Source of the DNA: Blastocatellia bacterium
GTDB taxonomy: Bacteria; Acidobacteriota; Blastocatellia; UBA7656
NCBI GenBank assembly: GCA_036277095.1
Contig: DASUNP010000067.1
Location: 67,551 to 131,550, forward strand
Reading direction: 5' to 3'
Length of the DNA stretch: 64,000 nucleotides
Part shown: in pieces, positions 1 to 64,000 of the stretch
How the letters are laid out: each line of letters begins with the position of its first letter
Position numbering within the stretch: position 1 is the first letter of the stretch
Made by a program: the position numbers and the translations under genes
Notes under the pieces: model-generated
The model's database searches: none
What the model was told of the DNA's origin: nothing
The model's input: only the letters and a program-made list of their open reading frames with translations

Positions 1-963
1 GGCCTCTAAATCCGCGCGGACCATCTCCGCGACCAGCTCTTGAAACGAACACTCCGGTTGCCAGCCCAGCTCTCTTTTTGCTTTTGCATAATCCCCTATG
101 AGCAGATCGACCTCGGCGGGGCGTATGAACCGCTCGTCAACCTTGACGTATTCGCTGTAATCGAGCCCGACCTCGGCAAACGCGAGCTCGCAAAAGTCGC
201 GGACGCTGTGACTCTCCCCGGTGGCGATCACATAATCATCGGGCGCGGGCTGTTGCAGCATGAGGTGCATAGCGCGAACGTAATCTACGGCATGGCCCCA
301 GTCCCGTCTCGCCTCTAAATTACCGAGCCGGAGCTCGGTTGCCAGACCCAGCTTTATGCGCGCGACGGTGCTGGTGATTTTGCGAGTCACGAACTCGTAA
401 CCACGCCGGCTCGATTCGTGGTTGAACAGTATGCCGCTCACGCAAAACATGTCGTAGGCTTCCCTGTAATTTCTCGTCAGGTGATAACCGGCAACTTTGC
501 TGATGCCATAGGGGCTTCTGGGATGGAACTCTGTCGTCTCGGTTTGCGGAGACTCATGAACTTTCCCGAACATCTCGCTCGACCCGGCGAAGTAGAACTT
601 GCAGTTCGGTCGGAGCTCGCGCAACGCGGCCAGCATGAAATGTGTCCCGTTGATGTTCGCGTTCATGGTCGAAAACCCGTCGGCAAAACTTTCGGCCACG
701 AAGCTCTGCGCCGCCAGGTGATAGCACTCGTCAAAATCATGCCGGCTGACGACGTGAAAGATGCTGGCGTAACTCTCCAGGTTCGCCGGGTGAAGCGTCA
801 CCCGGTCGAGCAGATGGGCGATTCGCCCGAACCTCCGCTCGGGGTCTTCCATCGCTACGCGGCGCACAAGCCCGTGCACCTCGTAGCCTAAGCCGAGCAG
901 ATGCTCCGCAAGGTAGCTGCCATCTTGTCCTGTAATTCCCGTGATAAGCGCTTTCTTGCTCAT
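1..963 (-). CDS. gmd: GDP-mannose 4,6-dehydratase, partial (C-terminus runs off the window start). The ORF track omits it because it is incomplete.
   Basis: Reverse complement of 901-963 gives [22 protein letters not shown] (classic GMD N-terminus). Reverse complement of 1-72 gives ELGWQPECSFQELVAEMVRADLEA (GMD C-terminal region) in the same frame. The plus-strand ORFs 40-318 and 418-891 are antisense shadows. Confidence 0.8.
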   Translation of the reverse strand, partial: MSKKALITGITGQDGSYLAEHLLGLGYEVHGLVRRVAMEDPERRFGRIAHLLDRVTLHPANLESYASIFHVVSRHDFDECYHLAAQSFVAESFADGFSTMNANINGTHFMLAALRELRPNCKFYFAGSSEMFGKVHESPQTETTEFHPRSPYGISKVAGYHLTRNYREAYDMFCVSGILFNHESSRRGYEFVTRKITSTVARIKLGLATELRLGNLEARRDWGHAVDYVRAMHLMLQQPAPDDYVIATGESHSVRDFCELAFAEVGLDYSEYVKVDERFIRPAEVDLLIGDYAKAKRELGWQPECSFQELVAEMVRADLEA

Positions 964-980
964 GATCTTTCTCCAGGGCG

Positions 981-2213
981 CTACTGTAATATTTCGCTAT
1001 AAAGCCCGGCCATCTTTCGAGCGTATTCGGCCCAACTGAATCGCGCGGCCTGCATTAATCCCGCAGCCTTGCGCTCGCCCCACTTATCAGGGCGCTCGGC
1101 CCGCTCGCAAAGCGACCCTATGACCGCCTTGCGCCAGGCTTCGACATCGCCCACAGGGCAAAACAGGGCCGCCTCTCCGCCGACTTCCCTGAGCACGGCC
1201 AGGTCGCTTGCGATCACAGGAGCGCCGCAGGCCATAGCCTCTACGACGGGCAGACCGAATCCTTCGCCTTCCGACGGCTGCAATACGAGAGCCGCGCGCC
1301 TGTATACGGCCGCAAGGACCGCTCTATCGATGAAAGGCAGGACTTTGATAGAGCGGCTAAGGTCGAGCTTTTCAACCATCTTCTCTTGTTCAGCGGTGAA
1401 CTGGCCGCCGACACGAATCAGCCGGGCTTGCGGAAACTCTTTTACGACCAGCGCGAAAACCTCCAGCAACGTGTCTATCCGCTTTCGCTTGATGACGCTC
1501 CCGACGTGAAGAATATCGATCGCCCCGTCACCGATCGGGCCAAGCAACCGCTCGGCCCCCGCATCGCCCGGAGGGTCGGGATCAATCGAGCAAGACGGGT
1601 GGACGCCGTTCGCAACGACGGTGAGGCGGTCGGGCGGCACGACCGAATACTTGACCAGCTCGTCGCGCGTCGCCCGGCTATCGCAGGTTATCAGCGCGGC
1701 CTTGCGAAAGCCGTCGAGTATCCGCTTAGTCATCGCTTTGAACGCCCTTCCCCGGCGGTCGCGCGAAGGATCGAGCAGACAGCGGAAAGCGTCGAGGTCG
1801 TGACAGGTAATTATAGTCCGCTCGCCCGGTAGTTCGAGCGCAAGATGCGCGTAGCTGTGATCGATGATGTGAAAGATGTCGAACTGGTCCCTTTTCTCTC
1901 TCAGCAATCGCGGGTAATGCCAGAAGCGATTAATCAACCGGTCGGCGTTGAAACCGACGCGCACGCCGCCGAGCTTCGGGATGTGGCCGAACCATTGCGC
2001 CATGCGAGGCTGGACCCTCGCGACTGAAAGCTCTTTCGAATAATCGTTACGAAGATTCTTTAAGAGCATGTCTGCGACCAGGTCCATGCTGGGCCATCTC
2101 TCTTCGATCAAGTCGCAGATCACCCCCACGCGCCGGAGCGCACCATCTTTAGGCCCATCTATCACGAGGTCGCGGCCTAAATCTTTTCTGTTAGCAATGT
2201 CCGTCTCGACCAT
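981..2213 (-). CDS. GT4 family glycosyltransferase
   Basis: 410 aa; C-terminal EGFGLPVVEAMACGAPVIASD motif (GT4/GT-B E-x7-E region). Confidence 0.8.
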   Translation of the reverse strand: MVETDIANRKDLGRDLVIDGPKDGALRRVGVICDLIEERWPSMDLVADMLLKNLRNDYSKELSVARVQPRMAQWFGHIPKLGGVRVGFNADRLINRFWHYPRLLREKRDQFDIFHIIDHSYAHLALELPGERTIITCHDLDAFRCLLDPSRDRRGRAFKAMTKRILDGFRKAALITCDSRATRDELVKYSVVPPDRLTVVANGVHPSCSIDPDPPGDAGAERLLGPIGDGAIDILHVGSVIKRKRIDTLLEVFALVVKEFPQARLIRVGGQFTAEQEKMVEKLDLSRSIKVLPFIDRAVLAAVYRRAALVLQPSEGEGFGLPVVEAMACGAPVIASDLAVLREVGGEAALFCPVGDVEAWRKAVIGSLCERAERPDKWGERKAAGLMQAARFSWAEYARKMAGLYSEILQ

Positions 2214-2987
2214 CTATTTTTTGCGCGCTATAAACCACACCTGGCTCGCCATTTGTGGCGGCAGCCATGTGATGGGCGAGCTGAGTGTGGCTTCGACGTG
2301 AAACCTCTCGGAAAGAATTTCGCGCAATACTTTCCAGTTAAACCCCTTGTGATCGTGAAAAGCATGTTCGTCGTCGCCTTTGTAAATCGGGCGCGCGATG
2401 TGCTGACGCTTTCCCGGAAACAGGCTCGCGCAGTATTCCCTCAGCGTGTAAGCGCTCGTGTATTTGTAGTCGCCGAGCCCGCGCCATCCCGCGATCCTGC
2501 GCGCAGCCTGTTTGACGAGCAGCGGCATACCCGTTTCCACAGGGACGCTTATCAAAAGCTTCCCTTCGGGTTTAAGCGATCCGGCGAGAGACTCAAGCAC
2601 CGGGGCGAGTTGAACTACATGTTCGAGGACTTCCATGCAGAATACCGCATCGTAGGCTTCTCTGTGCGCCGGGGCTTGTAAATCGGCGACCGGCGCAAAG
2701 TCGAGGCCCGGCACGTCGCCGAACCGCTTGAGACAATCGTCGATTAATTCGGAATGTACTTCCGCCCCTACGGCTTCGCCCGGGGGCGCATCGCCAGCCA
2801 TTAGCATTGCCAGGAATGTCCCATCGCCGCATCCGTAATCGAGTATGCGCTGTCCGGCAAACTGCCGAGCCAGGCGCAGGCCGATTTGAAACCGGCTGTT
2901 GTGACTCCACGAAATCAGCCAGTCCTTACAGAATATTTGCTTCTTTGCGTAGTGCCCTTCTTCGAGGGCGTCGTTTACGTTGGGCAT
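2214..2987 (-). CDS. class I SAM-dependent methyltransferase
   Basis: 257 aa; RILDYGCGDGTFL glycine-rich SAM motif I; stop/start abuts the upstream GT. Confidence 0.75.
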   Translation of the reverse strand: MPNVNDALEEGHYAKKQIFCKDWLISWSHNSRFQIGLRLARQFAGQRILDYGCGDGTFLAMLMAGDAPPGEAVGAEVHSELIDDCLKRFGDVPGLDFAPVADLQAPAHREAYDAVFCMEVLEHVVQLAPVLESLAGSLKPEGKLLISVPVETGMPLLVKQAARRIAGWRGLGDYKYTSAYTLREYCASLFPGKRQHIARPIYKGDDEHAFHDHKGFNWKVLREILSERFHVEATLSSPITWLPPQMASQVWFIARKK

Positions 2988-2997
2988 GTTAATAAAG

Positions 2998-4182
2998 CTA
3001 TTGTGACATGCTCAAAAGCTCGTCAAAAAAGGCGAGGTGTTTTTTCGCGACGACGGGCCATCCGTAGGTCGAGCGGGCGCGATCAAGCCCCCTGCGCGCA
3101 AGCTCCGCGCGGCGCGAGCCGTCATCGATCAATTCTTCGATGGCGCGCGCCCATTCCCGCTCGTCCGATTCGCTGACGACGACGCCGGAATCCCCCACGA
3201 CGTATGGGATCTCGCCGCTGTCGCTCGCCACGACGGGCACGCCGCAGGCGAAAGCTTCGATCAACATCCTCCCCAACTGCTCGCGCCATCGCGGCGTTGT
3301 TTGACTGGGCGCGCACAACAGGTCCATAGCGTTGATGTAAGCCGGGACTTGATCGTGCTTAACGCCTGATACTACGCGGACCCTTTCGCCGTGTCTTGAG
3401 GCCCAGTCTCGCAGGTATCGCTCAAGCGGCCCCGCCCCGACAAAGAGCGCACGCCACGGCGCACAAACGCGATCGAGCGCGCGCGTCAGTATGTGCAATC
3501 CCTTCTCGGAAACGAAGCGACCCAGATAACCCACTACGGGCGGCCCCGCCTCGTCCCAGCCGAGCCGTGTGCGTATCTCGCTTCGGGCTTTCGTGTCGGG
3601 GTAGAAGCGAGCGAGGTCGACGCCCGGCGGGATGACGCGCCGCGCCTTGCTCAGGTAGCAGCGGCGGCTGGTCAAGGTCTGCTCTATCGTCTCCCCGAAT
3701 GCTATCCACCCCGAAGCGCGGCTCATAGAATACCGCTCGATCCAGTTGAAAGGCGGCGGGTAGCTCTTAGCGATATTTTGAAACGTCGCGTAGACCAGTA
3801 TTGCCTTAGCCGGCGACCACCGTGCGACCTGCCCTCCTGCGAATATGAAAGGCTCTTCCCAGCAATGGACGACGTCCCAGTCGTCATCGAGTATCGCGCG
3901 CAACTGCCGCCCGTAAAGCATCGCGTGTATGCGGCGGCTGAAACGCACGGGGACGACTTTGAGCCGAGAGGCTTCGCCGGGAAAAGTCTCCAGGCGAACG
4001 GGCCGAAGGTCGCCGTAAAAAAATGACGGGGCGACGGCTGTGACCTCCCAGTCGTCGCCGCCTGCTAAGGCCATCTCGTGCGCGAGCCTCCGGTTGAGCG
4101 CCACGCAGTAAGAATGCGCTATCGAAATTAGCCGCCGCTTTCTGCCCATAGGAACGTAGTGAGAATTGAGGGAATCATTCAA
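2998..4182 (-). CDS. GT4 family glycosyltransferase
   Basis: 394 aa; EAFACGVPVVASDSGEIPYVV motif. Confidence 0.8.
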   Translation of the reverse strand: MNDSLNSHYVPMGRKRRLISIAHSYCVALNRRLAHEMALAGGDDWEVTAVAPSFFYGDLRPVRLETFPGEASRLKVVPVRFSRRIHAMLYGRQLRAILDDDWDVVHCWEEPFIFAGGQVARWSPAKAILVYATFQNIAKSYPPPFNWIERYSMSRASGWIAFGETIEQTLTSRRCYLSKARRVIPPGVDLARFYPDTKARSEIRTRLGWDEAGPPVVGYLGRFVSEKGLHILTRALDRVCAPWRALFVGAGPLERYLRDWASRHGERVRVVSGVKHDQVPAYINAMDLLCAPSQTTPRWREQLGRMLIEAFACGVPVVASDSGEIPYVVGDSGVVVSESDEREWARAIEELIDDGSRRAELARRGLDRARSTYGWPVVAKKHLAFFDELLSMSQ

Positions 4183-4234
4183 AGTCGAGGTGCGCTGATA
4201 TTACTCACGGCGTTCCATGTTCACCAAATCACTG

Positions 4235-5047
4235 CTAGCAGACCTCTTTACGCCGTGCGTAAAGTAGCCCTAACTTGTCATGATCTCGCTTGCTGGGGCG
4301 TACCTGACAGACAAAGCCAGATGCCTCTAAAACGCTCTTGCATCGTGTTAGCGCGCCCGCACAAAGGTAGTCATGATATTCGAGGGCTACGCACTTAATC
4401 TTGCTTAGAGTCGAGTGCGTGGCCCCTTCTAGCAGGTCGGCTTCAGCCCCTTCGATATCGATCTTAAGCAATTCAACTGCTTGTCCAATCCGATCCACAA
4501 CTTCATTCAGATCGATCATCGGCACGGTAATCGAACCTTCTTCGTCTGAAAGAGCGGTTGTCCCATAGCCTGAAGCAATCACGCTAGGCACGTTTGTCCA
4601 CATTCTGAAATCAGAACGTACGCGCCCAACCGCTTCGTCGTATATCCTCACCCTATCTTTTTTGCCATTGACGATAATGTTATGGCGCAAGGTCTCATTA
4701 GTCTTGGGATTTGGCTCGTAAGCATGAATAAAAAGCTTGTCTGATTTCTTAGTACAATAGAGGGTAAATGCTCCGATATTAGCGCCGATATCAAGCACCA
4801 CGCCTTCTCTTGGAAAATCAAAGTGTTGGCTATAACACTCGTCCGCGAAAATTTCGAGCACCAGTGCTACCGGGCCATCAGCGATTGTATGGTGCAAATT
4901 TAGTCCGCAACGCAGTTGTAGTGTCGGCAAAGGGGCGTTTGAAAAATAAGGACGCCAAATCTCTTTCCAATTAACAAACCACTTCATCATTCTGAGTAGA
5001 ACCCAGTAGGAACGTAGTTTCTCAGTTATTTTGTTTGCAGGCATCAT
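4235..5047 (-). CDS. FkbM-family methyltransferase
   Basis: 270 aa; VLDIGANIGAFTLYC ... YEPNP motifs typical of Methyltransf_21/FkbM. Confidence 0.75.
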   Translation of the reverse strand: MMPANKITEKLRSYWVLLRMMKWFVNWKEIWRPYFSNAPLPTLQLRCGLNLHHTIADGPVALVLEIFADECYSQHFDFPREGVVLDIGANIGAFTLYCTKKSDKLFIHAYEPNPKTNETLRHNIIVNGKKDRVRIYDEAVGRVRSDFRMWTNVPSVIASGYGTTALSDEEGSITVPMIDLNEVVDRIGQAVELLKIDIEGAEADLLEGATHSTLSKIKCVALEYHDYLCAGALTRCKSVLEASGFVCQVRPSKRDHDKLGLLYARRKEVC

Positions 5048-5976
5048 AAGGTATCGCGCCTTTGATTATATTGTGGCCAGGTCTTCTTAATACTTCTCCA
5101 CTGCCTGAATGTGGCCCACCTGATGGGATGCCGCTCTCGCCATACTTCAGGTAGAGATGAAAATATCTCTCTTATAATCCAGCTCAATCCTCCCGAATCT
5201 TGAGTCTGCGACTGTCTTACCATCCGCAAGTAAGCATAAATGCGAAATGGTATGCTCAATATCATTATCGGCAGGGGCTCGTTATAGATCGCACCCAAAC
5301 AATCATTGCGTATTGCATGCCTGATATATTTCTGCTGACTGCGGCCCGAAGGGTCCGGCAGATGGCTGACAAGGGCATCCGGCAGGTACACGACCTTATG
5401 GCCCGCGTCGAGGAGCCTTATACAGAACTCTTTCTCCTCGCCGTAATAATGGAATAGACTGCGATAACCTCCCAGGGATAAGAAGACATCCTTACGCAGC
5501 AGGGTCGCAAACCCGATGAATGCGGCGACGTAGCAAGGATATTTCATAGGAGAAGGCTGCATAGACATTGGCCAGGGATTACCGTCAGCTTCGGCCTGCG
5601 CAAAAGCGACGGCAGCCACGCTCTCATCCTTTTGAATAATTTCGACTGCCTGTTTAATACCTTTCGGCTCGATAATGACGGCATCATCATCAAGGCTCAG
5701 GATAAGGTTTGCCGCAGCCGTTTTAGCTATTGTATTTCTTGCTACGATAGGGCCGTAGTTTTGATCGTGCCTTATCACTTTGATCGACGGCTTAAAGTTT
5801 TCGCCGATCTCTTTTCTTAAAGGCTCCTCGACCGGGTGATCCGAGCAGTCATCCACAATAATAATTTCATGTACAAAGTCAGATATGATGTTTATCGAAC
5901 GGACACACCTGACAAGTGAGTTAAGCCTGTTACGCGTTGTGATTCCCACAGTCAACTTAGAAAGAGCGGGTTGCAT
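5044..5976 (-). CDS. GT2 family glycosyltransferase
   Basis: 310 aa; N-terminal TVGITTRNR ... IIVDDCSDHP (GT-A DxD region); 4-bp overlap with the downstream gene. Confidence 0.75.
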   Translation of the reverse strand: MQPALSKLTVGITTRNRLNSLVRCVRSINIISDFVHEIIIVDDCSDHPVEEPLRKEIGENFKPSIKVIRHDQNYGPIVARNTIAKTAAANLILSLDDDAVIIEPKGIKQAVEIIQKDESVAAVAFAQAEADGNPWPMSMQPSPMKYPCYVAAFIGFATLLRKDVFLSLGGYRSLFHYYGEEKEFCIRLLDAGHKVVYLPDALVSHLPDPSGRSQQKYIRHAIRNDCLGAIYNEPLPIMILSIPFRIYAYLRMVRQSQTQDSGGLSWIIREIFSSLPEVWRERHPIRWATFRQWRSIKKTWPQYNQRRDTL

Positions 5977-5990
5977 AGTTCTTCAGCGCC

Positions 5991-7124
5991 TTATCCTTTA
6001 GCCCCTGTGTAAATCGCGAGAGTCCGTACGGCAGTTTTTCTCCAGGTCATATCGCGAACGATCTGAAAAGCGTTATCCGCAAGCCGCAAACACATATCCC
6101 GGTCTTCAAGCAATTGCACGATTGCATCGGCAAGGGCTCGCGCGTCGCGCGCGGCCACGACCAGCCCCGTCTGGTTGTCGCGGACGAGCGAAGCGGCGCA
6201 GCCGACGGGCGTCGCGACGACCGGCAGTCGCTGGCTCATCGCTTCGATCACCACCATGCCGAACCCTTCGTATGTTGAGCAGAAGACCAGCGCGTCATGC
6301 CGGCGGTAATGGCGCATGACTTCCTCTTCGGGAGCGCGCGGAGCTACCGTTATCAACTGCTGCAAATGGTCCGGGAACGAAGACCGTATAATGCTTTCCG
6401 AAACGCCGCCGCCCAGTATCGTCAGGTTGAATCGCGCGCCGCGCTTGAATAGCAGGTCAAAGCCCGCGACAAGGTAATCGATTCCTTTGACTCGGTCCCA
6501 CGTGCCGCAAAAAAGTATGCCGCCGCCGCGCGGCTCGTCCGGCGCGGGCGACTCGTCTAGGAAGCGACTCGATACGGCGTGCGGTACTATTTCGATGTCA
6601 CCGGGCGATTTCCATTTCCGCCTGACAGCAAATTCGCGGTCGCCCTCGTTGAGCAGCAACAGTTTGTCGGCGAGCCTCGCGGCGGCTTCGACCTGCGACA
6701 ATCGCGCCGCCGGGTACCATATCCTGCGCGTCCACGGTTTTCGCAAAAGCCCGGCCCGGTGATCGTCCAGCATCCTTTGATAATTCAGATGCTCCAGGCC
6801 GTTAGAACGGCTGATGAAGACTGTATCTTTGTACGCCCCCAGACGCCGCCGCGCCCCGAAGACGAAACCTTCTGCGCTCGCCACGTCGACCACGTCGTAA
6901 GGGCCGCGCTCGCCGAACCGCTTTGCAATCGCCCGCGCCGCCAGCAGTGGCCCGACCGCCTGGCGGACCTGGCGGTTCGCCGGGCGCGCGCCTATCTCTT
7001 TGCCGAACAGAATGTCGCACTCATGACCGAGCGCGTTATACTCTTCGCGCAGCTTATAAAGCACTTTCGCAGAACCGAGGAGCGCGTCGTCAGGGTAATC
7101 TCCGACAAGAAGAATTCGCATCAA
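5991..7124 (-). CDS. GT4 family glycosyltransferase
   Basis: 377 aa; EGFGMVVIEAMSQRLPVVATPVG motif. Confidence 0.8.
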   Translation of the reverse strand: MMRILLVGDYPDDALLGSAKVLYKLREEYNALGHECDILFGKEIGARPANRQVRQAVGPLLAARAIAKRFGERGPYDVVDVASAEGFVFGARRRLGAYKDTVFISRSNGLEHLNYQRMLDDHRAGLLRKPWTRRIWYPAARLSQVEAAARLADKLLLLNEGDREFAVRRKWKSPGDIEIVPHAVSSRFLDESPAPDEPRGGGILFCGTWDRVKGIDYLVAGFDLLFKRGARFNLTILGGGVSESIIRSSFPDHLQQLITVAPRAPEEEVMRHYRRHDALVFCSTYEGFGMVVIEAMSQRLPVVATPVGCAASLVRDNQTGLVVAARDARALADAIVQLLEDRDMCLRLADNAFQIVRDMTWRKTAVRTLAIYTGAKG

Positions 7125-7157
7125 GCGGCGTTCATACTATAAACCGGCGGTGCTCGT

Positions 7158-8000
7158 TCAATGCTCTACCGCGCTGAGAGCAAGATACCTTACTCTGGCT
7201 TTAAGGTTGCGACAGGCCTGTATAACCCTCTCCGAGCGCGACGGGCTCCACTTGAAAACCTCTCTCTGTAGCTCAACCTCTTCCTGCTCGCCAGCGTTGC
7301 GAGAACGCAATTCCGACACCTGCTCAAAGTATTTGACCCAGAGCGAAAAATAATAGGCGTCGAGAGCGGACAAAAATCGCGTGTATTGGGCGAAAGGGCT
7401 TTTCACCCATGCCTGCGTGTGATGCTCGTGGAGTATGTAGGGGTCGCGATTCAGCAAGATTGCATTTGCGTGGCATAGCAGGATGGCAGCATAAACGTTA
7501 TCCCACACGGGCTCGCCCGCAATATAAGGTCGGAAGCGCCAGTTGTTATCGATCCACCAGCGCGCCTCGACTATAAAAAAATCTATCCCCGCCAGAAGCA
7601 TTCCCAGCCTCTGGTCAGTCTCTCCGTCAAAGTCCATGCGAGAGAACAGATATGCCTGACTACGCCGGTCGATCGCGTAATCTATCGCACCATTTGAAAC
7701 GAGTATGTCCGAATTAAGGTAGCCGAAATAAGAGCAGCCGCGCTCGCGCGCCTGATTGGCGAGAACGTCGAACACTTCCGAGATTATAGGCTTCTGCGCG
7801 CCTTTCTTTCCTGTGACTTTGAGCGAATCGCTTTCAAGCTCACACAAGGTTTCAAAGCCTTCGGCCTCAATCGCGCCGGTCTTAAACTGTAGATTGACGA
7901 GGCAAACATTCTTTAGCTCGCGAAGCGATCTCAAGCAGTTCTCTTGTCTTCGCGCGGCATCGCCTTTCGGCGCATAGACGTTTACGCCTAATAGAATCAT
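7158..8000 (-). CDS. hypothetical protein in the polysaccharide cluster (possibly a GT-A-like transferase)
   Basis: 280-aa ORF in the same orientation and spacing as the cluster; no motif I can confidently assign. Confidence 0.4.
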   Translation of the reverse strand: MILLGVNVYAPKGDAARRQENCLRSLRELKNVCLVNLQFKTGAIEAEGFETLCELESDSLKVTGKKGAQKPIISEVFDVLANQARERGCSYFGYLNSDILVSNGAIDYAIDRRSQAYLFSRMDFDGETDQRLGMLLAGIDFFIVEARWWIDNNWRFRPYIAGEPVWDNVYAAILLCHANAILLNRDPYILHEHHTQAWVKSPFAQYTRFLSALDAYYFSLWVKYFEQVSELRSRNAGEQEEVELQREVFKWSPSRSERVIQACRNLKARVRYLALSAVEH

Positions 8001-8018
8001 CTTAATAGTCGCTGAAGT

Positions 8019-9230
8019 TTAAAAAGTCGACGAAAGAAGTTCCGGCTCGCAGCCCTGGCTCGCATCCTGCAATAACGTCTTAATAGAGTGGTCGAGCGAA
8101 AGCTCTCGCAGGTAAAGCTCTCGGCCCGCCCGCCCGGTTTTCTTCCTCAAGCTGCTGTCATCGAGCAATCTCAAGGCAAGCTGCACCATAGCCGCCTTAT
8201 CGTCTGCGGGCGCAAGCGGCACGGCATCGGCCCGCCCCCAGAACGATTCGGTGAGACGGCCTGAAGAGCTGATCGTAGCCGTTTCATTTAATAGCGCGGC
8301 CATCAATGATGTGCGGCGGCTGCTCGCCCCATCGGGATAGAACTGAATCGCGAGGTCGCAAACTTGCAAATAGAGCGACGTGTCGCGCTTCGAAAGAAAC
8401 CCTGCGGCCAGTAATCGGCCTTCAAGCTCGGGGCGCGCGGCTATAAAACTCTTGACGAACTCTTCTCCGTTTGCGCCGATGAATAACCCCACCACCTCGC
8501 TGCGCCTGCTGAAAAGCTCTGTGAAGATCTCTACGAGGCCCGGCCTTATGTGATCGCCGTAGGTTCCGAAATGGCCGACTATCAACCTGCTCGCGTCGCC
8601 GCGCGCGTATCTGTCGCGGACTGACCGAACCGCCTCATCATCTTCGACGCGCGGAATGGTCGAAGGAATCGGCAGCCAGATCATCTCCACGTCGCGCAGC
8701 AACGCGTATGGCCGCAGCATCTTTTCCCACGCCGGTATCGAGATATAGACGAGACGGCTGGCCGCAAGCAGCGCGGCGGCCATGACGCGGTTTACCGCCG
8801 CAAGCAGATTGCGCCTCAATCTTTGCCTGCCGAAATAAAAGAACGGCTCGTGAAACATCACGCGGATGTCGTCGCCTTTAAAGAGCCTGCGGCCAAGCAG
8901 CCAGAGGCAAAAAGGCAAGTTCAGCCCGCGCATTCCGAACGCGTTCGGGACGTACTGCACCAGCAGAGTGCGCGGCGATGGAAAGCCATCCAGAAGTCTT
9001 CCGAGCCTCCTTAAATCCGAAGCAGAGAAATCGCCCGCCACCCTGTGGACTTCAATCACGTCGCGCTTTAGCTCGTCGGTTTCATGCTCATCGCCTTTAT
9101 CTCCCGCGGACCAGACGTGAACCTTGCGGTCGCGCTTCGCAAGCCCGAAAGCAATCTGCTGGGTGTAATCGCTCACGCCGCCGCGCTCGGGCGGGTATTC
9201 GCCTGTGATGATGTGCCACGTAGTTGTCAC
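8019..9230 (-). CDS. glycosyltransferase (GT4-like)
   Basis: 403 aa; N-terminal ITGEYPPERGGVSDY motif typical of GT4 N-domains. Confidence 0.65.
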   Translation of the reverse strand: MTTTWHIITGEYPPERGGVSDYTQQIAFGLAKRDRKVHVWSAGDKGDEHETDELKRDVIEVHRVAGDFSASDLRRLGRLLDGFPSPRTLLVQYVPNAFGMRGLNLPFCLWLLGRRLFKGDDIRVMFHEPFFYFGRQRLRRNLLAAVNRVMAAALLAASRLVYISIPAWEKMLRPYALLRDVEMIWLPIPSTIPRVEDDEAVRSVRDRYARGDASRLIVGHFGTYGDHIRPGLVEIFTELFSRRSEVVGLFIGANGEEFVKSFIAARPELEGRLLAAGFLSKRDTSLYLQVCDLAIQFYPDGASSRRTSLMAALLNETATISSSGRLTESFWGRADAVPLAPADDKAAMVQLALRLLDDSSLRKKTGRAGRELYLRELSLDHSIKTLLQDASQGCEPELLSSTF

Positions 9231-9236
9231 GTAAAA

Positions 9237-10496
9237 CTATCGCTGCCCCGCCTGAAGCTCACCGGCCTGAAGCTCACTGGCCTCAAAGGTCGGCTCCTTA
9301 TTTGCGGCCCGCGCGAATACTCGTTCGAGCCTGTCAACATGTTTCTGTAGCGACATCTCAGCCGCGACCTTGCGCGCGCCGGCGCGCATAGCGTCGAGCG
9401 CGTCTTTATCAGAAAGCGCTTTAATCATTACGCGCGCCAGCGCGCCGGGCGTGGGCGGACCTGCCTCTGCGAGATAGCCGTTGTAACCGTCTCGCAGCCA
9501 TTCGCTGATGCCTCCGACATCGAATGCGATCGCAGGAATACCTGCAAAAGCGGCCTCCAGCCCGACCAGCCCGAATGGCTCGGGCCAGATGCTGGGCACT
9601 GCCAAAAGCGTCGCTTCGCTCAAAAGCTCGGAGTGTTTTTCGCCCGTAACCCAGCCCGTGAATTCCGCATTCACTCTTGATTGCGCGGCGAGCCTCTCCC
9701 ACGCATTGCGCTGCGGGCCGTCGCCCGCCATCACCAATCGAATATCTTGCCCCGTTTTTTCTACGGCCTCGGCCACCGCTCGAATCAATACGTCCCCGCC
9801 TTTGAGCGATGTCATCCTTCCCAAAAACAGGACCGTTTGCTGCTGCGCATCGGCTTTCGGCGGTCGCGCTTCACAAGGCAGGTTCGCGGGAAAGAGCGGA
9901 TTGACATGCAAGTGGTCTTCGGCCATGCCGTTGTTGACGTACTCTCGGCGCATGTGTTCGCTCGCGACGATGACGGCCGTATAGTCATTGAAAAGCTCTC
10001 TCTGGCTCACAGCCCATCTGTATTGGCCGAGCATCTTGCCGACGCTCATCTGGCCGCAACGGCGAGGGAAATAGAGGGCCATGCAAGAGAGTCCGAATTG
10101 TCTGTCGCACGGTTTCGGGCTTGGAAAAGAGAGCGTCTTTAGCCCGCTCACGCAACTGCCGAAATATCCATGCATCATCTTGATGACTGCCATCTGATTC
10201 AGCAAACGGCGCTCGATGTCGAGGCGATTCATGTTATGTGAGAAACAGAGATCGGCCTCCCACGATTTCACACCGGCCAGCGCGCGCTCTTCGCCCAGGT
10301 CGAGAATGCCGAAATAGCTTATCACTCTCTTTAGCTCGGGCGCGCGGCGGCTCTGTACAGGGTCGTGCTTTATGTGGTCGTAATGCAAGAATGCCAGTTC
10401 GTGCCCCCGCTCGATCAATTCCGGCATGACCGCATCGAGGTATGATTGGACGCCGCCCGCGTCTCCGATTCCGTCATTGGCAAACAGGATTCGCAT
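9237..10496 (-). CDS. GT4 family glycosyltransferase (start trimmed to the internal MRILFAND; the ORF track gives 10523)
   Basis: PEPFGLVGLEAAFAGIPAIAFDVGGISEW motif. The longer start would overlap the upstream FkbM gene by 25 bp. The MRILFAN... start is typical of GT4 enzymes. Confidence 0.75.
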   Translation of the reverse strand: MRILFANDGIGDAGGVQSYLDAVMPELIERGHELAFLHYDHIKHDPVQSRRAPELKRVISYFGILDLGEERALAGVKSWEADLCFSHNMNRLDIERRLLNQMAVIKMMHGYFGSCVSGLKTLSFPSPKPCDRQFGLSCMALYFPRRCGQMSVGKMLGQYRWAVSQRELFNDYTAVIVASEHMRREYVNNGMAEDHLHVNPLFPANLPCEARPPKADAQQQTVLFLGRMTSLKGGDVLIRAVAEAVEKTGQDIRLVMAGDGPQRNAWERLAAQSRVNAEFTGWVTGEKHSELLSEATLLAVPSIWPEPFGLVGLEAAFAGIPAIAFDVGGISEWLRDGYNGYLAEAGPPTPGALARVMIKALSDKDALDAMRAGARKVAAEMSLQKHVDRLERVFARAANKEPTFEASELQAGELQAGQR

Positions 10497-10498
10497 GA

Positions 10499-11359
10499 CT
10501 ACTTCCGCACTACTCGCAGGCACTCGCCCTCAATGGACCACATATCGTCGCAATCTCTGAGCGGCATGGCTTTTAGACCTTGCCGGTCAAGCTCTTCGAT
10601 CAGGTCGGCTTTAGACTGGCCGATTTCGCCCCAGGTCGTCGGGTGGATTTCGATAAAAAGAGCAAGCTCTTTGCCGCGAGCTTTGATCGTCTCGCGCGCG
10701 CCGCGCAATACGGCCAGCTCAAATCCTTCGACATCTATCTTGATTAAATCGGGCGCGATTTTTTCGCGCGCGCAGAATTCATCTACGGTGACGGTTGGCA
10801 CCGTTACGACCCGCGATTGATCGTTCCGGTCTTGTTCAACCGCGAGCCTGTTCATTCCGTGATGATCGAGCGCAAGAAAACTGGCCGTCGCCGTAGAATC
10901 AGAAACCGCCGCCTGCACGGGCGTCACACGGTCGCTCAAGGAGTTCAAGCTGATGTGTTTGGAAAGCTTCGAGAATGTATCCGCCGCAGGCTCGAAGGCA
11001 AAGACGCGGCCCGTCGGGCCAACCCACTGGCCCAACAGTAGAGAGTAGCAGCCGACGTTAGCGCCGATATCGAGCGCCGTATGACCCTGCGCGATCGCTT
11101 CTTTGAATGCTCTGTACTCGGCCACATTCCACGAGACGAAACGGCAGGCGGGCAAGACCCGAACAACTTCGCCGTCGGGCAGCGAGCATTTCAACCCCCT
11201 GCCGCCGGTTTGAATATTGAGAGCGATCTGGTAAGCAGCTTTGAGCAAGGGTCGAAAGGGCAGGTTGGCAACCGCCCTGCCGACGCTAGCGCCGAAGCTT
11301 TCAATGCGCGAAGGGCGGCGGAACTTATCGCTTTCCGCAATGGTTATACGGTCGGTCAT
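10499..11359 (-). CDS. FkbM-family methyltransferase
   Basis: 286 aa; ALDIGANVGCYSLLL ... FAFEP motifs. Confidence 0.75.
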   Translation of the reverse strand: MTDRITIAESDKFRRPSRIESFGASVGRAVANLPFRPLLKAAYQIALNIQTGGRGLKCSLPDGEVVRVLPACRFVSWNVAEYRAFKEAIAQGHTALDIGANVGCYSLLLGQWVGPTGRVFAFEPAADTFSKLSKHISLNSLSDRVTPVQAAVSDSTATASFLALDHHGMNRLAVEQDRNDQSRVVTVPTVTVDEFCAREKIAPDLIKIDVEGFELAVLRGARETIKARGKELALFIEIHPTTWGEIGQSKADLIEELDRQGLKAMPLRDCDDMWSIEGECLRVVRK

Positions 11360-11377
11360 TATGGTTTTGATGGCTGC

Positions 11378-12565
11378 TTAACTGCTACTGCCCGCAGCGA
11401 GCCGCTTTATCAACGCTGTCAGTTTTTCAGAGTAGATATCCGGTCGCCAGTCATTCTCTACTCTCTTCCTCGCTGCCGTTCCCAAACGATATCTGAGACG
11501 TGCCGAATCGATAAGCGTTTGCATTGATCTCACAAGCCCGCGCTCATCGCCCGGCTCGACTAGCAATCCCGTCACATCGTCTTCGATGATCTCAGGCACG
11601 GCATTGATGCGAGTGCCGATGGCGGGCAACCCCGCCGCCGCCGCTTCCTGATAGACCATGCCAAATGCTTCGCCGCGAGTCGGCATCACAAACAGGTCCG
11701 CTTCTCGCCAGAGGTCGGTCCACTTGTCTGTGAAAGGAGCGACCTGATTGATGACGCTTGCGCCGCGCGGCAAATCGGCCTCGTTTATGGGCCAGTCGGT
11801 TACCAGGTTAAGATCTGCGCGCGCGCCAAAATCTCCGGCCTTCCATGCGGCCAGAAGCTCAGGCCCGCCTTTGCGGTTGAAATCGCCGCCGATAAACAGG
11901 ACGCGAACGCGCGCTGAATCATCGGCTTCAAATCGCGCCTGTCTCTGCTCGATCCATCGCTTTTGAAAGCTCTCTAACCTTACGGGGTAAGGCAGGACAT
12001 GCAGCTTCTCTGCACAGTCCGGATGTTCGCGCGCCAGGTCGTCAGCCGCCCATCTGGAAGTCGCAATAATGGCCGCCGCCGCTCGGAAGACGGCCCGGTC
12101 GTGAATTATGTTAGGCCAGTAGGTCGCACGCTCCAGCCGCGAAGCGGCTTCGCGGCTCGCCAGGCGTTGAGTGCAATCGATTGAAACTATGCTCGGAACC
12201 CGCCTCATGCGTCCGAGGCTCATGTAAGCGGTCGCCTGTGTGTGGAAATGGAAAATGTCGAACCGGCCTGCGCGCTGTTCGCAGGCCCTTATGCGCCGCG
12301 CCGCGAGCAGCCCGCAGTGTAATTCGTGCCGCCACCGCGCAAGGTCGATATTGGTGCCCGAAAACCGTGTCGCCCCGAGAGCCTGGAAGCAGATCAGGCG
12401 GCGGAGCGCGCGGTCGTTTGTCGTCAGCCCTTCGCTCAGATCGATATGACAGCTATCAATCTCGCGATCGGATTGCACGCAATCTCTCAATAGTCGCGAG
12501 ACTGACCTGTGACCGAGGATGCCGGAGTTGATAAACAAAGCGCTGTGCTTATTCTGTCCGCTCAA
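11378..12565 (-). CDS. GT4 family glycosyltransferase
   Basis: 395 aa; GEAFGMVYQEAAAAGLPAIGTRINAVPEII motif. Confidence 0.8.
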   Translation of the reverse strand: MSGQNKHSALFINSGILGHRSVSRLLRDCVQSDREIDSCHIDLSEGLTTNDRALRRLICFQALGATRFSGTNIDLARWRHELHCGLLAARRIRACEQRAGRFDIFHFHTQATAYMSLGRMRRVPSIVSIDCTQRLASREAASRLERATYWPNIIHDRAVFRAAAAIIATSRWAADDLAREHPDCAEKLHVLPYPVRLESFQKRWIEQRQARFEADDSARVRVLFIGGDFNRKGGPELLAAWKAGDFGARADLNLVTDWPINEADLPRGASVINQVAPFTDKWTDLWREADLFVMPTRGEAFGMVYQEAAAAGLPAIGTRINAVPEIIEDDVTGLLVEPGDERGLVRSMQTLIDSARLRYRLGTAARKRVENDWRPDIYSEKLTALIKRLAAGSSS

Positions 12566-12603
12566 TCTCTATTTGCCTTGATCGCGAGCAGTGTTGGAGG
12601 CCG

Positions 12604-13449
12604 TCACGTGGCTATGAAGCGAAAGACCGCGTCGATAGAATCATAAACATCGCGCGCAGCCATCCGACGCCCCTCGTAGGAAAAGAATTGATAGCCGTAG
12701 CCTTGAAGGTCGTTGCAAATGATCCTCGGGTTTATCCCTCTTTGCTCAAGCAGGTCCAGGTGCAGCTCAAGACATATTACGGGCTTCTTCCGCTTTAACA
12801 TATCACGCGCGCCGAGCAGTGCTTCATGCTCGTAACCCTCTATGTCAATCTTTACTATGTCCGGGTAAATGCCGAGCCTGCTGCATTCTTCATCCAGGGT
12901 CGTCATCTGCACGTCGATCTCCTGGTCGCGATTCTCTTCGGAGCCGAAGCGTATGAACTCCGAAGAATCCAAAGAGGCGGTGACTATGTCTCTCTTATCG
13001 CCGATAGCGAACGGCTCCAGGCTGATCCTTGACTGAAACCAATTCATGCGCGCTAACTTTTCTGCCCCTCGGACCAGTGAAGGCGAAGGCTCGTAAGCGA
13101 TTGCTTTGTTCGCTTGATTACAACCGCAGAAGACGAGTGAAAAGAGCCCCTTGTGCGCGCCGACATCAAAAAGAGTCCGCGCAGTATCGGCGGCCTTGAC
13201 GAACCCGTACATCTCTTCAATCGATGCGCCGTTGCTGACAAAGTGAAACGTAAAATCGTCGAGATCGTCCTTCGTCACGTATAGTTTTATTCTGTTGTCT
13301 ATCAGGATGAATAACCCGGACTCGTCATTCGAGACGCTGAACGCGAGTTTCATCCTGCTCCGCTTGTAGCCGTAAAGCCTGCCCCTGACCCTGCTCTTTA
13401 GTCTTTCGGGCGCTAGCCTGGCGCCGGCCCTTCTTAACCATCGCTTCAT
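12604..13449 (-). CDS. FkbM-family methyltransferase
   Basis: 281 aa; LFDVGAHKGLFSLVF ... AYEPSP motifs. Confidence 0.7.
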   Translation of the reverse strand: MKRWLRRAGARLAPERLKSRVRGRLYGYKRSRMKLAFSVSNDESGLFILIDNRIKLYVTKDDLDDFTFHFVSNGASIEEMYGFVKAADTARTLFDVGAHKGLFSLVFCGCNQANKAIAYEPSPSLVRGAEKLARMNWFQSRISLEPFAIGDKRDIVTASLDSSEFIRFGSEENRDQEIDVQMTTLDEECSRLGIYPDIVKIDIEGYEHEALLGARDMLKRKKPVICLELHLDLLEQRGINPRIICNDLQGYGYQFFSYEGRRMAARDVYDSIDAVFRFIAT

Positions 13450-13472
13450 AAATTCTCGATCACGCTTGCCAC

Positions 13473-14999
13473 TTACTGCTGCTGCGGCAGCAGCCGCATC
13501 TTAATCAGCCACGGCTTAAACCTCAGAGGCAGCGGAAGCCCTACGTACAAAGGCCGCATGCCCCAGAGATAAACCGCCCCAAACAACGGCGCTATCAGGA
13601 CTGCGAACCAGAGACTATTCACCGCAAGCCAGGCCCCGATTACTCCGCACGCAAGCATCAAAGGCATGACGCGCACAAGCCACGGCATTATTGCCGCCTC
13701 CCAAACTTGCTTAAACGATAATCCCGTTCGCCGTTTAAGAATATGAGCAGCCAGCGGAACCATGAACAGTAGCGAGCCTATCAGGCTTGCCGCAGCGACT
13801 CCGTTGATGCCGAATAATAGGCCGAGCAGTGTGGCCGCCAGCAGGAAGAGGCCGCCTTGAATGAGAGTCAATAAGCCCGCCTGCATGCGACTTCCTAAGA
13901 CCGAAGCAGGGACGATCAACCCGTGCGTGAGAGAATGACCGATCACGACCGCAGCCAGCAGCGCGTTCAGCGCAAGCCCGCCGAACTTGTCGGCCCCGAC
14001 CCACAAGCTTACAAATCCCGGATTGAGTAAGAGGACGGCGCAAGCCACACCGCCCGTCGTAACGAGCAACAGCCGCAACATGCTCAGGACTACTTCTCTG
14101 ACTCTCTTCTGATCGCCTTCGCCCGAAAGTTGCGCAAGACCTACCATGCCGCTATCGGGCAACTGCCATGATAGCTGCATCAATATCTCGCCCATCTTCG
14201 CCGTGCAGGCATAAACGACGGCCATCTCCGGCCCTCTAATGGCAACGATGATCGCGCTGTTGCTCGCGGCAATCATCCGCCAGCCGAAATTACCGAGCCA
14301 TGTTCCGAACCCTTCTCTCATCAAGTAAGCGAGCTCGGAAAAAGTGGGGCGGCTCCACCCCGTCAGCAGATCGGGCGCAACGAGCCTGATCCTGATCAGA
14401 CAAAGCGCACAGCCGATCAGGGGGGGCACAACGGCGGACACTGCCAGAGCGTACAGGCCATAACCGTTGAACAGGAGCACCAGCATCAGGCAGATATTTA
14501 AAGCCCACTGGCCTACTCCCAGAAGGCCGAAAAAGACCACATCCTGTAATCCTTGCAACACAGCATAGAAAGCCCGGAACGGGAACAGAACCGCCGTGCC
14601 CGTGATTAGGAGAATTAGAGGACCGAACAGCGTCGCTTCGTTCGCACCGCTTAAATCGGCAATGCCGACAGAAAGGCCCCACATCAATACGGCCACAAGA
14701 ATATAGAGCAGCGAGGTGAGAATCGATGCGGCCAGGCCGTACCCGATCAGTTTTCTCATGCCTGCGCGGTCTTTTCCTCCATCCTTTTCGGCGACGAGCC
14801 AGGGCAGCACGTTTAGCACGCCGAGGTCTACCATCGCCGAATAGGCGAGAAGCTCTCCGCAGGCGAGCCACAATCCGTAATTCTGCGCGCCCACTTTCGA
14901 GAGGATGAGCGGCACCATCACTATGCCGGAAACAAACGCCAGCCCGAACTGAATATAGCTGAAACTGGCTGTCAGAGCCGCTTTGCGGGTTCGACTCAC
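13473..14999 (-). CDS. wzx: polysaccharide flippase (Wzx/MOP superfamily)
   Basis: 508 aa, highly hydrophobic with many predicted TM helices, typical length and position for an oligosaccharide flippase in Wzy-dependent clusters. Confidence 0.7.
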   Translation of the reverse strand: MSRTRKAALTASFSYIQFGLAFVSGIVMVPLILSKVGAQNYGLWLACGELLAYSAMVDLGVLNVLPWLVAEKDGGKDRAGMRKLIGYGLAASILTSLLYILVAVLMWGLSVGIADLSGANEATLFGPLILLITGTAVLFPFRAFYAVLQGLQDVVFFGLLGVGQWALNICLMLVLLFNGYGLYALAVSAVVPPLIGCALCLIRIRLVAPDLLTGWSRPTFSELAYLMREGFGTWLGNFGWRMIAASNSAIIVAIRGPEMAVVYACTAKMGEILMQLSWQLPDSGMVGLAQLSGEGDQKRVREVVLSMLRLLLVTTGGVACAVLLLNPGFVSLWVGADKFGGLALNALLAAVVIGHSLTHGLIVPASVLGSRMQAGLLTLIQGGLFLLAATLLGLLFGINGVAAASLIGSLLFMVPLAAHILKRRTGLSFKQVWEAAIMPWLVRVMPLMLACGVIGAWLAVNSLWFAVLIAPLFGAVYLWGMRPLYVGLPLPLRFKPWLIKMRLLPQQQ

Positions 15000-15892
15000 T
15001 TGCTCACCTGCGTCTTTTTAATAGAGCGCGCCATCTGCCGGAAAGTAAACATCCAGCTTCGCGCCGCCACGCGCCTTCGCCACACTGCGCGGCGGCGCGC
15101 ATGTTCTCTCGTTATTTCGCCGCCCCAGCGCTCGTGAAAAAGCCGCCCGTTTACCAGGGCTATTCGCTGCTGCGAGGATGGCTCTTTTCTTGACAGCGTA
15201 GAGCTACCCAGGTGCTTGAAGGCCCCTAGCCGCTCGTAGCCGTGGGTCGCCACCCTCCATCCGGCCTGCCTAATGCGAAAGCAGAGGTCGGCCTCGTCCC
15301 ACTCATGCGGGCAGAAGGCTTCGTCAAGATAGCCTACACGGTCTAGGCACTCGCGCCTGACTATCCAGGGGCGAACGACTATGTCGACCTCTTGAAGTCG
15401 CATCCAGTTCAGCGGCGCCTTACCGATCGTGCTCTCAAGCCGCCGCCAGTCGAGCAGGTCTACCCATTCGACTATAGGCTCGTCGAGCGGGTAACAGTTC
15501 AACCCACGGCTCAGGCTTAACAAGCCTATCTCGGGGTATGCGGCAAAGGTCGCAATCAATTCGTCTACGAACCAATCGCACTGCAAAAACATGTCGTCCT
15601 GCCAGACCAGTAGCAGCGGCGCCTTCGCTTCGGCAAAGCCTCGGTTATTGCACCTGAGCTCGTTGACATCGTCTTCGTGAAACCAGCGCATCTGTCTGCG
15701 TCCCCAGTCAGTATCGGCAAGCGACGCCAGATAATCCCGAGTATGATCGCGGCAGCCGTCTTCGATAACCAGTATCTCGATCTGCCCTGCTCGCCCGAAC
15801 CTCTGCCAGCTTTCCAGGCAGCGCTTGAGCACATTTAGATTGTTGTGTGTCGGGATGATGACAGATAGCTGAGGAATCAATGAATCGTTCAT
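14996..15892 (-). CDS. GT2 family glycosyltransferase
   Basis: 298 aa; LSVIIPTHNN ... EDGCRD region (GT-A); 4-bp overlap with wzx. Confidence 0.75.
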   Translation of the reverse strand: MNDSLIPQLSVIIPTHNNLNVLKRCLESWQRFGRAGQIEILVIEDGCRDHTRDYLASLADTDWGRRQMRWFHEDDVNELRCNNRGFAEAKAPLLLVWQDDMFLQCDWFVDELIATFAAYPEIGLLSLSRGLNCYPLDEPIVEWVDLLDWRRLESTIGKAPLNWMRLQEVDIVVRPWIVRRECLDRVGYLDEAFCPHEWDEADLCFRIRQAGWRVATHGYERLGAFKHLGSSTLSRKEPSSQQRIALVNGRLFHERWGGEITREHARRRAVWRRRVAARSWMFTFRQMARSIKKTQVSK

Positions 15893-15904
15893 CTGACTTC
15901 GCGT

Positions 15905-16903
15905 TTATGAAATCCTTTGAGCGTAAGCCTGCAAGTTCAAAGCCAGCGGCGTGTGGACGCCTCCCGGAATCAAGCGAGCTGCGTGATATACGCTCAACCG
16001 CAGATTATTCGATAATGCCGAACGAGAGAATAACGAGGCGCGGGTTGCACTCAGTTCGGGCGCGCCCACTGTGATCTCGATGTTCGAGAAGCCCGCGCGC
16101 TCAAGGGCCAGCTTGAGCGCGCGAGGGGAGAAATGATTTATGTGAACGAGATTATCCGCGACCGATACCCTGTAATTCTTTCTGAGTTTTGAGCGCGTTA
16201 TCTCTTTTAACAACTGGTTGGGGCCGCTGGGAACTTTGACGGCTATCGAGCCGCCCACCTCCAACAACCCCTTGAGAGTTGTGAGCACTGCGACAGGATC
16301 GGGAATATGCTCAAGCACGTCGAGCATGGTTACGGCTCGATAGCTGCGCCCAGCCGAAACCAGCGCGTGAGCATTGACCCTGTGAACCGGAAGCCCCGTT
16401 TTGTCTGCGGCAAAAGCAGAGGTGCGCGGGTTCAGCTCAATCCCCTCTGCTGCCCATCCGGCCTTGCTCGCCAGATAAATCAATCGCCCGACGTGCGCAC
16501 CTACATCGAGAAGACTGTAATGATTGCTGCTGAGATGATTATCGCGGTTGACACGACGCGAGAGCGCGGACAGCACGCGGCTGAAGATCAGGTCTTTACA
16601 TTCTGACTCGAACTCCTGTTCTATCCATTCCTGCGACCATCGCTGATCGTACATGCGATCAAAATATCGCGGGAGGGTCGGCGTCACGTCCGGTTGAGCG
16701 AACCCACACTCACGGCATCGATTGAGCCAGAACCGCTCGCCTGTATACTCTGCAAGCTCAGGGTCCTGCTCGGAGTAAACTTCAAACTCAAAGAGCCCCT
16801 GATGAACGGGCACGAGCCGATTGCCGCCGCAAATCCAACAATGGGTGAGCGGCTTGAATTTTGAATCTTTCGATCCGCGCTCTCGAACCGGTGCTAAAGA
16901 CAT
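15905..16903 (-). CDS. class I SAM-dependent methyltransferase with an N-terminal Cys4 zinc-ribbon
   Basis: 332 aa; CWICGGN ... CRECG zinc-ribbon; LLDVGAHVGRL SAM motif. Confidence 0.7.
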   Translation of the reverse strand: MSLAPVRERGSKDSKFKPLTHCWICGGNRLVPVHQGLFEFEVYSEQDPELAEYTGERFWLNRCRECGFAQPDVTPTLPRYFDRMYDQRWSQEWIEQEFESECKDLIFSRVLSALSRRVNRDNHLSSNHYSLLDVGAHVGRLIYLASKAGWAAEGIELNPRTSAFAADKTGLPVHRVNAHALVSAGRSYRAVTMLDVLEHIPDPVAVLTTLKGLLEVGGSIAVKVPSGPNQLLKEITRSKLRKNYRVSVADNLVHINHFSPRALKLALERAGFSNIEITVGAPELSATRASLFSRSALSNNLRLSVYHAARLIPGGVHTPLALNLQAYAQRIS

Positions 16904-16915
16904 AATGGATAATCG

Positions 16916-18055
16916 CTAGTTGCGCGCTTCGATCAACTGAATCATCTGCGCAGCCATGCCCTCCCAGGTGTGGCTGCGCAGGCTATTTGACAGGGGCGCG
17001 ACTTCTTCTTTGATCGTGTTGATGTTCCGTCGCCAGTTCCACAATCGTTCGCGGACCTCGTCGGGCTTGTTCGGGTCTTGAATCAATAGCTGCCGCAATC
17101 GGCCATCGTAATGTTCGGCCACGCCTGAAGCTGCGCTTACAATGGCCGGCACGTTGCGGCACAGGGCTTCGCGAACGACAAGGCCATAAGCCTCGTAACG
17201 CGCCGGGTGCGCGAGCGCATCACAGGCGGCAAGTACTTCGTGCACGTCCTGGCGAAAGCCGAGAAATTTTATCCGCCCCGTCAAATTCCTTTCCCCCGCC
17301 TGCCGTTTCCAATCGTTAAGCTCTGCGCCCGCGCCAATCACTACCAGATCGCAATCCCAATCCTTGTCCGCGCACAGCGTCTGCCACGCTTTAAACAGCG
17401 TGTCGAACCCTTTGCGGCGGTCGCCGAGCGCGCCCACGAAAGCGATCAGGGGCCGTTCGTCCCGCAGGCCGAGACTTCGGCGCGCCTCGCTTCTTTGCTC
17501 CGGCGTGATGGGCGAAAACCGTTTCGGATCGGACCCGTAATAGACGACGTTGACACGATCTTCAGCCACCCCGAGGTGTTCGATTATGTCTCGCCGAGTT
17601 CGATGGCTGTTGCACAACACTAAACGAGCGCCGGCCAGCGTTGCGCGTTCGCTGGTAAGGGCCTTGCGATGAGCGATGTCCGTCTTGAGCCTGTAGATCG
17701 CACGCCCAGACGCCTGTGGCGTGTAAGCGGCGTGAACGTAATGTATCCAGTTGATATCACTCCATGAGCAGTTGCCGCCGTTGACCACTACGCGGCCGCT
17801 GCGCGCCGTTATCTTTGAAGCCCATGCGCGGCCCACGCGGTCGAGCAAAGGGCTGCCGAGCAGGTATGAGTCCAGGGGCTTTGAAACAGAGTGGACGCGT
17901 ACGTTGGGATAAGCGCAGAGTCCTGTATCTACGCGGTGCGCGACCAGGTGCAACTCCACGCCACGCTCAGCCAGGTAGCTGGCAAGCGCCAGGTTTGCCA
18001 TGTCCATCCCGCCCGTGCGAACGAAATCGCCTGTAACGATAACGTAAGGTGCCAT
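16916..18055 (-). CDS. GT4 family glycosyltransferase
   Basis: 379 aa; N-terminal GGMDMANLALASYLAERG and C-terminal EAYGLVVREALCRNVPAIVSA. Confidence 0.8.
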   Translation of the reverse strand: MAPYVIVTGDFVRTGGMDMANLALASYLAERGVELHLVAHRVDTGLCAYPNVRVHSVSKPLDSYLLGSPLLDRVGRAWASKITARSGRVVVNGGNCSWSDINWIHYVHAAYTPQASGRAIYRLKTDIAHRKALTSERATLAGARLVLCNSHRTRRDIIEHLGVAEDRVNVVYYGSDPKRFSPITPEQRSEARRSLGLRDERPLIAFVGALGDRRKGFDTLFKAWQTLCADKDWDCDLVVIGAGAELNDWKRQAGERNLTGRIKFLGFRQDVHEVLAACDALAHPARYEAYGLVVREALCRNVPAIVSAASGVAEHYDGRLRQLLIQDPNKPDEVRERLWNWRRNINTIKEEVAPLSNSLRSHTWEGMAAQMIQLIEARN

Positions 18056-19449
18056 CAGCGATTAGATTTGGGGCTGTTGCGAGCCGCAGCGAATATAGCC
18101 GCGTTGAGCAACCAGAATTCCAGACCCGCCTGCCCTATAAAGAGGGGGTAGCTGAATGTGAGCGCGATCGCGCTGACGTTGTAAGCCAACAGCAGCGCCC
18201 CCCAGAGATAAAGATTACCGAACAGATGTGGCGGCTTTTGCACGACCCTCCAGGCTGCGTAGAGAGCCATTAATAGCGCTATCATATAAGCAATCATCAA
18301 AGGCACGCCGCCATCCAGAAGCCAGCCCGTCCATTGGATCTCTGCGTAAAGCGCTTTCTTAGTTGGGTCGCCCTTCTGGCCGAAATAAGAACTCATCATC
18401 CCCCAGCGCCCGAGCCCGGCCCCGAGCGGATAAACGGGCAGCAATTCTCTAAGCGTATACTCAAGAAATATCCCGCGGCTTCTGTAATAGACTTCCGTAG
18501 GGCGCGCATCGACGAGCGAAGAGAGCCTGGTCGTGACGCTCGTTCCGGCCAGTGATACGGCGAGGTAGAAACTTCCCAGCACTGCAATGACCAGAATCAT
18601 GAGGAGCATGCTGAATTTAGCCACGTTGCGCTTCCATATCAGTATGGCTGTTAATGCCACTATGCAGATGGCGGCCATAATAAGAACGGACCGCAACTGA
18701 GACAGGTATATGCTTCCAAGCCCTATGATGATGCTTACGATAGAAGCGACTTTTACCCACGCTTTGCGCTCGATCAGAAAGAACCCCAGCCCGAAAAGCA
18801 CGGCGTAGTACCCGCCTGTCGCAGCTCCGCCGGGGATGTCTGTCAACCCCATAGGTCTCAGCACACGCTGCCCGCTGGCGGTCGTGATCGACAGGTCCGC
18901 AATAAAGCCTTCATCCATCGCCGCATAAATGGCCGAAAGATTCGGCTGAAACCTGCCCGGCGCATAGACCTGTAAGATCCCTACGGCCGCGCTCAGCGTA
19001 TAAAAGACCCACAGTATCAAGATCACGCGGCGCAGCCCGTTCACATCGACCTTAAGACGAGATACCCAGAACAAAGGGGCAAGAATCGCCAGGTACATGA
19101 CGCATTGAGCGACCCCGGCTGCGAGATTAGTATTCGGGTGAAATAATGATAAAAAGACAATGCCCAGTATCCACTTTGCGGCTGTGCTTGCCGGGTGTCT
19201 CTCTCCGCGACCGCGCAGGGCGAAGAGGAAAGCAATGCTCAGTCCGAAGCTCGCTATACGAAGCATGAGGCGGAAGGAGCCGAAGCTGCTTGAAAGCAAC
19301 GCGAGCTGGCAGCATATCTGGAATAAGACGAATACCTGTATCCAGAAGGTCGAAGACCGGTCGCGCAGCCGCCTTAAAGCGCTCGGTTTTGTGGTGATGG
19401 GTCGCGCGCCTGTTGTTAAGCTGGTAAAGCCTGGTCTGATAGAAGCCAT
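18055..19449 (-). CDS. wzy: O-antigen ligase/polymerase-like membrane protein (Wzy-like)
   Basis: 464 aa, polytopic membrane protein with a large periplasmic loop, located in a Wzx/Wzc cluster. The start may be an internal Met, because the ORF overlaps the upstream gene by 34 bp. Confidence 0.6.
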   Translation of the reverse strand: MASIRPGFTSLTTGARPITTKPSALRRLRDRSSTFWIQVFVLFQICCQLALLSSSFGSFRLMLRIASFGLSIAFLFALRGRGERHPASTAAKWILGIVFLSLFHPNTNLAAGVAQCVMYLAILAPLFWVSRLKVDVNGLRRVILILWVFYTLSAAVGILQVYAPGRFQPNLSAIYAAMDEGFIADLSITTASGQRVLRPMGLTDIPGGAATGGYYAVLFGLGFFLIERKAWVKVASIVSIIIGLGSIYLSQLRSVLIMAAICIVALTAILIWKRNVAKFSMLLMILVIAVLGSFYLAVSLAGTSVTTRLSSLVDARPTEVYYRSRGIFLEYTLRELLPVYPLGAGLGRWGMMSSYFGQKGDPTKKALYAEIQWTGWLLDGGVPLMIAYMIALLMALYAAWRVVQKPPHLFGNLYLWGALLLAYNVSAIALTFSYPLFIGQAGLEFWLLNAAIFAAARNSPKSNR

Positions 19450-20348
19450 AAGCTGTGCGGCCAGTCATCAATGTTTGAAGCCGCGCCCAAAGGACTCAAG
19501 AACCGTCTCAGATCGAGCGAGCGAGCGTAAGACGCATGGCGTATCGCTTCGGGCGAATGATCTATCCACCACCCGCGATACCCGTGCGACAAAAGTAGAT
19601 CGAGCACATCCTTTGTGCTGTGTCCGTGCTCGGCAAGTATCGAGGGGTGCATCTCAAGCAATATCGAGCGGTAGCGCTGCCCGGCCAGCCCCTCCTGCAT
19701 TCCGCGCAGCGCCATTCTTTCAGCGCCTTCAATATCCATCTTTAAAACATCGACCCGCTCGACCGTTTGCTCGTCCAGCACTTCGTCAAGCTGTCGCGCC
19801 TCAACCGGAAAGAGCGGCGAGTTATCGACAGCCCCTCGGACGACTTTGGACAATCCCCAGTTGTCGCGCTCTTCATCGTAACCGCTTAAATTGACAGTCC
19901 CATTTTTGTCCATCGCAGCCAGTTGCAGGGCCGTGACGTGCGAAAGATTGTTTCTGACAAGATTGCTCTCAAGCAGACGAAATATTCTCGGGTCGGGTTC
20001 AAGACTGATTACGCGCCCGCTGTCGCCGACCAGATGCGCGGCCAGTAATGTGAAGTAGCCCCAGTTCGCCCCTACGTCGACAAACGTCATGCCCGGTTGC
20101 AGCAATCTCTGAAGCAACGCCGATTGCTGCGGCTCGTATCTGCCCATAAAGCAGACTTCGCGCGAAATGGAATCGCGCAGATTGCATTCGAAGAGAAACC
20201 GCCCGCTCTCTTCCGGCAATTTCATCAGGAAGGGGGGCGAAGGCCGCCGGCATAGCCAGTTCATAGCTCGATAGCGGGCCGCCGGGAGCCGCCTGATTAT
20301 CGATGACGTGATATGCACCCACGCGGGCGGCGTGCTAGGGGTTTCCAC
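19416..20348 (-). CDS. FkbM-family methyltransferase
   Basis: 310 aa; FVDVGANWGYFTLLAA ... SLEPDP motifs. Confidence 0.75.
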   Translation of the reverse strand: METPSTPPAWVHITSSIIRRLPAARYRAMNWLCRRPSPPFLMKLPEESGRFLFECNLRDSISREVCFMGRYEPQQSALLQRLLQPGMTFVDVGANWGYFTLLAAHLVGDSGRVISLEPDPRIFRLLESNLVRNNLSHVTALQLAAMDKNGTVNLSGYDEERDNWGLSKVVRGAVDNSPLFPVEARQLDEVLDEQTVERVDVLKMDIEGAERMALRGMQEGLAGQRYRSILLEMHPSILAEHGHSTKDVLDLLLSHGYRGWWIDHSPEAIRHASYARSLDLRRFLSPLGAASNIDDWPHSLWLLSDQALPA

Positions 20349-21027
20349 TCGCTTTCCTCCCGATCAAAATAAGGTTATCCGACAACGCGCGGGGAAAGAT
20401 GTTCGAGACGAATCGCGGAAAGTGCCAGGGCGACAGAATGATTCGCCCCTTGCGGCTGTAATCGATCTCTATGTCGCCGAGCTTGCACTCGCTCGCTATC
20501 CGCTTCAAATCCACTTCGATCAGCGCGGTGATGTGCGCGGGATAGCTCGCGTCTTGAAAAGCAGAGAACCTATGTTTGAAGACGAGGGTTATCAAACTGA
20601 GCAAACTGAGTTGATTAGGAGTTGTCACTAAAACCCAGCCGCCGGGCTTCGCAATTCTTAAGATGCTGCGCATGAATGCTCGCGGGTTTTCCAGATGCTC
20701 AATCGTCTCGACCGCGACGACCGCATCTGCGCAACCCGCCGGCAAGCTTAGATCTTCCTTATCGAGGTCCGCCAGAATAAGCTCTGCGCCCTCGGGAAAG
20801 TCATCATGCCGGATTGCGTCAACTCCTATGTAGCGGTCGAATCGATCGCGCACGAAAGGCCAGAGGTTGCCGGTTCCGCAACCAACGTCGACGAGCAACT
20901 CTCCGCGCGCGCAGCGATCTTTAAGGATTCCGGCGACCCTGCCGTAGATGGCTTCGTCGCTTGCGCCGAGACTCTGGCGCGCGCGCGCTTCAAGCTCTTG
21001 CCGATCCATAGAAGCGACAACATTCAT
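20335..21027 (-). CDS. class I SAM-dependent methyltransferase (start trimmed to the internal MNVVAS; the ORF track gives 21150)
   Basis: LLVDVGCGTGNL motif. The long form would overlap the upstream GT by 110 bp. Confidence 0.7.
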   Translation of the reverse strand: MNVVASMDRQELEARARQSLGASDEAIYGRVAGILKDRCARGELLVDVGCGTGNLWPFVRDRFDRYIGVDAIRHDDFPEGAELILADLDKEDLSLPAGCADAVVAVETIEHLENPRAFMRSILRIAKPGGWVLVTTPNQLSLLSLITLVFKHRFSAFQDASYPAHITALIEVDLKRIASECKLGDIEIDYSRKGRIILSPWHFPRFVSNIFPRALSDNLILIGRKASGNP

Positions 21028-21040
21028 GCGCCAGCCTCGT

Positions 21041-22186
21041 TCATGCGGCAGCCTCGCGCCCCGCAATATCAGCGAAGAGGTCATAAAGACATCGCAACTG
21101 CGTGAGGGGATCGCAAAGCTCGCGGGCGCGCTTCGGGCCCGCCTCCCCAAGCTCGACTCGAAGCGAGCGTTCTTCTATGAGCCGTCGCAAAGATTCGCTC
21201 AACGCCTCGGGGTCGTCGGGCGGGACGAGGATGCCTGAATCGTCGTCTATTATCTCTCTTGCGCCGCCCATCGAAGTCGTAACAACAGAGAGGCCGTTGG
21301 CGAGCGCTTCTATAAAGGCTATCCCGAATGGCTCAGGGCCCGTGTTGGGCTGGCAATAAATATCTGCCGCAGCCATAAGCCTTGCCACGTCCTTGCGCTG
21401 ACCGAGAAAGCGGACGCGGTCGGCAATGCCTGTTTGAGCAGCAAGCTTTTTCAACTCTTCAAGGTATCGAATCTCGTGCGGCCGCTGACCGCCGCCCGCC
21501 TGCCAGCAGACCCAACCAGGAATATCTTTTAACAGGCTGAGGGCTCGCAAATGTAACGCCTGCCCTTTCCACTCTTCCAAGCGGCTCGCCTGTAAAATAA
21601 CTGTCGCATCCGGCGGCGTATTCAGATCAAGCCTGAGCGCGCGCTTTTCGCCTTCCGATAAACTCGCCGCAGGCGCGGCCACAGGGCAGTGCAAAAGAGT
21701 TGATCGCACATGCGGGTACAACCGAGGCAGCGTAGCCGCTGTGTACAGGCTGTTAGCTATAACCACGTCAGGCGGCGTCTTGCTTGCCCATCGCTCCAAC
21801 CAGTGACGCCCGTCGACTGCATCGTGAAGCCAGAAGACGAGCGGCAGACGCGCCGCCCTGATAACAGGGCCGAAGATCGCCTGAGACCAGCACGAATGAC
21901 AGACGGCCAGATCGAAGCGGTCGCCATCAATCAATCGCTTTAATCTGCGTCGCGCCTGCCAAATGCTTGCGGGACGACTGACGCGAGCATTGCCAATCAT
22001 GTGAACCGATGCGCCCGAAGCCTTCAGCTCATCACTCAATCTCCCCTCGAAGCAGAGCGCGAAGTGTGGCTCCATCGCGGGGCAGAGGGCGCGACAGCTT
22101 GCCAGCGTCGCCAACATGCTCTCTACGCCGCCGTAAAGGTTTCCGCTGTAAACGTGAAGGACGCGCATAGATTCCCGCCAGCTCAA
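21041..22186 (-). CDS. GT4 family glycosyltransferase
   Basis: 381 aa; PEPFGIAFIEALANGLSVVTTSMGGAREII motif. Confidence 0.8.
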   Translation of the reverse strand: MSWRESMRVLHVYSGNLYGGVESMLATLASCRALCPAMEPHFALCFEGRLSDELKASGASVHMIGNARVSRPASIWQARRRLKRLIDGDRFDLAVCHSCWSQAIFGPVIRAARLPLVFWLHDAVDGRHWLERWASKTPPDVVIANSLYTAATLPRLYPHVRSTLLHCPVAAPAASLSEGEKRALRLDLNTPPDATVILQASRLEEWKGQALHLRALSLLKDIPGWVCWQAGGGQRPHEIRYLEELKKLAAQTGIADRVRFLGQRKDVARLMAAADIYCQPNTGPEPFGIAFIEALANGLSVVTTSMGGAREIIDDDSGILVPPDDPEALSESLRRLIEERSLRVELGEAGPKRARELCDPLTQLRCLYDLFADIAGREAAA

Positions 22187-23409
22187 TTGTTTAAAGAAGC
22201 CGCTTCGCAGTAGATGGGGATGAGGTCGGTTGCCAGCCTCGCGCGGTTGAAATGCTGCTCGGTCCAGGTCCTCCCCGCTCGCGCGAGGCTCTTTCTCAGA
22301 TCGATGTCTTCAGCCAGTTGCTTTATCCGGTCGGCCAACTCTTCCGCATCGCCGGGATGATGTCCCAGCGCATTCGTTCCCTCATCTATTATCTCTGCGG
22401 CCCCTCCGGCCCGGCTGACAATAACCGCTCGACCACAGGCCATGGCCTCGACGATGACCAGGCCGAATGGCTCGGGCTCCGTGCTGGTGTGAACAACGAT
22501 ATCGAGGGAGCGTATGGCGGAGGCCGTATCGTCGACGAAGCCTGTAAACCCCACCTTGTGCGATACACCCATTTGAGAAGACATTTTGCGAAGCTCTTCG
22601 AGGCTGTATTGACTCCCGGCAGTCTTGTATAACGCCGCGCCTATAACATAGCCGCGAAACTGCACAGAGGGTGGGAGCAGCGATAAAGCCTTAAAGAAGA
22701 CCGCGTGCCCTTTCCATCTCCCGAAGGTTGCTAACAGCCCCACTCTCAGCGTGCCGGGCGGAGCTTGCGGAAGGCTCGCGAGCATGTCCAGATTCGACTT
22801 TGACCCTGTCGGCGAGAACCGATCAAGATCGACAGCATTGTAAACGGGATGCACCTTCATGCCGCCATTGCATACCGCCCGCAGATCATCGGCCACGCTA
22901 TTGGAATTCGCTATGGCAGCCGAGCATCGAGATCGATACCTGCGCAGCAATCGGGTCATCACCGGGCGAGCGCTCACATAATCGTGAATGTGCCAGACAA
23001 GCGAGGCTTCGCGCGGACGCGACCACGCGCCCAGGATATGCATCTTGAATCCGTTTGTGTGCAAGACATCAGGATCAAGCTTGCGCAATTCACGTCGCAG
23101 CCGCGTTACATATTTAACGACCGAAAGACCGGCGGGCGCGCTTTTAACAAGCATGCTGAAAGCACCCGATTGATTTTGCCCAGGGCTGCCGGCTCCTGCA
23201 TCACCCAGGCGGGACAATGGCTGTGGGAACGGTAAAACCGTCGCCGCTATATTCAGCGACTTCACTTTTGAAAGAAGCGGTCCGTCTTCGCCGACCACAA
23301 GGCTCAGCTTCCAGTCCGGCCTGGCTGCGCTCAGGCTCGCCAGAATATCGATGAGGCTTTTCTCGGCCCCACCCAGTTGCCCCGACGGGCTAAGGTAGAC
23401 GATCTTCAT
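22183..23409 (-). CDS. GT4 family glycosyltransferase (start trimmed to [17 protein letters not shown]; the ORF track extends to 23787)
   Basis: [31 protein letters not shown] motif. The first 126 aa of the track ORF are Arg-rich nonsense that overlaps fcl. The ATG at 23409 overlaps the fcl stop as ATGA. Confidence 0.8.
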
Positions 23410-24359
23410 GGACGCTCGGAAGAGATAAGGGCTTGATAATACTCTATTGTTTGCCTGATGCCTTCTTCCAGGCTGATGCGCGCGCGAAAGCCAAACTCTT
23501 TTTCTGCGCGCGACGTATCCAAGCACCGGCGCGGTTGTCCATCGGGCTTGGCGTGATCCCACACCACTTCGCCCTCGTACTTTGTCAGCCGCACGATCAT
23601 CGATACAAGCTCTCTTATCGAAATCTCCTGACCCGTGCCCAGGTTGATCGGGTCGGGCTTGTCGTATCGCTCTGCGGCCATCAGAATTCCTTCGGCGCAG
23701 TCTTCGGCATGGAGAAACTCCCTGGTCTGAGCGCCGGTCCCCCAAACAACGATCTGCTGCTCGCCTTGCCTTTTGGCATCGATACATTTTTTGATCAGCG
23801 CCGCGACGACGTGTGAAGTCTGAGGGTTAAAATTGTCTCGCGGCCCATACAGATTTACAGGCAACAGGTATATCGAGTTAAACCCGTATTGCTCGCGGTA
23901 GGCGCGCGCCTGGACCAGGAGCATTTTTTTTGCCAGCCCGTAAGGCGCGTTCGTCTCTTCGGGGTAGCCGTTCCACAGGTCGTCTTCACTAAACGGGATG
24001 GGTGCGTACTTAGGGTAGGCGCAAATGGTCCCGAGAGCGACGAACTTTTCAACCTTTCGCTCCTTTGCCTCGTCCATCAACTGAACGCCCATCATCAAAT
24101 TGTCATAAAAGAATTTTCCGGGGTTTTGAAGGTTCGCCCCGATGCCGCCGACTGTCGCTGCCAGGTGTATGACAACATCCGGGCGCGCGTCGTCATACAT
24201 GCGGCAGATGCTTGCGCGGTCGCGCAAGTCGTAGTCCTGCGACCTCGCAACGAAGGGGTTTGAGCCGCCCATCTGCTTTAGCTTGTCGACCACGTATGAG
24301 CCGAGAAACCCGGCCCCTCCCGTGACGCAAACTCTCTTCGTGACCAGATAGTCAAACAT
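23406..24359 (-). CDS. fcl: GDP-L-fucose synthase (GDP-4-keto-6-deoxy-D-mannose 3,5-epimerase/4-reductase)
   Basis: 317 aa; [13 protein letters not shown] Rossmann motif and SDR-type YxxxK; sits next to gmd. Confidence 0.85.
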
Positions 24360-24430
24360 GGCAAGCGATACTCTGATGTCGGATTGGCGCGCTTGTTGAA
24401 CCCGTGGAAAGCGCGGGCAGGCTGAAACCG

Positions 24431-25477
24431 TTACCTGTCTGCCGACCCCCGAAAAGCCACCGTGTGGCCCGCCTCTTTGAGCGTGCGCTCTTGCCGGGCA
24501 AGCTCCAGATCGTGCTCGACCATCATCCTTACCAATTCATTGAATGAGACCTTCGGTTGCCAGCCCAGCTCTTGAAAAGCTCTGGAAGGGTCTCCCAGCA
24601 GATGGTCCACCTCGGTCGGGCGGAGGTAGCGCGGGTCGGGCAGGACATGATCCTGCCAATCGAGTTCCAGACACGCCGCAGCTTTGTCTAAAAATTCTCT
24701 CACGCTATGAGACTCTCCGGTGGCTACTACGTAATCGCCCGGCTCCGCCTGCTGAAGCATCAGCCATACGGCGTACATATAGTCTGCGGCGTAGCCCCAA
24801 TCCCTCCTGGCATCCAGGTTGCCGAGGTAGAGCTTCGTTTGCAGTCCCATCTTGATGCGTGCCAGGGCTCTGGTGATCTTTCGCGTAACAAAGGTCTCAC
24901 CCCGACGAGGCGATTCGTGATTGAAGAGAATCCCGTTGACTATATATATCCCGTAAGCCTCGCGGTAATTGACGGCCCACCAGTGGGCAGCGACCTTGCT
25001 GACGGCGTAGGGGCTTCGCGGGGAGAAAGTCGACCTCTCATTTTGCGGCGGGGGCGTGCTTCCGAACATCTCTGAAGAGCCGGCCTGGTAAAAGCGCACG
25101 TGCTTGGAGGAAATAGTTGCATAATTTCGAACCGCCTCAAGTAAACGCAGTGTGCCTGTGGCGACGACATCAGCGGTGTACTCTGGCTGATCGAACGAGA
25201 CTCTGACATGAGACTGGGCTCCGAGATTATATATCTCGTCGGGCTGTGTCTGTTCCAGGACATGCCTTATCCCCGTGCCATCCGTGAGGTCGCCGTAGTG
25301 AAGAAAGAGACGGGCCTGGCGGTCATGAGGGTCGGAATAAATATGATCGATTCGATCCGTGTTAAAGACGGAGGCCCGCCGAATGATCCCGTGGACCTCG
25401 TAGCCTTTATTAAGAAGCAATTCGGTCAGGTATGAACCATCCTGTCCGGTTATTCCTGTTATCAGAGCTTTTTTCAT
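24431..25477 (-). CDS. gmd: GDP-mannose 4,6-dehydratase
   Basis: 348 aa; [23 protein letters not shown]-terminus; second gmd copy in the window. Confidence 0.9.
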
Positions 25478-25525
25478 GAATCTGCTTTCCGGGTAATCTG
25501 AGCGGTCTGTGATTGGTGAGGCTCC

Positions 25526-27940
25526 TTACCCATCTATGACCTCGTCGGTCGCCTGCTGGTAGTAGCGCTGATAATAATAATCGTCGTAGCCGTCTCGCTT
25601 GAGGTCGAGGTTGTTCAGCACGACGCCGAATACCTTTGCGCCGACGGTCGAGAGCTCCTGTCGCGCACGCCGCACGACGGTGCGAGTGCTTTTGCCGCCG
25701 TGGACTACGAGTATCACTCCATCGACGAGCGTAGAAAGAATGACCGGGTCGGTCACGCTGATAAGGGGTGGCGAATCTATCAGTATGTGATCGTACCGCT
25801 CGGCCAGCTCGCCGAGCAGGTTCTTCATCCTGTCAGAGCTGAGAAGCTCGGCAGGGTTGGGCGGGATGGGGCCGCACGGCAGCAGCGACAGGTTGGGTAT
25901 CTGTAGCTTGTGTATGAGCCCGTCGACGTCAATTTCGCGAGACAGGTAAGTCGACAGCCCCTGCGTATGCGTTATGCCGAACGCTTTGTGTGTCGCGGGC
26001 TTTCTCAGGTCGCAGTCGATAATGAGCACGGATGACCCGAGCTGCGCCAGCGAGATAGCAGTGTTGACGGTGGTCGTCGTTTTGCCTTCGCCCGGCTGCC
26101 CGCTCGTCACAAGTATGGTCTTCGGCGGATTGCCCGCTGCCGACAAAAGCATGGACGTGCGGACTACACGGTACGCCTCTGCGGCAGTCGAGCGGTTGTC
26201 TAAGGCCATCAAACTCGTCGAATGGTGCTGGGCATTTTCAGAGACGCGGTCCGACCCGTTGGCGCCCTTCAGCCTCTTATTCAGCTTTTGGGCTGAAAAC
26301 CTTCCGGTCGCGCCCCTTGCGATAGCGGGTATGACGCCGAGCGCGGGCAGTTGAGCGTAGCGCCCCACGTCCTCGACCGATTTGATGGTGTTGTCGAGGT
26401 AATCGAGGAACAACGCCAGGCCGATGCCTGCCGCGAGGCTCAACAAGAATCCGAAGAGTATTGTCCGAAAGCGCCCCGGCCCCACCGGCGCTTTCGGCAC
26501 CTTTGCGGGCTGTATCAACTTCAGGTTGTTATGCTGCTGCGCGACCTCTACCTTCGCCTGGCTGGTCTTTTGCAGAAAGTCCGTGTAAAGCCCTTTCGCC
26601 GTGTCGACCTCCTGCTTGAGTATGTTGTATTGAATGGCGTCCTGGTTCTGCTTTACGGCGTCGCCTTTAGCCTGACCGAGCGCGGTCTTGAGCGACTGCT
26701 CGTCACGAGAGGCCAGTTCGTACTCGCCCTTGAGTTTATCTTCGAGCGCGCGGCGCGCCGCCTCCATCTGAGCGCGCGTGGTTGCCATCTCCTGCTTCAC
26801 TTCGATGACGGCCGGGTAGTCCGGGCCGTATTTGAGGCTCAGCTTATCGAATTGCGCTTGCATCTCGTCGAGCTTGTTGCGCAGAGTGGTGATCTTCGGG
26901 TCAGCGAAGGCCGCAGGGAGTTGGGCGACGCGGCCCTGGCGCACCTCTTCGTATAGCGACTGCTTCATGATGCGGTCGGTTTCGGCGCGCGTCGCTTGAT
27001 CGTGCAGCCGCGAGAGCTTGTCTGTAGTCAGCGTCTCTTTGCCGTCCGTGGTAAAGATATTGTGCTCGCGCGTGTAGTCGGCAAGCTTCTGTTCGGCCTG
27101 CTCGACCCTCGTCTTCAGCTCTCGCGTAGTCCGGTCGAGCCAGTCAGAAGCGTTTGTGAACTTCGCCGTCTTTGTTTGAAAGCTGCTTTCGATGAATGTC
27201 TGAGCTATCCCGTTTACGACAGAGGCGGCGATGACAGGGTCCGTGTGGGTGTAGGAGACCCTGAGCACACGTGTATCTTTTATATGCTCCACCTCAAGCC
27301 CGCCGGCTATCAGGCCCACGTAGGGGGCCAGGCGCTCGCTCTCTTCGGGCGAGCGCTGCCTTCCCGTCGTGGCCCAGGCAGCCGGGGTATTGATAGTGGA
27401 GTGCGTCTGTTCATCGGGAGGCTGCGCGCTCACGCGATTGCCAATAGACTTTACCGCCTCCCATACGGACTTCTTCCCTCCGTCTACGAATTTCGGATTC
27501 TGATCCAGATTAAGGCTGGCCACCACATCTTCAAGCAGCGGCTCGCTTGTCAGCGTAATCATCTTTGTCTTTATGCTCATCTCGGGATAATAGAGGTCCG
27601 TCTCATCGCCTTGAAGGACCATCTCGCCCGTCCCGGACTTGATCATCGTGGCGTTCTCTTTGCCCAGCTCTATAAGAGCCGAGGCCGCGAAGGCGGGCTT
27701 CGAGCGATAGGCTTCGATCGTTACTATCGTGGTAACGACGAAAGCTATAGTGATGATAAGCCATTTGCGTTTATGGACAGTGCGCCAGATGTCTCGCAGG
27801 TGCAGACCCTCTTGTTCGCCGTAGCCGTAGCCGTATCCCATAGCTTCCGGATAACCCGGCATCCTCGGATAACCTGCGCGCGTAAGAGGCGCGTCGTCTA
27901 CTGGTGCAATCCGCTCAAGCTCGGCCTTCTCGTCCGCCAT
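25526..27940 (-). CDS. wzc: polysaccharide co-polymerase with a C-terminal BY tyrosine autokinase (Wzc/EpsB-like)
   Basis: 804 aa; N-terminal Wzz-type TM region; Walker A GEGKTTTTVNTAISLA; C-terminal Tyr cluster DGYDDYYYQRYYQQ. Confidence 0.85.
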   Translation of the reverse strand: MADEKAELERIAPVDDAPLTRAGYPRMPGYPEAMGYGYGYGEQEGLHLRDIWRTVHKRKWLIITIAFVVTTIVTIEAYRSKPAFAASALIELGKENATMIKSGTGEMVLQGDETDLYYPEMSIKTKMITLTSEPLLEDVVASLNLDQNPKFVDGGKKSVWEAVKSIGNRVSAQPPDEQTHSTINTPAAWATTGRQRSPEESERLAPYVGLIAGGLEVEHIKDTRVLRVSYTHTDPVIAASVVNGIAQTFIESSFQTKTAKFTNASDWLDRTTRELKTRVEQAEQKLADYTREHNIFTTDGKETLTTDKLSRLHDQATRAETDRIMKQSLYEEVRQGRVAQLPAAFADPKITTLRNKLDEMQAQFDKLSLKYGPDYPAVIEVKQEMATTRAQMEAARRALEDKLKGEYELASRDEQSLKTALGQAKGDAVKQNQDAIQYNILKQEVDTAKGLYTDFLQKTSQAKVEVAQQHNNLKLIQPAKVPKAPVGPGRFRTILFGFLLSLAAGIGLALFLDYLDNTIKSVEDVGRYAQLPALGVIPAIARGATGRFSAQKLNKRLKGANGSDRVSENAQHHSTSLMALDNRSTAAEAYRVVRTSMLLSAAGNPPKTILVTSGQPGEGKTTTTVNTAISLAQLGSSVLIIDCDLRKPATHKAFGITHTQGLSTYLSREIDVDGLIHKLQIPNLSLLPCGPIPPNPAELLSSDRMKNLLGELAERYDHILIDSPPLISVTDPVILSTLVDGVILVVHGGKSTRTVVRRARQELSTVGAKVFGVVLNNLDLKRDGYDDYYYQRYYQQATDEVIDG

Positions 27941-28657
27941 TGCTAATCCTCCTGGACATCACACGATCAACGCAAAAGCTGTTGTAGCAGCTACGGGCTG
28001 GCGCATAAACCATAAATCGCCCTTTGATAATTGCGTAATAAACGTATCGCCAATAATAACCCTAACTTCGCTTCTTTATAAATAGATTAAAGCCCCGGAC
28101 AGACTGCGCCCCCGGAGGGTTAAGCCCCGAAGGGAAGCCATAGACCATGGCGAATTACGAAAGTCAAAACCTGCTCCGAGTAAAGCTTCGTGTAAGTGGC
28201 GCGAGAAGCTTCAGCATCGGCGCGTTATCGATTTGGGGGCCCAAAGCCGCGCAAGCATCGGCGATGCGGTTAAAGGGGGAACCTGGTAAGCGCCCTCCTG
28301 CGAACCTGCAAGAGTGAGATTTGAGAGGCGTCTGGCGATCGAGACCTGAGCTTAAAGCACCATCCCCGCATATTCGTTATTCAAGCTTCGGTCTGAACCC
28401 GCGCCCGCAGAAGCGCTACAAGGCCGTCGGAAATATACTAACCGCAAACTTTGCTGTCAATATAATGTGCTGACTCGGGCAGACCTACAAACCGGCTTAA
28501 AGTAGATATACTTACAACCATCGACAATACAACGGCTACGAACATGGGGCGCTAAGATAAAGGATTGCGGCAAAAGTTTTTATTGGTATAATCCGCCAGT
28601 GCGATCAGATTGTTGACACTTCAAAGGATCGCCGGCTATTGAGAGCCGCCAGCGAAA

Positions 28658-28990
28658 GTGGTTTCGCGCATCTACGCAATCCGGGAGGGCATTAAGCAAA
28701 ACGAAATGGTCATCCCTTTTTCCACGCGGATATCTATTCCGCCGGACGTGCTTGTGTCCGCGTTAGCAGGCGAGTCTGTCTTACTGAACCTGAAGAGTGA
28801 GAAGTACTTTGGCCTGGACGAAATGGGGACGCGCATGTGGGGCGCGCTTACTTCGTCCAGATCGATTCAAGAGGCGTATGAGATTCTGCTGGCGGAATAC
28901 GATGTAGAGGCCGAGCGATTGCGCCGCGACCTGAGCGATTTAATAGAGAAGCTCGCCGAGCAGGGACTAATAGATGTTCACCATGAATAA
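28658..28990 (+). CDS. lasso peptide biosynthesis B1 protein (PqqD-family RRE)
   Basis: 110 aa; PqqD-like SVLLNLKSEKYFGLDEMGTRMWGAL ... ; first gene of a B1-B2-C series. GTG start in the track; the ATG at MVIPFST is an alternative. Confidence 0.8.
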   Translation: MVSRIYAIREGIKQNEMVIPFSTRISIPPDVLVSALAGESVLLNLKSEKYFGLDEMGTRMWGALTSSRSIQEAYEILLAEYDVEAERLRRDLSDLIEKLAEQGLIDVHHE

Positions 28991-29447
28991 ATGGCGCAAA
29001 TTCATCGGACTGTCGGCACGAGAGCGATGGCTGTTGTCGCAATCGCTCGTGCTGTTGCCGTTTGCTGCGGCGGCCTTGTCTGTGATGGGGCTCAGGAGAT
29101 ATCAGAGACTGATGGATAGATTCTCGCGCGCCATTAAGCCGGATGTCGCCGGGGACGAGCGAGAGCTTCGCGACCGAGTTCGTAAGACGGCCCGCCTGGT
29201 AGAGGCGGCGAGAAGGTACGGGCCTTACCGTGCGAAGTGCTTGCCCGAATCGCTAACCCTGTGGTGGCTTTTGCGCCGGCAAGGGATCGAAAGCCAGGTC
29301 AAATTCGGCGCGCGCAAAAATGATCGCCGGATGGAAGCACATGCCTGGGTGGAGTTCGAAGGAGTTCCGCTCAACGACACCACAGATGTCATGGAGCGTT
29401 TCAAGCCTTTCGAGCCCGCCGTCCTGCCCGAGGAGTTGAAGACATAA
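28974..29447 (+). CDS. lasso peptide biosynthesis B2 protein (transglutaminase-like leader peptidase)
   Basis: 157 aa; Cys (AKCLPESLTLWWLL), His (EAHAWVEF) and Asp (LND) of the catalytic triad; 17-bp overlap with B1. Confidence 0.85.
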   Translation: MFTMNKWRKFIGLSARERWLLSQSLVLLPFAAAALSVMGLRRYQRLMDRFSRAIKPDVAGDERELRDRVRKTARLVEAARRYGPYRAKCLPESLTLWWLLRRQGIESQVKFGARKNDRRMEAHAWVEFEGVPLNDTTDVMERFKPFEPAVLPEELKT

Positions 29448-31306
29448 TGAGCGGCATTATCGGCATCGTCAATCTGGATGGCAGACCGGTCAGCCGGGAA
29501 TTGTTACGCCGGATGACAGACTTCATGGCCTATCGCGGCCCGGACGCGCAACAGATTTGGAGCGCGGGGCACATCGGATTCGGCCACGCGATGCTGCGCA
29601 CGACCAGAGAGTCAATCAATGAGCGCCAGCCTCTGAGCCTGGATAGAGAAGTTTGGATTACTGCGGACGCGCGAATCGATGGCCGGAACGAGCTGATCGG
29701 CAAATTAGAGTCTAAAGTCGCAGCCGACCTCGCAGGTGTTACGGATGTCGAGCTAATTCTTCACGCCTACAACGCCTGGGGCGAAGGATGTCTGGAACAT
29801 CTGATAGGCGATTTCGCCTTTGCGATATGGGATGGGCGGAAGCGGCGATTGTTTTGCGCTCGCGACCATTTCGGGGTGAAGCCTTTTTACTATGCGCACG
29901 TAGATAATAGTTTGATATTCAGCAACACGCTCAATTGCGTGCGATTGCACCCTGCGGTTTCGGATGAATTAAACGAGCGAGCCATCGGCGATTTCCTGCT
30001 CTTTGGTCTTAATCAAGAATTCAATACAACGACATTTGCTGACATCAAGCGTCTGCCCCCTGCCCACTACTTGCTATTGTTGGCTGGACGAAAGCAGGCA
30101 CGTCGTTACTGGACCTTACCTACGGAGGAACAAATCCGGTACAGGCGCGATGACGAATATGTTGAGCATTTCAAATATCTATTGCGAGAAGCGGTTGGTG
30201 ATAGGCTTCGCGCTAAGAAGATCGCCGTTAGTATGAGCGGTGGGCTCGATTCCACATCAGTGGCGGCAATTGCTAAAGAAGTATCATCTGAGAAACTCGA
30301 TCTGCAAGCCTTCACTATGATTTATGACAGGTTGATACCTGATCAAGAGCGGTACTATTCAGGATTAGCAGCGGAAGGGCTTGGCATCCCGATTCACTAC
30401 CTTGTATTGGACGACTATAAGTTGTATGAGCGATGGGGTTGTCCAGAACATCGTTTTCCTGAGCCGATGCATTTCCCACTGTCAGCATTCGTTTCAGATC
30501 ATCTAATGCGAATCTCATCGCACAGCCGAATAGTTCTGAGTGGCGATGGCGGTGACCCGGCACTATATTTTTCGCAGGCGTATTTTGCTCAACAGCTAAA
30601 GAGGTTTCGATTTTGGCCTGTAGCTTCGTTTATAGCGCGATACGTGCGAACCTATCGGCGGTTTCCAAAACTCGGTTTCCGCACAACGCTGAAGCGCTGG
30701 GCAGGGACTTACTTGGAGTGGAAACATCCTTATCCAATTTGGGTCGAACAGGTTTTTGCGGACCGCTACAACCTGCAAGCGAGGCTGGAATGGGTGAGCA
30801 AAGTATCAGGACCGATTCATCCGACTCGCCCGGAAGCCTATAATTTCCTCACTATGATTGATTGGCCGAACACTTTTGAGTGCGCAGACCCGGGGGCGAC
30901 ATCTATTCCGGTCGAATATCGTTATCCATTTTTTGATCTCCGTTTAGTAAGCTACTTATTGGCAATCCCTCCCTTACCCTGGTGTGCGCACAAGGAAATA
31001 GTTCGCAGGGCGATAAAAGGGTGGTTGCCGGACCCGGTGCGGCTCCGGGCAAAAACGGCCCTGGCCGGAGATCCTTACACTGAACTTATAAAGCAACCCG
31101 ATTCAGACTGTATAGATCGGTTCTCTCCGATGGCCGAATTAACCAGATATATCGATGTAAATGCCATCCCACAGATTGCTCAAGAAAAGGATCCATATAA
31201 GTTATGGTTGAATACTCGTCCAGTTAGTTTAAACTACTGGCTTCGGGATTATAGATCAGTGGGAATTGCCGCAAACAAGGAGAGTTGCTATGAAATCGCA
31301 AGATAA
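29447..31306 (+). CDS. lasso peptide isopeptide-bond-forming cyclase (asparagine-synthetase-like, C protein)
   Basis: 619 aa; AsnB-like N-domain (MSGIIGIV...) and PP-loop SMSGGLDSTSVAAIA; TAATG overlap with B2. Confidence 0.85.
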   Translation: MSGIIGIVNLDGRPVSRELLRRMTDFMAYRGPDAQQIWSAGHIGFGHAMLRTTRESINERQPLSLDREVWITADARIDGRNELIGKLESKVAADLAGVTDVELILHAYNAWGEGCLEHLIGDFAFAIWDGRKRRLFCARDHFGVKPFYYAHVDNSLIFSNTLNCVRLHPAVSDELNERAIGDFLLFGLNQEFNTTTFADIKRLPPAHYLLLLAGRKQARRYWTLPTEEQIRYRRDDEYVEHFKYLLREAVGDRLRAKKIAVSMSGGLDSTSVAAIAKEVSSEKLDLQAFTMIYDRLIPDQERYYSGLAAEGLGIPIHYLVLDDYKLYERWGCPEHRFPEPMHFPLSAFVSDHLMRISSHSRIVLSGDGGDPALYFSQAYFAQQLKRFRFWPVASFIARYVRTYRRFPKLGFRTTLKRWAGTYLEWKHPYPIWVEQVFADRYNLQARLEWVSKVSGPIHPTRPEAYNFLTMIDWPNTFECADPGATSIPVEYRYPFFDLRLVSYLLAIPPLPWCAHKEIVRRAIKGWLPDPVRLRAKTALAGDPYTELIKQPDSDCIDRFSPMAELTRYIDVNAIPQIAQEKDPYKLWLNTRPVSLNYWLRDYRSVGIAANKESCYEIAR

Positions 31307-31421
31307 AACAACTGCGAAGAAAGATTATAATACCCCCAAGCTGTTCATCTATGGAAATATTTCTCAGCTCACACAGAATATAACCGACATGGGGATGAAT
31401 GATAACCCGACTATGAAGACT
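31290..31421 (+). CDS. lasso peptide precursor (A peptide), 43 aa. It is absent from the ORF track (under 60 aa).
   Basis: MKSQDKTTAKKDYNTPKLFIYGNISQLTQNITDMGMNDNPTMKT. The leader fits the lasso consensus Y-x2-P-x-L-x3-G-x5-T-x exactly (Y13..T28-Q29). An AAGGAG RBS lies 8 nt upstream. The gene overlaps the C gene's 3' end by 17 bp. Predicted core NITDMGMNDNPTMKT, with Asp9 as ring acceptor. Confidence 0.7.
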
Positions 31422-31483
31422 TAGCAGTTCGTTGCTCATCACAGATAGCATCTGAAGCTGCTCAATGTCTATTCGTTAAGATC

Positions 31484-32509
31484 ATGTATTTGGCCTATTC
31501 CCTTTACGGCTTGTGCCTGCAAACTAATCTACCTCTTCCTGGCTTAATTCCCCGACCCTCTGCCTCGAAAATAGATGCTCATGTGTGGCTACAATTTATA
31601 CCAGATGCTTTGCTTGGTAAGAGTGAGACACAGGCAAAGCTTGTGTATGCCAGCCAAAATCAGGATGAACTTGGAGAGCCTGTGCTGAAAGCCTGGGAGC
31701 TAATGGACGGGAGCTTTTTCCGGCTGCGTTACAGCGATGGGACGGAGTTCGTTATCGACCGCGAAGGTGCTCAGATATGGTGCACTTGGCCGGATAATTT
31801 AACGATTGAGGACACAACCGTTTATCTTCTTGGTCCAATATTCGGATTTGTACTACGTCTTCGCGGAACGCTCTGCTTGCATGCAAGCGCTATCGCCGTA
31901 GGAGAATATGCAATCGCAATTGTAGGTCCCGCCGGGACTGGAAAATCTACAACCGCCGCAGCGCTTGCGAAGTCAGGATTTCCAGTATTGACAGATGATG
32001 TATTAGCGCTTACCGATATGGATGGCATATTTATGGCTCAACCCGCCTATCCGCACCTGCGCTTATGGCCGGCATCAGTGAATATCTTATATGGTAAACC
32101 GGACGCCCTGCCGAGATTGGTGCCGGGGGATTCATTATGGGATAAACGCTACCTGAATCTCACCGAGAATGATTATATGTTTCAACGCCATCCGCTCCCT
32201 CTCGCGTCAATATACCTGTTAAGCGAACGCACTGAAGATTCAGCAGCTCCATTTATCGAATCAATGTCTGCAAGCGCCGGCTTGATGACTCTTGTTACGA
32301 ATACTTACGCGAACCATCTTCTGAATACTTCGAGGCGCGCCCAAGAATTTGGCTTACTGAGCCGCATCGCATCCAGCCTGCCGGTGCGACGAGTAATACC
32401 TCATGCCAGCCCGTTCTTTCTGTCAAAACTCTGTGAAGTGATCATCAATGATTTTCATCAACAGGTTGAATCGAATAGAATGAGCACGGCGGAAGAAGCG
32501 CAACTCTGA
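31484..32509 (+). CDS. HPr-kinase/phosphorylase-like kinase (lasso precursor kinase homologue)
   Basis: 341 aa; P-loop GPAGTGKSTTAAALA followed by the LTDD motif typical of the HprK C-domain; this family is known in phosphorylated lasso clusters (paeninodin type). Confidence 0.7.
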   Translation: MYLAYSLYGLCLQTNLPLPGLIPRPSASKIDAHVWLQFIPDALLGKSETQAKLVYASQNQDELGEPVLKAWELMDGSFFRLRYSDGTEFVIDREGAQIWCTWPDNLTIEDTTVYLLGPIFGFVLRLRGTLCLHASAIAVGEYAIAIVGPAGTGKSTTAAALAKSGFPVLTDDVLALTDMDGIFMAQPAYPHLRLWPASVNILYGKPDALPRLVPGDSLWDKRYLNLTENDYMFQRHPLPLASIYLLSERTEDSAAPFIESMSASAGLMTLVTNTYANHLLNTSRRAQEFGLLSRIASSLPVRRVIPHASPFFLSKLCEVIINDFHQQVESNRMSTAEEAQL

Positions 32510-32569
32510 ATAAGTAGTGCCTGAAATACGGCGCTGTGATTCTTCAGCAGAGGAAAGCTTTTTGTTGTA

Positions 32570-33193
32570 GTGAGACCAAAGATGCCGGACTCTGATTTTT
32601 TCACTCGCTTCGGATTCTTTGCGGTCAAAGGTTTTCTTGACACGCGATTATGCGCAAGATTTCGATCCGAGATGCTTTCAACTGCACTCTCCCCCACAAC
32701 GGTCGTAGACGCCTACACATCTCAAGACATGCTGAAAGAGAAGGTCCGCAAAAGTTTGCATGCGGAAGTCTCTCAATCATCCACATTGCTTGTAAAAGAG
32801 CGTTTGATGGCTCTAAGGGGAAAGCTGGAGAATCATTTTGAGTTGTCGTTCGACAGTTGCGAGAAGCCACAGTTCCTGGTTTACAAAGAAGGAGGCTACT
32901 TTCAACCACACAGGGATGGGGAAGACGAAGCCGGCAAGCCTGAATATATTAAGAGCCGCCAGATATCTATAGTTGTATTCTTGAACCGAGAGTCTGACAG
33001 GCCCGCGCCCAATGCATACTGCGGCGGGGCGCTGACGTTCTACGGGTTGATAGATGATCCTAAGTGGAAAAGGTATGGCTTTCAATTGAAGGGCGAAACG
33101 GGGATGCTGGTTGCCTTCAGGGCGGGGGTCCTTCATGAAGTCACGACCGTTACACACGGAACACGTTGCTCGATTGTTAGCTGGTTCTTCTGA
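32570..33193 (+). CDS. 2OG-Fe(II) oxygenase superfamily protein
   Basis: 207 aa; HxD (FQPHRDGED) ... distal His (VLHEVTTVTHG) facial triad; P4H/PhyH-like. Confidence 0.65.
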   Translation: MRPKMPDSDFFTRFGFFAVKGFLDTRLCARFRSEMLSTALSPTTVVDAYTSQDMLKEKVRKSLHAEVSQSSTLLVKERLMALRGKLENHFELSFDSCEKPQFLVYKEGGYFQPHRDGEDEAGKPEYIKSRQISIVVFLNRESDRPAPNAYCGGALTFYGLIDDPKWKRYGFQLKGETGMLVAFRAGVLHEVTTVTHGTRCSIVSWFF

Positions 33194-33223
33194 TTTCAAC
33201 CTATAGTAAACTGAGAAGTCATA

Positions 33224-34393
33224 ATGTATAGCATCACCAGCTATGGCAAGATGATTGCCGACCATGTACGCACAGAGGCTTATGCGCATGCTTTGCGTCG
33301 GGCGATAAAGCCCGACTCGGTCGTCCTCGATATCGGAACGGGGATAGGCATCTTTGCGATGCTGGCCTGTCAATTCGGCGCGCGACGAGTCTATGCCATT
33401 GAGCCGGATGATGCCGTCCAGGTTGCGCGAACGATCGCCGCAGATAACGGCTTTGCCAACCGCATTGAGTTTATTCAAGAACTCTCTTCTCGTATCACAT
33501 TATCTGAGCGAGTCGATCTGATCGTCTCTGACTTGCGGGGCGTGCTGCCTTTGTTTCGTCATCACATTCCGTCAATCATCGATGCTCGAAAGCGCTTCCT
33601 TGCTCCAGACGGCATACTGATACCACAGCAAGACACTTTATGGGCGGCAGTGTCGGAAGCCCCGGATCTGTATGAACGCTATTCGACGCTCTGGAGCGAT
33701 AATGCTTATGGGCTTGACCTCGGCGCAGCCCGGCGATTAGCGGTTAACACCTGGCAGAAAGGCCGAGTCGCCTCCGATCAGCTTTTAACGCCTCCTCAAC
33801 AATGGGCTACGCTCGATTATTATTCTATAGAGAGCGCCAACATCAGCGCTGAAATGATCTTTACCGCGATGCGCGCGGGGACTGCTCACGGCTTGAGCCT
33901 GTGGTTCGACGGCCTGCTCGCTGAAGGAGTGAGTTTTTCGAACGCTCCCGGCCAGCCCGAATTAATCTATGGCAGCGCCTTCTTCCCATTCTCTTCTCCC
34001 GTAACGCTGGCCGTCGGCGATAGAGTCTCCGTTAAGCTTTCGGCAGACCTCGTAGTCGATGATTACGTCTGGCGGTGGAATACTCAGGTGGCGGGTCAGG
34101 GCGATGAGATCAAAGCCGATTTCAAACAGTCTACTTTCTTCGGCGCGCCGCTGTCTCCGAATCAACTGCGCAAACGAGAGAGCAGCTATGTCCCTGCGCT
34201 TGATAAAGAGGGGCAGATCGACCGGCTCATCCTTTCTCTCATGAACGGGCAGAATTCTCTAAGCGATATTGCTCACACAGTTGCAACTGATTTCCCGGAC
34301 CGCTTCAAAAGCTGGCAGGATGCGCTGAACCGCGCAGGCGAGCTCTCTGTTAAATACAGCAACCGGTCCGGCCTCTCTCATGCTTCGCAATGA
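33224..34393 (+). CDS. PRMT-fold (protein arginine N-methyltransferase-like) class I methyltransferase
   Basis: 389 aa. MIADHVRTEAYAHAL and VLDIGTGIGIFAMLACQFGARRVYAIE align with PRMT motif I/post-I. The double-E loop is replaced (SDLRGV instead of SEWMGY). Confidence 0.65.
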   Translation: MYSITSYGKMIADHVRTEAYAHALRRAIKPDSVVLDIGTGIGIFAMLACQFGARRVYAIEPDDAVQVARTIAADNGFANRIEFIQELSSRITLSERVDLIVSDLRGVLPLFRHHIPSIIDARKRFLAPDGILIPQQDTLWAAVSEAPDLYERYSTLWSDNAYGLDLGAARRLAVNTWQKGRVASDQLLTPPQQWATLDYYSIESANISAEMIFTAMRAGTAHGLSLWFDGLLAEGVSFSNAPGQPELIYGSAFFPFSSPVTLAVGDRVSVKLSADLVVDDYVWRWNTQVAGQGDEIKADFKQSTFFGAPLSPNQLRKRESSYVPALDKEGQIDRLILSLMNGQNSLSDIAHTVATDFPDRFKSWQDALNRAGELSVKYSNRSGLSHASQ

Positions 34394-35589
34394 AACCGTC
34401 AAGTCGCGCAGTCTCCGGCATGATCTCTGAACACGAGTTGCTCGTATGCTGCGCCCGGACATATCTGGATTCTAAGAGCGCCGCGCGCGTTGCCGCGCTC
34501 GTTCAACAGCGAATAGACTGGGATTACCTGGTCCGAGCGGCTACACATCACAGCCTGCTTCCGCTCCTGCACTCACATCTGAGCGCAATCTGCCCCGATG
34601 ACATTCCCGGCGCCGCCTCCAACCGGCTCAAAGAGCATTCTCAGAATAACAGCAGAAACAGTCTTCTCCTCACAGGCGAGCTGATTAAGCTTCAACGGCT
34701 TTTTCAGTCTCAAGATATTCCGATGGTCCCGTTTAAGGGGCCGATCCTGGCCGCCTGTTTCTATGGCGATGTAGGGCTCAGGCAGTTTAGCGACCTCGAC
34801 CTGTTGGTCCGCAAACAGGACGTGTTCAAAGCCAGGGATATTCTCATCTCTGCTCAATACCTTCCGCGCTACCGGTTGGGCGCGACGCAACGGGCGGCGA
34901 TGGTCGAGCAAAAGTGCGAGGAGCCCTTTGACCGGGACGATAACGCTGCGACGGTCGATCTACACTGGGCAGTTATACCAACGCGATTCTCTTTCGCGCC
35001 CGATATCGCCTCGATATGGCAGGGGCTTGAGCGAGTCTCGCTCAGCGGCTGCGAGTTTCTGACGGTCGCGCCCGAAGATCTGATTATGCTGATCTGCATA
35101 CATGGCGCAAAGCATGCCTGGGAGCGATTGGGCTGGATATGCGACCTGGCGGAGTTGATTCGCGCCCGCAGAAGTTTGGATTGGAACTCAGTCATCGAGA
35201 CGGGAAGACGAAGCGGCGGCCAAAGAATTCTTTCTCTCGGTCTTTTCCTGGCGAGCGATCTGCTGGATGCGCCGCTCCCGCCGGGAGTTTTCGAAAGCGT
35301 GCAATCTGATAGACAGGTCCGGTCGCTTGCGGCGAAAGTTTATTCGAATCTCTCGCGCAGGATTGATAGACAGATAAGTGTCTTTGAAAGGGACCTGTTT
35401 TACCTCCAATCCATGAATCGCGTAAAGGATCGCGCGCATTTACTGTCGGACCATATAAAGCCGACGCCTCTCGAATGGCAGATGGTGCCGCTGCCCCCGT
35501 ATCTCTCCTTCTTTTATTATCCGCTGCGCCCTATCAGGATAATCGAGAAACACTGGCAGAGTTTAACTAAACGCATGTTATCGAAATGA
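34390..35589 (+). CDS. nucleotidyltransferase-family protein (PF14907-like 'uncharacterised NTP transferase')
   Basis: 399 aa; FSDLDLLV motif; ATGA overlap with the methyltransferase; this family co-occurs with kinases in lasso clusters. Confidence 0.6.
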   Translation: MKPSSRAVSGMISEHELLVCCARTYLDSKSAARVAALVQQRIDWDYLVRAATHHSLLPLLHSHLSAICPDDIPGAASNRLKEHSQNNSRNSLLLTGELIKLQRLFQSQDIPMVPFKGPILAACFYGDVGLRQFSDLDLLVRKQDVFKARDILISAQYLPRYRLGATQRAAMVEQKCEEPFDRDDNAATVDLHWAVIPTRFSFAPDIASIWQGLERVSLSGCEFLTVAPEDLIMLICIHGAKHAWERLGWICDLAELIRARRSLDWNSVIETGRRSGGQRILSLGLFLASDLLDAPLPPGVFESVQSDRQVRSLAAKVYSNLSRRIDRQISVFERDLFYLQSMNRVKDRAHLLSDHIKPTPLEWQMVPLPPYLSFFYYPLRPIRIIEKHWQSLTKRMLSK

Positions 35590-35668
35590 GACTGGTCAAA
35601 CCTACTCGTTGAATGTACATTGGTGATCCGAAAGCACGCGCCATGCGCCCTTAAATTAATTCGCAGAC

Positions 35669-37495
35669 ATGACGACTACCACGGCATCAATTAACAGAAT
35701 TTTTATCGCCACTTTGCTCGGCGAAATGTCGTGGAGAGTGGTCCTGGTCCTTACGCTCATGCTCTCGCTCGGCCTTATCGAAGGCATCGGGCTGATACTT
35801 CTAATCCCTCTGCTTGGGCTCACGGGCATAGATGTTCAACAAGGCGCGGTCGGCGCAATCGATAGCTTCGTCGCGTCAGCTTTCAATGTCGCGGGCCTGC
35901 GCCCGACTCTCATGTCTGTGCTGGCCGTTTATGTCGCAATCACAATTGCTCACTCGCTCTTACAACGCTGGCAAACGGTGAGCAGCGCTTCGCTTGAAAA
36001 CGAATTTGTAGATCGTCTCAGGCAGCGGCTCTATAAATCGATCACGAATGCGAACTGGCTATTTTTCTCCAGGTCGAAAGCTTCCCATTTCACTCACGCG
36101 CTCACTTCGGAGCTTGACCGTGTAGATATCGCAACCTATAGCCTGCTTGCCATAGTCGTCAACTGCGTCGTCGCCTCAGTCTACATAATCCTGGCTTTGC
36201 GTTTGTCCGTGCCGATGACGGTGCTGGTCTTCGCTTGCGGAGCGGCGCTCCTGCTCCTGCTTAAAGGCAAGATGCGAAAGGCGCGTTTGAGCGGGGAAGC
36301 TCTCTCTGATGCGACAGGGGAGATGCACTCTTCTTCGCTGGAGCACTTCGGCGGCATAAAAGTGGTGAAAGCCTATAACGCCGAACGGCGCAATATAAAG
36401 ATCTTTTCGGAGTTGACCCGTCGCGTCACGCGCATCTACGACGCCTACACGCGCGACCATGCGAATATGAAACTCTGGTTCGACGTGGGCGCTGTGCTTG
36501 TCCTGGCGGTGATTCTTTACGTCTCCATAGGGGTGGCTTCTATGCCCGCGGCGGGCGTGCTCGTCTTGATATTCCTGTTCGCGCGCATCATGCCAAAGCT
36601 CTCAACCATACAGCAGAACTATCAGCGTTACGTTCACGCGCTGCCTGCGTTCGCTGCCGTGATGGATGTAGAATCGCGCTGCCTGGCGGCATCCGACCCG
36701 GCGCCTACAGATACAGAGCCTGTGCAGTTCCGGCAGTCCGTGAGGCTCGACCGCGTAGATTTCGAATATGAGCCTGGCGGGTTTCGATTACAGGCGCTTG
36801 ACCTGACAATCGCATTCGGCGATATGACGGCTATAGTCGGCCAATCGGGCGCGGGCAAAAGCACTATAGCAGACCTTCTCCTGGGCCTGGTCGCACCCGG
36901 GCGAGGCCGTGTCTTGATCGATGACGCCGTTTTAGAAGCAAAGCTCATTAAAGGCTGGCGCGACCAGATCGGCTACGTTGCGCAGGACACTTTCTTATTT
37001 CACGACACGGTCAGGGCCAACCTGCTATGGGCGCGGCCCGAGGCAACCGAGCAAGAGTTGTGGGATGCGTTGAGGCTCGCGGCGGCAGATGAGTTCGTTA
37101 AGGATTTGCCTCAAAGACTTGAAACAGTCCTGGGCGATCGCGGCGTGAGGCTTTCGGGCGGCGAGAGACAACGAATAGCATTGGCGCGCGCGCTGCTGCG
37201 CAAGCCGCAGCTCTTGATACTTGACGAGGCCACGAGCGCGCTCGATTCAGAAAATGAAAAGCGCATACTCTCTGCCATAGAAGAGTTGCACGGCCGTCTC
37301 ACTATACTCGTCATTGCCCACAGGCTCTCTACAATCAGAACAGCGGATCACATTTATCTTATCGAACGGGGCAGATTGATCGAACACGGAGATTGGTCTT
37401 CGCTCATCACCAGGGAAGGCGGCAGGTTTCAAGCCTTCTTTAAGGCGCAGAACCTTGAAGTTGTCCCTGACACACAGAAGGTTTCTTATGATTGA
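35669..37495 (+). CDS. ABC transporter, fused permease/ATPase (lasso exporter D)
   Basis: 608 aa; 6 TM N-domain; Walker A GQSGAGKST; signature LSGGERQRIALARALL; Walker B LILDEATSALD. Confidence 0.85.
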   Translation: MTTTTASINRIFIATLLGEMSWRVVLVLTLMLSLGLIEGIGLILLIPLLGLTGIDVQQGAVGAIDSFVASAFNVAGLRPTLMSVLAVYVAITIAHSLLQRWQTVSSASLENEFVDRLRQRLYKSITNANWLFFSRSKASHFTHALTSELDRVDIATYSLLAIVVNCVVASVYIILALRLSVPMTVLVFACGAALLLLLKGKMRKARLSGEALSDATGEMHSSSLEHFGGIKVVKAYNAERRNIKIFSELTRRVTRIYDAYTRDHANMKLWFDVGAVLVLAVILYVSIGVASMPAAGVLVLIFLFARIMPKLSTIQQNYQRYVHALPAFAAVMDVESRCLAASDPAPTDTEPVQFRQSVRLDRVDFEYEPGGFRLQALDLTIAFGDMTAIVGQSGAGKSTIADLLLGLVAPGRGRVLIDDAVLEAKLIKGWRDQIGYVAQDTFLFHDTVRANLLWARPEATEQELWDALRLAAADEFVKDLPQRLETVLGDRGVRLSGGERQRIALARALLRKPQLLILDEATSALDSENEKRILSAIEELHGRLTILVIAHRLSTIRTADHIYLIERGRLIEHGDWSSLITREGGRFQAFFKAQNLEVVPDTQKVSYD

Positions 37496-37742
37496 CACGT
37501 GTAGCACTCGAAGATAGAATAGCGCCGCGTCTTTAAAGGCGCCGGTCGTCACGTTGATCTCATGACAGTGACTTCATCGCATGGCCGAATCATAAAACAA
37601 CTCCTCTCATCACTCCATCCCCAGTAACGAAATCAAATACCAGCACGACGATGCCGGTCTGTCATCAGACGGATTCGACGGCCCGTCCACCATCAGCCGC
37701 AGCCTGTACAGACCCCAGAACGAAATTGCAGGAAGGAATTCC

Positions 37743-38225
37743 ATGAGAAGAGAACCGTTCATGACGTTACCCCTGGCGAGAAGAGACGGGTTGTTAGTTC
37801 GGGAGATGAATGAAGAGATGCTGGTCTATGACCTGCAACGACATAAAGCGCACTGCTTGAACCGCCCCGCCGCTCTGGTATGGGGCCACTGCGACGGAAA
37901 GGCTAGCGTGGCTGAAGTGGCGCGGCTCGTCGGAGAGAAGATAGGAACACCGCTTGACGAAGAGACGATCCGCCATGCCTTAACTCAACTCGATCGGGCG
38001 GCGCTGTTAGAGAGGCGGATAACGCAAGCCGGTAACACTAGAAGATTATCCCGCAGACAGGCAGTGCGCAGATTGAGTGCGGCTGCGGTGGCCGCCGTGC
38101 CGATTGTGACAACCATCGTTGCGCCGCAGGCGGCAGAAGCCGCGACCTGTACACGCGCCGGGGAGACGTGCACAGGGCTGCCCTGCTGCGGCAGCGCTAC
38201 GAGGTGCTTTGTCGGCAGGTGCTAA
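37743..38225 (+). CDS. PqqD-like (RRE) domain protein with a hydrophobic/Tat-like segment and a C-terminal 6-Cys tail
   Basis: 160 aa. LVYDLQRHKAHCLNRPAALVWGHCDGKASVAEVARLV matches the PqqD fold. Then SRRQAVRRLSAAAVAAVPIVTTIVAPQAAEAA, followed by TCTRAGETCTGLPCCGSATRCFVGRC (C-x6-C-x4-CC-x5-C-x4-C). Confidence 0.5.
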   Translation: MRREPFMTLPLARRDGLLVREMNEEMLVYDLQRHKAHCLNRPAALVWGHCDGKASVAEVARLVGEKIGTPLDEETIRHALTQLDRAALLERRITQAGNTRRLSRRQAVRRLSAAAVAAVPIVTTIVAPQAAEAATCTRAGETCTGLPCCGSATRCFVGRC

Positions 38226-38234
38226 CTCTATTCA

Positions 38235-39323
38235 ATGAATAACAGCCTTGCACAGTCTCGGGGAAGTCAGATCGCCGCCGTGCTCGCAGGCTCATGGCGC
38301 GACCATCCCCCGCCCTTGAAAATATCGGGCGGCCAATTGGCCGAGATAACTTCGGCATTGCTCGCGACGGGGACCGCGCCCCTTTGTTGGAGGCGTCTTC
38401 TTCATTCTAAAACGGAAGCGCGCGCAGCCTTAGAGTTAAAAGCGGCTTACTACTTTCACACGATTCGGGCCGCCTACCACGAATATGAGGTCGAGCAGGT
38501 CTTCCGGCTGCTGCGTGCAGCGGGCTTAGAGCCCGTGCTGATGAAAGGGTGGGCCGTCGCACGACTTTATCCCGAATCGGGGCTCAGGCCATACGGAGAT
38601 GTAGACCTTTTCATCAGGCCCCGCGAGCGCCGCAAGGCTGCGGCTGTTTTAGCGAGCAATGAAGGCGTGAAACTTAACGTAGACATCGAGCATGAAGAGT
38701 TTGCCTGTGTGAGCGACCGGGCGGCGGATGATTTATGCGCTCGCTCAAAGCTTGTGACGCTGGGCGAAACGCATGTTCGCATTCTCGGCGACGAAGACCA
38801 CCTGCGTATGCTCTGTCTGCACACGCTCAGACATCACGCATGGCGACCGCTGTGGCTCTGCGACATAGGCGTTGTGGTCGAATCTTTGCCGGAAGGTTTC
38901 GATTGGGAGATCTGTCTTGGCGCAAACAAGAGGGAAGCCAACTGGGTCGCCTGCCTGGTCGAGCTGGCGAGCCAGGTTCTCGGCGTCCAACCGCGCGGTG
39001 ATTTTGTGTCGCGCGCCTCGTCGAAGCTGCCGCGCTGGGTCGGGCCCGCGCTTCTAAGAGACTGGGGCAGGTGGCACGGCCCGGGACCTGCGGAGTTGGC
39101 AGCCACGGCGTTCGTGAAGAATGTCAAAAGCCCCTCTCGAATGATTGGCGAGATCATCTCCAGGTGGGATCGCCCGATCAAGGCTACGGTCGAGATGCGA
39201 GGTCCGTTCAATCAATTTCTAAGACTTCCCTTTCAGATCTCTTACGCTCTTTCGCAGACTCCGAGGATCGCCCGACAGGTCGCGCGCGGTTTCTGCAAAG
39301 GGCGAACAGCGGAGGAGCAATGA
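38235..39323 (+). CDS. nucleotidyltransferase-family protein (second PF14907-like paralogue)
   Basis: 362 aa; YGDVDLFIRP motif; 9 bp after the RRE-Cys ORF; its stop overlaps the next gene as ATGA. Confidence 0.55.
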   Translation: MNNSLAQSRGSQIAAVLAGSWRDHPPPLKISGGQLAEITSALLATGTAPLCWRRLLHSKTEARAALELKAAYYFHTIRAAYHEYEVEQVFRLLRAAGLEPVLMKGWAVARLYPESGLRPYGDVDLFIRPRERRKAAAVLASNEGVKLNVDIEHEEFACVSDRAADDLCARSKLVTLGETHVRILGDEDHLRMLCLHTLRHHAWRPLWLCDIGVVVESLPEGFDWEICLGANKREANWVACLVELASQVLGVQPRGDFVSRASSKLPRWVGPALLRDWGRWHGPGPAELAATAFVKNVKSPSRMIGEIISRWDRPIKATVEMRGPFNQFLRLPFQISYALSQTPRIARQVARGFCKGRTAEEQ

Positions 39324-42300
39324 ACAATATTATTTCGCGTTCTATTCGACTCTCACTGGTTGCGGCCTTCTTTATGCTGTCTGCGTCTTCGCCCGCCAAG
39401 GCCCAGATCAGTCTTCCAACTGCATCGCCTTACACACAGAGTTTTGACAGCCTCTCGACATCTGCCACGGCCACGCTGCCTGCGGATTGGAGGGTTGATA
39501 AGATAGACGGGCTCGTCAGGACGGTCGGAAGCTTCACGACGGCAGGTACGGTGACCGAGCAGATCGCCGGTAACGGCATGGCTGTCAATGCAGCTAACGG
39601 CATTTACAACTATGGCGCAGGCGTGGCGAATACAGCGACTGACAGGGCAGCAGGCTGGATCTCATCCGGCACTGCTACGAGAAGCGGAAATCTGTACGCC
39701 CGGTTTATCAACAGCACTGGCGCGAGCGTTTCAAGCCTGAGCATCTCTTACGACATTGAAAAGTACCGTAATGGATCTAACACGGCGGGTTTCAGAATCG
39801 AGATGTTTTATTCATTTGACGGGGCGACCTGGACTGCGGCCCCGGCTAACTTTCTAACAAGCTTTCCAGCCGACGCAAACAACAACGGATTTGCAAGCGC
39901 CCCCGGAGTGATTGTTTCACTCACCAACCAGGTTCTCCAGGTCACAATACCAAACGGCAGCGACTTTTACCTGGCCTGGAACTACTGCGTCACCTCCGGG
40001 ACGACAACGACGAATGCGCAGGCGCTGGGCATCGATAACTTTTCCGTCATAGTCAACACCGTCACAGCGGTCGAGCTTCTTTCATTTACTGCTTCTCAAT
40101 CGGGCGATGGAGTATTGCTCGAATGGGCGACCGGGCATGAAGTCGATAATCTCGGCTTTAACATTTATCGAGAGGACGGGGGCAAGCGCGCTCGCATCAC
40201 CCCTCGGATCGTTGCGGGGTCGGCCTTGCTCGCCGGGTCCGGCAATGCTTTGACGGCCGGGCGGCAGTACAGATGGTTTGACCCCGCCCCCGGCATCGAA
40301 GGCAATATCGATTACTGGCTCGAAGACATAGACCTTAACGGCAAGGTTACGCTGCACGGCCCGATCACGCCCGCGCCCGGCGGTAAGCTATCTCTCAGGT
40401 CCGACTCGCTTCCGCTTTCGAGCGTACAGACTGATACGAGAGCGTGGCAGCGACAGGTAGTTGTTTCGAATGTCGGTAAGAATTCTCATCCGCATTCGGC
40501 TCAAGAATCTTTGAACAGTCTCCAGACCCAGTGGGAAATTGCGGCGGGCCCTGCCGTGAAGATCACGATCAAGAAAGACGGGTGGTACCGCGTGACCCAG
40601 CCCGCCCTCGTAGCCGCCGGCCTGGACCCGTCGCGCGACCCGCGCCTGCTAAGGCTGTTCGCGGACGCCGAGGAAGTGCCGATCATCGTCAGAGGCGGGC
40701 AGAAGGGGAGGCTTGAGCCGACAGACGTAATAGAATTCTACGGCGCGACGCTCGACACGCCCTCCACAGACAGGCGCGTCTACTGGCTCACGTCCGGCAA
40801 TCAGCCGGGCCGCAGAATAACCATTCTGGCGGGAGAAGCCGTCAAACCGACGGGTGGGGGCAGCTTCCCCTACACAGTCGAGAGAAAGGAGCGCAGCGTC
40901 TACTTTGCGGCGTTGATAAACGGGGAGGCGGAGAACTTCTTCGGCCCAGTAGTCACAGCCGATCCGGTCGCTCAGGAATTCCGGATCGAGAACCTCGACA
41001 AGGGATCGACCGACAAAGCCAGGCTCGAAGTGGCCTTGCAAGGCGTAACCGATGTCACAAATGTTGCGCCCGACCACAGCGTGAAAGTGAAGCTCAACGG
41101 GGTAGAGATAGGCTCTGTCGCCTTCGACGGGCAGGCGCGCAAGATTACCGAGATAATCTTCTCTAATCAATTGCTGCTCGAAGGATCAAACGACATCACG
41201 CTTGTCGCCGAAGGCGGCGAGATGGACGTGAGTCTGATAGATCACATCAGGCTCACCTACGCGCACAGATTCCGCGCGGACGGGGACGCGCTCGAACTGA
41301 GCGCCATCGGCGGAGAGCCGATAACCGTAACGGGCTTCAGCCAGCCCGCAATCCGGGTATTCGACATCACTGACCCGAACGACGTGCAAGAGATGACTCC
41401 AATAGTCGAAGCGCAAGGATCTGAATTCGCCATCACCTTCAGGGCGAATGCTTCGGGCGAGAGGCGGCTCCTCGCCCTGGTCGACCATCTTGCGCAAGCG
41501 CCTTTCACAGTCACGGCCAACCGGCCTTCGACTTTGAACCGCGCGGGCAACGGGGCGAATTTTATCATCATCACGCACGGCCTATTCGCCGCCGCGATGG
41601 AGCCGCTAAAGCGATTGCGGCAGGGCCAGGGCTTGAGCGCGACTATCGTCGACGTGGAAGATGTCTATGACGAGTTCAGCCACGGGGCGCACTCTCCGCA
41701 GGCAGTAAAAGATTTCCTGGCGCGGGCCGCGACCGTTTGGAAGAAGCGGCCCGGCTGGGTGATGTTTGCCGGGGACGCCAGCTTCGACCCGAGAGACTAT
41801 CTCAATCTGGGTGAAAGCGACTTCGTGCCGACGAAGCTCATAGACACGTCCGGGCTTGAGACGGCTTCGGACGACTGGTTGGCAGACTTCGACTCTGACG
41901 GATTGCCCGAGATGGCTGTGGGCCGCCTGCCCGTGCGCACTGTCGGCGAGGCCGGAGCGGTAATAGAAAAGATCATGGGCTACGCTCAGGCGGGCAGGGC
42001 CGAAGGCGCGTTGATGGTTGCCGACCGCAACGACGGGTATGATTTCGAGGCCGCAAGCCTGAGCGTGAAAGCGCGACTTCCTGCCGACGTAATCGCGCAG
42101 GAGGTCTTTCGGGGGAGGGTAGACGACGCGACGGCCAGGCAGCAGATCATTGACGCGGCCAGGCGAGGTCCTAAGATTGTCAACTACCTCGGGCACGGGT
42201 CGGCTGGGACATGGAGAGGGGACCTGTTGACATCGTCGGATGCCGCCGCTCTTCAGAATTCAGAGGGGCCATCGTTATTCGTGATGATGACGTGCCTGAA

Positions 42301-42565
42301 CGGATTCTTCCACGACCCTTACGGAGACAGCCTCGCCGAATCGCTGATGAAGTGCGAGCGTGGTGGAGCCGTGGCGGCATGGGCTTCGTCGTCGCTGACA
42401 ACACCGGGCGGGCAGTCGGCAATGAATCAGCGGTTTTATCAGCTCTTGTTCGCGGGCAACCTGACGCTGGGCGAGGCGGCAATGAGGGCAAAGCTCGCCG
42501 CGAGTGACACGGACATTCGCCGGACCTGGATACTGTTCGGCGACCCGACATTAAAGATCAAATAA
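39320..42565 (+). CDS. secreted C25-family (gingipain-like, clan CD) cysteine peptidase, large multidomain (start trimmed to the signal peptide Met; the track starts at 39071)
   Basis: Signal peptide MNNIISRSIRLSLVAAFFMLSASSPAKAQ; catalytic His (NYLGHGS) and Cys (MMTCLNGFF); C-terminal ILFGDPTLKIK. Confidence 0.75.
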   Translation: MNNIISRSIRLSLVAAFFMLSASSPAKAQISLPTASPYTQSFDSLSTSATATLPADWRVDKIDGLVRTVGSFTTAGTVTEQIAGNGMAVNAANGIYNYGAGVANTATDRAAGWISSGTATRSGNLYARFINSTGASVSSLSISYDIEKYRNGSNTAGFRIEMFYSFDGATWTAAPANFLTSFPADANNNGFASAPGVIVSLTNQVLQVTIPNGSDFYLAWNYCVTSGTTTTNAQALGIDNFSVIVNTVTAVELLSFTASQSGDGVLLEWATGHEVDNLGFNIYREDGGKRARITPRIVAGSALLAGSGNALTAGRQYRWFDPAPGIEGNIDYWLEDIDLNGKVTLHGPITPAPGGKLSLRSDSLPLSSVQTDTRAWQRQVVVSNVGKNSHPHSAQESLNSLQTQWEIAAGPAVKITIKKDGWYRVTQPALVAAGLDPSRDPRLLRLFADAEEVPIIVRGGQKGRLEPTDVIEFYGATLDTPSTDRRVYWLTSGNQPGRRITILAGEAVKPTGGGSFPYTVERKERSVYFAALINGEAENFFGPVVTADPVAQEFRIENLDKGSTDKARLEVALQGVTDVTNVAPDHSVKVKLNGVEIGSVAFDGQARKITEIIFSNQLLLEGSNDITLVAEGGEMDVSLIDHIRLTYAHRFRADGDALELSAIGGEPITVTGFSQPAIRVFDITDPNDVQEMTPIVEAQGSEFAITFRANASGERRLLALVDHLAQAPFTVTANRPSTLNRAGNGANFIIITHGLFAAAMEPLKRLRQGQGLSATIVDVEDVYDEFSHGAHSPQAVKDFLARAATVWKKRPGWVMFAGDASFDPRDYLNLGESDFVPTKLIDTSGLETASDDWLADFDSDGLPEMAVGRLPVRTVGEAGAVIEKIMGYAQAGRAEGALMVADRNDGYDFEAASLSVKARLPADVIAQEVFRGRVDDATARQQIIDAARRGPKIVNYLGHGSAGTWRGDLLTSSDAAALQNSEGPSLFVMMTCLNGFFHDPYGDSLAESLMKCERGGAVAAWASSSLTTPGGQSAMNQRFYQLLFAGNLTLGEAAMRAKLAASDTDIRRTWILFGDPTLKIK

Positions 42566-42580
42566 TTCCTGTCGCCATTC

Positions 42581-42625
42581 GCTTGTGCGGCTCCGGTGCA
42601 TTTGCGAGTTAGGCGCGATTTCGCA
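42581..42625 (+). repeat. intergenic repeat copy R1 (consensus CGCTCCGGTGCATGTGCTTGTTAGG ... TTYGCA)
   Basis: Aligns with copies at 45171-45227, 45951-45995 and 47071-47115, all in the same orientation. Confidence 0.55.
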
Positions 42626-42877
42626 GGCCCGAACTGAGTCCTTCTCGTAAGAATGTTCTTACTGGCTTTGAATGCTCTGTCTACTTAATTACGTCATGTG
42701 TTATGTAAGAGTTTACCTGCTGCTTCTTGGCAAGGATAGAATTTTATTGCCGATGAATTATCAGAGTGCGATGAGCTTTAACAACGCAGCAGGCCGTCCG
42801 CGAGTATAGCTTATTCACGCCCTGAACACCTTCTGGCTACATGCTGGCCAATGTTACCGCCTAAAAGGAGAATTTCT

Positions 42878-44566
42878 ATGCCAACTAAAAAAGGAACTAC
42901 TAAAAAAGGAGCTTCTAAGAAAGGGGGCTCAAAAAAAGCTCCCTCTGCAAAGAAAGCCAAGACTGAAAAAAAGACCTATAGTGTATCTGGTGAGCACCTT
43001 GTGTCGAGCAAAGTAAAGACTGGTTACATTTCTGGAGAAACGTTTGGATTGAAAGAAGTAGCTTATTCAGCGGTTGATGGTCAGGCCATCTTTGAAGGCG
43101 ATATTGTTCTTGGCAGTGTCGCGGAAATGGACGCTATCAAGAAACAGGTTGAAAACCCTCAACCGGGCGCGGAGGCTGCGGCCATCGTTGTCGGCAGCCA
43201 ATTCCGCTGGCCCGACGGCGTAATGATCTTCCGCATCGATCCCAGTCTCCCAAATCAGCAAAGAGTCACTGATGCAATTCAGCATTGGCAGACAAACAGT
43301 AACGTCAGATTCAGGCAGCGAACTACTGAAACAAACTTTGTGACTTTCACACCGGGCGGAGGATGCAGCTCTCAGGTCGGCATGCGGGGCGGAGAGCAAT
43401 TTATTACACTCGGGGCAGGCTGCACGACCGGTAACACGATTCACGAAATTGGTCACGCTGCAGGGCTTTGGCACGAGCAAAGCCGTGAAGATAGGGACAG
43501 CTTCGTCACTATCAACTTTGCTAACATTCAGCCGGGGCTGGAACACAACTTTAATCAGCACATAACGGATGGCGATGACATTGGGCCTTATGATTACGGC
43601 TCAATTATGCACTATCCCCGCAATGCGTTCGCCATCAATCCAAATGTGGATACCATCACTCCAAAGCCCAATCCCAACGTGGCTATAGGTCAGCGCACAG
43701 GCTTGAGCGCTGGTGATCTTCGAGCAATAAACTCGATCTATCAAAGAAAGGCCATCCTTGGAGAAACCAGCAGTAACGGACCTGCGCTGACAACGAGGAA
43801 CAATCAGCTTCTTCTCAGTTGGACAGGAGTTGGAAATTTGCGCCTCAACTTTATGAGTTCAACTGATGGCCTCAATTACTCTAACAAGGTGACTCTGGGT
43901 GAAGTCTCTCCGGCAGCCCCTGCCCTTGCGGTTTTCCAAAACAGGTTCATAGTTGCCTGGATAGGCGTTGGCAACAACCGGCTTAACATCTTGCAGTCGA
44001 ACAACGGGCTGAGTTGGGGCAATAAAGTAACGCTCGGCGACACGTCACAGTCGTCTCCGGCGCTTGCCGTATTAGGCAACCAGCTTTTCATCGCCTGGCG
44101 TGGCGTCGGCAATAACCGGCTAAACGTAATGCGAAGCTCAAACGGTGTAAACTGGACGGGGAAGGTTACTCTCGGCGATACAACGACATCCGGCCCTGCG
44201 CTGGCAACGCTGGGGAGTCGACTACTGTTAGGATGGCGTGGCGTCGGCAATAACCAGCTAAATGTCATACAAAGCCCTAACGGTACGAACTTCACTGGCA
44301 AGGTTACGCTTGGCGAAACAACTATCTCCAAACCTGGCCTACATGCAAGCGGCGGACGCGCTTTACTCACCTGGCAAGGAGTCGGCAATCGGTTTCTCAA
44401 CGTGCTTGCCAGTAACAACGGGACAGCGTGGACGAGCAAGCAAACCTCATCACAGACTTGTATAGATGGACCGGTGATTTCAAACCTTGGCAACCGTCTC
44501 GTCTGGGGGTGGACTGGAACCGACAACGCTCACCGTCTCAACTCTATGCTTTTCAATGTTGTTTGA
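42878..44566 (+). CDS. astacin (M12A) zinc metalloprotease with a Lys-rich N-terminal tail and C-terminal tandem repeats (start set at the Met after a strong AGGAG RBS; the track gives 42851)
   Basis: HEIGHAAGLWHEQSREDRD zinc site, then the SIMHY Met-turn. N-terminus PTKKGTTKKGASKKGGSKKAPSAKKAKTEKK. Six ~44-aa repeats (W-x-G-V-G-N-x-x-L-N ... G-x-x-W ... K-V-T-L-G) from about 43770. Confidence 0.8.
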   Translation: MPTKKGTTKKGASKKGGSKKAPSAKKAKTEKKTYSVSGEHLVSSKVKTGYISGETFGLKEVAYSAVDGQAIFEGDIVLGSVAEMDAIKKQVENPQPGAEAAAIVVGSQFRWPDGVMIFRIDPSLPNQQRVTDAIQHWQTNSNVRFRQRTTETNFVTFTPGGGCSSQVGMRGGEQFITLGAGCTTGNTIHEIGHAAGLWHEQSREDRDSFVTINFANIQPGLEHNFNQHITDGDDIGPYDYGSIMHYPRNAFAINPNVDTITPKPNPNVAIGQRTGLSAGDLRAINSIYQRKAILGETSSNGPALTTRNNQLLLSWTGVGNLRLNFMSSTDGLNYSNKVTLGEVSPAAPALAVFQNRFIVAWIGVGNNRLNILQSNNGLSWGNKVTLGDTSQSSPALAVLGNQLFIAWRGVGNNRLNVMRSSNGVNWTGKVTLGDTTTSGPALATLGSRLLLGWRGVGNNQLNVIQSPNGTNFTGKVTLGETTISKPGLHASGGRALLTWQGVGNRFLNVLASNNGTAWTSKQTSSQTCIDGPVISNLGNRLVWGWTGTDNAHRLNSMLFNVV

Positions 44567-44605
44567 TCTCTCAACTGTAAGTAATGCGTGTATCTTTGAT
44601 CAGAT

Positions 44606-44661
44606 TGACCTTGCGCGACCTGGCTACCGGAATTTTGGGTTTGTCTTAGATCGCGCAAGGT
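44606..44661 (+). terminator. 12-bp perfect inverted repeat (gaccttgcgcga / tcgcgcaaggtc) with a ~32-nt loop, 40 bp downstream of the astacin stop
   Basis: Seen directly; weak T-tract, so either a terminator or a protein-binding site. Confidence 0.3.
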
Positions 44662-44758
44662 CATCTTTCATAGCAAAAGCATTAATAGAGATCTTGCAGC
44701 GAATAGGATTTCTGATTGACAATGATTTATGGTAAGACTAGTAAAGCGAGGTTGAGGT

Positions 44759-45115
44759 ATGGATAAACCTCTAGTAAGCGGGGAAATCCTATTCGCTGAG
44801 CAGCCGCACCTACCGTCTGACGTGAAAGCATATGTGCGACTTTCGGATGTCGGCATGGCAGATGCGCCGTCTCGCCTGGTTGCAGAAGAAGTGCTAACAG
44901 ACATAGCGCAAAAAGCAAACTCAGGAAAACCTATTCCGTTCGTTTTATACGGCGCGCTTCAAGATCAGCGTGGAAGCTACGCGATAAGCGTGCTTGTGGA
45001 CGTGGACGGTAATGGCAAAATAAGTAGTGGCGACTTTATCAATATGCAAAGTTATCCTGTTCTTACTTTTGGATATCCTAGTCACGTAGCTGTTCAAGTA
45101 AAAAAGGTGAACTGA
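44759..45115 (+). CDS. hypothetical protein (YbaY-like?)
   Basis: 118-aa ORF after the astacin gene; no strong motif. Confidence 0.4.
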   Translation: MDKPLVSGEILFAEQPHLPSDVKAYVRLSDVGMADAPSRLVAEEVLTDIAQKANSGKPIPFVLYGALQDQRGSYAISVLVDVDGNGKISSGDFINMQSYPVLTFGYPSHVAVQVKKVN

Positions 45116-45170
45116 GCTATCAATTTCGTTCCCGCGATTGAATCGATTATGTCAAGTTTAGCGACGGGCG

Positions 45171-45227
45171 CACTCCACCGGTCGCATAGCTGGGAAACTG
45201 AATGCGCTTGTTAGGCGCTGCGCTTTT
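45171..45227 (+). repeat. intergenic repeat copy R4 (longer variant; overlaps the stop of the 45211-45873 gene)
   Basis: ctccaccggtcgcat ... tgcgcttgttaggcgc aligns with R1-R3. Confidence 0.45.
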
Positions 45228-45873
45228 TATCAACTAACGGTTGGCCGCCGGGGTAACAAATATCTGAAATCTTCCACAACCCTAAGCACTTATCTGCGTA
45301 AATGCCGTCTCCTATAGTGCAATTCTCGTTTATTAGGCTGACCGGCTCAGGAAAGTTAAATGGGGGCTGTTGCAGATTATAGGGCTGCCAATCTCCGGTG
45401 TGGATATCCTCGTTTTTTTCCCTTTCACTAAAGGTGGTCGTTAAGAGGTACGTCGAGCCGCTCCTCTTAATATTTTCGAGCGCGGAGCTTATATCTCTGA
45501 AGGAAAAGTGTACCAGGCAGTCCCTGCAAAGTATTAAATCCACCTTGGGGATTTCATCTTCAGTGATGTCTAACACTATAAATTTACGGCCTGGTTCCTC
45601 GTACCTCCTTCGATTCTCTTCGATCAATTCCCTGACGATGTCAGCCCCGATATATTCGTCAACGTCGAGCTCGACCCGATTCATCCAATAAAAATCTCCA
45701 CAAGGGGCATCCAACAGCTTTTTCACTCCCAAGCTTCTAAAGAGGACGGATAAGTGTTCCCTGATCGTTGTCGTTTGCTTCAGGTTTGAGCCGTTGCCTG
45801 ATCTGGATTCGTCAGTACCCCACAAACCCTTTACGTACACTTCAGTGAAGAACTCGCTGTTTTTAGAATTCAT
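45211..45873 (-). CDS. class I SAM-dependent methyltransferase (lower-GC gene)
   Basis: 220 aa; LLDAPCGDFYWM methyltransferase motif I-like; AT-richer codon usage than the neighbours. Confidence 0.6.
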   Translation of the reverse strand: MNSKNSEFFTEVYVKGLWGTDESRSGNGSNLKQTTTIREHLSVLFRSLGVKKLLDAPCGDFYWMNRVELDVDEYIGADIVRELIEENRRRYEEPGRKFIVLDITEDEIPKVDLILCRDCLVHFSFRDISSALENIKRSGSTYLLTTTFSEREKNEDIHTGDWQPYNLQQPPFNFPEPVSLINENCTIGDGIYADKCLGLWKISDICYPGGQPLVDKKRSA

Positions 45874-45950
45874 TCTTTGACCCCAAAAGCCTAACGCATC
45901 GCATCAGCGGGGCCGCGAGCAGCATTGATGGATTGATACGAGACTCGCTT

Positions 45951-45995
45951 ACCGCGCTCCGCTGTATGCGCTTGTTAGACCCCATTCGCAGCATA
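45951..45995 (+). repeat. intergenic repeat copy R3
   Basis: cgcgctccgctgtatgcgcttgttagac ... ttcgca. Confidence 0.5.
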
Positions 45996-46011
45996 GGGCT
46001 CTTATCAAGTC

Positions 46012-46998
46012 TTAGTTCTGAATAGACTCATAACCCTCTCGGGAATGGATTCTGTACTCTTCTTGCCCTGGCTTATTAACGAGCTTGACTGTTACTTTCC
46101 GATTAGAACCTTTGCTTGATTTGACTGTTGGATTATAACCAATCACGTACTGCGTGCGAAGGTAGGACGTTATATCATTTGCTGCATTCAGTAAGTCGCT
46201 GGCTGATTGCGGAAGAAAGATGTGCCCACCTGTCTCTTTAGCCAGTCTAGTCAAATATATTGCTGCCCGTTCTCGCTTGCCCTTATCCATAAGTTTCCCT
46301 TTCTTGTCAGGGTAGTTGCTAAGTCCAATGACAAACACTTGAACGCCTTCTTTCCTCAAGCGTTTGAAGAGATCTTTTTCGTTATAATAGCTCCCGCCGT
46401 CTTCACCATCGCTCATTAGAATAAGTGCGTATCTGCGGTCTGAATCAGGGTGCGACTTCTTGTAATCTGCAAACGGATCAAGGGCAAGATATATCGCGTC
46501 ATTCAATGCTGTTTGGCCCCCTGCCCAACGAGCAGCTTGATCAAGCTCAGTGAATAGGGCTTCCTTATTGGATGTAAAAGTGGGCAGCAAAGCCTCAGCC
46601 TGATCTCTAAAAGCGATCAAGAATGTTTCGTCGCCAGGTTTATTACCATTAACAATTATTTTGGCAGCCGTCATTATTTCGCTGATGCGGTCTTTTAGAG
46701 AACCTGAGATGTCTATGGCTAAGACATAGTTGATAGGCAATTCGTTCTTTGAGAAGAAAGCTATTGTTTGTGGAACACCTTCCTCGGCGACCTGGAAATC
46801 GTCTTGGCTTAGGATGCTGACTGGACGATTCTGAACATCTGTTACGAGTACATGCAGTATTACACTTGGTTTTGAGGAGGGAGCCTGCACTGACTGAGAT
46901 AATGTTTGTGCGAGAGCGGAATCAGGGAGAGGAAGATAAACAAAGCTCGAAACGATAAGTAATAAAAGGCGATAAACTAACATATGTCCTCCTATCAA
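46012..46998 (-). CDS. secreted VWA (von Willebrand factor A) domain protein
   Basis: 328 aa; signal peptide; MIDAS motif LAIDISGSL; lower GC. Confidence 0.75.
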   Translation of the reverse strand: MIGGHMLVYRLLLLIVSSFVYLPLPDSALAQTLSQSVQAPSSKPSVILHVLVTDVQNRPVSILSQDDFQVAEEGVPQTIAFFSKNELPINYVLAIDISGSLKDRISEIMTAAKIIVNGNKPGDETFLIAFRDQAEALLPTFTSNKEALFTELDQAARWAGGQTALNDAIYLALDPFADYKKSHPDSDRRYALILMSDGEDGGSYYNEKDLFKRLRKEGVQVFVIGLSNYPDKKGKLMDKGKRERAAIYLTRLAKETGGHIFLPQSASDLLNAANDITSYLRTQYVIGYNPTVKSSKGSNRKVTVKLVNKPGQEEYRIHSREGYESIQN

Positions 46999-47070
46999 GT
47001 ATCTCCAGTGACCACTGCTGGGGTCTAACGGCCCACATCACCGGGCGGCGATGATGTGACTGATGGGTTC

Positions 47071-47115
47071 ATACGAAATCCGCTATCGCCGCTCCGGTGC
47101 ATGTGCTTGTTAGGT
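47071..47115 (+). repeat. intergenic repeat copy R2
   Basis: ccgctccggtgcatgtgcttgttaggtggcg ... tttgca. Confidence 0.55.
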
Positions 47116-47925
47116 GGCGTCAATTTGCATTAGACCTTTGGTTTCTAAGTAAGTTATCATCCTATTTATAACATCTATACATAACCAAAATAAATCTTGC
47201 ACTTCTTGAATGTCATATATCTTTTCAGGGTGCTGTGTAGGGTTTCGGAATGAACGCCTGATGTTGTCTAGGTTGTCGAGTAATTCTATCGGAGGCGGAA
47301 CACGTCTCTTTTTAAGTGAGACTACGATCGGTCCCCACAACAATGTAGACATCCGGTTCTTTTTGACTAATGCACAGTAAAACATCCGCAGTACGGCCTC
47401 GGTACCACGTAAGATGTGAAAAGCCGCTGCCGTCGGTCTTTCAAAGGCAATGCACTTCCCACATTCTGCAAAATCATATTTAGCAGATTCAGGTAAAGAG
47501 GCATAGATACCAGGTGCCATCAGCGTATCTATAGAGTAAAGAAGTTTATTAACATCAACCCTTTTATCAGTTGCAATAAATGCGATATTACCTTGTGCCT
47601 CAGCTTCTAATGTGGGACGAATAGTCGATACAATTTTAGCTAAACGCTCTGCCTCTTCCTTATTCAGATTATACTTTTCATCTGCCTTCGAGACTAATTC
47701 GTCATAAAACTTTTGTAATTCTTCTGATGCCCGCAATGTAACAGTTAGATTGAGAAACTTTAGATACTGGAAGAACCATTTAATATGATTTTCGACTTTC
47801 CTTTCGCCAAGAAAAGTCCATCCTGGTTTGACTCCCATCAAATGTCTAAGGATCAATCCAAAATTGATGTACTCACTGATTTTTACTGTGCGCATACTTA
47901 CCTCATAATAATAGCCACCTAACAT
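47110..47925 (-). CDS. hypothetical protein (lower GC)
   Basis: 271-aa ORF (possibly starting at the internal MRTVKISEY); no recognisable catalytic motif. Confidence 0.45.
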   Translation of the reverse strand: MLGGYYYEVSMRTVKISEYINFGLILRHLMGVKPGWTFLGERKVENHIKWFFQYLKFLNLTVTLRASEELQKFYDELVSKADEKYNLNKEEAERLAKIVSTIRPTLEAEAQGNIAFIATDKRVDVNKLLYSIDTLMAPGIYASLPESAKYDFAECGKCIAFERPTAAAFHILRGTEAVLRMFYCALVKKNRMSTLLWGPIVVSLKKRRVPPPIELLDNLDNIRRSFRNPTQHPEKIYDIQEVQDLFWLCIDVINRMITYLETKGLMQIDAT

Positions 47926-47962
47926 GGATTAAACAGACAATCGTAAATCGATGGAAGCGATC

Positions 47963-49702
47963 TCAATCAAGCTCGAACTCGCGCTGCCAATCCGTGTCGC
48001 CCTCCATAGGCTTCATCTCTCGCTTATCGAGTATGAACTGGTCCATTACCAGAAAATCCATGTTTGTTCGCATGAAACATCGGAACGCATCTTCGGGTGT
48101 GCAGACTATAGGCTCGCCCCGCACGTTGAATGACGTATTGATTATCACCGGCACTCCGGTCAGCTTGTAGAACTCCGCGATCAGGTCATAAAAAATCGGG
48201 TTCGTTTCGCGCGACACGGTTTGAATCCGCGCCGAGCCGTCTACGTGAGTTACTGACGGTATGACTCGCTTGTCTTCCCTGACCTGGCCAACGAGCAACA
48301 TGTATGGGCTCGGGCGGTCCAGGTCGAAGTATTCCGAGCAATGGTCCTCAAGCACGCCCGGGGCGAACGGCCGGAAGCTTTCGCGGAATTTTATCTTCAG
48401 GTTTACGCGGTCGCGGTTTTCCGCACGTCTCGCGTCGGCCAGTATGCTGCGGTTGCCGAGCGCGCGCGGGCCGAACTCCATGCGGCCCTGAAACCAGCCC
48501 ACCACGTTCTGGTCCGCGATCAGGCGGGCAACTTTGCAAAGCAGCTCCTCGCGTTCGAGCTTCTGATACCGAGCGCCGATCTCATCGAGATAAGATTCAA
48601 TCTCGTCGGAAGTGAAAGATGGCCCCAGGTAGACGTGGCTCAACGCAGAGTCGCGCGCGTTGCCGAGCAACGTGTGATAGATATATTTTGCGACCCCGAT
48701 TGCCCCCCCGGCGTCCCCCGCCGCAGGCTGAATAAAGATATTCTTGAAAGGCCCATCCCTCAAAATCCTCCCGTTAGCCACACAGTTCAACGCGACGCCG
48801 CCGGCCATGCATAAATCCGTAAAGCCCGTCTCAGAGTGCAGCGAGAAGGCGAGCCTTAGCATTACCTCCTCGGTTACTTTTTGAATGCTCGCGGCTATAT
48901 CCTTGTGGCGCTGGTCGAGGGGAGATTCGGGCTGGCGCGGCGGCCCCTCGAATAGCTCCTCAAATTGCCCGTTGGTCATCCGTAGCCCATAGGCGTACGC
49001 GAAATAGTCCATGTTGAGCCGGAAGCCGCCATCGGCGTGTACATCTATCAACTCGCTCATTATCCGGTCGTAGTACTTAGGCTCGCCGTAAGGCGCGAGC
49101 CCCATGACTTTGTATTCGGCGCTGTTGACTTTGAAGCCCAGGTAATAGGTGAAGGCGCTATAGAGCAGCCCGAGCGAGTGGGGGTAGTTGATCTGCTTGA
49201 GCATGCGAATAGCATTTCCGGAACCCGAGGCGAGGCTGGCCGTGGCCCACTCGCCAACGCCATCGACTGTGAGGATCGCGGCCTCCTCGAAGGGCGAGAC
49301 GAGAAACGCGCTCGCGGCATGAGACTGGTGGTGCTCCGCAAAAAGTATCTCCCCTTTGTAGCCCAGCTCACGCGCGATCAGGTCTTTCGTCCACAGCTTC
49401 TCGCGCAGCCAGACCGGGACCGCTTTCATGAAGGCGAAGTAAGAGCGCGGGAAGTTCGCAAGGTAAGACGTGATTATGCGCTCGAACTTCAACAATGGCT
49501 TGTCGTAGAACCCTACGCGGTCGAGGTCGACTGCAGTTATGCGCCCCTCTTCGAGGCAGTAGCGTATGGCGTTATGAGGGAAGCCGGCGTCATGCTTTTT
49601 ACGCGTGAATCGTTCCTCGGAGGCGGCGGCGACTATCTCGCCGTCCCGCACAAGGCAGGCCGCCGAGTCATGATAAAAACATGATATGCCAAGTATGTTC
49701 AT
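47963..49702 (-). CDS. carbamoyltransferase (NodU/CmcH family)
   Basis: 579 aa; MNILGISCFYHDSAACLVRDGEIVAAASEERFTRKKHD N-terminus is characteristic of NodU/CmcH O-carbamoyltransferases. Confidence 0.85.
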   Translation of the reverse strand: MNILGISCFYHDSAACLVRDGEIVAAASEERFTRKKHDAGFPHNAIRYCLEEGRITAVDLDRVGFYDKPLLKFERIITSYLANFPRSYFAFMKAVPVWLREKLWTKDLIARELGYKGEILFAEHHQSHAASAFLVSPFEEAAILTVDGVGEWATASLASGSGNAIRMLKQINYPHSLGLLYSAFTYYLGFKVNSAEYKVMGLAPYGEPKYYDRIMSELIDVHADGGFRLNMDYFAYAYGLRMTNGQFEELFEGPPRQPESPLDQRHKDIAASIQKVTEEVMLRLAFSLHSETGFTDLCMAGGVALNCVANGRILRDGPFKNIFIQPAAGDAGGAIGVAKYIYHTLLGNARDSALSHVYLGPSFTSDEIESYLDEIGARYQKLEREELLCKVARLIADQNVVGWFQGRMEFGPRALGNRSILADARRAENRDRVNLKIKFRESFRPFAPGVLEDHCSEYFDLDRPSPYMLLVGQVREDKRVIPSVTHVDGSARIQTVSRETNPIFYDLIAEFYKLTGVPVIINTSFNVRGEPIVCTPEDAFRCFMRTNMDFLVMDQFILDKREMKPMEGDTDWQREFELD

Positions 49703-49713
49703 AACGGATGCGG

Positions 49714-49956
49714 CTAGAACTGTCGCCGCGCGCGTTCAGTTTCGTCGCCCGGCGGCTGACCGTCAATCCAGTAGCTCAAGTCGCCTCCCCTGCGCCGGGC
49801 GAGCATATCTTTGTCGAATAGCCTGATGAGAACCCAGGCGGGCCCGGCTACAACGAAGTAAAATACCGTGAGTATGATGCGAGTTTGAAAGCGGCCGATG
49901 ACGCCCGCAACCCTCTTCCATCCCGCCCAGACGCGTTTGAAGAATCTAATAAGCAA
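49714..49956 (-). CDS. small membrane protein often paired with carbamoyltransferases (SxtJ-like)
   Basis: 80 aa, one or two TM helices, 11 bp downstream of the carbamoyltransferase. Confidence 0.5.
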   Translation of the reverse strand: MLIRFFKRVWAGWKRVAGVIGRFQTRIILTVFYFVVAGPAWVLIRLFDKDMLARRRGGDLSYWIDGQPPGDETERARRQF

Positions 49957-50044
49957 GCAACTTCCTTATTACAGGGATTGACTCTCGATAATGATCTTCT
50001 ATCATAGATAACGGCAGCAAGCCCATTTTGAAAACAGAGATAAA

Positions 50045-50464
50045 ATGATGCCCGTGATGACAGCCGAAGAGTTGGAGAAGTTCTTATACTCTCATTTTCC
50101 CGAGAGGAAGGCCCGGCCCTTCCGCGTCGAGAAAGTAGAAGACCGCACTGCCTCTGTGCGGCTGGTTTATCACGACAGCCAGCTCCGCCCGGGCGGCACC
50201 ATCTCCGGGCCTGCGCTTATGACGCTGGCCGACACGGCGATGTTTATGGTGCTGCTTGCAGAGATAGGCCCCGTGGAGCTTGCCGTCACTACGAACTTGA
50301 ATATCAACTTTCTGCGCAAGCCCCGCCGGGCCGATGTTATTGCCGAAGCGCGGCTGTTGAAGTTAGGCAAGCGGCTGGCAGTAGGGGATGTCTTAATGTA
50401 TTCCGAGGGCGAGCCGGAGCCCGTCGCTCACGCCACCGTGACTTACTCGGTCCCGCCGAGATAG
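50045..50464 (+). CDS. PaaI-family hotdog-fold thioesterase
   Basis: 139 aa; hotdog-fold-like sequence with GPALMTLADTA. Confidence 0.65.
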   Translation: MMPVMTAEELEKFLYSHFPERKARPFRVEKVEDRTASVRLVYHDSQLRPGGTISGPALMTLADTAMFMVLLAEIGPVELAVTTNLNINFLRKPRRADVIAEARLLKLGKRLAVGDVLMYSEGEPEPVAHATVTYSVPPR

Positions 50465-50486
50465 TTTATCAATCGCTGAGGCCCAT

Positions 50487-50666
50487 ATAGAAGATGTCTA
50501 CGATGAGTTCTGCTTCGTAGAGAAGACCCCACAATCCGTAAGAGATTTTCTGTTGCACGCAAAATCTAACTGGAAGAAGAAGCCGCGCTTCGTGCTTCTT
50601 GCCGCCGACCGAGACATTCGCCGGACCTGTATACTGTTCGGCGACCCGGCGTTAAAGCTTAAGTAA
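50487..50666 (+). pseudogene. remnant of a C25 peptidase gene (internally deleted 3' fragment)
   Basis: Translates to IEDVYDEFCFVEKTPQSVRDFLLHAKSNWKKKPRFVLLAADRDIRRTCILFGDPALKLK*. This is homologous to VDVEDVYDEFSHGAHSPQAVKDFL...WKKRPGWVMFAGDA and to the last 20 aa (DTDIRRTWILFGDPTLKIK*) of the 39320-42565 protein. The final ~60 nt are near-identical at the DNA level. Confidence 0.75.
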
Positions 50667-50680
50667 TTCAAGCAGAGTTT

Positions 50681-53600
50681 TTAATCGGCGGTCGCTTCTG
50701 CAAGCTCTTGCGGGCCTACGCTAAAATAAGCAGCGTCGGGGTGATGAAATACCAGCGCCGAGACCGAAGCTTCCGGCTCCATCATGAAGCCTTCCGTAAG
50801 CTCTATTCCAATCTCTTCGGGCCGCAGCAGGCGGAACAACCCCGCCTGTGATTCCAAATCCGGGCAAGCCGGATAGCCGAATGAATACCGCTTGCCGCGA
50901 TAACGCGCTTGAAAGATGGCTTGCCGCGACAGCCCTTCGGGGTCCGCAAATCCCCACATCGCGCGCAATCGCGCGTGCAGCCATTCGGCCGCCGCCTCTG
51001 CCGTTTCGAGCGCCAACGCCTGTAGCGCGTAAGACCTCAGATACTCGCCCTGCTGCTTTGCGGCTTCGGCAAGCTCGCGTATCCCTTCGCCCGCGGTCGT
51101 GGTAAACAGGGCTATGTGATCGCGGCCAGGATCAGGCGGCAAGACGAGATCGCTTAACGCCACGCCGTCGTCTTTCCGCTGGCGAGGGAAGACGAATGTC
51201 TCGGCTGGCTCTGTCGCGCCGCGCCCCGCGAAAACGTGCAGGCGGTTGCCTTCGGATTCGGCTTCGAAGAATTGCCAGACGACGCGGACGCTCATGGCCC
51301 CACGGCGACACTCTTCTTTCACACGCTCGATCTTCTCTTCGAGATCGCGCGCGCGGCGGTCGCCTGCCGCGATCAAATCGTTAAACCGCCCGCGCAACCC
51401 GAGGTGGCGGCCATAAAGCATCTGCGGGTTGATGTAGCTCCAGACTTCATCCAGATCCCTGACCTGTTCGACGTGACGCGAAAGGTCCGTCACAGGCGGT
51501 ATCGGAACGTCGAGAGAGATCTTTGTGCTGCGGCGGTCGGTTTCGGCCGCTACGACTTGCACTGTTTGCGCCGTCGCCCCCAGGTCTTTATCGAGCAATT
51601 CGGCTTCGAGCCGCGCGCGCTGGTCTGGGTCCATCAAGCGATTCAGAATATCGAGCCCGTGCATTGCGTCGTTCGCATAGACGACGGTGTTGCTGTAGGC
51701 GGGCGCGATCTTTGTGCGCGTGAAACGATCGGACAACGCCGCCCCGCCTACGAGCAGCGGGAGCCCTACGCCTGCGTCTTTCAAATCGCTTGCGGTTATG
51801 ACCATCTGCTGGGCCGATTTGACGAGCAGGCCGGAAAGCCCTATCGCGTCGGGGCTGTGCTCTCGCACGGCCTGTATCAAGACTTCGGGCGGGACCTTGA
51901 TGCCGAGGTTTATCACCTCGTAGCCGTTGTTCGACATAATGATGTCGACGAGGTTTTTGCCTATGTCGTGTACGTCGCCTTTAACGGTCGCAAGTATTAT
52001 TCGCCCGCGAAGGCTCGTGGCGCTCTTCTCCATGAACTGTTCAAGGTGAGAGACGGCCGTCTTCATCGCTTCGGCTGATTGTAGGACTTCGGCGACGATC
52101 AACTCGTTGTTGTTGAAGAGGCGACCGACTTCTCCCATCCCCGTCATCAGCGGCCCGTTGATGATGTCGAGCGGCGCGGCTTCTTTCAGCTTCAAGTCGA
52201 GGTCCGCGATCAAGCCTTCTTTTGTGCCCTCGATGATGTAGGCGGCCAGCCGCTCGTCGAGCGGAAGATCGGCTGTCGTCTTTTTGACGCGCGAAGTCGC
52301 GGCGCGAAAGTGAGCCGCGAACCGGGCTATCGGATCATCCCCGCGATTCCACAACAGGTCTTCGGCAAGCCGCCGCTCTTCGTCCGGTATCGAAGCGTAG
52401 CGTTCGAGCTTTTCTGAATTGACTATCGCAAGGTCGAGCCCGGCTTTTGTGCAATGATAAAGAAAGACGGAGTTCAACACCTCGCGGCCCGCGTCGGGCA
52501 GGCCGAACGACACGTTGCTTATGCCGAGAACGGTTTTGACATGAGGTATCTCTTGCTTGATGAGCCGCACGCCCTCAATGGTCTCGACCGCGCTCCCGAT
52601 ATAATTCTGATCCCCGGTTGCGCAGGGGAAGACCAGCGGGTCAAAGATAATGTCTTCCGCGCGTATGCCGTAGTCTTCGGTGAGCAATTTGCAAGAGCGG
52701 CGGGCTATCTCAAGCTTTCGCTCGCGCGTTATGGCCTGCGCCTGCTCTTTGTCTTCGTCGATGCAGCCGACGATCAGGGCCGCGCCGTATTTGCGCGCGA
52801 GCGGGGTGACGAGCTCGAACTTTTCAAGCCCGTCTTCGAGGTTGATAGAGTTGATGATCGATTTGCCCTGACAGTAGGTGAGCGACCGCTCGATCGCAAC
52901 AGAGTCTGTGGTGTCTATCATGATCGGCACTTTTACGAGCCGTATCATGCGGTCGTAAAAACGGTCTATGTCATACAGTTCGTCGCGGTCGGCGTTCTGG
53001 AGATTGACGTCGCAAATCTGCGCGCCACCTTTGACTTGCTGGCGCGCTATCTCGGCGGCCTCTTCGTATTTCTCTTCGGTGATGAGTCGCTTGAACTTGC
53101 GCGAGCCTACTTCGTTGGTCCGCTCGCCCACGATCAACGGGCGCTGGTCGTCGGATGCTTCGACAAAGTCTATGCCTGAGAAGAGGGTCCGGTGATGCTT
53201 CCGGTAAACGCGCGGGCGCTTGCCCTCGACCATCTGGGCGAGTTGGCGTATGTGCGCTGCGGTAGTCCCGCAACAGCCGCCAACAAGATTTATCCAGCCG
53301 TGATCTACGAACCGCTCAAGCGTTGAGGCCAGGCTTTCGGGAGTTTCAAGATAGATGCCGTCTTCGTTCGGCAGCCCCGCGTTCGGTATGCAAGAGACGC
53401 GCGTTTCGGCCTGCGCGGCTATCGATCGGATGTGATCGGTCATGAACTCAGGCCCCGTAGCGCAGTTCAGACCAACCGAAAGCAGGTCGGCGTGCATCAG
53501 CGAAGTGACGAAAGCTTCCGCGGTCTGGCCCGCCAGCATCGTGCCCGTCGCTTCGATCGTGCCGGAAACCATTATCGGCACTCTCACTCCCAGTTCATCA

Positions 53601-54157
53601 AACACGCGCCATATTCCGATGAGCGCCGCCTTCACGTTGCGCGTGTCCTGCTGCGTCTCGACTATCAGAAGGTCTGCGCCGCCCGCGACGAGCCCGGCAG
53701 CCTGATCGTGGAAAGCGTCTACGAGTTGCTCGAACGTGACGCCGCCCGTCACCGATATAGCTTTTGTAGTAGGCCCCATCGAGCCTGCGACGAATCGCGG
53801 GCGGGCTGGTGAAGATAATTCTTTGGCGGCTTGCCGGGCCAGCCGCGCCGCAATTTCATTCTGTTCGCGCGCGCGGTCTTCGAGGCCGTATTCGGCCAGC
53901 ACTATCCCGGTGCTGCCGAACGTATTTGTCTCGATGATGTCTGCGCCCGCGTTGAGGTAGCCGCGATGTATATCGAGCACGACGTCGGGCCGCGTAAAGA
54001 CCAGGTTCTCGTTGCAGCCTTCCAGATGCGGGCCGCCAAAATCCTCCGCCTGCAGATTGCGCTCTTGAATCGCGGTGCCCGTCGCGCCGTCGAGCACGAG
54101 AATGCGCTCGGCCAGCAACTCTTTCAGCATCTGTGTGCGATGTTGTCTGTCTTCCAT
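50681..54157 (-). CDS. metH: cobalamin-dependent methionine synthase
   Basis: 1158 aa; Hcy-binding (ILVLDGATGTAIQ), pterin-binding, B12-binding and AdoMet-reactivation regions. Confidence 0.9.
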   Translation of the reverse strand: MEDRQHRTQMLKELLAERILVLDGATGTAIQERNLQAEDFGGPHLEGCNENLVFTRPDVVLDIHRGYLNAGADIIETNTFGSTGIVLAEYGLEDRAREQNEIAARLARQAAKELSSPARPRFVAGSMGPTTKAISVTGGVTFEQLVDAFHDQAAGLVAGGADLLIVETQQDTRNVKAALIGIWRVFDELGVRVPIMVSGTIEATGTMLAGQTAEAFVTSLMHADLLSVGLNCATGPEFMTDHIRSIAAQAETRVSCIPNAGLPNEDGIYLETPESLASTLERFVDHGWINLVGGCCGTTAAHIRQLAQMVEGKRPRVYRKHHRTLFSGIDFVEASDDQRPLIVGERTNEVGSRKFKRLITEEKYEEAAEIARQQVKGGAQICDVNLQNADRDELYDIDRFYDRMIRLVKVPIMIDTTDSVAIERSLTYCQGKSIINSINLEDGLEKFELVTPLARKYGAALIVGCIDEDKEQAQAITRERKLEIARRSCKLLTEDYGIRAEDIIFDPLVFPCATGDQNYIGSAVETIEGVRLIKQEIPHVKTVLGISNVSFGLPDAGREVLNSVFLYHCTKAGLDLAIVNSEKLERYASIPDEERRLAEDLLWNRGDDPIARFAAHFRAATSRVKKTTADLPLDERLAAYIIEGTKEGLIADLDLKLKEAAPLDIINGPLMTGMGEVGRLFNNNELIVAEVLQSAEAMKTAVSHLEQFMEKSATSLRGRIILATVKGDVHDIGKNLVDIIMSNNGYEVINLGIKVPPEVLIQAVREHSPDAIGLSGLLVKSAQQMVITASDLKDAGVGLPLLVGGAALSDRFTRTKIAPAYSNTVVYANDAMHGLDILNRLMDPDQRARLEAELLDKDLGATAQTVQVVAAETDRRSTKISLDVPIPPVTDLSRHVEQVRDLDEVWSYINPQMLYGRHLGLRGRFNDLIAAGDRRARDLEEKIERVKEECRRGAMSVRVVWQFFEAESEGNRLHVFAGRGATEPAETFVFPRQRKDDGVALSDLVLPPDPGRDHIALFTTTAGEGIRELAEAAKQQGEYLRSYALQALALETAEAAAEWLHARLRAMWGFADPEGLSRQAIFQARYRGKRYSFGYPACPDLESQAGLFRLLRPEEIGIELTEGFMMEPEASVSALVFHHPDAAYFSVGPQELAEATAD

Positions 54158-54226
54158 ATAAAAGCCGTGAACCGTTACAAGATGTGAGTTGAGATCTCAA
54201 ATCTCAAATTTCAAATCGCCCTCTTG

Positions 54227-54775
54227 TCACGGTTCGCGCTCCTTACCTAACATCTGGCGAATCTCACCGCGGCGGTCGCGCGCAACGGTCGCCATCGTCA
54301 GGTAGATGGTCGAGAACGCGTTCTGGTTGAGCGGCTGCGCCGTGCTTATCATGTACTTGTAGCCGATGTCTTCCTCGTTATCGACGAAGAAGCTGCCTAT
54401 AGTTATCGCGTCGTTGGCGCCGAGCAAGAACTTATAAACATCTTCGCGGTTAGAGGCTTTCTTAAGGCTGCCAAAGTTGTAGACATAAAAGCCGAGCAGC
54501 CCCTTGCGGCGGTCATTCACGATGACTATGGTGGTCTTTCCGCCGCCCCTGGGGTCGGTGTAATTAGAGACGACCATGTCGGCAGTGCTCTTGCTTTGAT
54601 CCACGGTTGCGCCCACATGCTGCAAGTACCGCTTGACCGAATCGATCAGGGTGAGCCTGGGGGCGGGGCGGGCCGCGCGCGGGGCCTGGGTCGGCGGCGC
54701 CGGGTCCTGGGCCAGAGCCCCGGCGAAGGCGAGCGCCACCACAAGCGGAGCTGTTGAAATCATGCTTTTTTTCAT
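54227..54775 (-). CDS. YbjN-domain secreted protein
   Basis: 182 aa, signal peptide, paralogue of the next gene. Confidence 0.5.
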   Translation of the reverse strand: MKKSMISTAPLVVALAFAGALAQDPAPPTQAPRAARPAPRLTLIDSVKRYLQHVGATVDQSKSTADMVVSNYTDPRGGGKTTIVIVNDRRKGLLGFYVYNFGSLKKASNREDVYKFLLGANDAITIGSFFVDNEEDIGYKYMISTAQPLNQNAFSTIYLTMATVARDRRGEIRQMLGKEREP

Positions 54776-54817
54776 AACTTCATCCGAATTGAAACGGGTT
54801 CGATCTCACAGGGCCGA

Positions 54818-55339
54818 TCAATTCTTCGTTTCGCTCTTGCGCATGTGCCCTTCGAGTATCGGCGTGTATTCATCGCTGATGCGCAGCAACTCCATGACCG
54901 CGACGCGGAACGACTCGAACCCGACGCCGTTCTCGGTCGTGAAAGTGAAGCGCGCGCCTATGTCCCCCTGGTTATCGACAAAGAAGGTGGCGAACGCGCG
55001 GTGGTTGGCATCGAGCAATCGCTGGAGCGTCTTTTCGCGGTCCGCAGCGCGCGACATGTTGAAGTAGCCTATGGGCTGCTTGCTGTAGGCCATGAGCACT
55101 AGCGTATGGTCCTCGCCGCGCACTTCGATGTATAGGTCCACGCGGTCCGCGTGGTCGTTGTCGGAGCGCGTCACTACCAGGGCGTTGCTGCTTTTCGGAT
55201 GCGGGACGTACTTCATCCCCATCTTGTCGAGATAGCCGCGAAGCACCCCGACGGTAGTTCCTCGCTGGTCGTTGCCGATGGGCGCAAGCGCCAACAGCGC
55301 GCCCGCCAGGATCGGCATAGCAATTCTTTTCCTCATCAA
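54818..55339 (-). CDS. YbjN-domain secreted protein (tandem paralogue)
   Basis: 173 aa, signal peptide; similar to 54227-54775 (FFVDNxxDIG ... ). Confidence 0.5.
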   Translation of the reverse strand: MMRKRIAMPILAGALLALAPIGNDQRGTTVGVLRGYLDKMGMKYVPHPKSSNALVVTRSDNDHADRVDLYIEVRGEDHTLVLMAYSKQPIGYFNMSRAADREKTLQRLLDANHRAFATFFVDNQGDIGARFTFTTENGVGFESFRVAVMELLRISDEYTPILEGHMRKSETKN

Positions 55340-55451
55340 TCAACTAACTCCAATCCGTTTAGATTACATTCAAAGAACGTTTGGTTCGTCGCTCAAACTT
55401 TTTAAGCTAACACTGCTGCACTCGGTATTTCAAGCATAGAGAAAAGAGTAT

Positions 55452-55545
55452 CTCACCGCAGAGACGCAGAGAACACAGAGTTCACGCAGAGCAGAATTAT
55501 CTTCTCTCTGCGCCCGCTCTGTGTTCTCTGCGTCTCTGCGGTGAG
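55452..55545 (-). terminator. 29-bp perfect inverted repeat hairpin (ctcaccgcagagacgcagagaacacagag ... ctctgtgttctctgcgtctctgcggtgag), 16 bp downstream of the metF-fusion stop
   Basis: Seen directly; T-rich flanks on both sides; probable intrinsic (bidirectional) terminator. Confidence 0.65.
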
Positions 55546-55560
55546 GTTTGCCTTTCCATC

Positions 55561-57390
55561 TCATAAAACACTGAAAACGTCGAGCGCGTATTGCACCTTG
55601 CCGAATGGCGCGGAGACTTGAACGCCCTGCACAACGTCCATAACGTCGAGCAGGGTTTCGCGCGCGATCGCGAGGCCTTCTTCGCGCGCGGCGTCTTTAT
55701 CCGTGATGCCGTGCATGCGCTCAAGCACCGAGTCGGGCACGACCACGCCGGGCACTTCGTTAGCCAAAAACTCCGCATTGCGGTAGCTCACAAGCGGCCA
55801 GATGCCCGCGATCACAGGGATGCAGCAATGCTCTATGCGCTTTAGAAAACTTCTTAGCTGCTTTACGTCGAAAGTCGGTTGCGTGATGGCGAACTCTGCC
55901 CCGGCTTCCACCTTCCACTCGAACCGCCGCAGCTCATAATCTAAATCTACGGCGCAAGGATTGACTCCGACGCCCATGTAAAAAGATGTCGGGCCGCCGA
56001 TGGGGTTCCCGCCAATGTCGAGCCCGTGGTTGAGCCGGTTGACCATGTTGACGAGCCCTATCGAGTCTATGTCAAAGACGGCAGTCGCTTCGGGGTACGG
56101 CCCCATCTTGGGCGGGTCGCCTGTGATGATCAGCAAATTGCGCAACCCCATAGCGGCCGCGCCCAACAGATCGCTCGTCATCCCTAACAGGTTTCGGTCG
56201 CGGCAGCAGTAATGCACGACCGCCTCTATCCCTACTTGCTGCTCGATCAACGTAGAGACGGCCAGCACACCCATTCGCGATTGCGCGCGCGGGCCGTCGG
56301 GGACATTGACCGCGTCGACGCCCGATTCTTTAAGCAGCCTTACGCCTTCGAGCATCTTTGACGGGTCGCACCCTTTGGGCGGGACTATCTCGACGGAAGT
56401 GACGAACTCGCCCGCCGAAATCTTTCGAGCGAACCTACTCTTCTCTTCGCGCGGAGTGACGGCGATATTTGCGGGCGTCTCTTCGGGCACAAAGACGCGC
56501 ACGCTTGAGCGGCCCGGCGAGAGCGCCGCCACGGCGTTTGCGATCTGCTTTATGTGATCGGGCGTCGTCCCGCAACAGCCGCCCACGAACTTTGCGCCGG
56601 ATTGTATGAGGCGTTTGGCGTACTTCGCCATGTATTCGGGCGAAGCCATGTAAAACATCCGCCCATCGACTTGTCGCGGCAGCCCGTTGTTGGGCTGCGT
56701 CGAGAGCTTGCGCCGCGTGACCTGATGCATCTTCTCGATCGCTTCGAGCATGGCGTGCGGCCCCACGGAGCAGTTGAGCCCGATCACGTCCGCGCCCCAC
56801 TCGTCTAACCTCTTTGTGAAAATCTCGGGCGAAGTGCCGTAGCTCGTCGAGCCGTCATTTTGTATGGTCATCTGCGCTACAATCGGCAGGTCGCAGACGG
56901 AGCGGACGGCCAGGATTGCCTGATGAATCTCCGCCACGTCGGAAAATGTTTCGAGGATGAACAGATCCACGCCGCCTTCAAGCAACGCCTCGGCCTGCTC
57001 GCGAAATATGGCCTGGGCCTCTTCGCTCGACGTAGGCCCGTAAGGCTCTATGCGAATGCCGAGCGGCCCGATGGCTCCCGCGACGAACGCGCGCCCGCAC
57101 GCGGCTTCATTTGCGAGCCGTGCGCCCGCGTTGTTGATCTGATAAATCCTGTCTTCCAGCCCGTAGCCGGTCAGCTTCGCGCGGTTAGCGCCGTAGGTGT
57201 TCGTCTCGACAATGTCCGCGCCCGCCTTAACATAATCGCGGTGGACGTTCAAAACCAGATCGGAGCTTGTCAAATTCAGCTCGTCGTAACATCGATTGAT
57301 GTAGACGCCGCGCGAATAGAGCATCGTGCCCATCGCGCCGTCGAAGACGTAGACTCGATCATCCGTGACAGCGTCTCGAAAATCTTTCAT
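55561..57390 (-). CDS. metF: bifunctional homocysteine S-methyltransferase / 5,10-methylenetetrahydrofolate reductase
   Basis: 609 aa; N-terminal Hcy-binding domain (VFDGAMGTMLY ... GGCCGT), C-terminal MTHFR domain. Confidence 0.85.
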   Translation of the reverse strand: MKDFRDAVTDDRVYVFDGAMGTMLYSRGVYINRCYDELNLTSSDLVLNVHRDYVKAGADIVETNTYGANRAKLTGYGLEDRIYQINNAGARLANEAACGRAFVAGAIGPLGIRIEPYGPTSSEEAQAIFREQAEALLEGGVDLFILETFSDVAEIHQAILAVRSVCDLPIVAQMTIQNDGSTSYGTSPEIFTKRLDEWGADVIGLNCSVGPHAMLEAIEKMHQVTRRKLSTQPNNGLPRQVDGRMFYMASPEYMAKYAKRLIQSGAKFVGGCCGTTPDHIKQIANAVAALSPGRSSVRVFVPEETPANIAVTPREEKSRFARKISAGEFVTSVEIVPPKGCDPSKMLEGVRLLKESGVDAVNVPDGPRAQSRMGVLAVSTLIEQQVGIEAVVHYCCRDRNLLGMTSDLLGAAAMGLRNLLIITGDPPKMGPYPEATAVFDIDSIGLVNMVNRLNHGLDIGGNPIGGPTSFYMGVGVNPCAVDLDYELRRFEWKVEAGAEFAITQPTFDVKQLRSFLKRIEHCCIPVIAGIWPLVSYRNAEFLANEVPGVVVPDSVLERMHGITDKDAAREEGLAIARETLLDVMDVVQGVQVSAPFGKVQYALDVFSVL

Positions 57391-57423
57391 TCCTAAGTCC
57401 CACTCAAAAAACGTCTCGCTATA

Positions 57424-57513
57424 AAAAGCAAAAGCCCCGCGCTAAACTGCGCGGGGGCCGATTCCGGGCTGTTTAGCAGTTTTTTACGTGGAGCAATTAC
57501 CATAAATCGCCAC
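57424..57513 (-). promoter_or_regulatory. conserved leader element copy A (candidate SAM-responsive riboswitch/attenuator) ending in an intrinsic terminator directly upstream of the metF-fusion start
   Basis: RNA sense: GUGGCGAUUUAUGGUAAUUGCUCCACGUAAAAAACUGCUAAAC...GCCCCCGCGCAGUUUAGCGCGGGGCUUUUGCUUUUU, then 43 nt, then AUG. Two more copies lie upstream of the thrC-like gene. Confidence 0.6.
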
Positions 57514-57574
57514 ATTAAATTTTCAACGCTGCAAGGATACACCCTGGCAACGCTCAAGTCAATCATGACGGTCG

Positions 57575-58954
57575 TTAATCGAACACCGCAGGGTCGGCTT
57601 CCTTGAAGAACCGATCGTGCAGCGCGCGGACCACATTCTCAACCTCGCTTTCGTCTATGACGAAGGTAAGGTTTATCTCGCTCGCGCCCTGGCTGATCAT
57701 GTTGACGTTGGTCGTTTCGATCGCGCGAAACAGTTGCGCGGCGACGGCCGGCTTGAATTTCAGGTTGTCGCCGATGACGCAGACGATCGCTTTGCCCGTC
57801 TCTACGGAAACCTGCGCGATGGCTTCGAGGTCACGCTTGATCACTGCAAGGCGGTCCGTGCTGTCGAGCGTCATCGAGACCGAAACTTCGGACGTGGTGA
57901 CCACGTCGACGGAAGTCTGGTGCTGGTCGAAGACCTCGAATATCTTGCGCAAGAATCCGTACGCCATCAGCATCCTCGTCGATGTGACGTTGACTATAGT
58001 CACGCCGCGCTTGAAGGCGATCGATTTTATGAGGTTGCTCGAAGGGCGCGGCTCGCGGATGATCAACGTTCCCTCACAGGACGGATTGCGCGTGTTGTAG
58101 ATGTGCACGGGTATTCCCCGCTCGACGGCGGGCATCACAGTGCTCGGGTGCAGCACCTTCGCGCCGAAGTATGAAAGCTCCGCCGCCTCCGCGAAAGAGA
58201 GCACGCGGATGCGCCTCGCCCGCGAGACGACGCGCGGGTCCGCCGTCATAAGGCCGTCAACGTCCGTCCAAATTTCTATCGCTTCCGCGCTGAGAGATGC
58301 GCCTATTATCGCGGCGGAATAATCCGACCCGCCGCGCCCGATCGTCGTGGTCACGCCTTCCGCAGTCGAGCCGATGAAGCCTTGCGCTACAGGCACAACC
58401 TGCCGCCCTATCAAGGGCAGCAGCGCCGCGCGCGCGCGCGTTTCGGTCTCTCGCATGTTGGGCGCGGCCACAGTGAAGTGATCGTCCGTGACGATGAAGC
58501 GGCGCGAGTCGACAAGCTCTGCCCGCGCGCCGCGCGAATGGAGCGCGGCGGTCACAATCAGCGAGGAGAGTCGCTCGCCGAACGAGACGATCGCGTCCTG
58601 GCTGCGCGGGGAAAGCTCGCCGAGCGTAGCGACCGAGCGGGCCAGGCTTTCAAGCTCGGCGAAATTATCTTCGATGGCGCGCCTCACCTCATCAATCAAA
58701 TGATGATCGGACGGGAGCAGGTCGCGCGACGTGGCGAGGTGTCGTTCGCGCAACTCGTCAATAATGGCCCCGGCTTCATCGAAACGCCTATCCTTTGCCG
58801 ACTCGGCCAGCCGCAGCAGCGCATCTGTGACGCGCGCCATCGCCGACACGATCACCACGGGCGAGCTAGCCATGCGGCTGCGGACGATCTCGACTGCTTG
58901 ATTTATCGCGGCTGCGTCCCCAACCGACGTGCCGCCGAATTTCATCACGATCAT
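57575..58954 (-). CDS. lysC: aspartate kinase
   Basis: 459 aa; MIVMKFGGTSVGDAAAI N-terminus; C-terminal ACT domains. Confidence 0.9.
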   Translation of the reverse strand: MIVMKFGGTSVGDAAAINQAVEIVRSRMASSPVVIVSAMARVTDALLRLAESAKDRRFDEAGAIIDELRERHLATSRDLLPSDHHLIDEVRRAIEDNFAELESLARSVATLGELSPRSQDAIVSFGERLSSLIVTAALHSRGARAELVDSRRFIVTDDHFTVAAPNMRETETRARAALLPLIGRQVVPVAQGFIGSTAEGVTTTIGRGGSDYSAAIIGASLSAEAIEIWTDVDGLMTADPRVVSRARRIRVLSFAEAAELSYFGAKVLHPSTVMPAVERGIPVHIYNTRNPSCEGTLIIREPRPSSNLIKSIAFKRGVTIVNVTSTRMLMAYGFLRKIFEVFDQHQTSVDVVTTSEVSVSMTLDSTDRLAVIKRDLEAIAQVSVETGKAIVCVIGDNLKFKPAVAAQLFRAIETTNVNMISQGASEINLTFVIDESEVENVVRALHDRFFKEADPAVFD

Positions 58955-58966
58955 AAGTAATCCACT

Positions 58967-59734
58967 TCATCCGCACATCACGGAGCCGCCGTTGACGTTT
59001 ATGACTTCGCCCGTGATGTGCCGCGCCAGGTCCGACGCGAGAAAGAGGATCGGGCCTGCGACATCATCCGCGCAAGCCACGCGGCCAAGCGGAATGCCGC
59101 GATTGATCTTCTCAAGCTCCGGCGGGTCGCGCAAAGGTTCGGCAGACATGTCAGTATCGACCCAGCCCGGCGCAACGGAGTTAACCGTTATACCATAAGA
59201 ACCGAGCTCAGCGGCCAGGGATTTAGTAAAAGAGATTATGCCGCCCTTCGAAGCAGCGTAATGCGAATGAAAAGCCTCGCCGCGCTGGCCCGCAGTCGAC
59301 GACAGCGTGACGATACGGCCCGACCGCTGATGCTTCATTATCTTTGCCGCAAAGTGGCAGCAGAGAAAAACGCCTTTCAGGTTCACGTCAATCGTCTCTT
59401 GCCAGCTCTGCTCGTCGAGACGGTCGACCGCCGCGCCGGTCCACACGCCAGCGTTTGCGATTACGATGTCTAAGCGGTCGAACTCCGCCAGCGCCTGCTC
59501 GAACATCGTGCGGACATCGTCTGCGCGCGAGATATCTGCCCGCACAGCGATGGCGCGCGCTCGAAACGAGCGCGCGCTGGCCGTGACGCGGGCGGCTTCG
59601 GCCTCGTGGTTGAAATAGTTTACTACCAGCGAGGCCCCGGCTTCGGCAAGCCTTAGAGCCGTCGCCGCGCCGATGCCGCGCGAAGCGCCTGTGACGAGCG
59701 CAACTTTACCATTCAGATCTATCATGTTCCCCTC
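58967..59734 (-). CDS. SDR-family oxidoreductase (FabG-like); start trimmed to MIDLNGK after a GGGAGG RBS (the track gives 59782)
   Basis: KVALVTGASRGIGAATALRLA Rossmann motif; YxxxK. Confidence 0.75.
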   Translation of the reverse strand, partial: EGNMIDLNGKVALVTGASRGIGAATALRLAEAGASLVVNYFNHEAEAARVTASARSFRARAIAVRADISRADDVRTMFEQALAEFDRLDIVIANAGVWTGAAVDRLDEQSWQETIDVNLKGVFLCCHFAAKIMKHQRSGRIVTLSSTAGQRGEAFHSHYAASKGGIISFTKSLAAELGSYGITVNSVAPGWVDTDMSAEPLRDPPELEKINRGIPLGRVACADDVAGPILFLASDLARHITGEVINVNGGSVMCG

Positions 59735-59783
59735 CCATAAACTAAGCTGTCGCGTGGAAGTGGCTCCGGGAGCCATTTTCACG

Positions 59784-60059
59784 TCATCCGCCTGCGATTG
59801 CCGGGACTATAGATACTTCCGCGCCATCCGTCACCTGCGTCGACAGGTTATCGAGAAAGCGCACGTCTTCGCCGTCGACATAGATGTTGATGAAGCGGCG
59901 CAACCCGCCGCCCTCTTCGCACAATCGTGAGCGAAAGCCCGGGAAACGTTTGTCGAGCCGGTCGATCAATTCATCTACAGAAGAGGCTTCGACCTCTACT
60001 GTATCAACGTCTCCAGTGAGCCGGCGAAATGGTGTTGGTATGCTTACAGTAAGTGACAT
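59784..60059 (-). CDS. MoaD/ThiS-family sulfur-carrier protein
   Basis: 91 aa ending in ...VPAIAGG (C-terminal Gly-Gly); immediately downstream of the ThrC-like gene. Confidence 0.75.
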
Positions 60060-60086
60060 AATCTTTCCTCCCTCGTGTGAGTCTTC

Positions 60087-61325
60087 TTAAGCCGTAGCCG
60101 CAAAGCCCGTTAACGCTTTCTCGAACTGTGCGACTCGCGGCTCGATGACTATGGGCTGCTCGCTTTTGGCGGCCTCCTGCGTCTTGAGGCCATTGCCCGT
60201 GATCGCGATGACCGTCAGATCATCGGGGCTAATGCGGCCCTGCTCGATCAGCTTTTTGGTCACGGCGACGGTGACGCCGCCGGCAGTTTCGGTAAAGACA
60301 CCTTCCGTCTCTGCCAGCAGCCGTATGCCGTCGACGATCTCGGTATCCGTTGCATCTTCGGCCCAGCCTCCGGTTTCGGCGATAACGCGAGCCGCTTGAT
60401 AACCGTCGGCAGGGTTGCCGATGGCGAGCGACCGAGCGATGGTCGCGGGCTTGACTGGCCGAATTTCTGTCGAGTTCCGTTTCACGGCTTCAACTATGGG
60501 ATTGCACCCGGCGGCTTGTGCTCCGAAGATTCGCGTCGAGGCTTCGCCTTCCAGCAACGAGAGGCGCTCGAACTCCTTCAAGCCCTTGTAAACCTTTGTG
60601 ATGAGCGAGCCGCCGGCCATCGGCGCAATGACGGCTGTGGGAGCGCGCCAGCCGAGACTTTCTGCTATCTCATAACCGACGGTCTTCGACCCTTCGCCAT
60701 AAAAAGGTCTGAGATTAACATTCACAAATCCCCACGGGTGACGGTCGGCTATCTCGACGCACAGCCGGTTCACGTCGTCGTAGTTGCCGCGCAAGGCGAT
60801 CACCCGCGCGCCATAAATAGCGGTCGCGGTGATCTTGGCCGGTTCGAGGTCTTCGGGAATCAGTATGTAGGCGGGCAATCCTGCGGCTGCTGCGTTAGCG
60901 GCGACAGAGTTCGCGAGGTTTCCAGTCGATGCGCAGCCGACGGCTCGGAGACGGAACTCAAGCGCCTTGTTGATGGCGACCGCCGCGACGCGGTCTTTGA
61001 ACGACAGCGTCGGCGAGTTGACGCTGTCGTTTTTTATATAGAGGTTTGAAACGCCGAGCCTTGAAGCCAATCGGTCCGCGCGAATGAGCGGTGTCGCGCC
61101 GCTGGTTCGACCGACGACAGGCTCGCGGTCGAGCGGCAACAGCTCGCGGTATCGCCATAAACTCTTTTCACGTGATTCGATCTTGCGGCGCGAAAGCGAG
61201 CGCCGAATCGCGTCGTAATCGTAATCGACCTCAAGCGGGGCGAAGCAGTCTTCGCACCCGGCCACGAGCCGCTTTTCGTAAGCGCGGCCACACTCTGTGC
61301 AACGAAGTCCTTTCACAAAACTCAT
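60087..61325 (-). CDS. threonine-synthase-like PLP enzyme (MetM-like; sulfur-carrier-dependent homocysteine synthase candidate)
   Basis: 412 aa; N-terminal Cys4 zinc-ribbon (CTECG...CEDC), PLP lysine region SFKDR; paired with a MoaD-like gene and preceded by tandem met-type leaders. Confidence 0.65.
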   Translation of the reverse strand: MSFVKGLRCTECGRAYEKRLVAGCEDCFAPLEVDYDYDAIRRSLSRRKIESREKSLWRYRELLPLDREPVVGRTSGATPLIRADRLASRLGVSNLYIKNDSVNSPTLSFKDRVAAVAINKALEFRLRAVGCASTGNLANSVAANAAAAGLPAYILIPEDLEPAKITATAIYGARVIALRGNYDDVNRLCVEIADRHPWGFVNVNLRPFYGEGSKTVGYEIAESLGWRAPTAVIAPMAGGSLITKVYKGLKEFERLSLLEGEASTRIFGAQAAGCNPIVEAVKRNSTEIRPVKPATIARSLAIGNPADGYQAARVIAETGGWAEDATDTEIVDGIRLLAETEGVFTETAGGVTVAVTKKLIEQGRISPDDLTVIAITGNGLKTQEAAKSEQPIVIEPRVAQFEKALTGFAATA

Positions 61326-61343
61326 AGCTTTACCTCCTTAAAA

Positions 61344-61436
61344 ACGAAAAGCCCCGCGCCAAACTAGCGCGGGGCCTGATGCCTTCGGGGCCGTTTAGCA
61401 GTTTTTTACGTGGAGCAAGTCGCCTTAAATCGCCAC
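61344..61436 (-). promoter_or_regulatory. conserved leader element copy B (proximal) with terminator + AAGGAGG RBS before the thrC-like start
   Basis: RNA sense: ...UUGCUCCACGUAAAAAACUGCUAAACGG...GCCCCGCGCUAGUUUGGCGCGGGGCUUUUCGUUUUUAAGGAGGUAAAGCUAUG. Confidence 0.6.
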
Positions 61437-61463
61437 GCGCGTCGAATTGTTAAAGACCAAATG

Positions 61464-61555
61464 AAAACGCCCCGCGCTAAACCAGCGCAGGGCGTCAAAA
61501 CTCCTCAGCGGTTTAGCACATGTTTTACGTGGAGCAATTTGCTTTAAATCACCAC
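61464..61555 (-). promoter_or_regulatory. conserved leader element copy C (distal, tandem to copy B)
   Basis: RNA sense: GUGGUGAUUUAAAGCAAAUUGCUCCACGUAAAACAUGUGCUAAACCGC...GCCCUGCGCUGGUUUAGCGCGGGGCGUUUUC. Confidence 0.55.
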
Positions 61556-61860
61556 GATCAGTTTCAGAAACCGCAGAGTACACCCGCGCGGCCCGTGAAG
61601 TCAAGGAGATTCATCAGAACTTTTATTCCGCGTAGATCGTTTGCCACAGCACTTGACGCAGAGCGCGGCGAGTGCTATATCTCAATTTGCTTAAGGTTCT
61701 GTTAAAGGCTTATGACCCGAATGACGAACTCAATCTGTTGCATCTGTTGTTGCGCGCCAGCGGCGCGCCGGGCAAAGCCTTTAGTGGAGATTTATATCCG
61801 TAGAACCTGAATCTGATTTTTAGATAAGAGTTTTCATTAAACCCACTATCGGCGACGCCG

Positions 61861-62721
61861 GTGGTGGGTTTTTCGTTTTTGGTCGCTCTTTTATCGGCTA
61901 TGAGATTGATGGCGAGAAAACTTGGGAAGGTCTACCTGATAGGCGCGGGGCCGGGCGACCCGCTTCTTCTCACGCTCAAGGCGGCCAAGGCCATAGCGAC
62001 GAGCGACGTGATCGTTTACGACTACCTTGTAAACCCCGAAATCCTGGCCCACGCGCGGCGAGGAGCAGAATTGATCTACGTCGGCAAACGCGCGGGCGAG
62101 CAATCTATCTCACAATCGGAGATCAACCGCATTCTGATCGAGCGCGCAAATCGAGGCGAGATGGTCGCGCGCGTGAAGGGCGGCGACCCGTTCATCTTCG
62201 GTCGCGGCGGCGAAGAAGCCGAAGCCCTCGCAGAGGCAAACATCAAATGGGAAGTCATACCGGGCGTGTCGTCAGGCGTGGCCGCCGCTGCATACGCAGG
62301 GATTCCGCTGACGCATCGCGGCTACGCTTCGAGCGTCGCTTTCATCACGGGCCACGAAAGCAGCAAAGCCGGGGGCGGGCTCGACTGGTCCGCGCTCGCG
62401 CACTCTGCCGATACGCTCGTGGTCTTTATGTGCGCGGAGACGATAACCACCATCGCCGGACACCTCATCCGGGCGGGGCGCGCGCCTTCGACCCCTGTCG
62501 CGATCATTCGATGGGGCACCTACGAATCATGCCAGGAAGTTTACTCAACCTCGCTCGATGCGCTCGCGCGCACGGACGAGCAGACAGGCGAAGAGGCGCG
62601 GATCAAGATTGAGCCGCCCGCCATCGCAATCATCGGCAGCGTTGTCTCTCTCAAAGAAAAGCTCCACTGGTTTGGCCGGCCCGCAATCGATATAGAGCAG
62701 GGCGAACCTGTCGGAGTGTAG
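61861..62721 (+). CDS. cobA: uroporphyrinogen-III C-methyltransferase (siroheme branch)
   Basis: LGKVYLIGAGPGDPLLLTLKA and VKGGDPFIFGRGGEE SUMT motifs. The true start is probably an internal Met (MRLMARK...). Confidence 0.85.
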   Translation: MVGFSFLVALLSAMRLMARKLGKVYLIGAGPGDPLLLTLKAAKAIATSDVIVYDYLVNPEILAHARRGAELIYVGKRAGEQSISQSEINRILIERANRGEMVARVKGGDPFIFGRGGEEAEALAEANIKWEVIPGVSSGVAAAAYAGIPLTHRGYASSVAFITGHESSKAGGGLDWSALAHSADTLVVFMCAETITTIAGHLIRAGRAPSTPVAIIRWGTYESCQEVYSTSLDALARTDEQTGEEARIKIEPPAIAIIGSVVSLKEKLHWFGRPAIDIEQGEPVGV

Positions 62722-62733
62722 TCGGAGAAGAAG

Positions 62734-63489
62734 ATGGATTTCAGTCAAACGCTCGCTTTTTCGGTCGAGGACGCTGACAGGCTCGAAGCGGTCGCCACGC
62801 TGCTTGAAAAGTGCGCGCCTCAGGAGATTCTTAGATGGGCCTTCAACCAGTTCGGCACCGGAGTCGCAATCGCGACGGGGTTCGGCGCCGAAGGCGTGGC
62901 GATGATCGACATGGCAGTGAAGATCAACCCGCGCCCTAATATCTTTTTCATCGATACGGGTTTTCTCTTCCCCGAAACATACGCGCTGCGTCGCCAGATA
63001 GAAGACCGTTACGGAATAGAGATTCGCGCCCTTCGGTCCGAGCTTAGCCCCGAGTCACAAGAGATGGAATTCGGCCCGCGCCTCTGGTCGCGCGACCCGG
63101 ACCTCTGCTGCCGCATCAGAAAACTCGAACCTTTGAAAGAGACTCTTAACGGCTTGACCGCGTGGATGACCGCAATCCGGCGCGATCAGACGCAGGCGCG
63201 CGCGCGGGCGCGCGTGATCGAGTGGGACTACCTCTGGCAACTGGTGAAGATCAACCCGATTGCCACGTGGACCAAACGTGATGTGTGGGACTACATCGTA
63301 AAAAACCATGTTCCTTATAACCCGCTGCACGACGATGGCTACCCGAGCCTCGGCTGCACACACTGCACGCGGCGCACGATCGAAGGCGAGCCTGAGCGCG
63401 CGGGCCGCTGGTCGGGTCACCAAAAGACAGAGTGCGGGCTCCATGCCTTGCCTCAGACGACGATCGCCTCAAGCAGCTTTGAAGTTTGA
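62734..63489 (+). CDS. cysH: assimilatory adenylyl-sulfate (APS/PAPS) reductase
   Basis: 251 aa; PP-loop-like region, CC...CxxC iron-sulfur cysteines (LCCRIRK, GCTHCT) and ECGLH motif, indicating an APS-reductase type. Confidence 0.85.
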   Translation: MDFSQTLAFSVEDADRLEAVATLLEKCAPQEILRWAFNQFGTGVAIATGFGAEGVAMIDMAVKINPRPNIFFIDTGFLFPETYALRRQIEDRYGIEIRALRSELSPESQEMEFGPRLWSRDPDLCCRIRKLEPLKETLNGLTAWMTAIRRDQTQARARARVIEWDYLWQLVKINPIATWTKRDVWDYIVKNHVPYNPLHDDGYPSLGCTHCTRRTIEGEPERAGRWSGHQKTECGLHALPQTTIASSSFEV

Positions 63490-63519
63490 TACAGAAATTT
63501 TTGAGCGGAGGGGAGACGG

Positions 63520-64000
63520 ATGAAAACGGATGACACGGGTTTTGGAACATCTGCTAAAGGCTTGGTTATATGGCTTACGGGACTTTCGGGCGCAGGCAAA
63601 ACTACGCTCGCCCGCGCGATCAGGCAAGAGCTTTTACAGACGGGCCGGACGGTCGAGCTTCTCGACGGCGACGAAGTGCGCGAGAACCTCAGCCACGGAC
63701 TCGGCTTTAGCAAGGAAGACCGCGACCGCAACATAGGCCGTATCGGATTCGTCGCGCGGCTGCTGGCGCGCAATGGTGTAACGGTGCTCGTCTCAGCCAT
63801 CTCGCCTTACCGGCAGTCGCGCGATGATGCTCGCCGGTTGATAGAGGGCGACGGCGTCCGCTTCCTTGAGGTCTACGTCCGTTGCCCGCTTCAAGTGCTC
63901 ATCTCTCGTGACGTGAAGGGGCTGTACAAAAAAGCTCTCGCGGGCGAGGTGCGCCACTTCACAGGGATCAGCGATCCTTACGAAGCGCCGCTCGCGCCCG
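63520..64000 (+). CDS. cysC: adenylyl-sulfate kinase, partial (runs off the window end)
   Basis: [34 protein letters not shown] ... P-loop; GGAGGGGAG RBS upstream; not in the ORF track because it is truncated. Confidence 0.85.

Follow-up and report, generated by a model that had tools for sequence, protein, structure and literature searches.

The window, a 64,000-nucleotide stretch of a Blastocatellia bacterium genome (GCA_036277095.1, contig DASUNP010000067.1, positions 67,551 to 131,550), carries a 24-gene exopolysaccharide (EPS) locus that ends at 27940, a paeninodin/pseudomycoidin-type lasso cluster (28658-37495, system 1) and an operon of its own (37492-42565, system 2) that encodes a PqqD-domain protein with a Cys-rich tail, here called PqqD-Cys, a nucleotidyltransferase (NTase) and a C25 peptidase (Table 1). 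An NTase is encoded in each system. NTase 1 (399 aa) matches PF14907 with 207.9 bits (E 2.5e-61) and NTase 2 (362 aa) with 98.2 bits (E 7.4e-28), the gathering cut-off being 31.2 bits. The sequence-only reading, whose coordinates are all correct, had described two divergent PF14907-like enzymes and proposed their pairwise identity as a check; the description holds, with 23% identity over 231 aa (E 2e-7) and two separate clades, in which the 120 best homologues of each enzyme reach ~280-290 bits against the enzyme used to find them and ~45 bits against its counterpart. The K-G and catalytic DxD motifs are present in both (K116/G117 and D135/D137 in NTase 1, K104/G105 and D122/D124 in NTase 2), and the NTase 2 residues given in Table 1 are invariant in a 61-sequence alignment (A3). 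The AF2 model of NTase 2 (pLDDT 89) has weak NTase-fold matches to 5uvd, ANT(2'')-Ia and TglT. Both ORFs are genuine nucleotidyltransferases, but of two different systems.

Table 1. Features of the two systems, in window coordinates
Feature	Position	Strand	Details
Lasso precursor, 44 aa	31290..31424	+	small ORF with GGAG ribosome-binding site
HprK-like kinase of lasso operon	31484..32509	+	P-loop GPAGTGKST
NTase 1, PF14907, PsmN-type lasso tailoring enzyme (by analogy)	34390..35589	+	D135/D137; 207.9 bits
Sigma-70-like promoter match (predicted), PqqD-Cys/NTase 2/C25 operon	37492..37520	+	TTGACA-17-TAGAAT, 11/12 positions
PqqD-Cys protein, 160 aa, probable pre-pro-peptide	37743..38225	+	family alignments A1, A2
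RRE/PqqD domain, aa 10-90	37770..38012	+	AF2 pLDDT >90, three strands and three helices
Internal Tat-like signal, aa 102-133	38046..38141	+	L-S-R-R-Q-A-V-R-R, hydrophobic stretch (P120, P128), then A-E-A
Cys-rich tail ATCTRAGETCTGLPCCGSATRCFVGRC, 27 aa, proposed mature peptide	38142..38222	+	framework C-x6-C-x4-CC-x5-C-x4-C
NTase 2, PF14907, PqqD-Cys-associated clade	38235..39323	+	K104, G105, D122, D124, D150, H153
Secreted C25 (gingipain/PorU-like) cysteine peptidase, 1,081 aa	39320..42565	+	Peptidase_C25 250 bits

The lasso operon has the gene order B1-B2-C-A-kinase-oxygenase-MT-N-ABC, with a 2OG-Fe(II) oxygenase and a PRMT-like methyltransferase (MT). Its precursor comprises a leader (...YNTPKLFIYGNISQLTQ) and a 15-aa core (NITDMGMNDNPTMKT) with a predicted N1-D9 ring; the gene is called at the matching position in three related genomes (L085-L087), and Y..P.L..YG.I..TQ, Asp at core position 9 and the C-terminal KT are invariant in the precursor alignment (A4). 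The kinase scores below the cut-offs of all three profiles (Hpr_kinase_C 21.5, HprK_rel_A 34.7 and ScmC 27.1 bits). NTase 1 had been read as fused into the kinase-oxygenase-MT operon, and indeed it shares 4 bp with the end of the methyltransferase gene; orthologues occupy the equivalent position in L085-L087, and relatives at ~40% identity lie within lasso clusters L090 and L092. This context, together with the adjoining HprK-like kinase, bears out the pseudomycoidin-like role that had been suggested, and supports NTase 1, by analogy, as a lasso tailoring enzyme. In the pseudomycoidin system, the +162 Da hexose on phosphoserine depends on PsmN (PMC6993621). Like PsmN (D134/D136), NTase 1 is a PF14907 protein with a DxD pair, and its operon shares with those of pseudomycoidin (PsmN/PsmK) and paeninodin (PadeK) (PMC6993621) the HprK-like kinase, the split B1/B2, C, the ABC exporter and a precursor that ends in a hydroxyl amino acid. 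That residue, however, is Ser there and Thr here, the window operon adds the methyltransferase and the oxygenase, and the hosts are Bacillota there and an acidobacterium here. Most likely, by the same analogy, the kinase would place a phosphate on the conserved C-terminal Thr of the lasso core, which NTase 1 would then decorate in a PsmN-like manner.

PqqD-Cys begins 247 bp downstream of the ABC transporter stop and ends 9 nt upstream of NTase 2. The gap had been suggested to host a promoter, and a candidate is found there: it agrees with the sigma-70 consensus at 11 of 12 positions, where 0.8 sites at ≥9/12 are expected in shuffles, and L085 and L086, two orthologous loci, retain both hexamers in a spacer that has otherwise diverged. 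The C25 gene has an ATGA start/stop overlap with NTase 2 and a GGAGGAG ribosome-binding site, and is translationally coupled to it; its product has a Sec-type signal (MNNIISRSIRLSLVAAFFMLSASSPAKAQ) and intact catalytic motifs (YLGHG, TCLNGFF), and the PorU model scores 214.8 bits on it against a cut-off of 420. Judged from sequence, the three genes thus appear to form a tight operon behind a conserved promoter-like element. The sequence-only reading had named, as evidence against itself, a membership of NTase 2 and the RRE-Cys ORF in the C25 peptidase operon only, with no effect on lasso products; the coupling seen within the window corresponds to the operon membership named there.

PqqD-Cys consists of an RRE fold, an internal Tat-like signal and a variable Cys-rich tail. 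Its PqqD score, 22.9 bits, is just below the cut-off of 23.4, but the structure model confirms the fold; its closest PDB entries are the leader-bound lasso RRE TbiB1 (TM 0.71), PqqD and lasso B1 6jx3. The signal, which is internal and not N-terminal, is a marginal match to TIGR01409 in the window (16.4 bits, cut-off 16.7); among relatives, 19 of 73 match this model and 18 of 73 match formate_TAT. In the family it follows the pattern S-R-R-x-h-h-R/K, hydrophobic stretch, AxA: the twin arginine is present in 93/93 members (motif [S/T]RR[EDQ][LMV][VMIL][RK][RK]), the hydrophobic segment has two conserved prolines, and a (-3,-1) AxA-type cleavage site precedes the first Cys in 92/93. Tails are 25-72 aa long and contain 6, 8, 10 or 12 Cys in 92/93, with Cys3 and Cys4 adjacent in 50 of the 64 six-Cys tails, the usual knottin framework C-C-CC-C-C. 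Relatives' tails match only knottin or toxin families in Pfam, with scores above cut-off for Omega-atracotoxin (25.6 vs 22 bits) and UPF0506 (27.4 vs 23.2); for the tail in the window, no Pfam family gave a match, knottin models included. Mean pairwise identity is 48% in the RRE part and 49% in the signal part, but 20% in the tail (Cys excluded), and paralogues at the same locus have near-identical leaders and different tails (83%, 97% and 43% for the three parts in L003). The family comparison found no invariant Ser/Thr in the tail, and no correlation between S/T before the first Cys and the presence of a kinase (p = 0.31).

The PqqD-Cys/NTase 2 module is widespread and previously undescribed, with 229 PqqD-Cys relatives in species-representative genomes and, when clustered at 50% identity, at least 2,000 clusters (2,015 at E<=1e-30); our literature search found no paper describing the family. 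Our survey took in 84 loci, their hosts belonging to Blastocatellia, Gemmatimonadota, Methylomirabilota and other groups. Of 77 evaluable units, 48 have an NTase-2-type gene next to PqqD-Cys; a small HprK-related kinase immediately precedes PqqD-Cys in 44/81, and a C25 peptidase homologue is found on the same strand at 30 of the 84 loci. Kinase-PqqD-Cys-NTase is the commonest architecture (34 of 70 fully evaluable units), tandem triads also occur, and some members stand alone without enzyme genes; a MauE-thioredoxin fusion neighbours PqqD-Cys in five loci. The reverse survey, from NTase 2 homologues, recovered matching neighbours in L089 and L093. The module's own kinase is absent from the window and its close relatives. 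Most loci lie inside EPS gene clusters (GT4 priming transferase, Wzy_C, TPR-CBM protein, Wza, Wzz-type tyrosine kinase).

Two described systems resemble this arrangement. Linear polyphosphorylated peptide (LPP) clusters (Popov et al. 2026, PMC13381572) likewise form a second system that depends on an RRE and includes an HprK-like kinase and an 'uncharacterised NTP transferase'; they often lie beside a paeninodin-type lasso cluster, within polysaccharide loci. A signal-peptidase-type cut removes the leader, as we propose here, and no role is assigned to the NTase, deletion of LppN having had no effect in a heterologous host. Their RRE is discrete, however, whereas here it is fused to the presumed precursor. 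They feature a YxxPxVLxHQxIxFETxxS leader on the precursor, a SipW-like peptidase and an MsbA-type export pump, in contrast to the apparent internal Tat-like export signal, C25 peptidase and Cys-rich core of the PqqD-Cys system, and the window copy, unlike LPP clusters, has no kinase. The NCBIfam HPr-rel-A system (TIGR04352 HprK-related kinase A, TIGR04353 PqqD family chaperone), on which our literature search found no paper, shares the logic of kinase, PqqD and PF14907 NTase, as well as PEP-CTERM/EPS neighbourhoods. The module kinase of relatives has its best match in TIGR04352, but scores lie far below the equivalog cut-offs (60-66 vs 200 bits and 15 vs 35 bits), and TIGR04353 is a 74-residue model without the signal or Cys-rich tail of PqqD-Cys.

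On balance, we favour two independent peptide-maturation systems that are chance neighbours at the edge of the EPS locus, with PqqD-Cys as the substrate of the second. It had been suggested instead that NTase 2 and the second RRE provide extra lasso tailoring, that is, a second or alternative decoration of the C-terminal phosphate, or serve a second lasso-type substrate. Adjacency and orientation are conserved in L085-L087, the window module lacks a kinase of its own while the lasso operon has one, and two RRE-dependent systems co-localise with paeninodin-type clusters elsewhere (PMC13381572). We nevertheless regard this as very improbable: none of the 84 loci from other lineages has lasso genes (no match to B2, kinase K or the oxygenase), and the synteny is confined to L085-L087, close relatives of the window. 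The module also has its own promoter-like element and a C25 gene coupled to NTase 2, the lasso operon already has its B1 RRE, and no second lasso-type precursor ORF was seen. NTase 2 belongs to a different clade from the lasso-associated NTases and has only the Pfam family and DxD in common with PsmN. A successive or alternative lasso decoration thus finds no support in so self-contained a module; a second substrate for the second RRE comes closest of the earlier alternatives to the evidence, except that the RRE-Cys ORF is probably that substrate itself. Two lasso-cyclase-C-like matches in the survey are XrtA/PEP-CTERM amidotransferases (TIGR03108 532-572 vs 241-257 bits for the lasso cyclase model).

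PqqD-Cys, which had been suggested to pair with NTase 2, is probably the substrate rather than a chaperone for another peptide. To our knowledge, every characterised PqqD/RRE protein binds a separate peptide, and 41 of 73 family members match TIGR04353, a weak relation to the stand-alone HPr-rel-A PqqD chaperone; PqqD-Cys could thus be a membrane-anchored chaperone presenting such a peptide to kinase and NTase, its hydrophobic segment spanning the membrane and its tail a permanent extracytoplasmic anchor or sensor domain. We think this unlikely, since no conserved small ORF accompanies the module in the surveyed loci, the hydrophobic segment, with its two conserved prolines, leads into an AxA site in 92/93 members, and tails that are hypervariable, tandem-duplicated and also found in stand-alone genes look like products and not like anchors. 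Somewhat less likely still is a role in EPS or cell-surface biogenesis, for example with NTase 2 and the kinase acting on a glycan or lipid carrier and PqqD-Cys as an EPS regulator or scaffold. The neighbourhoods, including that in the window, would fit such a role, and in NCBIfam the HprK-related kinase A and its PqqD partner are described as lying close to PEP-CTERM/exosortase loci. However, several loci have no nearby EPS genes (L002, for instance, lies beside arginine biosynthesis genes), the diversifying knottin-like tails would be left unexplained, and the two studied relatives use kinase, RRE and NTase on peptides (PMC6993621, PMC13381572).

PqqD-Cys is thus most likely, as far as its sequence tells, an exported peptide precursor with its own RRE, given its variable tails, even Cys counts, knottin-type Pfam matches, RR and AxA elements and stand-alone copies, as well as the MauE-thioredoxin neighbour and the secreted C25 peptidase with intact motifs. 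We found no precedent in the literature for an RRE inside a precursor, and the domain might bind some other peptide instead. If PqqD-Cys is the precursor, its cytoplasmic RRE domain would be a built-in leader that recruits NTase 2 and, in most other genomes, also a dedicated ~275-aa HprK-related kinase, and we infer that these enzymes would modify PqqD-Cys itself, adding some group to one of its residues. In the window, where the module lacks its own kinase, NTase 2 may need no prior phosphorylation, or may depend on a kinase acting in trans, possibly that of the lasso operon, encoded 5 kb upstream. The twin-arginine-type signal would then take the C-terminal 27 residues across the membrane by Tat-dependent export, whereupon signal peptidase or the secreted C25 peptidase would cut at A-x-A and release a free three-disulfide, knottin-like peptide. 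The tails share the framework of knottins such as omega-conotoxins and spider toxins, with loop lengths in the knottin range, a likeness suggested by the Cys framework; unlike knottins, they are Gly/Ser/Thr/Ala-rich, mostly uncharged and produced as the C-terminal part of bacterial proteins that contain an RRE. The 'bacterial knottins' of the KNOTTIN database are entries without structures (PMC5753296). Dual Sec-Tat membrane proteins (eLife 2017, PMC5449189) similarly use an internal twin-arginine motif and a moderately hydrophobic segment to export a C-terminal domain; their signal follows Sec-inserted helices and is retained as a membrane anchor, whereas that of PqqD-Cys follows a soluble RRE domain and has a cleavage-type AxA end.

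Both nucleotidyltransferase ORFs, NTase 1 and NTase 2, pass the gathering cut-off of the Pfam family PF14907 (NTP_transf_5; 31.2 bits), as the sequence-only reading had it, and their coordinates, the 247-bp gap ahead of the second RRE gene and the 4-bp overlap of the NTase 1 and methyltransferase genes all stand as it gave them. It had also called the two copies divergent, and pairwise comparison bears this out, with 23% identity over 231 aligned residues (E 2e-7). Among the 120 top-scoring database homologues of each enzyme, scores are about 280–290 bits against the query that found them but about 45 bits against the other enzyme, and the two lists of 120 have no sequence in common; NTase 1 and NTase 2 form two separate clades. 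Pol-beta-type motifs are present in NTase 1 (K116-G117, D135/D137) and in NTase 2 (K104-G105, D122/D124, D150 and H153), where they are invariant across 61 sequences of its family together with further residues. The structure model of NTase 2 has a pLDDT of 89 and gives weak NTase-fold matches (5uvd, ANT(2'')-Ia and TglT), and a PDB sequence search with both enzymes returned no match at E≤1. Judged by its motifs and model, NTase 2 is probably an active enzyme that lacks a close solved relative.

Coordinates of the features in the window
Feature	Position	Strand	Remarks
EPS (exopolysaccharide) locus	1-27940	minus	24 co-directional genes, including at least 5 GT4 glycosyltransferases and GDP-mannose 4,6-dehydratase
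Wzz/GNVR/ParA-type tyrosine kinase	25526-27940	minus	part of the EPS locus
Lasso operon	28658-37495	plus	
NTase 1	34390-35589	plus	399 aa; PF14907 207.9 bits
PqqD-Cys ORF	37743-38225	plus	160 aa; PqqD domain
NTase 2	38235-39323	plus	362 aa; PF14907 98.2 bits
Astacin/LegP-like zinc metalloprotease	42851-44566		LegP model 289 bits against a cut-off of 300
YscW-like lipoprotein	44759-45115		after the astacin/LegP-like gene

The arrangement of the genes shows two predicted transcription units. The genes of the lasso operon are tightly spaced (intergenic distances of −17 to 79 nt) and run in the order PqqD/B1, transglutaminase-like B2, Asn-synthase-like cyclase C (404 bits with the lasso cyclase model), precursor, HprK-like kinase, 2OG-Fe(II) oxygenase, PRMT-like methyltransferase, NTase 1 and ABC exporter. 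The gap that follows had been suggested as a possible site of an internal promoter, and a promoter-like element, TTGACA-17-TAGAAT (11/12 match), does lie directly 3′ of the ABC stop codon, both of its hexamers being kept in two orthologous loci while the spacers have otherwise diverged; the suggestion is thus supported, as a conserved candidate promoter. Folding of the 5′ UTR (37521-37745) gave z = −0.05, no indication that the leader RNA is structured, and an Rfam scan of 27-46 kb found no match. Beyond the element, the PqqD-Cys ORF, which encodes an RRE/PqqD domain, a Tat-like segment and a Cys-rich tail, precedes NTase 2 by 9 nt, and the ATG of the C25 peptidase gene, with GGAGGAG ahead of it, overlaps the NTase 2 stop codon (ATGA). 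From this tight spacing and overlap, NTase 2 is therefore assigned to a PqqD-Cys/NTase 2/C25 operon. The sequence-only reading had regarded membership of NTase 2 and the RRE-Cys ORF in the downstream peptidase operon as speaking against a lasso role, and at the genomic level this is the arrangement that we find.

NTase 1 is a different case. It shares its operon with B1, B2, C, A and K, and relatives of about 40% identity lie in lasso clusters at two of three sampled loci (L090 and L092), distant clusters that match the window in having the set of PRMT-like methyltransferase, 2OG oxygenase and NTase. The lasso precursor has 44 aa, and four orthologous precursors have in common the leader Y..P.L..YG.I..TQ, Asp at core position 9 and a C-terminal Lys-Thr. 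In pseudomycoidin biosynthesis, the kinase phosphorylates the C-terminal Ser, and the PF14907 protein PsmN is required for the +162 Da hexose units on the phosphate, a D134A/D136A mutant being inactive (PMC6993621). The operon context, the precursor and the lasso clusters of its relatives therefore point to NTase 1 as a PsmN-type lasso tailoring enzyme, as had been proposed, and by sequence and analogy it is a new member of this group. Pseudomycoidin carries a C-terminal phosphoserine, whereas the window precursor ends in Thr, and we infer that NTase 1 would decorate a phosphothreonine C-terminus.

The window lasso cluster is unusual in both its core and its tailoring set. The core begins with Asn in the window and with Ser, Ala or Gly in the orthologues, and its predicted 9-residue ring to Asp9 leaves a tail of only 6 residues. 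The tailoring set combines kinase, 2OG oxygenase, PRMT-like methyltransferase and NTase. Among the window's close relatives, L085 has an MBL-fold protein in place of the oxygenase, and L086 and L087 lack the oxygenase. An NTase-1-type gene stands alone at L091 (8001-9233), adjoining a group II intron reverse transcriptase and an integrase, with the gene of a 1,418-aa C25 peptidase 4 kb away on the opposite strand.

The sequence-only reading allowed that NTase 2 might decorate the lasso product a second time, and an accessory role of NTase 2 and PqqD-Cys in the lasso pathway would agree with the conserved local synteny with the lasso operon and with the missing module kinase in the window, the module being the kinase/PqqD-Cys/NTase set of other genomes. 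Against it, B2, K, the oxygenase and a true lasso cyclase are found in none of the 84 loci that encode PqqD-Cys relatives, the NTase 2 clade is separate from that of NTase 1, and PqqD-Cys and NTase 2 sit in their own operon behind their own promoter-like element. The lasso operon adjoins the module only in the window's near relatives, at 75–87% identity (L085-L087). A lasso role for NTase 2 is thus disfavoured. Asn-synthase-like matches near two of the relatives (L053, L082) were considered as lasso cyclases and rejected, being XrtA/PEP-CTERM amidotransferases.

The recurrent partners are others. An NTase-2-type gene lies directly downstream of PqqD-Cys in 48 of 77 evaluable cases, and directly upstream, in 44/81, is a protein of about 275 aa whose best NCBIfam match is HprK-related kinase A. 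C25 peptidase homologues (40–50% identity) are encoded on the same strand, upstream or downstream, in 30/84 loci, some of which hold tandem C25/PqqD-Cys/NTase arrays, and the reverse search from NTase 2 homologues recovers the same neighbours. The partnership of kinase, PqqD-Cys and NTase is conserved, with C25 added in some loci. Its wider recurrent context, a GT4 priming transferase, Wzy_C, a TPR-CBM protein, kinase, PqqD-Cys and NTase, is an EPS locus. The window and its near relatives lack the module kinase, and in the window the module-kinase profile finds only the lasso kinase (E 7.7e-4). Other genes occur beside the module as well. A CxxCxxCC-domain protein (PF03692) of about 390–400 aa, with weak similarity to the flagellin lysine-N-methylase FliB (e.g. 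L053 8663-9874), lies in or next to it in L012, L033, L043, L053, L064, L077 and L084. A methyltransferase 33–42% identical to the PRMT-like enzyme of the window lasso operon (L012 627-1613, L033 636-1622 and L040 528-1751, minus strand) lies on the opposite strand alongside C25/PqqD-Cys arrays in which lasso genes are absent.

The PqqD-Cys protein itself has three parts. Residues 10-90 are modelled by AF2 with pLDDT above 90, and Foldseek places lasso TbiB1 bound to its leader as the best match (TM 0.71, probability 1.0), followed by others that include PqqD and lasso B1 6jx3; the model thus shows a predicted RRE fold. The Pfam PqqD score of the window protein, 22.9 bits, is just under the cut-off of 23.4, and most relatives carry PF05402. 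After a low-confidence linker comes a signal-like segment, in which the twin-arginine motif [S/T]-R-R-[E/D/Q]-[L/M/V]-[V/M/I/L]-[R/K]-[R/K] is followed by a moderately hydrophobic stretch containing two conserved prolines and by a small-x-small site. The RR pair is present in 93/93 members, and in 92/93 a (−3,−1) cleavage-type site falls at most 8 residues from the first Cys, most commonly 2 residues before it. The TIGR01409 Tat-signal model gives the window protein 16.4 bits against a cut-off of 16.7 and matches 19/73 relatives, while the formate-dehydrogenase Tat model matches 18/73; the signal is internal, which is atypical for Tat signal peptides. Residues 122-126 (VTTIV), just past the invariant P120, form a beta-strand in the model, and the hydrophobic core of the signal may dock on the RRE sheet in cis.

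The third part, the tail, varies from 25 to 72 residues and holds 6 Cys in 64/93 members and 8, 10 or 12 in others, one of these four counts being found in 92/93. In 50 of the 64 six-Cys tails Cys3 is directly followed by Cys4, the commonest spacing being C-x6-C-x5-CC-x3-C-x4-7-C, and the window tail, C-x6-C-x4-CC-x5-C-x4-C (pLDDT 74–83), fits the C-C-CC-C-C framework of inhibitor cystine knots. When 81 tails were scanned alone, the only Pfam matches were of knottin or toxin type (conotoxins, spider and scorpion toxins, Dickkopf_N, UPF0506), some of them above curated cut-offs; the window's own tail had no Pfam match. These patterns show a tail that is variable and knottin-like in sequence. 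Across random pairs, identity is 48–49% in the RRE and signal parts and 20% in the tails with Cys excluded, paralogues at the same locus keep the leader and vary the tail, close orthologues conserve the tail well, and stand-alone copies without enzyme genes occur. At the sequence level, a precursor in which the leader is kept while a functional core diversifies would be expected to show such conservation. Twelve-Cys tails in L016, L019 and L046 resemble two tandem knottin-like units (e.g. ASCGALGTFCVDNARCCSGLCINNSCACLGNQSPCTSDIQCCSGRCGSANNKCLP), and the net charge of tails from Gemmatimonadota is strongly positive (+8 to +10), that of acidobacterial tails near neutral. A Ser/Thr ahead of the first Cys was considered as the kinase target and is unsupported, as it shows no association with kinase presence (38/9 versus 26/11, p = 0.31).

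In five loci (L018, L025, L054, L057 and L081) the NTase gene has as a neighbour the gene of a 515-aa protein (e.g. L057 5327-6874) in which a MauE membrane domain is joined to two thioredoxin-like (AhpC-TSA/Redoxin) domains; it lies between NTase and PqqD-Cys in four of the five. The PqqD-Cys tails of these loci have at least 8 Cys, which suggests a dedicated disulfide-forming partner. Maturation of the disulfide-rich small subunit of methylamine dehydrogenase requires MauE and MauD, and the fusion therefore fits an exported, disulfide-bonded tail.

The module can be set against two known systems. It is related to the NCBIfam HPr-rel-A system, below the thresholds of that system: the module kinase of the relatives scores 60–66 bits against the equivalog cut-off of 200 (TIGR04352), and the window, where such a kinase is lacking, has a PqqD-Cys that scores 15.3 bits against 35 (TIGR04353). 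The literature searched contains no publication that describes HPr-rel-A. The enzyme families are also those of paeninodin-type tailoring and of the linear polyphosphorylated peptides (LPPs) (Popov et al. 2026), whose clusters also lie beside lasso clusters in polysaccharide loci and in whose study LppN was inactive (PMC13381572). Of the features that define LPP clusters, the module shares the NTase alone and, outside the window and its near relatives, also the kinase. The SipW-like signal peptidase, discrete RRE, MsbA-type exporter and YxxPxVLxHQxIxFETxxS precursor are absent from the window operon and from the recurrent neighbours of the module, and the RRE, discrete in LPP clusters, is here fused. 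The KNOTTIN database mentions bacterial knottins, with no structure for any (PMC5753296). Our searches of the literature on PF14907, HPr-rel-A/TIGR04352, RRE-fused precursors and bacterial knottins with PqqD found no description of the PqqD-Cys family, nor any bacterial knottin linked to RRE, HprK or PF14907 genes.

On sequence and model evidence, the stretch 37743-42565 is thus best described as a putative variant of the kinase/RRE/NTase maturation theme with a fused-RRE, signal-bearing, knottin-like precursor, a combination of RRE, internal Tat-like signal and knottin-like core not previously seen. We propose with moderate confidence that PqqD-Cys would be a pre-pro-peptide whose tail is exported, cut free by signal peptidase or the C25 enzyme at the AxA site, and oxidised to three disulfides. 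With less confidence, and on the model of the kinase/RRE/NTase sets in paeninodin-type lasso and LPP clusters, the RRE would act in cis to recruit NTase 2, together with the kinase in genomes that have one, and these enzymes would modify PqqD-Cys ahead of export; the Tat route, also a lower-confidence step, would permit export of a pre-modified or pre-folded domain. Since the window lacks the module kinase, there are two possibilities there: NTase 2 would need no phosphorylation beforehand and might, for example, transfer a nucleotidyl or phospho-alcohol group directly, or a kinase would act in trans. It is also possible that PqqD-Cys is a membrane-anchored chaperone for an unseen peptide, or that the module has an EPS-directed role. 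Returning to the precursor reading, its fullest form is a doubtful proposal that we advance tentatively: a new ribosomal peptide class in which a cis RRE docks kinase and PF14907 NTase and possibly masks its own Tat signal until modified, Tat then exports a phospho- or glyco-decorated knottin, and C25 or signal peptidase releases it, the whole constituting a large unexplored family of soil Acidobacteriota and Gemmatimonadota tied to EPS loci.

Read without tools, and probably also by automated BGC callers, the two systems would be taken for one lasso cluster with a doubly decorated lasso peptide; the comparative data separate them. PqqD-Cys has 133 close relatives in the database and 229 in species-representative genomes, and in a profile search the number of 50%-identity clusters is 2,015 at E≤1e-30, rising to 5,904 at E≤1e-10. 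The hosts are mostly Blastocatellia and Pyrinomonadaceae, with Gemmatimonadota, Methylomirabilota, Binatia, Nitrospinota and others, and several genomes hold multiple copies. This family of at least 2,015 clusters is large and unstudied, its NCBI name being just 'PqqD family protein', and automated annotation can miss it: in L087 the source gene calls omit the PqqD-Cys ORF, present at 9616-10098, and lengthen the NTase gene to 409 aa. Should the tail be released, bacteria would supply through this family small disulfide-knotted peptides of naturally diverse sequence, and leader recognition would be built into the substrate. With the presumed PF14907 substrate encoded beside the enzyme and no module kinase, the window would also offer a clean system for PF14907 chemistry.

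Both peptide systems lie at the edge of the EPS locus, as is also reported for LPP and lasso clusters of Bacillota, and the EPS genes and the lasso operon are divergently transcribed. The C25 protein carries a Sec-type signal and belongs to the C25 family (250 bits, with YLGHG and TCLNGFF motifs for the His/Cys dyad), and its PorU score of 214.8 bits does not reach the cut-off of 420. The astacin/LegP-like protease is rich in Lys at its N-terminus and carries about seven repeats of about 47 aa (LN..S.DG..W..KVTLG.TS..PALA) in its C-terminal part, and at 44000-48000 the GC content is 0.43–0.49, compared with about 0.57 elsewhere in the window.

Follow-up and report, generated by a model that had tools for sequence, protein, structure and literature searches.

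What is the product of an open reading frame (ORF) that joins a peptide-recognition domain, a signal-like segment and a Cys-rich tail within 160 residues? The ORF lies downstream of a lasso-peptide cluster in the window, that is, the whole stretch of 64,000 nucleotides of Blastocatellia DNA analysed here. An identical protein in NCBI, from a Blastocatellia MAG, is annotated just as a "PqqD family protein". The initial annotation of the locus had considered a membrane-anchored RiPP-recognition element (RRE), a RiPP-type precursor with its own recognition domain, and a secreted cystine-knot peptide with a long pro-region. Our analysis supports the latter two, which are probably the same thing: we propose, with a probability of about 55%, that the ORF encodes a precursor with an RRE in cis, from which a secreted, disulfide-rich, knottin-like mini-protein is made.

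Domain architecture of the ORF

The ORF is real, and its translation agrees with the sequence given in the initial annotation. The ORF, its parts and the promoter-like site upstream of it are as follows; a ribosome-binding-like stretch, AGGAAGGA, stands ahead of the ATG.

37492..37520, + strand: sigma-70-like promoter match TTGACA-17-TAGAAT (11/12, a consensus match only), ~220 bp before the start codon, where the ABC gene of the lasso cluster ends
37743..38225, + strand: whole ORF, 160 aa, composed of RRE domain, twin-arginine signal/leader and six-Cys tail
37770..38027, + strand: RRE/PqqD-fold domain, residues 10–95, with the invariant β3 motif K-A-H-C-L-N (35–40) and W..xCDG (47–52)
38049..38069, + strand: twin-arginine motif S103-R-R-Q-A-V-R109, family consensus S-R-R-x-[LVAM]-[LVIM]-[RK]
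38073..38126, + strand: weakly hydrophobic h-region/leader strand L111–P128, from conservation, hydrophobicity and the strand predicted by AlphaFold2 (AF2)
38127..38144, + strand: c-region Q129–A134 with AxA = A131-E-A133, a signal-peptidase site predicted from sequence and column counts
38145..38222, + strand: Cys-rich tail T135–C160, the predicted mature disulfide-rich peptide, C-x6-C-x4-CC-x5-C-x4-C

The individual parts, namely the RRE, the Tat-type signal and the inhibitor cystine knot (ICK) framework, as well as the PF14907 and HprK-like genes nearby, are all of known kinds, and it is their combination in a single polypeptide that is new in the literature searched, in which we found no description of an RRE, a twin-arginine signal and a Cys tail on one chain. 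No curated model of Pfam, NCBIfam or PADLOC covers this architecture, which the initial annotation had likewise not recognised, and a sequence search of the whole protein against the PDB gave no useful match.

The AF2 model revealed that residues 10–95 adopt the RRE/PqqD fold with a pLDDT above 90, in agreement with the PqqD-like domain first proposed for the N-terminal ~95 residues. The domain is a winged helix in which three β-strands are followed by three helices, as in PF05402. The target itself scored 22.9 bits against the PF05402 gathering threshold of 23.4, and most homologues carry a precomputed PF05402 match. The closest PDB structures are the lasso B1 proteins TfuB1 (PDB 6jx3) and TbiB1 (PDB 5v1u), at sequence identities of 17–22%. 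Compared to the discrete RREs of lasso B1 and PqqD, the present domain shares one covalent chain with its presumed ligand and cargo, possesses an invariant KAHCLN motif with a Cys in β3, and has no B2 protease, cyclase or PqqE partner. Conservation in the family is highest in two stretches, namely this β3 motif and the strand between Pro120 and Pro128. In addition, the N-domain contains two invariant Cys residues, apart from those of the tail.

At the family level, the best HMM matches are ScmD (54 of 61 members) and PqqD_rel_X (34 of 61). Similar to the target family, the HPr-rel-A (TIGR04352 and TIGR04353) and SynChlorMet (ScmC/ScmD) systems combine a PqqD-like protein and a P-loop protein of the HprK-like type, and the HPr-rel-A system also includes a PF14907 nucleotidyltransferase. 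However, their NCBIfam models describe a 74-position PqqD domain that has no Tat signal or Cys tail, and the family matches them far under the curated cutoffs; on the target, TIGR04353 (HPr-rel-A PqqD) gave 15.3 bits (E = 0.028) against a cutoff of 35 bits. In a survey of RREs, 21% of PF05402 proteins exceed the length of a discrete RRE without any other annotation (PMC12710340). The target family accounts for part of this oversized PqqD-only group, for which RRE-based genome mining at present has no explanation.

The internal twin-arginine segment

The twin arginines are invariant in all 107 members, with Ser or Thr at position 103 in 105 of them, and they remain fixed whereas the adjacent basic residues swap Lys and Arg across the family. 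Column counts showed hydrophobic residues at +2/+3 and Arg or Lys at +4 after S-R-R, which is the Tat consensus. The motif is followed by an Ala-rich stretch, a near-invariant L-P120-x-V-T/E-S/T-I-V-A-P128, an AxA-type c-region and S/T135-C136, so that a conserved Ala-rich AxA stretch lies immediately ahead of the first tail Cys. The invariant Pro120 and Pro128 flank V-T-T-I-V in the target, where the family consensus is x-V-T-S-I-V-A. The target possesses the elements of the Tat form, namely a motif of the S/T-R-R-x-F-L-K type, an h-region and an AxA, and its score with the TIGR01409 TAT_signal model, 16.4 bits, is marginally under the cutoff of 16.7. Over the family, TAT models match 15–16 of 61 members (15 of 61 for TIGR01409 at E ≤ 0.05). 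Cleavage would be expected at the AxA region.

The summed Hessa ΔG of the target segment is about +6.3 kcal/mol over 19 residues, with a family median of +4.7, compared to 4.7–7.5 for the Tat signals of E. coli TorA, SufI and DmsA, 4.35 for the Sec signal of the neighbouring C25 peptidase, and −0.64 for a true transmembrane helix. The segment resembles cleavable signals and not a transmembrane helix, and together with the invariant twin arginines its hydrophobicity in the signal range confirms the Tat-like internal signal that had been read at this position. In the AF2 model, DSSP assigned residues 122–126 to a five-residue β-strand (pLDDT ~81), and the model has no transmembrane helix at this place. 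A second AF2 run, on a 41%-identical Gemmatimonadota member (P0101), gave the same strand at residues 123–127 with a pLDDT of 85; in the two runs the linker ahead of the strand has a pLDDT of 63–68, compared to 81–85 in the strand itself. As long strands with which it could pair occur only in the RRE sheet, the DSSP assignment suggests that this short strand may dock there, as a leader on β3 in cis.

These results bear on the membrane-anchored RRE of the initial annotation, which is disfavoured by a ΔG in the range of signals and by a short strand in place of a transmembrane helix. The protein would in that case be bitopic (N-in/C-out) and held by an uncleaved signal anchor, exposing the Cys knot outside as a sensor or receptor, while the cytoplasmic RRE relays to the nucleotidyltransferase or a kinase-like partner, much as an anti-sigma factor does. 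Such an arrangement agrees with the topology signals, FecR-domain and TPR genes share the operon in about half of the loci, and surface-exposed receptors can be hypervariable too. Nevertheless, the segment is too weak for a stable transmembrane helix (+6.3 and a family median of +4.7, against −0.6 for a real one), two invariant prolines and often also a Glu lie within it, and the AxA is conserved just before the first Cys. Moreover, there is no sigma factor among the conserved neighbours, and no anti-sigma family of the zf-HC2/RskA type or other known membrane-regulator family, as the initial annotation had considered, gave a match in Pfam or NCBIfam. We consider a bitopic sensor unlikely.

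Several points count against Tat export of a secreted precursor. A Glu lies inside the would-be h-region in 31 of the 107 members; the signal is internal, with its motif starting at residue 103 and thus ~100 aa into the chain, an atypical place compared to the N-terminal position of Tat signals; and disulfide-dependent folds are usually clients of Sec/DsbA, not Tat. For an internal signal, export by Tat poses no topological problem, since whatever lies N-terminal to a Tat signal remains cytoplasmic, and in actinobacterial Rieske proteins a twin-arginine motif works from inside the polypeptide. The Tat chaperones TorD, DmsD and NapD ("REMPs") bind twin-arginine signals and thereby delay export until maturation. 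Their likeness to the target is a functional analogy only: the folds are unrelated, the putative chaperone of the target is in cis, and its passenger contains no cofactor.

The bufferins (DUF2282, BUF_6/12Cys) provide a precedent, by analogy, for RiPP precursors with general-secretion signals, as they are Cys-containing precursors with such a signal in place of a dedicated exporter and with an RRE-containing partner that helps in their recognition, and give small folded periplasmic products (PMC11626156). Their Sec signal is N-terminal, their RRE resides in a separate DUF2063 protein, and their thiooxazoles are made by an MNIO (DUF692), whereas the target has an internal signal of the twin-arginine type and a fused RRE. 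No MNIO (DUF692) or DUF2063 partner is found among the conserved neighbour clusters of the target family.

The Cys-rich tail and its variation

The tail of the target has the spacing C136-x6-C143-x4-C148-C149-x5-C155-x4-C160, exactly as first reported, and its six Cys residues fit the C-C-CC-C-C framework of ICK/knottin peptides, which spans about 25–40 residues. The dominant framework of the family is C6C5CC3C4-7C. The six Cys residues are conserved in homologues, a point on which the initial annotation had made its reading depend. Among 208 unique tails, 116 have six Cys, 71 have eight, eight have 10 and five have 12, and the number is even in 201 of the 206 unique Cys-containing tails (98%). 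An even number of Cys residues after an export signal argues for disulfides over metal sites.

A profile of 64 six-Cys tails, run against the PDB at E ≤ 1, gave 45 matches, of which 44 are of the ICK/knottin type and the remaining one is a β-defensin. The best E-value is 1.2e-4, and the matches include Aca toxin 1, ω-atracotoxin-Hv1a, bidentatide, spinach trypsin inhibitor and conotoxins. A control profile in which the non-Cys residues were shuffled performed more weakly, with seven PDB matches and a best E-value of 0.05, indicating that the ICK resemblance goes somewhat past Cys spacing. Taken one by one, 1–23 of the 64 tails match the Pfam toxin/knottin families, a single family tail exceeds the Omega-toxin gathering score (24.2 versus 22), and the target's own tail (C6C4CC5C4C) has no Pfam knottin match. 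Altogether, the similarity to ICK peptides appears modest and due in part to the framework alone.

ICK peptides such as ω-atracotoxin/hexatoxin-Hv1a, the O-superfamily conotoxins and plant knottins share the C-C-CC-C-C framework with the target family, at profile E-values of 1e-4 to 1e-2, and the pattern CxPSGQPC...CCSxxC of Hv1a is common to one family member. Knottin toxin genes also follow the same logic, in which a conserved N-terminal part (prepro) precedes a hypervariable, Cys-framed C-terminal part. However, eukaryotic knottins have an ER signal and a propeptide, whereas the target family is bacterial, has a folded RRE and a Tat-like signal, and commonly includes variants of 8–12 Cys; the likeness may not reflect shared descent. 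Knottins, classically held to be eukaryotic, are highly valued as a scaffold for designing drugs and pesticides. The predicted released peptide of the target would have 26–27 residues and ~2.7 kDa, with a monoisotopic mass of 2717.1 or 2646.1 Da when three disulfides are formed.

The dense Cys residues of the tail, in addition to the two invariant ones in the N-domain, might instead constitute a cytoplasmic zinc or iron module, such as a zinc ribbon or a metallothionein-like domain, of a soluble regulator. We find this very improbable, as both the spacing and the number of Cys residues vary (6–12), most tails have neither CxxC pairs nor His ligands, the peptides matched by the profile are disulfide knots and not zinc fingers, and a signal-like segment with invariant twin arginines precedes the tail.

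The family comprises 237 loci in GTDB species representatives. Among the 80 loci listed, most are from Blastocatellia/Pyrinomonadaceae and other Acidobacteriota, a few are from Methylomirabilota, and Gemmatimonadota, Binatia and Nitrospinota are represented by single genomes. In the representative library, the clusters at 50% identity number 5,989 at E ≤ 1e-10 and 2,101 at E ≤ 1e-30. If the proposed reading is true, soil Acidobacteriota, Gemmatimonadota and their relatives would encode thousands of different small disulfide-stabilised peptides, made by a new route with the recognition domain, export signal and cargo on one chain.

Across the family, a hypervariable tail follows a conserved N-domain and signal segment: in pairs with 94% identical N-domains, the tails are 49% identical, and 40% outside the Cys residues. 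Several loci contain two or three tandem paralogues with differing tails. The family thus displays the conserved leader, the hypervariable core and the multiple paralogous precursors per locus by which RiPP precursors are recognised. Split versions, with a discrete RRE beside a stand-alone signal and Cys peptide, are absent from 88 loci, in which motif matches without the N-domain are out-of-frame noise; within this sample, the fusion of RRE, signal and tail is obligate.

For orthologous tails, dN/dS ranges from 0.02 to 0.5, which indicates that purifying selection maintains the tail and that it is no junk sequence. These values do not support positive selection in the simple form of dN/dS > 1. 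In one tandem pair, the N-terminal part has a dS of 0.15 (near-identical DNA) and the leader a dN of 0, whereas the tail is saturated, which suggests tail exchange, gene conversion or 5' homogenisation. Hypervariable tails, differing tandem paralogues and purifying selection together suggest a role in binding or as an effector, directed at variable targets, in competition, protease inhibition or a surface function.

Partner genes, proposed route and the adjacent lasso cluster

Two genes follow the target on the same strand.

38235..39323, + strand: NTP_transf_5 (PF14907) nucleotidyltransferase NT2, 362 aa, Pfam 98.2 bits, beginning after 9 bp (38226–38234) past the target stop codon
39320..42565, + strand: secreted C25 (PorU-like) cysteine peptidase, Peptidase_C25 250 bits, with the Sec-type signal MNNIISRSIRLSLVAAFFMLSASSPAKA/Q

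The ATG of the C25 gene overlaps the stop codon of the nucleotidyltransferase (NTase) gene (ATGA) at 39320, and the target–NTase–C25 operon is tight. The NF033707 PorU model gave 214 bits on the peptidase, under its cutoff of 420. A PF14907 NTase is immediately downstream of the target, on the same strand, in 45 of the 64 loci with enough flank (~70%), a linkage suggestive of precursor modification. Residues G105, D122-x-D124, D150 and H153 are invariant in the NTase, and NT2, which is linked to the target, keeps the DxD; a sequence search of the NTase against the PDB gave no useful match. Immediately upstream of the target, 30 of 67 loci have a P-loop protein of ~275 aa that scores 56–63 bits with TIGR04352 (HprK_rel_A), against a cutoff of 200, and this gene is absent next to the target in the window. 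As ~30% of loci have no NTase and the window has no HprK-like gene next to the target, neither is strictly required.

A secreted C25/PorU-like peptidase is nearby in 19 of the 36 loci with full flanks, the window included, and the operon contains TPR genes (17/36), a FecR-domain gene (17/36) and a Wzy_C gene (15/36). In about half of the loci the genes recur in the order WzyC–TPR–FecR–TPR–(HprKA)–target–NTase–(unknown, 437 aa)–C25, and in Gemmatimonadota an HprKA–target–NTase trio is located between rpoC and rpsL. Of the neighbours that the initial annotation had suggested, the NTase and the C25 peptidase proved to be conserved, whereas rSAM was not seen; the conserved neighbours include no rSAM, cyclodehydratase, lanthionine or MNIO enzyme. 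The PADLOC anti-phage families gave no match for the target, NTase, C25, HprK-like or 437-aa (U437) proteins. To our knowledge, a biochemical function is still lacking for PF14907 nucleotidyltransferases and HprK_rel_A-like P-loop proteins, for both of which the target family is a defined candidate substrate.

In the pseudomycoidin pathway, the HprK-family kinase PsmK and the "uncharacterised NTP transferase" PsmN act on a lasso peptide, and PsmN, in which a DxD is essential, is needed to put hexoses on phospho-Ser (PMC6993621). The equivalent DxD is kept in NT2 (D122/D124). However, the substrate of PsmN is the C-terminal phospho-Ser of a lasso peptide, whereas the tails of the target family end in Cys.

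That HprK-like and, apparently, NTP_transf_5 proteins tailor lasso peptides (PMC6993621) would also suit a purely cytoplasmic RiPP precursor, in which the segment is merely an RRE-bound leader, the Cys core is modified inside the cell (by thioether formation, metal, or nucleotidylation/glycosylation) and a dedicated transporter, for example the adjacent ABC exporter, carries the product out. The putatively docked strand, not helix, given by AF2 and the Glu found in the h-region of 31/107 members are in line with this, and in the window an ABC exporter is directly upstream. By contrast, ABC genes are present at only five of 88 loci, and the one in the window belongs to the lasso operon. The twin arginines are invariant amid an interchange of Lys and Arg, 98% of the tails have an even number of Cys residues in an ICK-like framework, none of the four RiPP-modifying enzymes named above is conserved nearby, and the C25 peptidase is secreted. 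A purely cytoplasmic precursor is, in our view, quite unlikely.

From the observed domain anatomy, conservation pattern and gene linkage, we suggest the following route for a secreted knottin-like precursor. After translation, the RRE domain would bind the strand between Pro120 and Pro128 of its own chain in the canonical leader-on-β3 mode, which would hold the signal/leader and give the NTase, and the kinase-like protein if present, a docking platform. These enzymes would then modify the pro-peptide or license its export. Export would follow translation and be directed by the twin-arginine signal, most likely through Tat, while the RRE domain remains inside. Either signal peptidase or the secreted C25 peptidase would cleave the chain at the AxA, and the peptide of 26–27 residues would be released and oxidised outside the cytoplasm. 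The C25 peptidase might process the exported product or be regulated by it. Our confidence in these steps is highest for the extracytoplasmic disulfides and decreases through AxA cleavage, twin-arginine export, and RRE–leader binding and recruitment to the role of C25.

A more specific version, which we put forward tentatively as a real but minor possibility, is that the RRE of the precursor binds its own twin-arginine signal as a cis "export gate", which is released only once the pro-peptide has been modified or checked by the NTase, with or without the HprK-like kinase; the target would then be the founding member of an extensive class of knottin-like peptides that has been overlooked in bacteria. 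If this is true, the class would provide the first RiPP-like natural products routed through Tat, as well as the first cystine-knot family of prokaryotes with conotoxin-style hypervariability. The family is a natural test case for the coupling of RRE domains with Tat signals.

A complete lasso-peptide cluster is located at 28.6–37.5 kb of the window, composed of B1 (PqqD 63.6 bits), B2, cyclase, precursor, HprK-like protein, oxygenase, methyltransferase, PF14907 NTase and ABC exporter. The target is 247 bp downstream of its ABC gene, and this synteny is retained in a close relative (L008). Such proximity, and lasso B1 proteins as the best structural matches, might suggest that the target serves the neighbouring pathway, either as an accessory RRE (a second B1) or as a second precursor. 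There is scant chance of this, as the cluster already has a canonical B1, B2, cyclase and precursor, the target has no detectable sequence similarity to the local B1, and lasso genes were detected at a single related locus, L008, of the 88 examined, the rpoC–rpsL loci being among those that have none. We reject a role of the target as second lasso B1 in view of the cluster's own B1, the lack of similarity to it and the detection of lasso genes in just L008 among the 88 loci. In addition, the promoter-like site at 37492–37520 suggests separate transcription of the target–NTase–C25 unit from the lasso operon. The target gene is independent of the adjacent lasso cluster, and each of the alternatives to a secreted precursor conflicts with at least two computed observations. 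The lasso cluster of the window carries a PF14907 gene of its own, whose product is only 18% identical to NT2.

Invariant cysteines and divergent tails in the target family

In the cytoplasmic RRE domain of the 160-aa target protein, two cysteines are invariant:

37854-37856, +, codon of C38, in the K-A-H-C38-L-N motif of β3
37890-37892, +, codon of C50, in the W-x-x-C50-D-G motif

Canonical RREs have no counterpart of either residue, and the local lasso B1 protein reads YFGLD at this place. Possible roles of C38 and C50 include metal binding, redox or covalent chemistry.

Tandem paralogues from the target family flank the PF14907 nucleotidyltransferase (NTase) gene in four relative loci (L002, L010, L061 and L079). 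In L002, the two paralogues (342-854 and 2383-2874) are almost identical at the DNA level in their 5′ parts (N-domain dS of 0.15, leader dN of 0) and saturated in their tails, which suggests a cassette-like tail exchange or a gene conversion of the N-terminal part.

The pattern C-[IL]-P-S-G-Q-P-C...CCS..C occurs both in the tail of the homologous protein P0017 (residues 134-161, ANCLPSGQPCTTSAQCCSGLCNNNACA) and in a spider toxin, omega-atracotoxin-Hv1a. The P0017 tail scores 24.2 against the Pfam Omega-toxin family, above the gathering score of 22. This likeness represents either a striking convergence or a constraint of the shared framework.

Gene neighbourhoods of target relatives

In two Gemmatimonadota genomes, a trio composed of an HprK_rel_A-like P-loop protein, the target relative and the NTase is inserted between rpoC and rpsL:

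L005 8001-10543, trio broken up by IS elements
L007 7051-9730, NTase split into two ORFs

The rpoC-rpsL junction is a highly conserved housekeeping junction. Moreover, 12 of the 80 loci encode a conserved protein of ~437 residues (U437; L012 7713-9029, L032 7735-9066 and L076 7762-9087, among others), which is located between the NTase and the C25 peptidase or adjoins members of the target family, and matches no family in Pfam or NCBIfam.

Genes flanking the target in the window

A complete lasso-peptide gene cluster lies upstream of the target (28658-37495, +), including:

28658-28990, +, lasso B1 (PqqD, 63.6 bits)
28974-29447, +, lasso B2 (Transglut_core3)
29447-31306, +, lasso cyclase (NF033535)
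31266-31424, +, ORF of the candidate precursor (lasso_cyano NF033528, 28.6 bits, under the cutoff of 33)

As the cluster also encodes an HprK-like protein, a 2OG-Fe oxygenase, a PRMT-like methyltransferase, a PF14907 NTase and an ABC exporter, the lasso peptide is predicted to be extensively tailored.

The C25 peptidase gene is followed directly by an astacin gene:

42851-44566, +, astacin (M12A) metallopeptidase (Pfam, 169.6 bits; HEIGHAAGLWHE motif)

The N-terminus of the astacin is rich in Lys, and its C-terminal part comprises about six repeats with the pattern GVGNNRLNV..S.NG..W..KVTLG, which match no Pfam family.

The minus strand of window positions 1-28000 carries a long stretch of glycosyltransferase and polysaccharide-export genes, including:

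18055-19449, −, Wzy_C protein (weak match)
25526-27940, −, Wzz-GNVR tyrosine-kinase

Genes of the Wzy_C, TPR and Wzz types also adjoin target relatives (L006, L028 and others). Given these neighbours, a tie to the cell envelope or EPS is possible.

Follow-up and report, generated by a model that had tools for sequence, protein, structure and literature searches.

Three leaders in the window (the whole 64-kb stretch of DNA analyzed) are very probably complete SAM-II-class riboswitches, each an aptamer followed by an intrinsic terminator, that act as transcriptional OFF switches for methionine biosynthesis genes. The analysis shows their anatomy, kinship with SAM-II, gene association, terminators, and a tail-loop complementarity with one covarying pair; that they bind SAM, which way they regulate, and that control is kinetic we infer. 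In a minus-strand reading of the window, the three leaders (copies A, B, and C; Table 1) are each ∼100 nt long, all lie on that strand, and show a mean column identity of 75% when aligned with one another. They have in common the blocks GUGG-N-GAUUUA, UUGCUCCACGUAAAA, and (U)GCUAAAC, a variable linker of 12–17 nt, a G+C-rich hairpin of 9–14 bp, and a U-run, and each copy is located 5′ of a same-strand methionine-pathway gene. The original prediction of a conserved leader with a built-in terminator, present three times, was borne out by this reading, by the alignment, by an independent scan that called all three terminators, and by a covariance model built from relatives. This model matched the 64-kb window exactly three times, at copies A, B, and C (63.6–76.1 bits, E 4e-13 to 5e-16); the next-best match scored 10 bits. 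The shared blocks had been read correctly, but copy C needed correction: it reads CAUGUGCUAAAC, not CUGCUAAAC, and the 5′ arm of its terminator, GCCCUGCGC, includes one G-U pair.

Table 1. Leaders, promoter-like sites, and downstream genes in window coordinates ("relatives' model" is the covariance model built from related leaders)
Feature	Position	Strand	Details
Copy A promoter-like site	57534..57562	−	TTGACT-17-TATCCT; scan, 9/12 matches; consensus match only
Copy A aptamer, SAM-II type	57460..57516	−	Relatives' model 63.6 bits, E 4e-13; RF00521 22.8 bits, model positions 1-79
Copy A P1	57514-57510 with 57491-57487	−	Pairing scheme
Copy A L1	57508-57503	−	GAUUUA
Copy A P2a	57501-57499 with 57469-57467	−	GGU with GCC
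Copy A P2b 5′ strand	57497-57493	−	AUUGC
Copy A tail	57477-57471	−	GCUAAAC
Copy A intrinsic terminator	57423..57459	−	Stem 57456-57435 (CCCCGCGC-AGUUUA-GCGCGGGG), U-run 57433-57423
Copy A loop element	57447-57441	−	GUUUAGC, complementary to tail; duplex −11.9 kcal/mol
Copy A target: bifunctional homocysteine S-methyltransferase/methylenetetrahydrofolate reductase	55561..57390	−	609 aa; PF02574 + PF02219; NF006396 767 bits vs. cut-off 453
Two YbjN-like ORFs, then metH, after the fusion gene	metH 50681-54157	−	Same strand
Tandem leader, weak promoter-like site	61575..61604	−	TTGACT-18-TACTCT; by eye; unlisted by scan (−10 hexamer 3/6)
Copy C aptamer, first of tandem pair	61500..61558	−	Relatives' model 67.0 bits; RF00521 22.3 bits
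Copy C P1	61556-61552 with 61532-61528	−
Copy C L1	61550-61545	−
Copy C P2a	61543-61541 with 61509-61507	−	AGC with GCU
Copy C P2b 5′ strand	61538-61534	−	AUUGC
Copy C tail	61517-61511	−	GCUAAAC
Copy C terminator	61459..61496	−	Stem 61496-61466, then U-run
Copy C loop element	61483-61476	−	GGUUUAGC, complementary to tail GCUAAACC, 8 bp; duplex −19.0 kcal/mol
Copy B aptamer, second of tandem pair	61382..61439	−	Relatives' model 76.1 bits; RF00521 27.5 bits, E 0.0026
Copy B P1	61437-61433 with 61413-61409	−
Copy B L1	61431-61426	−
Copy B P2a	61424-61422 with 61391-61389	−	GGC with GCC
Copy B P2b 5′ strand	61419-61415	−	CUUGC
Copy B tail	61399-61393	−	GCUAAAC
Copy B terminator	61341..61377	−	Stem 61377-61349, U-run to about 61341
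Copy B loop element	61364-61358	−	GUUUGGC, complementary to tail via one G-U; duplex −12.2 kcal/mol
Operon behind copies C and B	57575..61325	−	4 genes
ThrC-like PLP enzyme	60087-61325	−	First operon gene; AUG at 61325
ThiS/MoaD-like sulfur-carrier protein	59784-60059	−
SDR	58967-59782	−
Aspartokinase	57575-58954	−

Each aptamer is an H-type pseudoknot. Its P1 (CGUGG/CCACG) has 5 bp and its P2a 3 bp, L1 (GAUUUA) is U-rich, and P2b joins (C/A)UUGC in the P1 loop to the 3′ tail GCUAAAN. In the crystal structure of the bound aptamer, the U of this tail pairs with SAM's adenine. Covariation among homologous leaders, proposed at the outset as a check, was found in P2a: across 105 distinct relatives, each of its three pairs varies on both strands (GC/GU/AU/UG, GC/GU/AU/UA, and CG/UG/UA), in the register predicted by SAM-II. 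Over the 11 pairs counted in these relatives, 93.6% of cells are paired compared with 23–55% when the partners are slid. P1 is 99.6% paired yet invariant in the same set, its covariation being absent because the search pattern fixed CCAC. When the copies are aligned on the pairing scheme, P2a of copy C has A-U where A and B have G-C, a compensatory change. Instead of C-G, the third pair of P2b is C.C in copy B and A.C in the other two copies. In both the copy alignment and the relatives' alignment, the best-conserved part of the leaders is the aptamer, not the hairpin.

By sequence, the leaders are members of the SAM-II class and not of SAM-V, SAM-VI, SAM-I, or a new class. In the search of Rfam models that had been suggested, RF00521 (SAM-II) was the top-scoring family at A, B, and C and the only family to match all three, with full-length alignments, although its scores (22.3–27.5 bits) all lie below the gathering cut-off of 36, a value set by curators rather than a structural feature. 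At gathering thresholds, no Rfam family matched anywhere in the 64-kb window. Loss of the sixth P1 pair, a short P2a, and nonmatching flanks account for the sub-cut-off scores. The upper-case consensus blocks of RF00521 (GAUUU, CUUGC, CCACGU-AAA, and GCUAAA) are all matched in the three copies, and the conserved SAM-II core blocks are invariant in the copy and relatives' alignments. RF00521 was also the sole family matching the elements in eight related loci (22.9–37 bits), and one acidobacterial relative (L005) passes the cut-off at 37.0 bits. Relatives whose main difference is a nucleotide added at the top of P1, ahead of its 3′ strand, score 36.2–74.8 bits against RF00521, above the cut-off, and are found reciprocally by the variant's own covariance model (E 7e-10 to 2e-4). 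RF00521 scores are continuous from 22 to 75 bits via intermediates one nucleotide apart. SAM-V (RF01826), SAM-I (RF00162), SAM-VI (RF02885), and SAM/SAH (RF01727) gave no match at E ≤10 at the three sites and none at E ≤1 in the eight related loci. The lone SAH match (RF01057, 17.5 bits) falls inside the aspartokinase ORF on the opposite strand, and RF01726 (SAM-II long-loop) matched at copy A only (17.5 bits). The initial proposal of a small pseudoknot SAM riboswitch, of the SAM-II, SAM-V, or SAM-VI type or a new class, is thus narrowed to SAM-II by the model search, and its statement that the leaders do not match SAM-I holds.

A methionine leader or riboswitch of a new class, unrelated to SAM-II and resembling it only by chance, would be consistent with the empty gathering-threshold search, but this reading is extremely improbable, being contradicted by the full-length RF00521 alignments with identical core motifs, the score continuum through single-nucleotide intermediates, detection in both directions, and P2a covariation in the SAM-II register. 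Small changes have altered ligand specificity in other riboswitch classes, and the shortened acidobacterial variant has lost the sixth P1 pair, retains only 3 bp of P2a, and scores below the Rfam cut-off. A SAM-II fold with specificity shifted to SAH, methionine, or another adenosyl-sulfur compound is nevertheless very unlikely: every conserved block of the RF00521 core is intact, the SAH and SAM/SAH models have no match at the aptamer sites, and the genes under control serve homocysteine and methionine synthesis, as expected of a regulon for SAM feedback and not of one for SAH recycling. Finally, the triple occurrence of a similar leader with a strong hairpin might point to a repeated terminator of a generic kind, or a REP-like element, that senses nothing; the original prediction tied this reading to copies found at scattered 3′ ends of unrelated genes. 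We instead found only three copies in 64 kb, all 5′ of same-strand genes. Among 89 classified downstream genes from 120 other genomes, 81 fall into three types (51 ThrC-like PLP, 22 Cys/Met-metabolism PLP, and 8 homocysteine-methyltransferase/MTHFR fusions). Copy number, gene context, and conservation that peaks in the aptamer contradict the generic element, which we regard as having a negligible chance of being correct.

The genes behind the SAM-II leaders had been called correctly as a metF fusion and a thrC-like/MoaD pair, as confirmed by domain matches and the NF006396 score. The ORF behind the copy A terminator starts at 57390, and the SD sequence AAGGAGG and the AUG of the tandem-controlled operon lie directly 3′ of the copy B terminator. 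To judge from gene order and SAM-riboswitch control, the ThrC-like and ThiS/MoaD-like genes probably encode a thiocarboxylate-dependent homocysteine synthase of the MetM/MetO type, a pathway described recently (bioRxiv 10.1101/2024.10.14.618325). The promoter-like site of leader A is ∼20 nt upstream of P1; in SAM-II elements, the promoter is usually a few nucleotides ahead of P1 (Corbino 2005, PMC1273637). The promoter scan found no comparable site between copies C and B. These two copies form a tandem riboswitch and are presumably cotranscribed. The variant is widespread in Acidobacteriota, here a soil lineage, and the window is ∼85% identical to a Blastocatellia MAG.

The tail and terminator loop are complementary in all three copies, as originally claimed, with GCUAAAC facing GUUUAGC in A, GUUUGGC in B, and the longer element in C. 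A hairpin and then a U-run are present in 112/128 related leaders. The loop motif UUURGC occurs in 87 of 124 platforms compared with 7.2 expected (shuffle maximum 15), a twelve-fold enrichment, and its position is the apex of the hairpin. In 82 of 90 relatives (permutation mean 47, maximum 62), tail position 7 and the base 5′ of UUURGC form a pair: G-C (45), C-G (25), G-U (10), A-U (1), or U-A (1); these 82 pairings come from related sequences, and the independent changes are much fewer. Tail positions 8–11 gave no covariation signal in ∼90 relatives. Tail-to-apex duplexes average −13.5 kcal/mol vs. −5.5 kcal/mol for shuffled apexes, and a tail complement is found in the terminator loop of ∼70% of variant platforms vs. 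14% of 105 canonical SAM-II examples. The complement is absent in 31 of 112 terminator-bearing relatives (∼28%), the largest such group having the loop ACUCUGAG and occurring in Pyrinomonadaceae MAGs. The suggestion of an antiterminator, thus, gains support from the UUURGC enrichment and from one covarying position across ∼90 relatives. In cotranscriptional folds of A, B, and C, the tail-loop helix remains the MFE structure up to the point at which ∼7 nt of the 3′ arm have been transcribed. In the full-length RNA, the terminator of each copy is 4–11 kcal/mol more stable than any antiterminator-enforced fold. At equilibrium, the RNA would therefore terminate with or without SAM, and the switch would have to be kinetic. 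Terminator dominance had no place in the original prediction, nor had the earlier descriptions of the terminator platform and of the tandem arrangement.

We propose that bound SAM would lock the tail in P2b, allowing the G+C-rich hairpin to form and RNA polymerase to terminate at the U-run. Without SAM, the free tail would pair with the 7-nt N′UUURGC, which runs across the terminator loop into the 3′ arm as far as its second base. The resulting helix would form once the loop is transcribed and, because no linker nucleotides separate the two, would be topologically incompatible with the terminator stem; it may delay hairpin closure long enough for read-through and so serve as a kinetic antiterminator. 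Copies C and B would act as two units in series on one transcript. If read-through requires both to be unliganded, a tighter, steeper "pseudo-cooperative" response is expected. We give roughly even weight to the idea that the variant uses a distinct platform, in which the apical loop of the terminator would reproduce the P2b 5′ strand in a gap-filled, ligand-independent form and N′UUURGC would pair continuously with GCUAAAN, also with the U that contacts SAM's adenine in the bound aptamer. There, the free tail would block closure topologically rather than by competing for a stem arm, in a purely kinetic interaction much weaker than the terminator.

An alternative would keep the SAM-II-like aptamer and the real terminator but deny that tail-loop pairing is a working antiterminator, leaving control to a different pairing (the 5′ arm with the linker or with the 3′ strand of P2a, for instance), to effects of Rho or RNase, or to constitutive termination that yields a small RNA. 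It would account for the thermodynamic dominance of the terminator in all three copies, for a proposed helix with only one covarying position, and for the relatives without a loop complement, and SAM-II leaders of S. meliloti do give rise to stable sRNAs and influence mRNA stability (PMC9373788). We consider it unlikely given the strong enrichment of UUURGC at the hairpin apex, the occurrence of all four Watson–Crick combinations plus G-U at the tail-7/loop pair, and a loop complement that covers exactly the strand sequestered by the ligand-bound pseudoknot.

In Firmicutes, SAM-I (S-box) riboswitches control yitJ-type homocysteine-methyltransferase/MTHFR fusions, the gene type behind copy A, by the same SAM-dependent termination logic, but their four-way-junction fold is unrelated to that of the leaders here, and the window contains no SAM-I match. 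SAM-V (RF01826) and SAM-II long-loop (RF01726) are, like the window leaders, small SAM aptamers that fold as H-type pseudoknots around a related binding core; SAM-V units, however, typically act on translation rather than termination. SAM-II itself (the metA motif, RF00521 SAM_alpha; PMC1273637) shares with the leaders a single P1 hairpin plus pseudoknot P2, the identical core GAUUU, (C)UUGC, CCACGU-AAA, and GCUAAA, and a position 5′ of methionine-pathway genes, where an intrinsic terminator usually comes next and an OFF switch is predicted. Compared with canonical SAM-II, the variant is one nucleotide short between UUGC and the P1 3′ strand and therefore has five P1 pairs instead of six, its P2a is only 3 bp, its P1 loop is shorter (18–19 nt), and its hosts are Acidobacteriota rather than Proteobacteria or Bacteroidetes. 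SAM-II aptamers followed by terminators have been described as OFF switches (Corbino 2005, PMC1273637; Barrick 2007, PMC2258182). In S. meliloti metZ (Scheuer 2022, PMC9373788), SAM-dependent termination is likewise predicted, at a Rho-independent terminator that directly follows the aptamer, although the metZ and metA aptamers are of the canonical long-P2a type. Whereas no SAM-II-driven antiterminator was predictable for the metA terminator (PMC9373788), the tail-loop antiterminator here has comparative support. Of 120 related loci, 17 have a tandem pair (conserved in L004, L013, L056, L093, and others), and 44 tandem SAM-II pairs have been reported (Sherlock 2022, PMC9481103). Copies C and B show no substantive difference from the latter, being two complete units with their own terminator stems, in series before one ORF. 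The leaders, thus, represent an ordinary regulatory element, a slightly shortened form of SAM-II that the standard database threshold misses, and terminator-linked SAM-II and tandem SAM-II pairs have both been published (PMC1273637, PMC2258182, PMC9481103).

The three leaders lie on the minus strand, the orientation of the genes across 55.5–61.6 kb, and share one order of blocks: CGUGG(C/U)-GAUUUA, a short variable stretch, UUGCUCCACGUAAAA, 3–5 nt, (U)GCUAAAC, a variable linker of 12–17 nt, a G+C-rich hairpin, and a U-run. A terminator scan called the hairpins of copies A, B, and C (3/3), and a covariance model built from relatives recovered exactly these three sites in the 64-kb window (63.6–76.1 bits; next-best match 10 bits). 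Neither a mismatch-pattern search nor an unfiltered covariance-model search found an additional copy in the window. The leaders had, thus, been described accurately from the sequence; only copy C is amended, to CAUGUGCUAAAC, with one G-U pair in its terminator. Scanning placed a promoter-like site upstream of copy A, and a weaker one was seen by eye upstream of copy C. No such site was found between copies C and B, which have separate terminators.

Coordinates of the leaders and nearby elements (window positions unless a related locus, L-number, is named)
Feature	Position	Strand	Remarks
Copy A	57516-57423	minus	aptamer 57516-57460, U-run ~57433-57423; upstream of 609-aa ORF
Copy C	61558-61459	minus	aptamer 61558-61500, U-run ~61467-61459; head to tail with copy B, before 412-aa ORF
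Copy B	61439-61341	minus	aptamer 61439-61382, U-run ~61350-61341; head to tail with copy C, before 412-aa ORF
ThrC-like PLP enzyme and ThiS/MoaD/SAMP1-like protein	59784-61325	minus	NCBIfam name threonine synthase (TIGR00260, 268 bits)
Terminator-like hairpin and U-run	60960-61036	plus	antisense within ThrC-like ORF
Candidate cysteine leader-peptide attenuator	61653-61885	plus	divergent from tandem riboswitches
Promoter-like TTGACG-17-TATATC	61653-61885 region	plus	upstream of short ORF
Short ORF MTRMTNSICCICCCAPAARRAKPLVEIYIRRT	from 61712	plus	5 Cys in 7 codons
Strong hairpin and U-run	~61840-61880	plus	directly before TP_methylase (CysG/CobA-like) and PAPS reductase (CysH)
Acidobacterial copy above RF00521 cut-off	L005 7598-7670		37.0 bits
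SAM-I/IV then SAM-II-type tandem	L062 754-862 and 915-986		Ignavibacteriae MAG
Other Rfam elements near leaders	L087 900-995 and 2450-2588; L003 7620-7847; L005 1652-3529		

At gathering thresholds, Rfam returned zero matches in the window. In permissive mode, where alone the relationship to RF00521 (the SAM-II family) is visible, all three copies aligned with that family end to end (model positions 1–79) at 27.5, 22.8, and 22.3 bits, all below the cut-off of 36. RF00521 was the best-scoring family at each copy and the sole family matching all three; SAM-I, SAM-V, SAM-VI, and SAM/SAH families gave no match there. The strongly conserved RF00521 consensus blocks (GAUUU, CUUGC, CCACGU-AAA, and GCUAAA) are all present, and the low score reflects loss of the sixth P1 pair, a P2a helix of 3 bp, and unmatched flanks. 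At eight diverse related loci, RF00521 was again the sole family matching these elements (22.9–37 bits), with one copy, in L005, the only one among the relatives checked to exceed the cut-off. A metagenome scan with the same pattern but two nucleotides, not one, between UUGC and CCAC gave 120 further loci. All 17 of those tested passed Rfam thresholds, 16 as RF00521 (36.2–74.8 bits) and one as RF01726; the set includes short-loop forms differing from the window type by little beyond one nucleotide, and our variant covariance model detects these canonical examples at 28–52 bits. Scores run without a break into those of canonical forms, and the window leaders therefore occupy the bottom of the range in one continuous SAM-II family. 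The original prediction had named a SAM riboswitch near the SAM-II, -V, and -VI types or, alternatively, a new met-leader class. The RF00521 alignments and core blocks led us to reject a new class and resolved the class to SAM-II. Architecture, core sequence, and context support assignment of copies A, B, and C to SAM-II; the operational Rfam cut-off is not reached, and the element is an acidobacterial form, below that threshold, of a class already known.

We collected relatives by scanning a genome collection with a pattern derived from the window copies. At least 120 loci were obtained, almost all from Acidobacteriota MAGs (Blastocatellia, Pyrinomonadaceae, Terriglobia, and Acidoferrales); one of them, L004 from a Blastocatellia MAG, is 85% identical to the window across 5.6 kb and has the same three leaders. 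In 105 distinct aptamers among the matches listed, the SAM-II pairing scheme left 93.6% of cells paired vs. 23–55% with partners slid. The covariation analysis proposed with the prediction came out in favor of P2a, where both sides change at all three pairs (GC/GU/AU/UG, GC/GU/AU/UA, and CG/UG/UA); copy C itself shows a compensatory change, having A-U where copies A and B have G-C. P1 was invariant but uninformative on covariation, since both collection scans fixed CCAC (a free-P1 pattern would have drowned in chance matches). At the third P2b position, 57 aptamers have C-G and 47 have no pair; the latter include copies A and C, both with A.C, and copy B, with C.C.

Among the matches listed, 112 of 128 leaders carry a hairpin followed by a U-run. 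Published SAM-II riboswitches typically have a terminator downstream of the aptamer, an arrangement interpreted as an OFF switch (PMC1273637; PMC2258182); the mechanism of SAM-II-driven termination has been described as not experimentally established (PMC2258182). The predicted pairing of the tail, the 3′ aptamer strand GCUAAAC (GCUAAAN across relatives), with the terminator loop is borne out by the comparative data. Of 124 variant expression platforms, 87 contain UUURGC, which is complementary to GCUAAA if G-U pairs are admitted (shuffles: mean 7.2, maximum 15); the element lies at the hairpin apex. The single variable tail position, position 7, forms a pair with the nucleotide directly 5′ of UUURGC in 82 of 90 cases (G-C 45, C-G 25, G-U 10, A-U 1, and U-A 1; permuted mean 47, maximum 62), a count from related sequences in which independent events number far below 82. 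Tail-to-apex duplexes averaged −13.5 kcal/mol vs. −5.5 for shuffled apexes. Pairing at tail positions 8–11 was no better than in permuted controls, and the helix is, therefore, 7 bp; the 10-bp antiterminator suggested by copy A is unsupported.

This tail–loop helix uses exactly the strand that is sequestered in the pseudoknot. The full-length terminator was 4–11 kcal/mol more stable than any antiterminator-enforced fold, and in co-transcriptional snapshots, the tail–loop helix was the MFE structure until ~7 nt of the 3′ arm had emerged, after which the terminator prevailed. On geometric grounds, the two helices should be unable to coexist as a pseudoknot, there being no linker nucleotides between the loop element and the lower stem. 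Together, these results suggest that the pairing acts as a kinetic antiterminator: a free GCUAAAN tail would pair with the UUURGC region while the 3′ arm is emerging, and the terminator would take over later. Canonical SAM-II platforms contain UUURGC in only 15 of 105 cases, barely over the shuffled level; we, therefore, rejected tail–loop complementarity as a general SAM-II trait, and the design is characteristic of the acidobacterial variant. The loop complement is absent from 31 terminator-bearing relatives among the matches listed. Their largest group, mostly Pyrinomonadaceae MAGs (L002, L012, L030, L037, L040, L114, L117, and others), has the same aptamer and a terminator loop ACUCUGAG without UUURGC; CUUUGG in its extra linker hairpin may be a substitute antiterminator. 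The terminator-loop antiterminator, with its comparative support, is the one possibly new point, and its covariation provides a concrete model of how SAM-II aptamers may drive termination.

Tandem pairs occur in 17 of the at least 120 related loci. Since 44 tandem SAM-II pairs have been published, some with a terminator after each aptamer and read as pseudo-cooperative (Sherlock et al. 2022, PMC9481103), the arrangement of copies C and B is already known. We also observed a heterologous tandem (L062), in which a SAM-I/IV element (RF01725, 45.5 bits) directly precedes a SAM-II-type element (RF00521, 33 bits) and a 448-aa ORF lies downstream; Sherlock 2022 (PMC9481103) reports just two examples of this order. 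A literature search on SAM-II in Acidobacteria found no paper on the subject. Standard annotation at Rfam gathering thresholds misses all three window sites and most copies in the relatives checked, so that a phylum abundant in soil is under-annotated for methionine regulation, a gap that inclusion of the 1-nt-shorter sequences in the RF00521 seed would close. Other Rfam elements near acidobacterial SAM-II leaders are a nadA (NAD+) riboswitch, a Moco riboswitch, and group II introns.

Two further elements lie on the plus strand. The plus-strand region before the TP_methylase gene (folding z = −4.7) looks like a cysteine leader-peptide attenuator from its sequence, and comparable peptides with Cys runs, ahead of CCCACC...GGTGGG-UUUUU terminators, are found at L013, L056, L026, L031, L034, L048, L085, L099, L105, L108, and others. 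The hairpin antisense to the ThrC-like ORF gave a sub-threshold Xoo2 sRNA match (26 bits vs. a cut-off of 45) that is most likely due to chance.

To each leader we assigned the nearest long ORF downstream on its own strand and, among the matches listed, scanned 89 of these ORFs against Pfam. ThrC-like PLP enzymes were commonest (51), followed by Cys/Met-metabolism PLP enzymes (22) and homocysteine-methyltransferase/MTHFR fusions (8); the rest include a sulfite reductase, a MetX-like hydrolase, three peroxiredoxins, and two outer-membrane barrels. A generic terminator or REP element, the alternative raised by the original prediction, would be scattered at 3′ ends of unrelated genes, and the predominance of these three methionine-type classes argues against it. 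Overall, the observation is confirmed and its interpretation supported. A few variant leaders, some in tandem, precede non-methionine genes of peroxiredoxin (AhpC/TSA; L016, L019, and L089) or TonB-type outer-membrane kinds (L006, a 1094-aa barrel), and ORFs starting MSIRIGD at L007, L111, and L119 are immediately preceded by a Cys-rich leader peptide (…SCCCPLTCSCCCR).

In the window, copy A precedes a bifunctional homocysteine S-methyltransferase/MTHFR (PF02574 and PF02219; NF006396, 767 bits), with two YbjN-like ORFs and then full-length MetH 3′ of its gene. The tandem copies precede genes for a ThrC-like PLP enzyme, a 91-aa ThiS/MoaD-like protein, an SDR, and an aspartokinase. A thiocarboxylate route in which MetM/MetO convert O-phosphohomoserine to homocysteine was recently described, and frequent misannotation of MetM as threonine synthase has been pointed out by the authors of GapMind (bioRxiv 10.1101/2024.10.14.618325). 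The ThrC-like/ThiS-like pair is probably a homocysteine synthase of this type, and the name threonine synthase under this riboswitch is likely a misannotation; SAM-riboswitch control is independent evidence for the MetM/MetO-type identity of such enzymes. In combining a ThrC homologue with a small sulfur-carrier protein, the window matches the MetM/MetO gene pairing.
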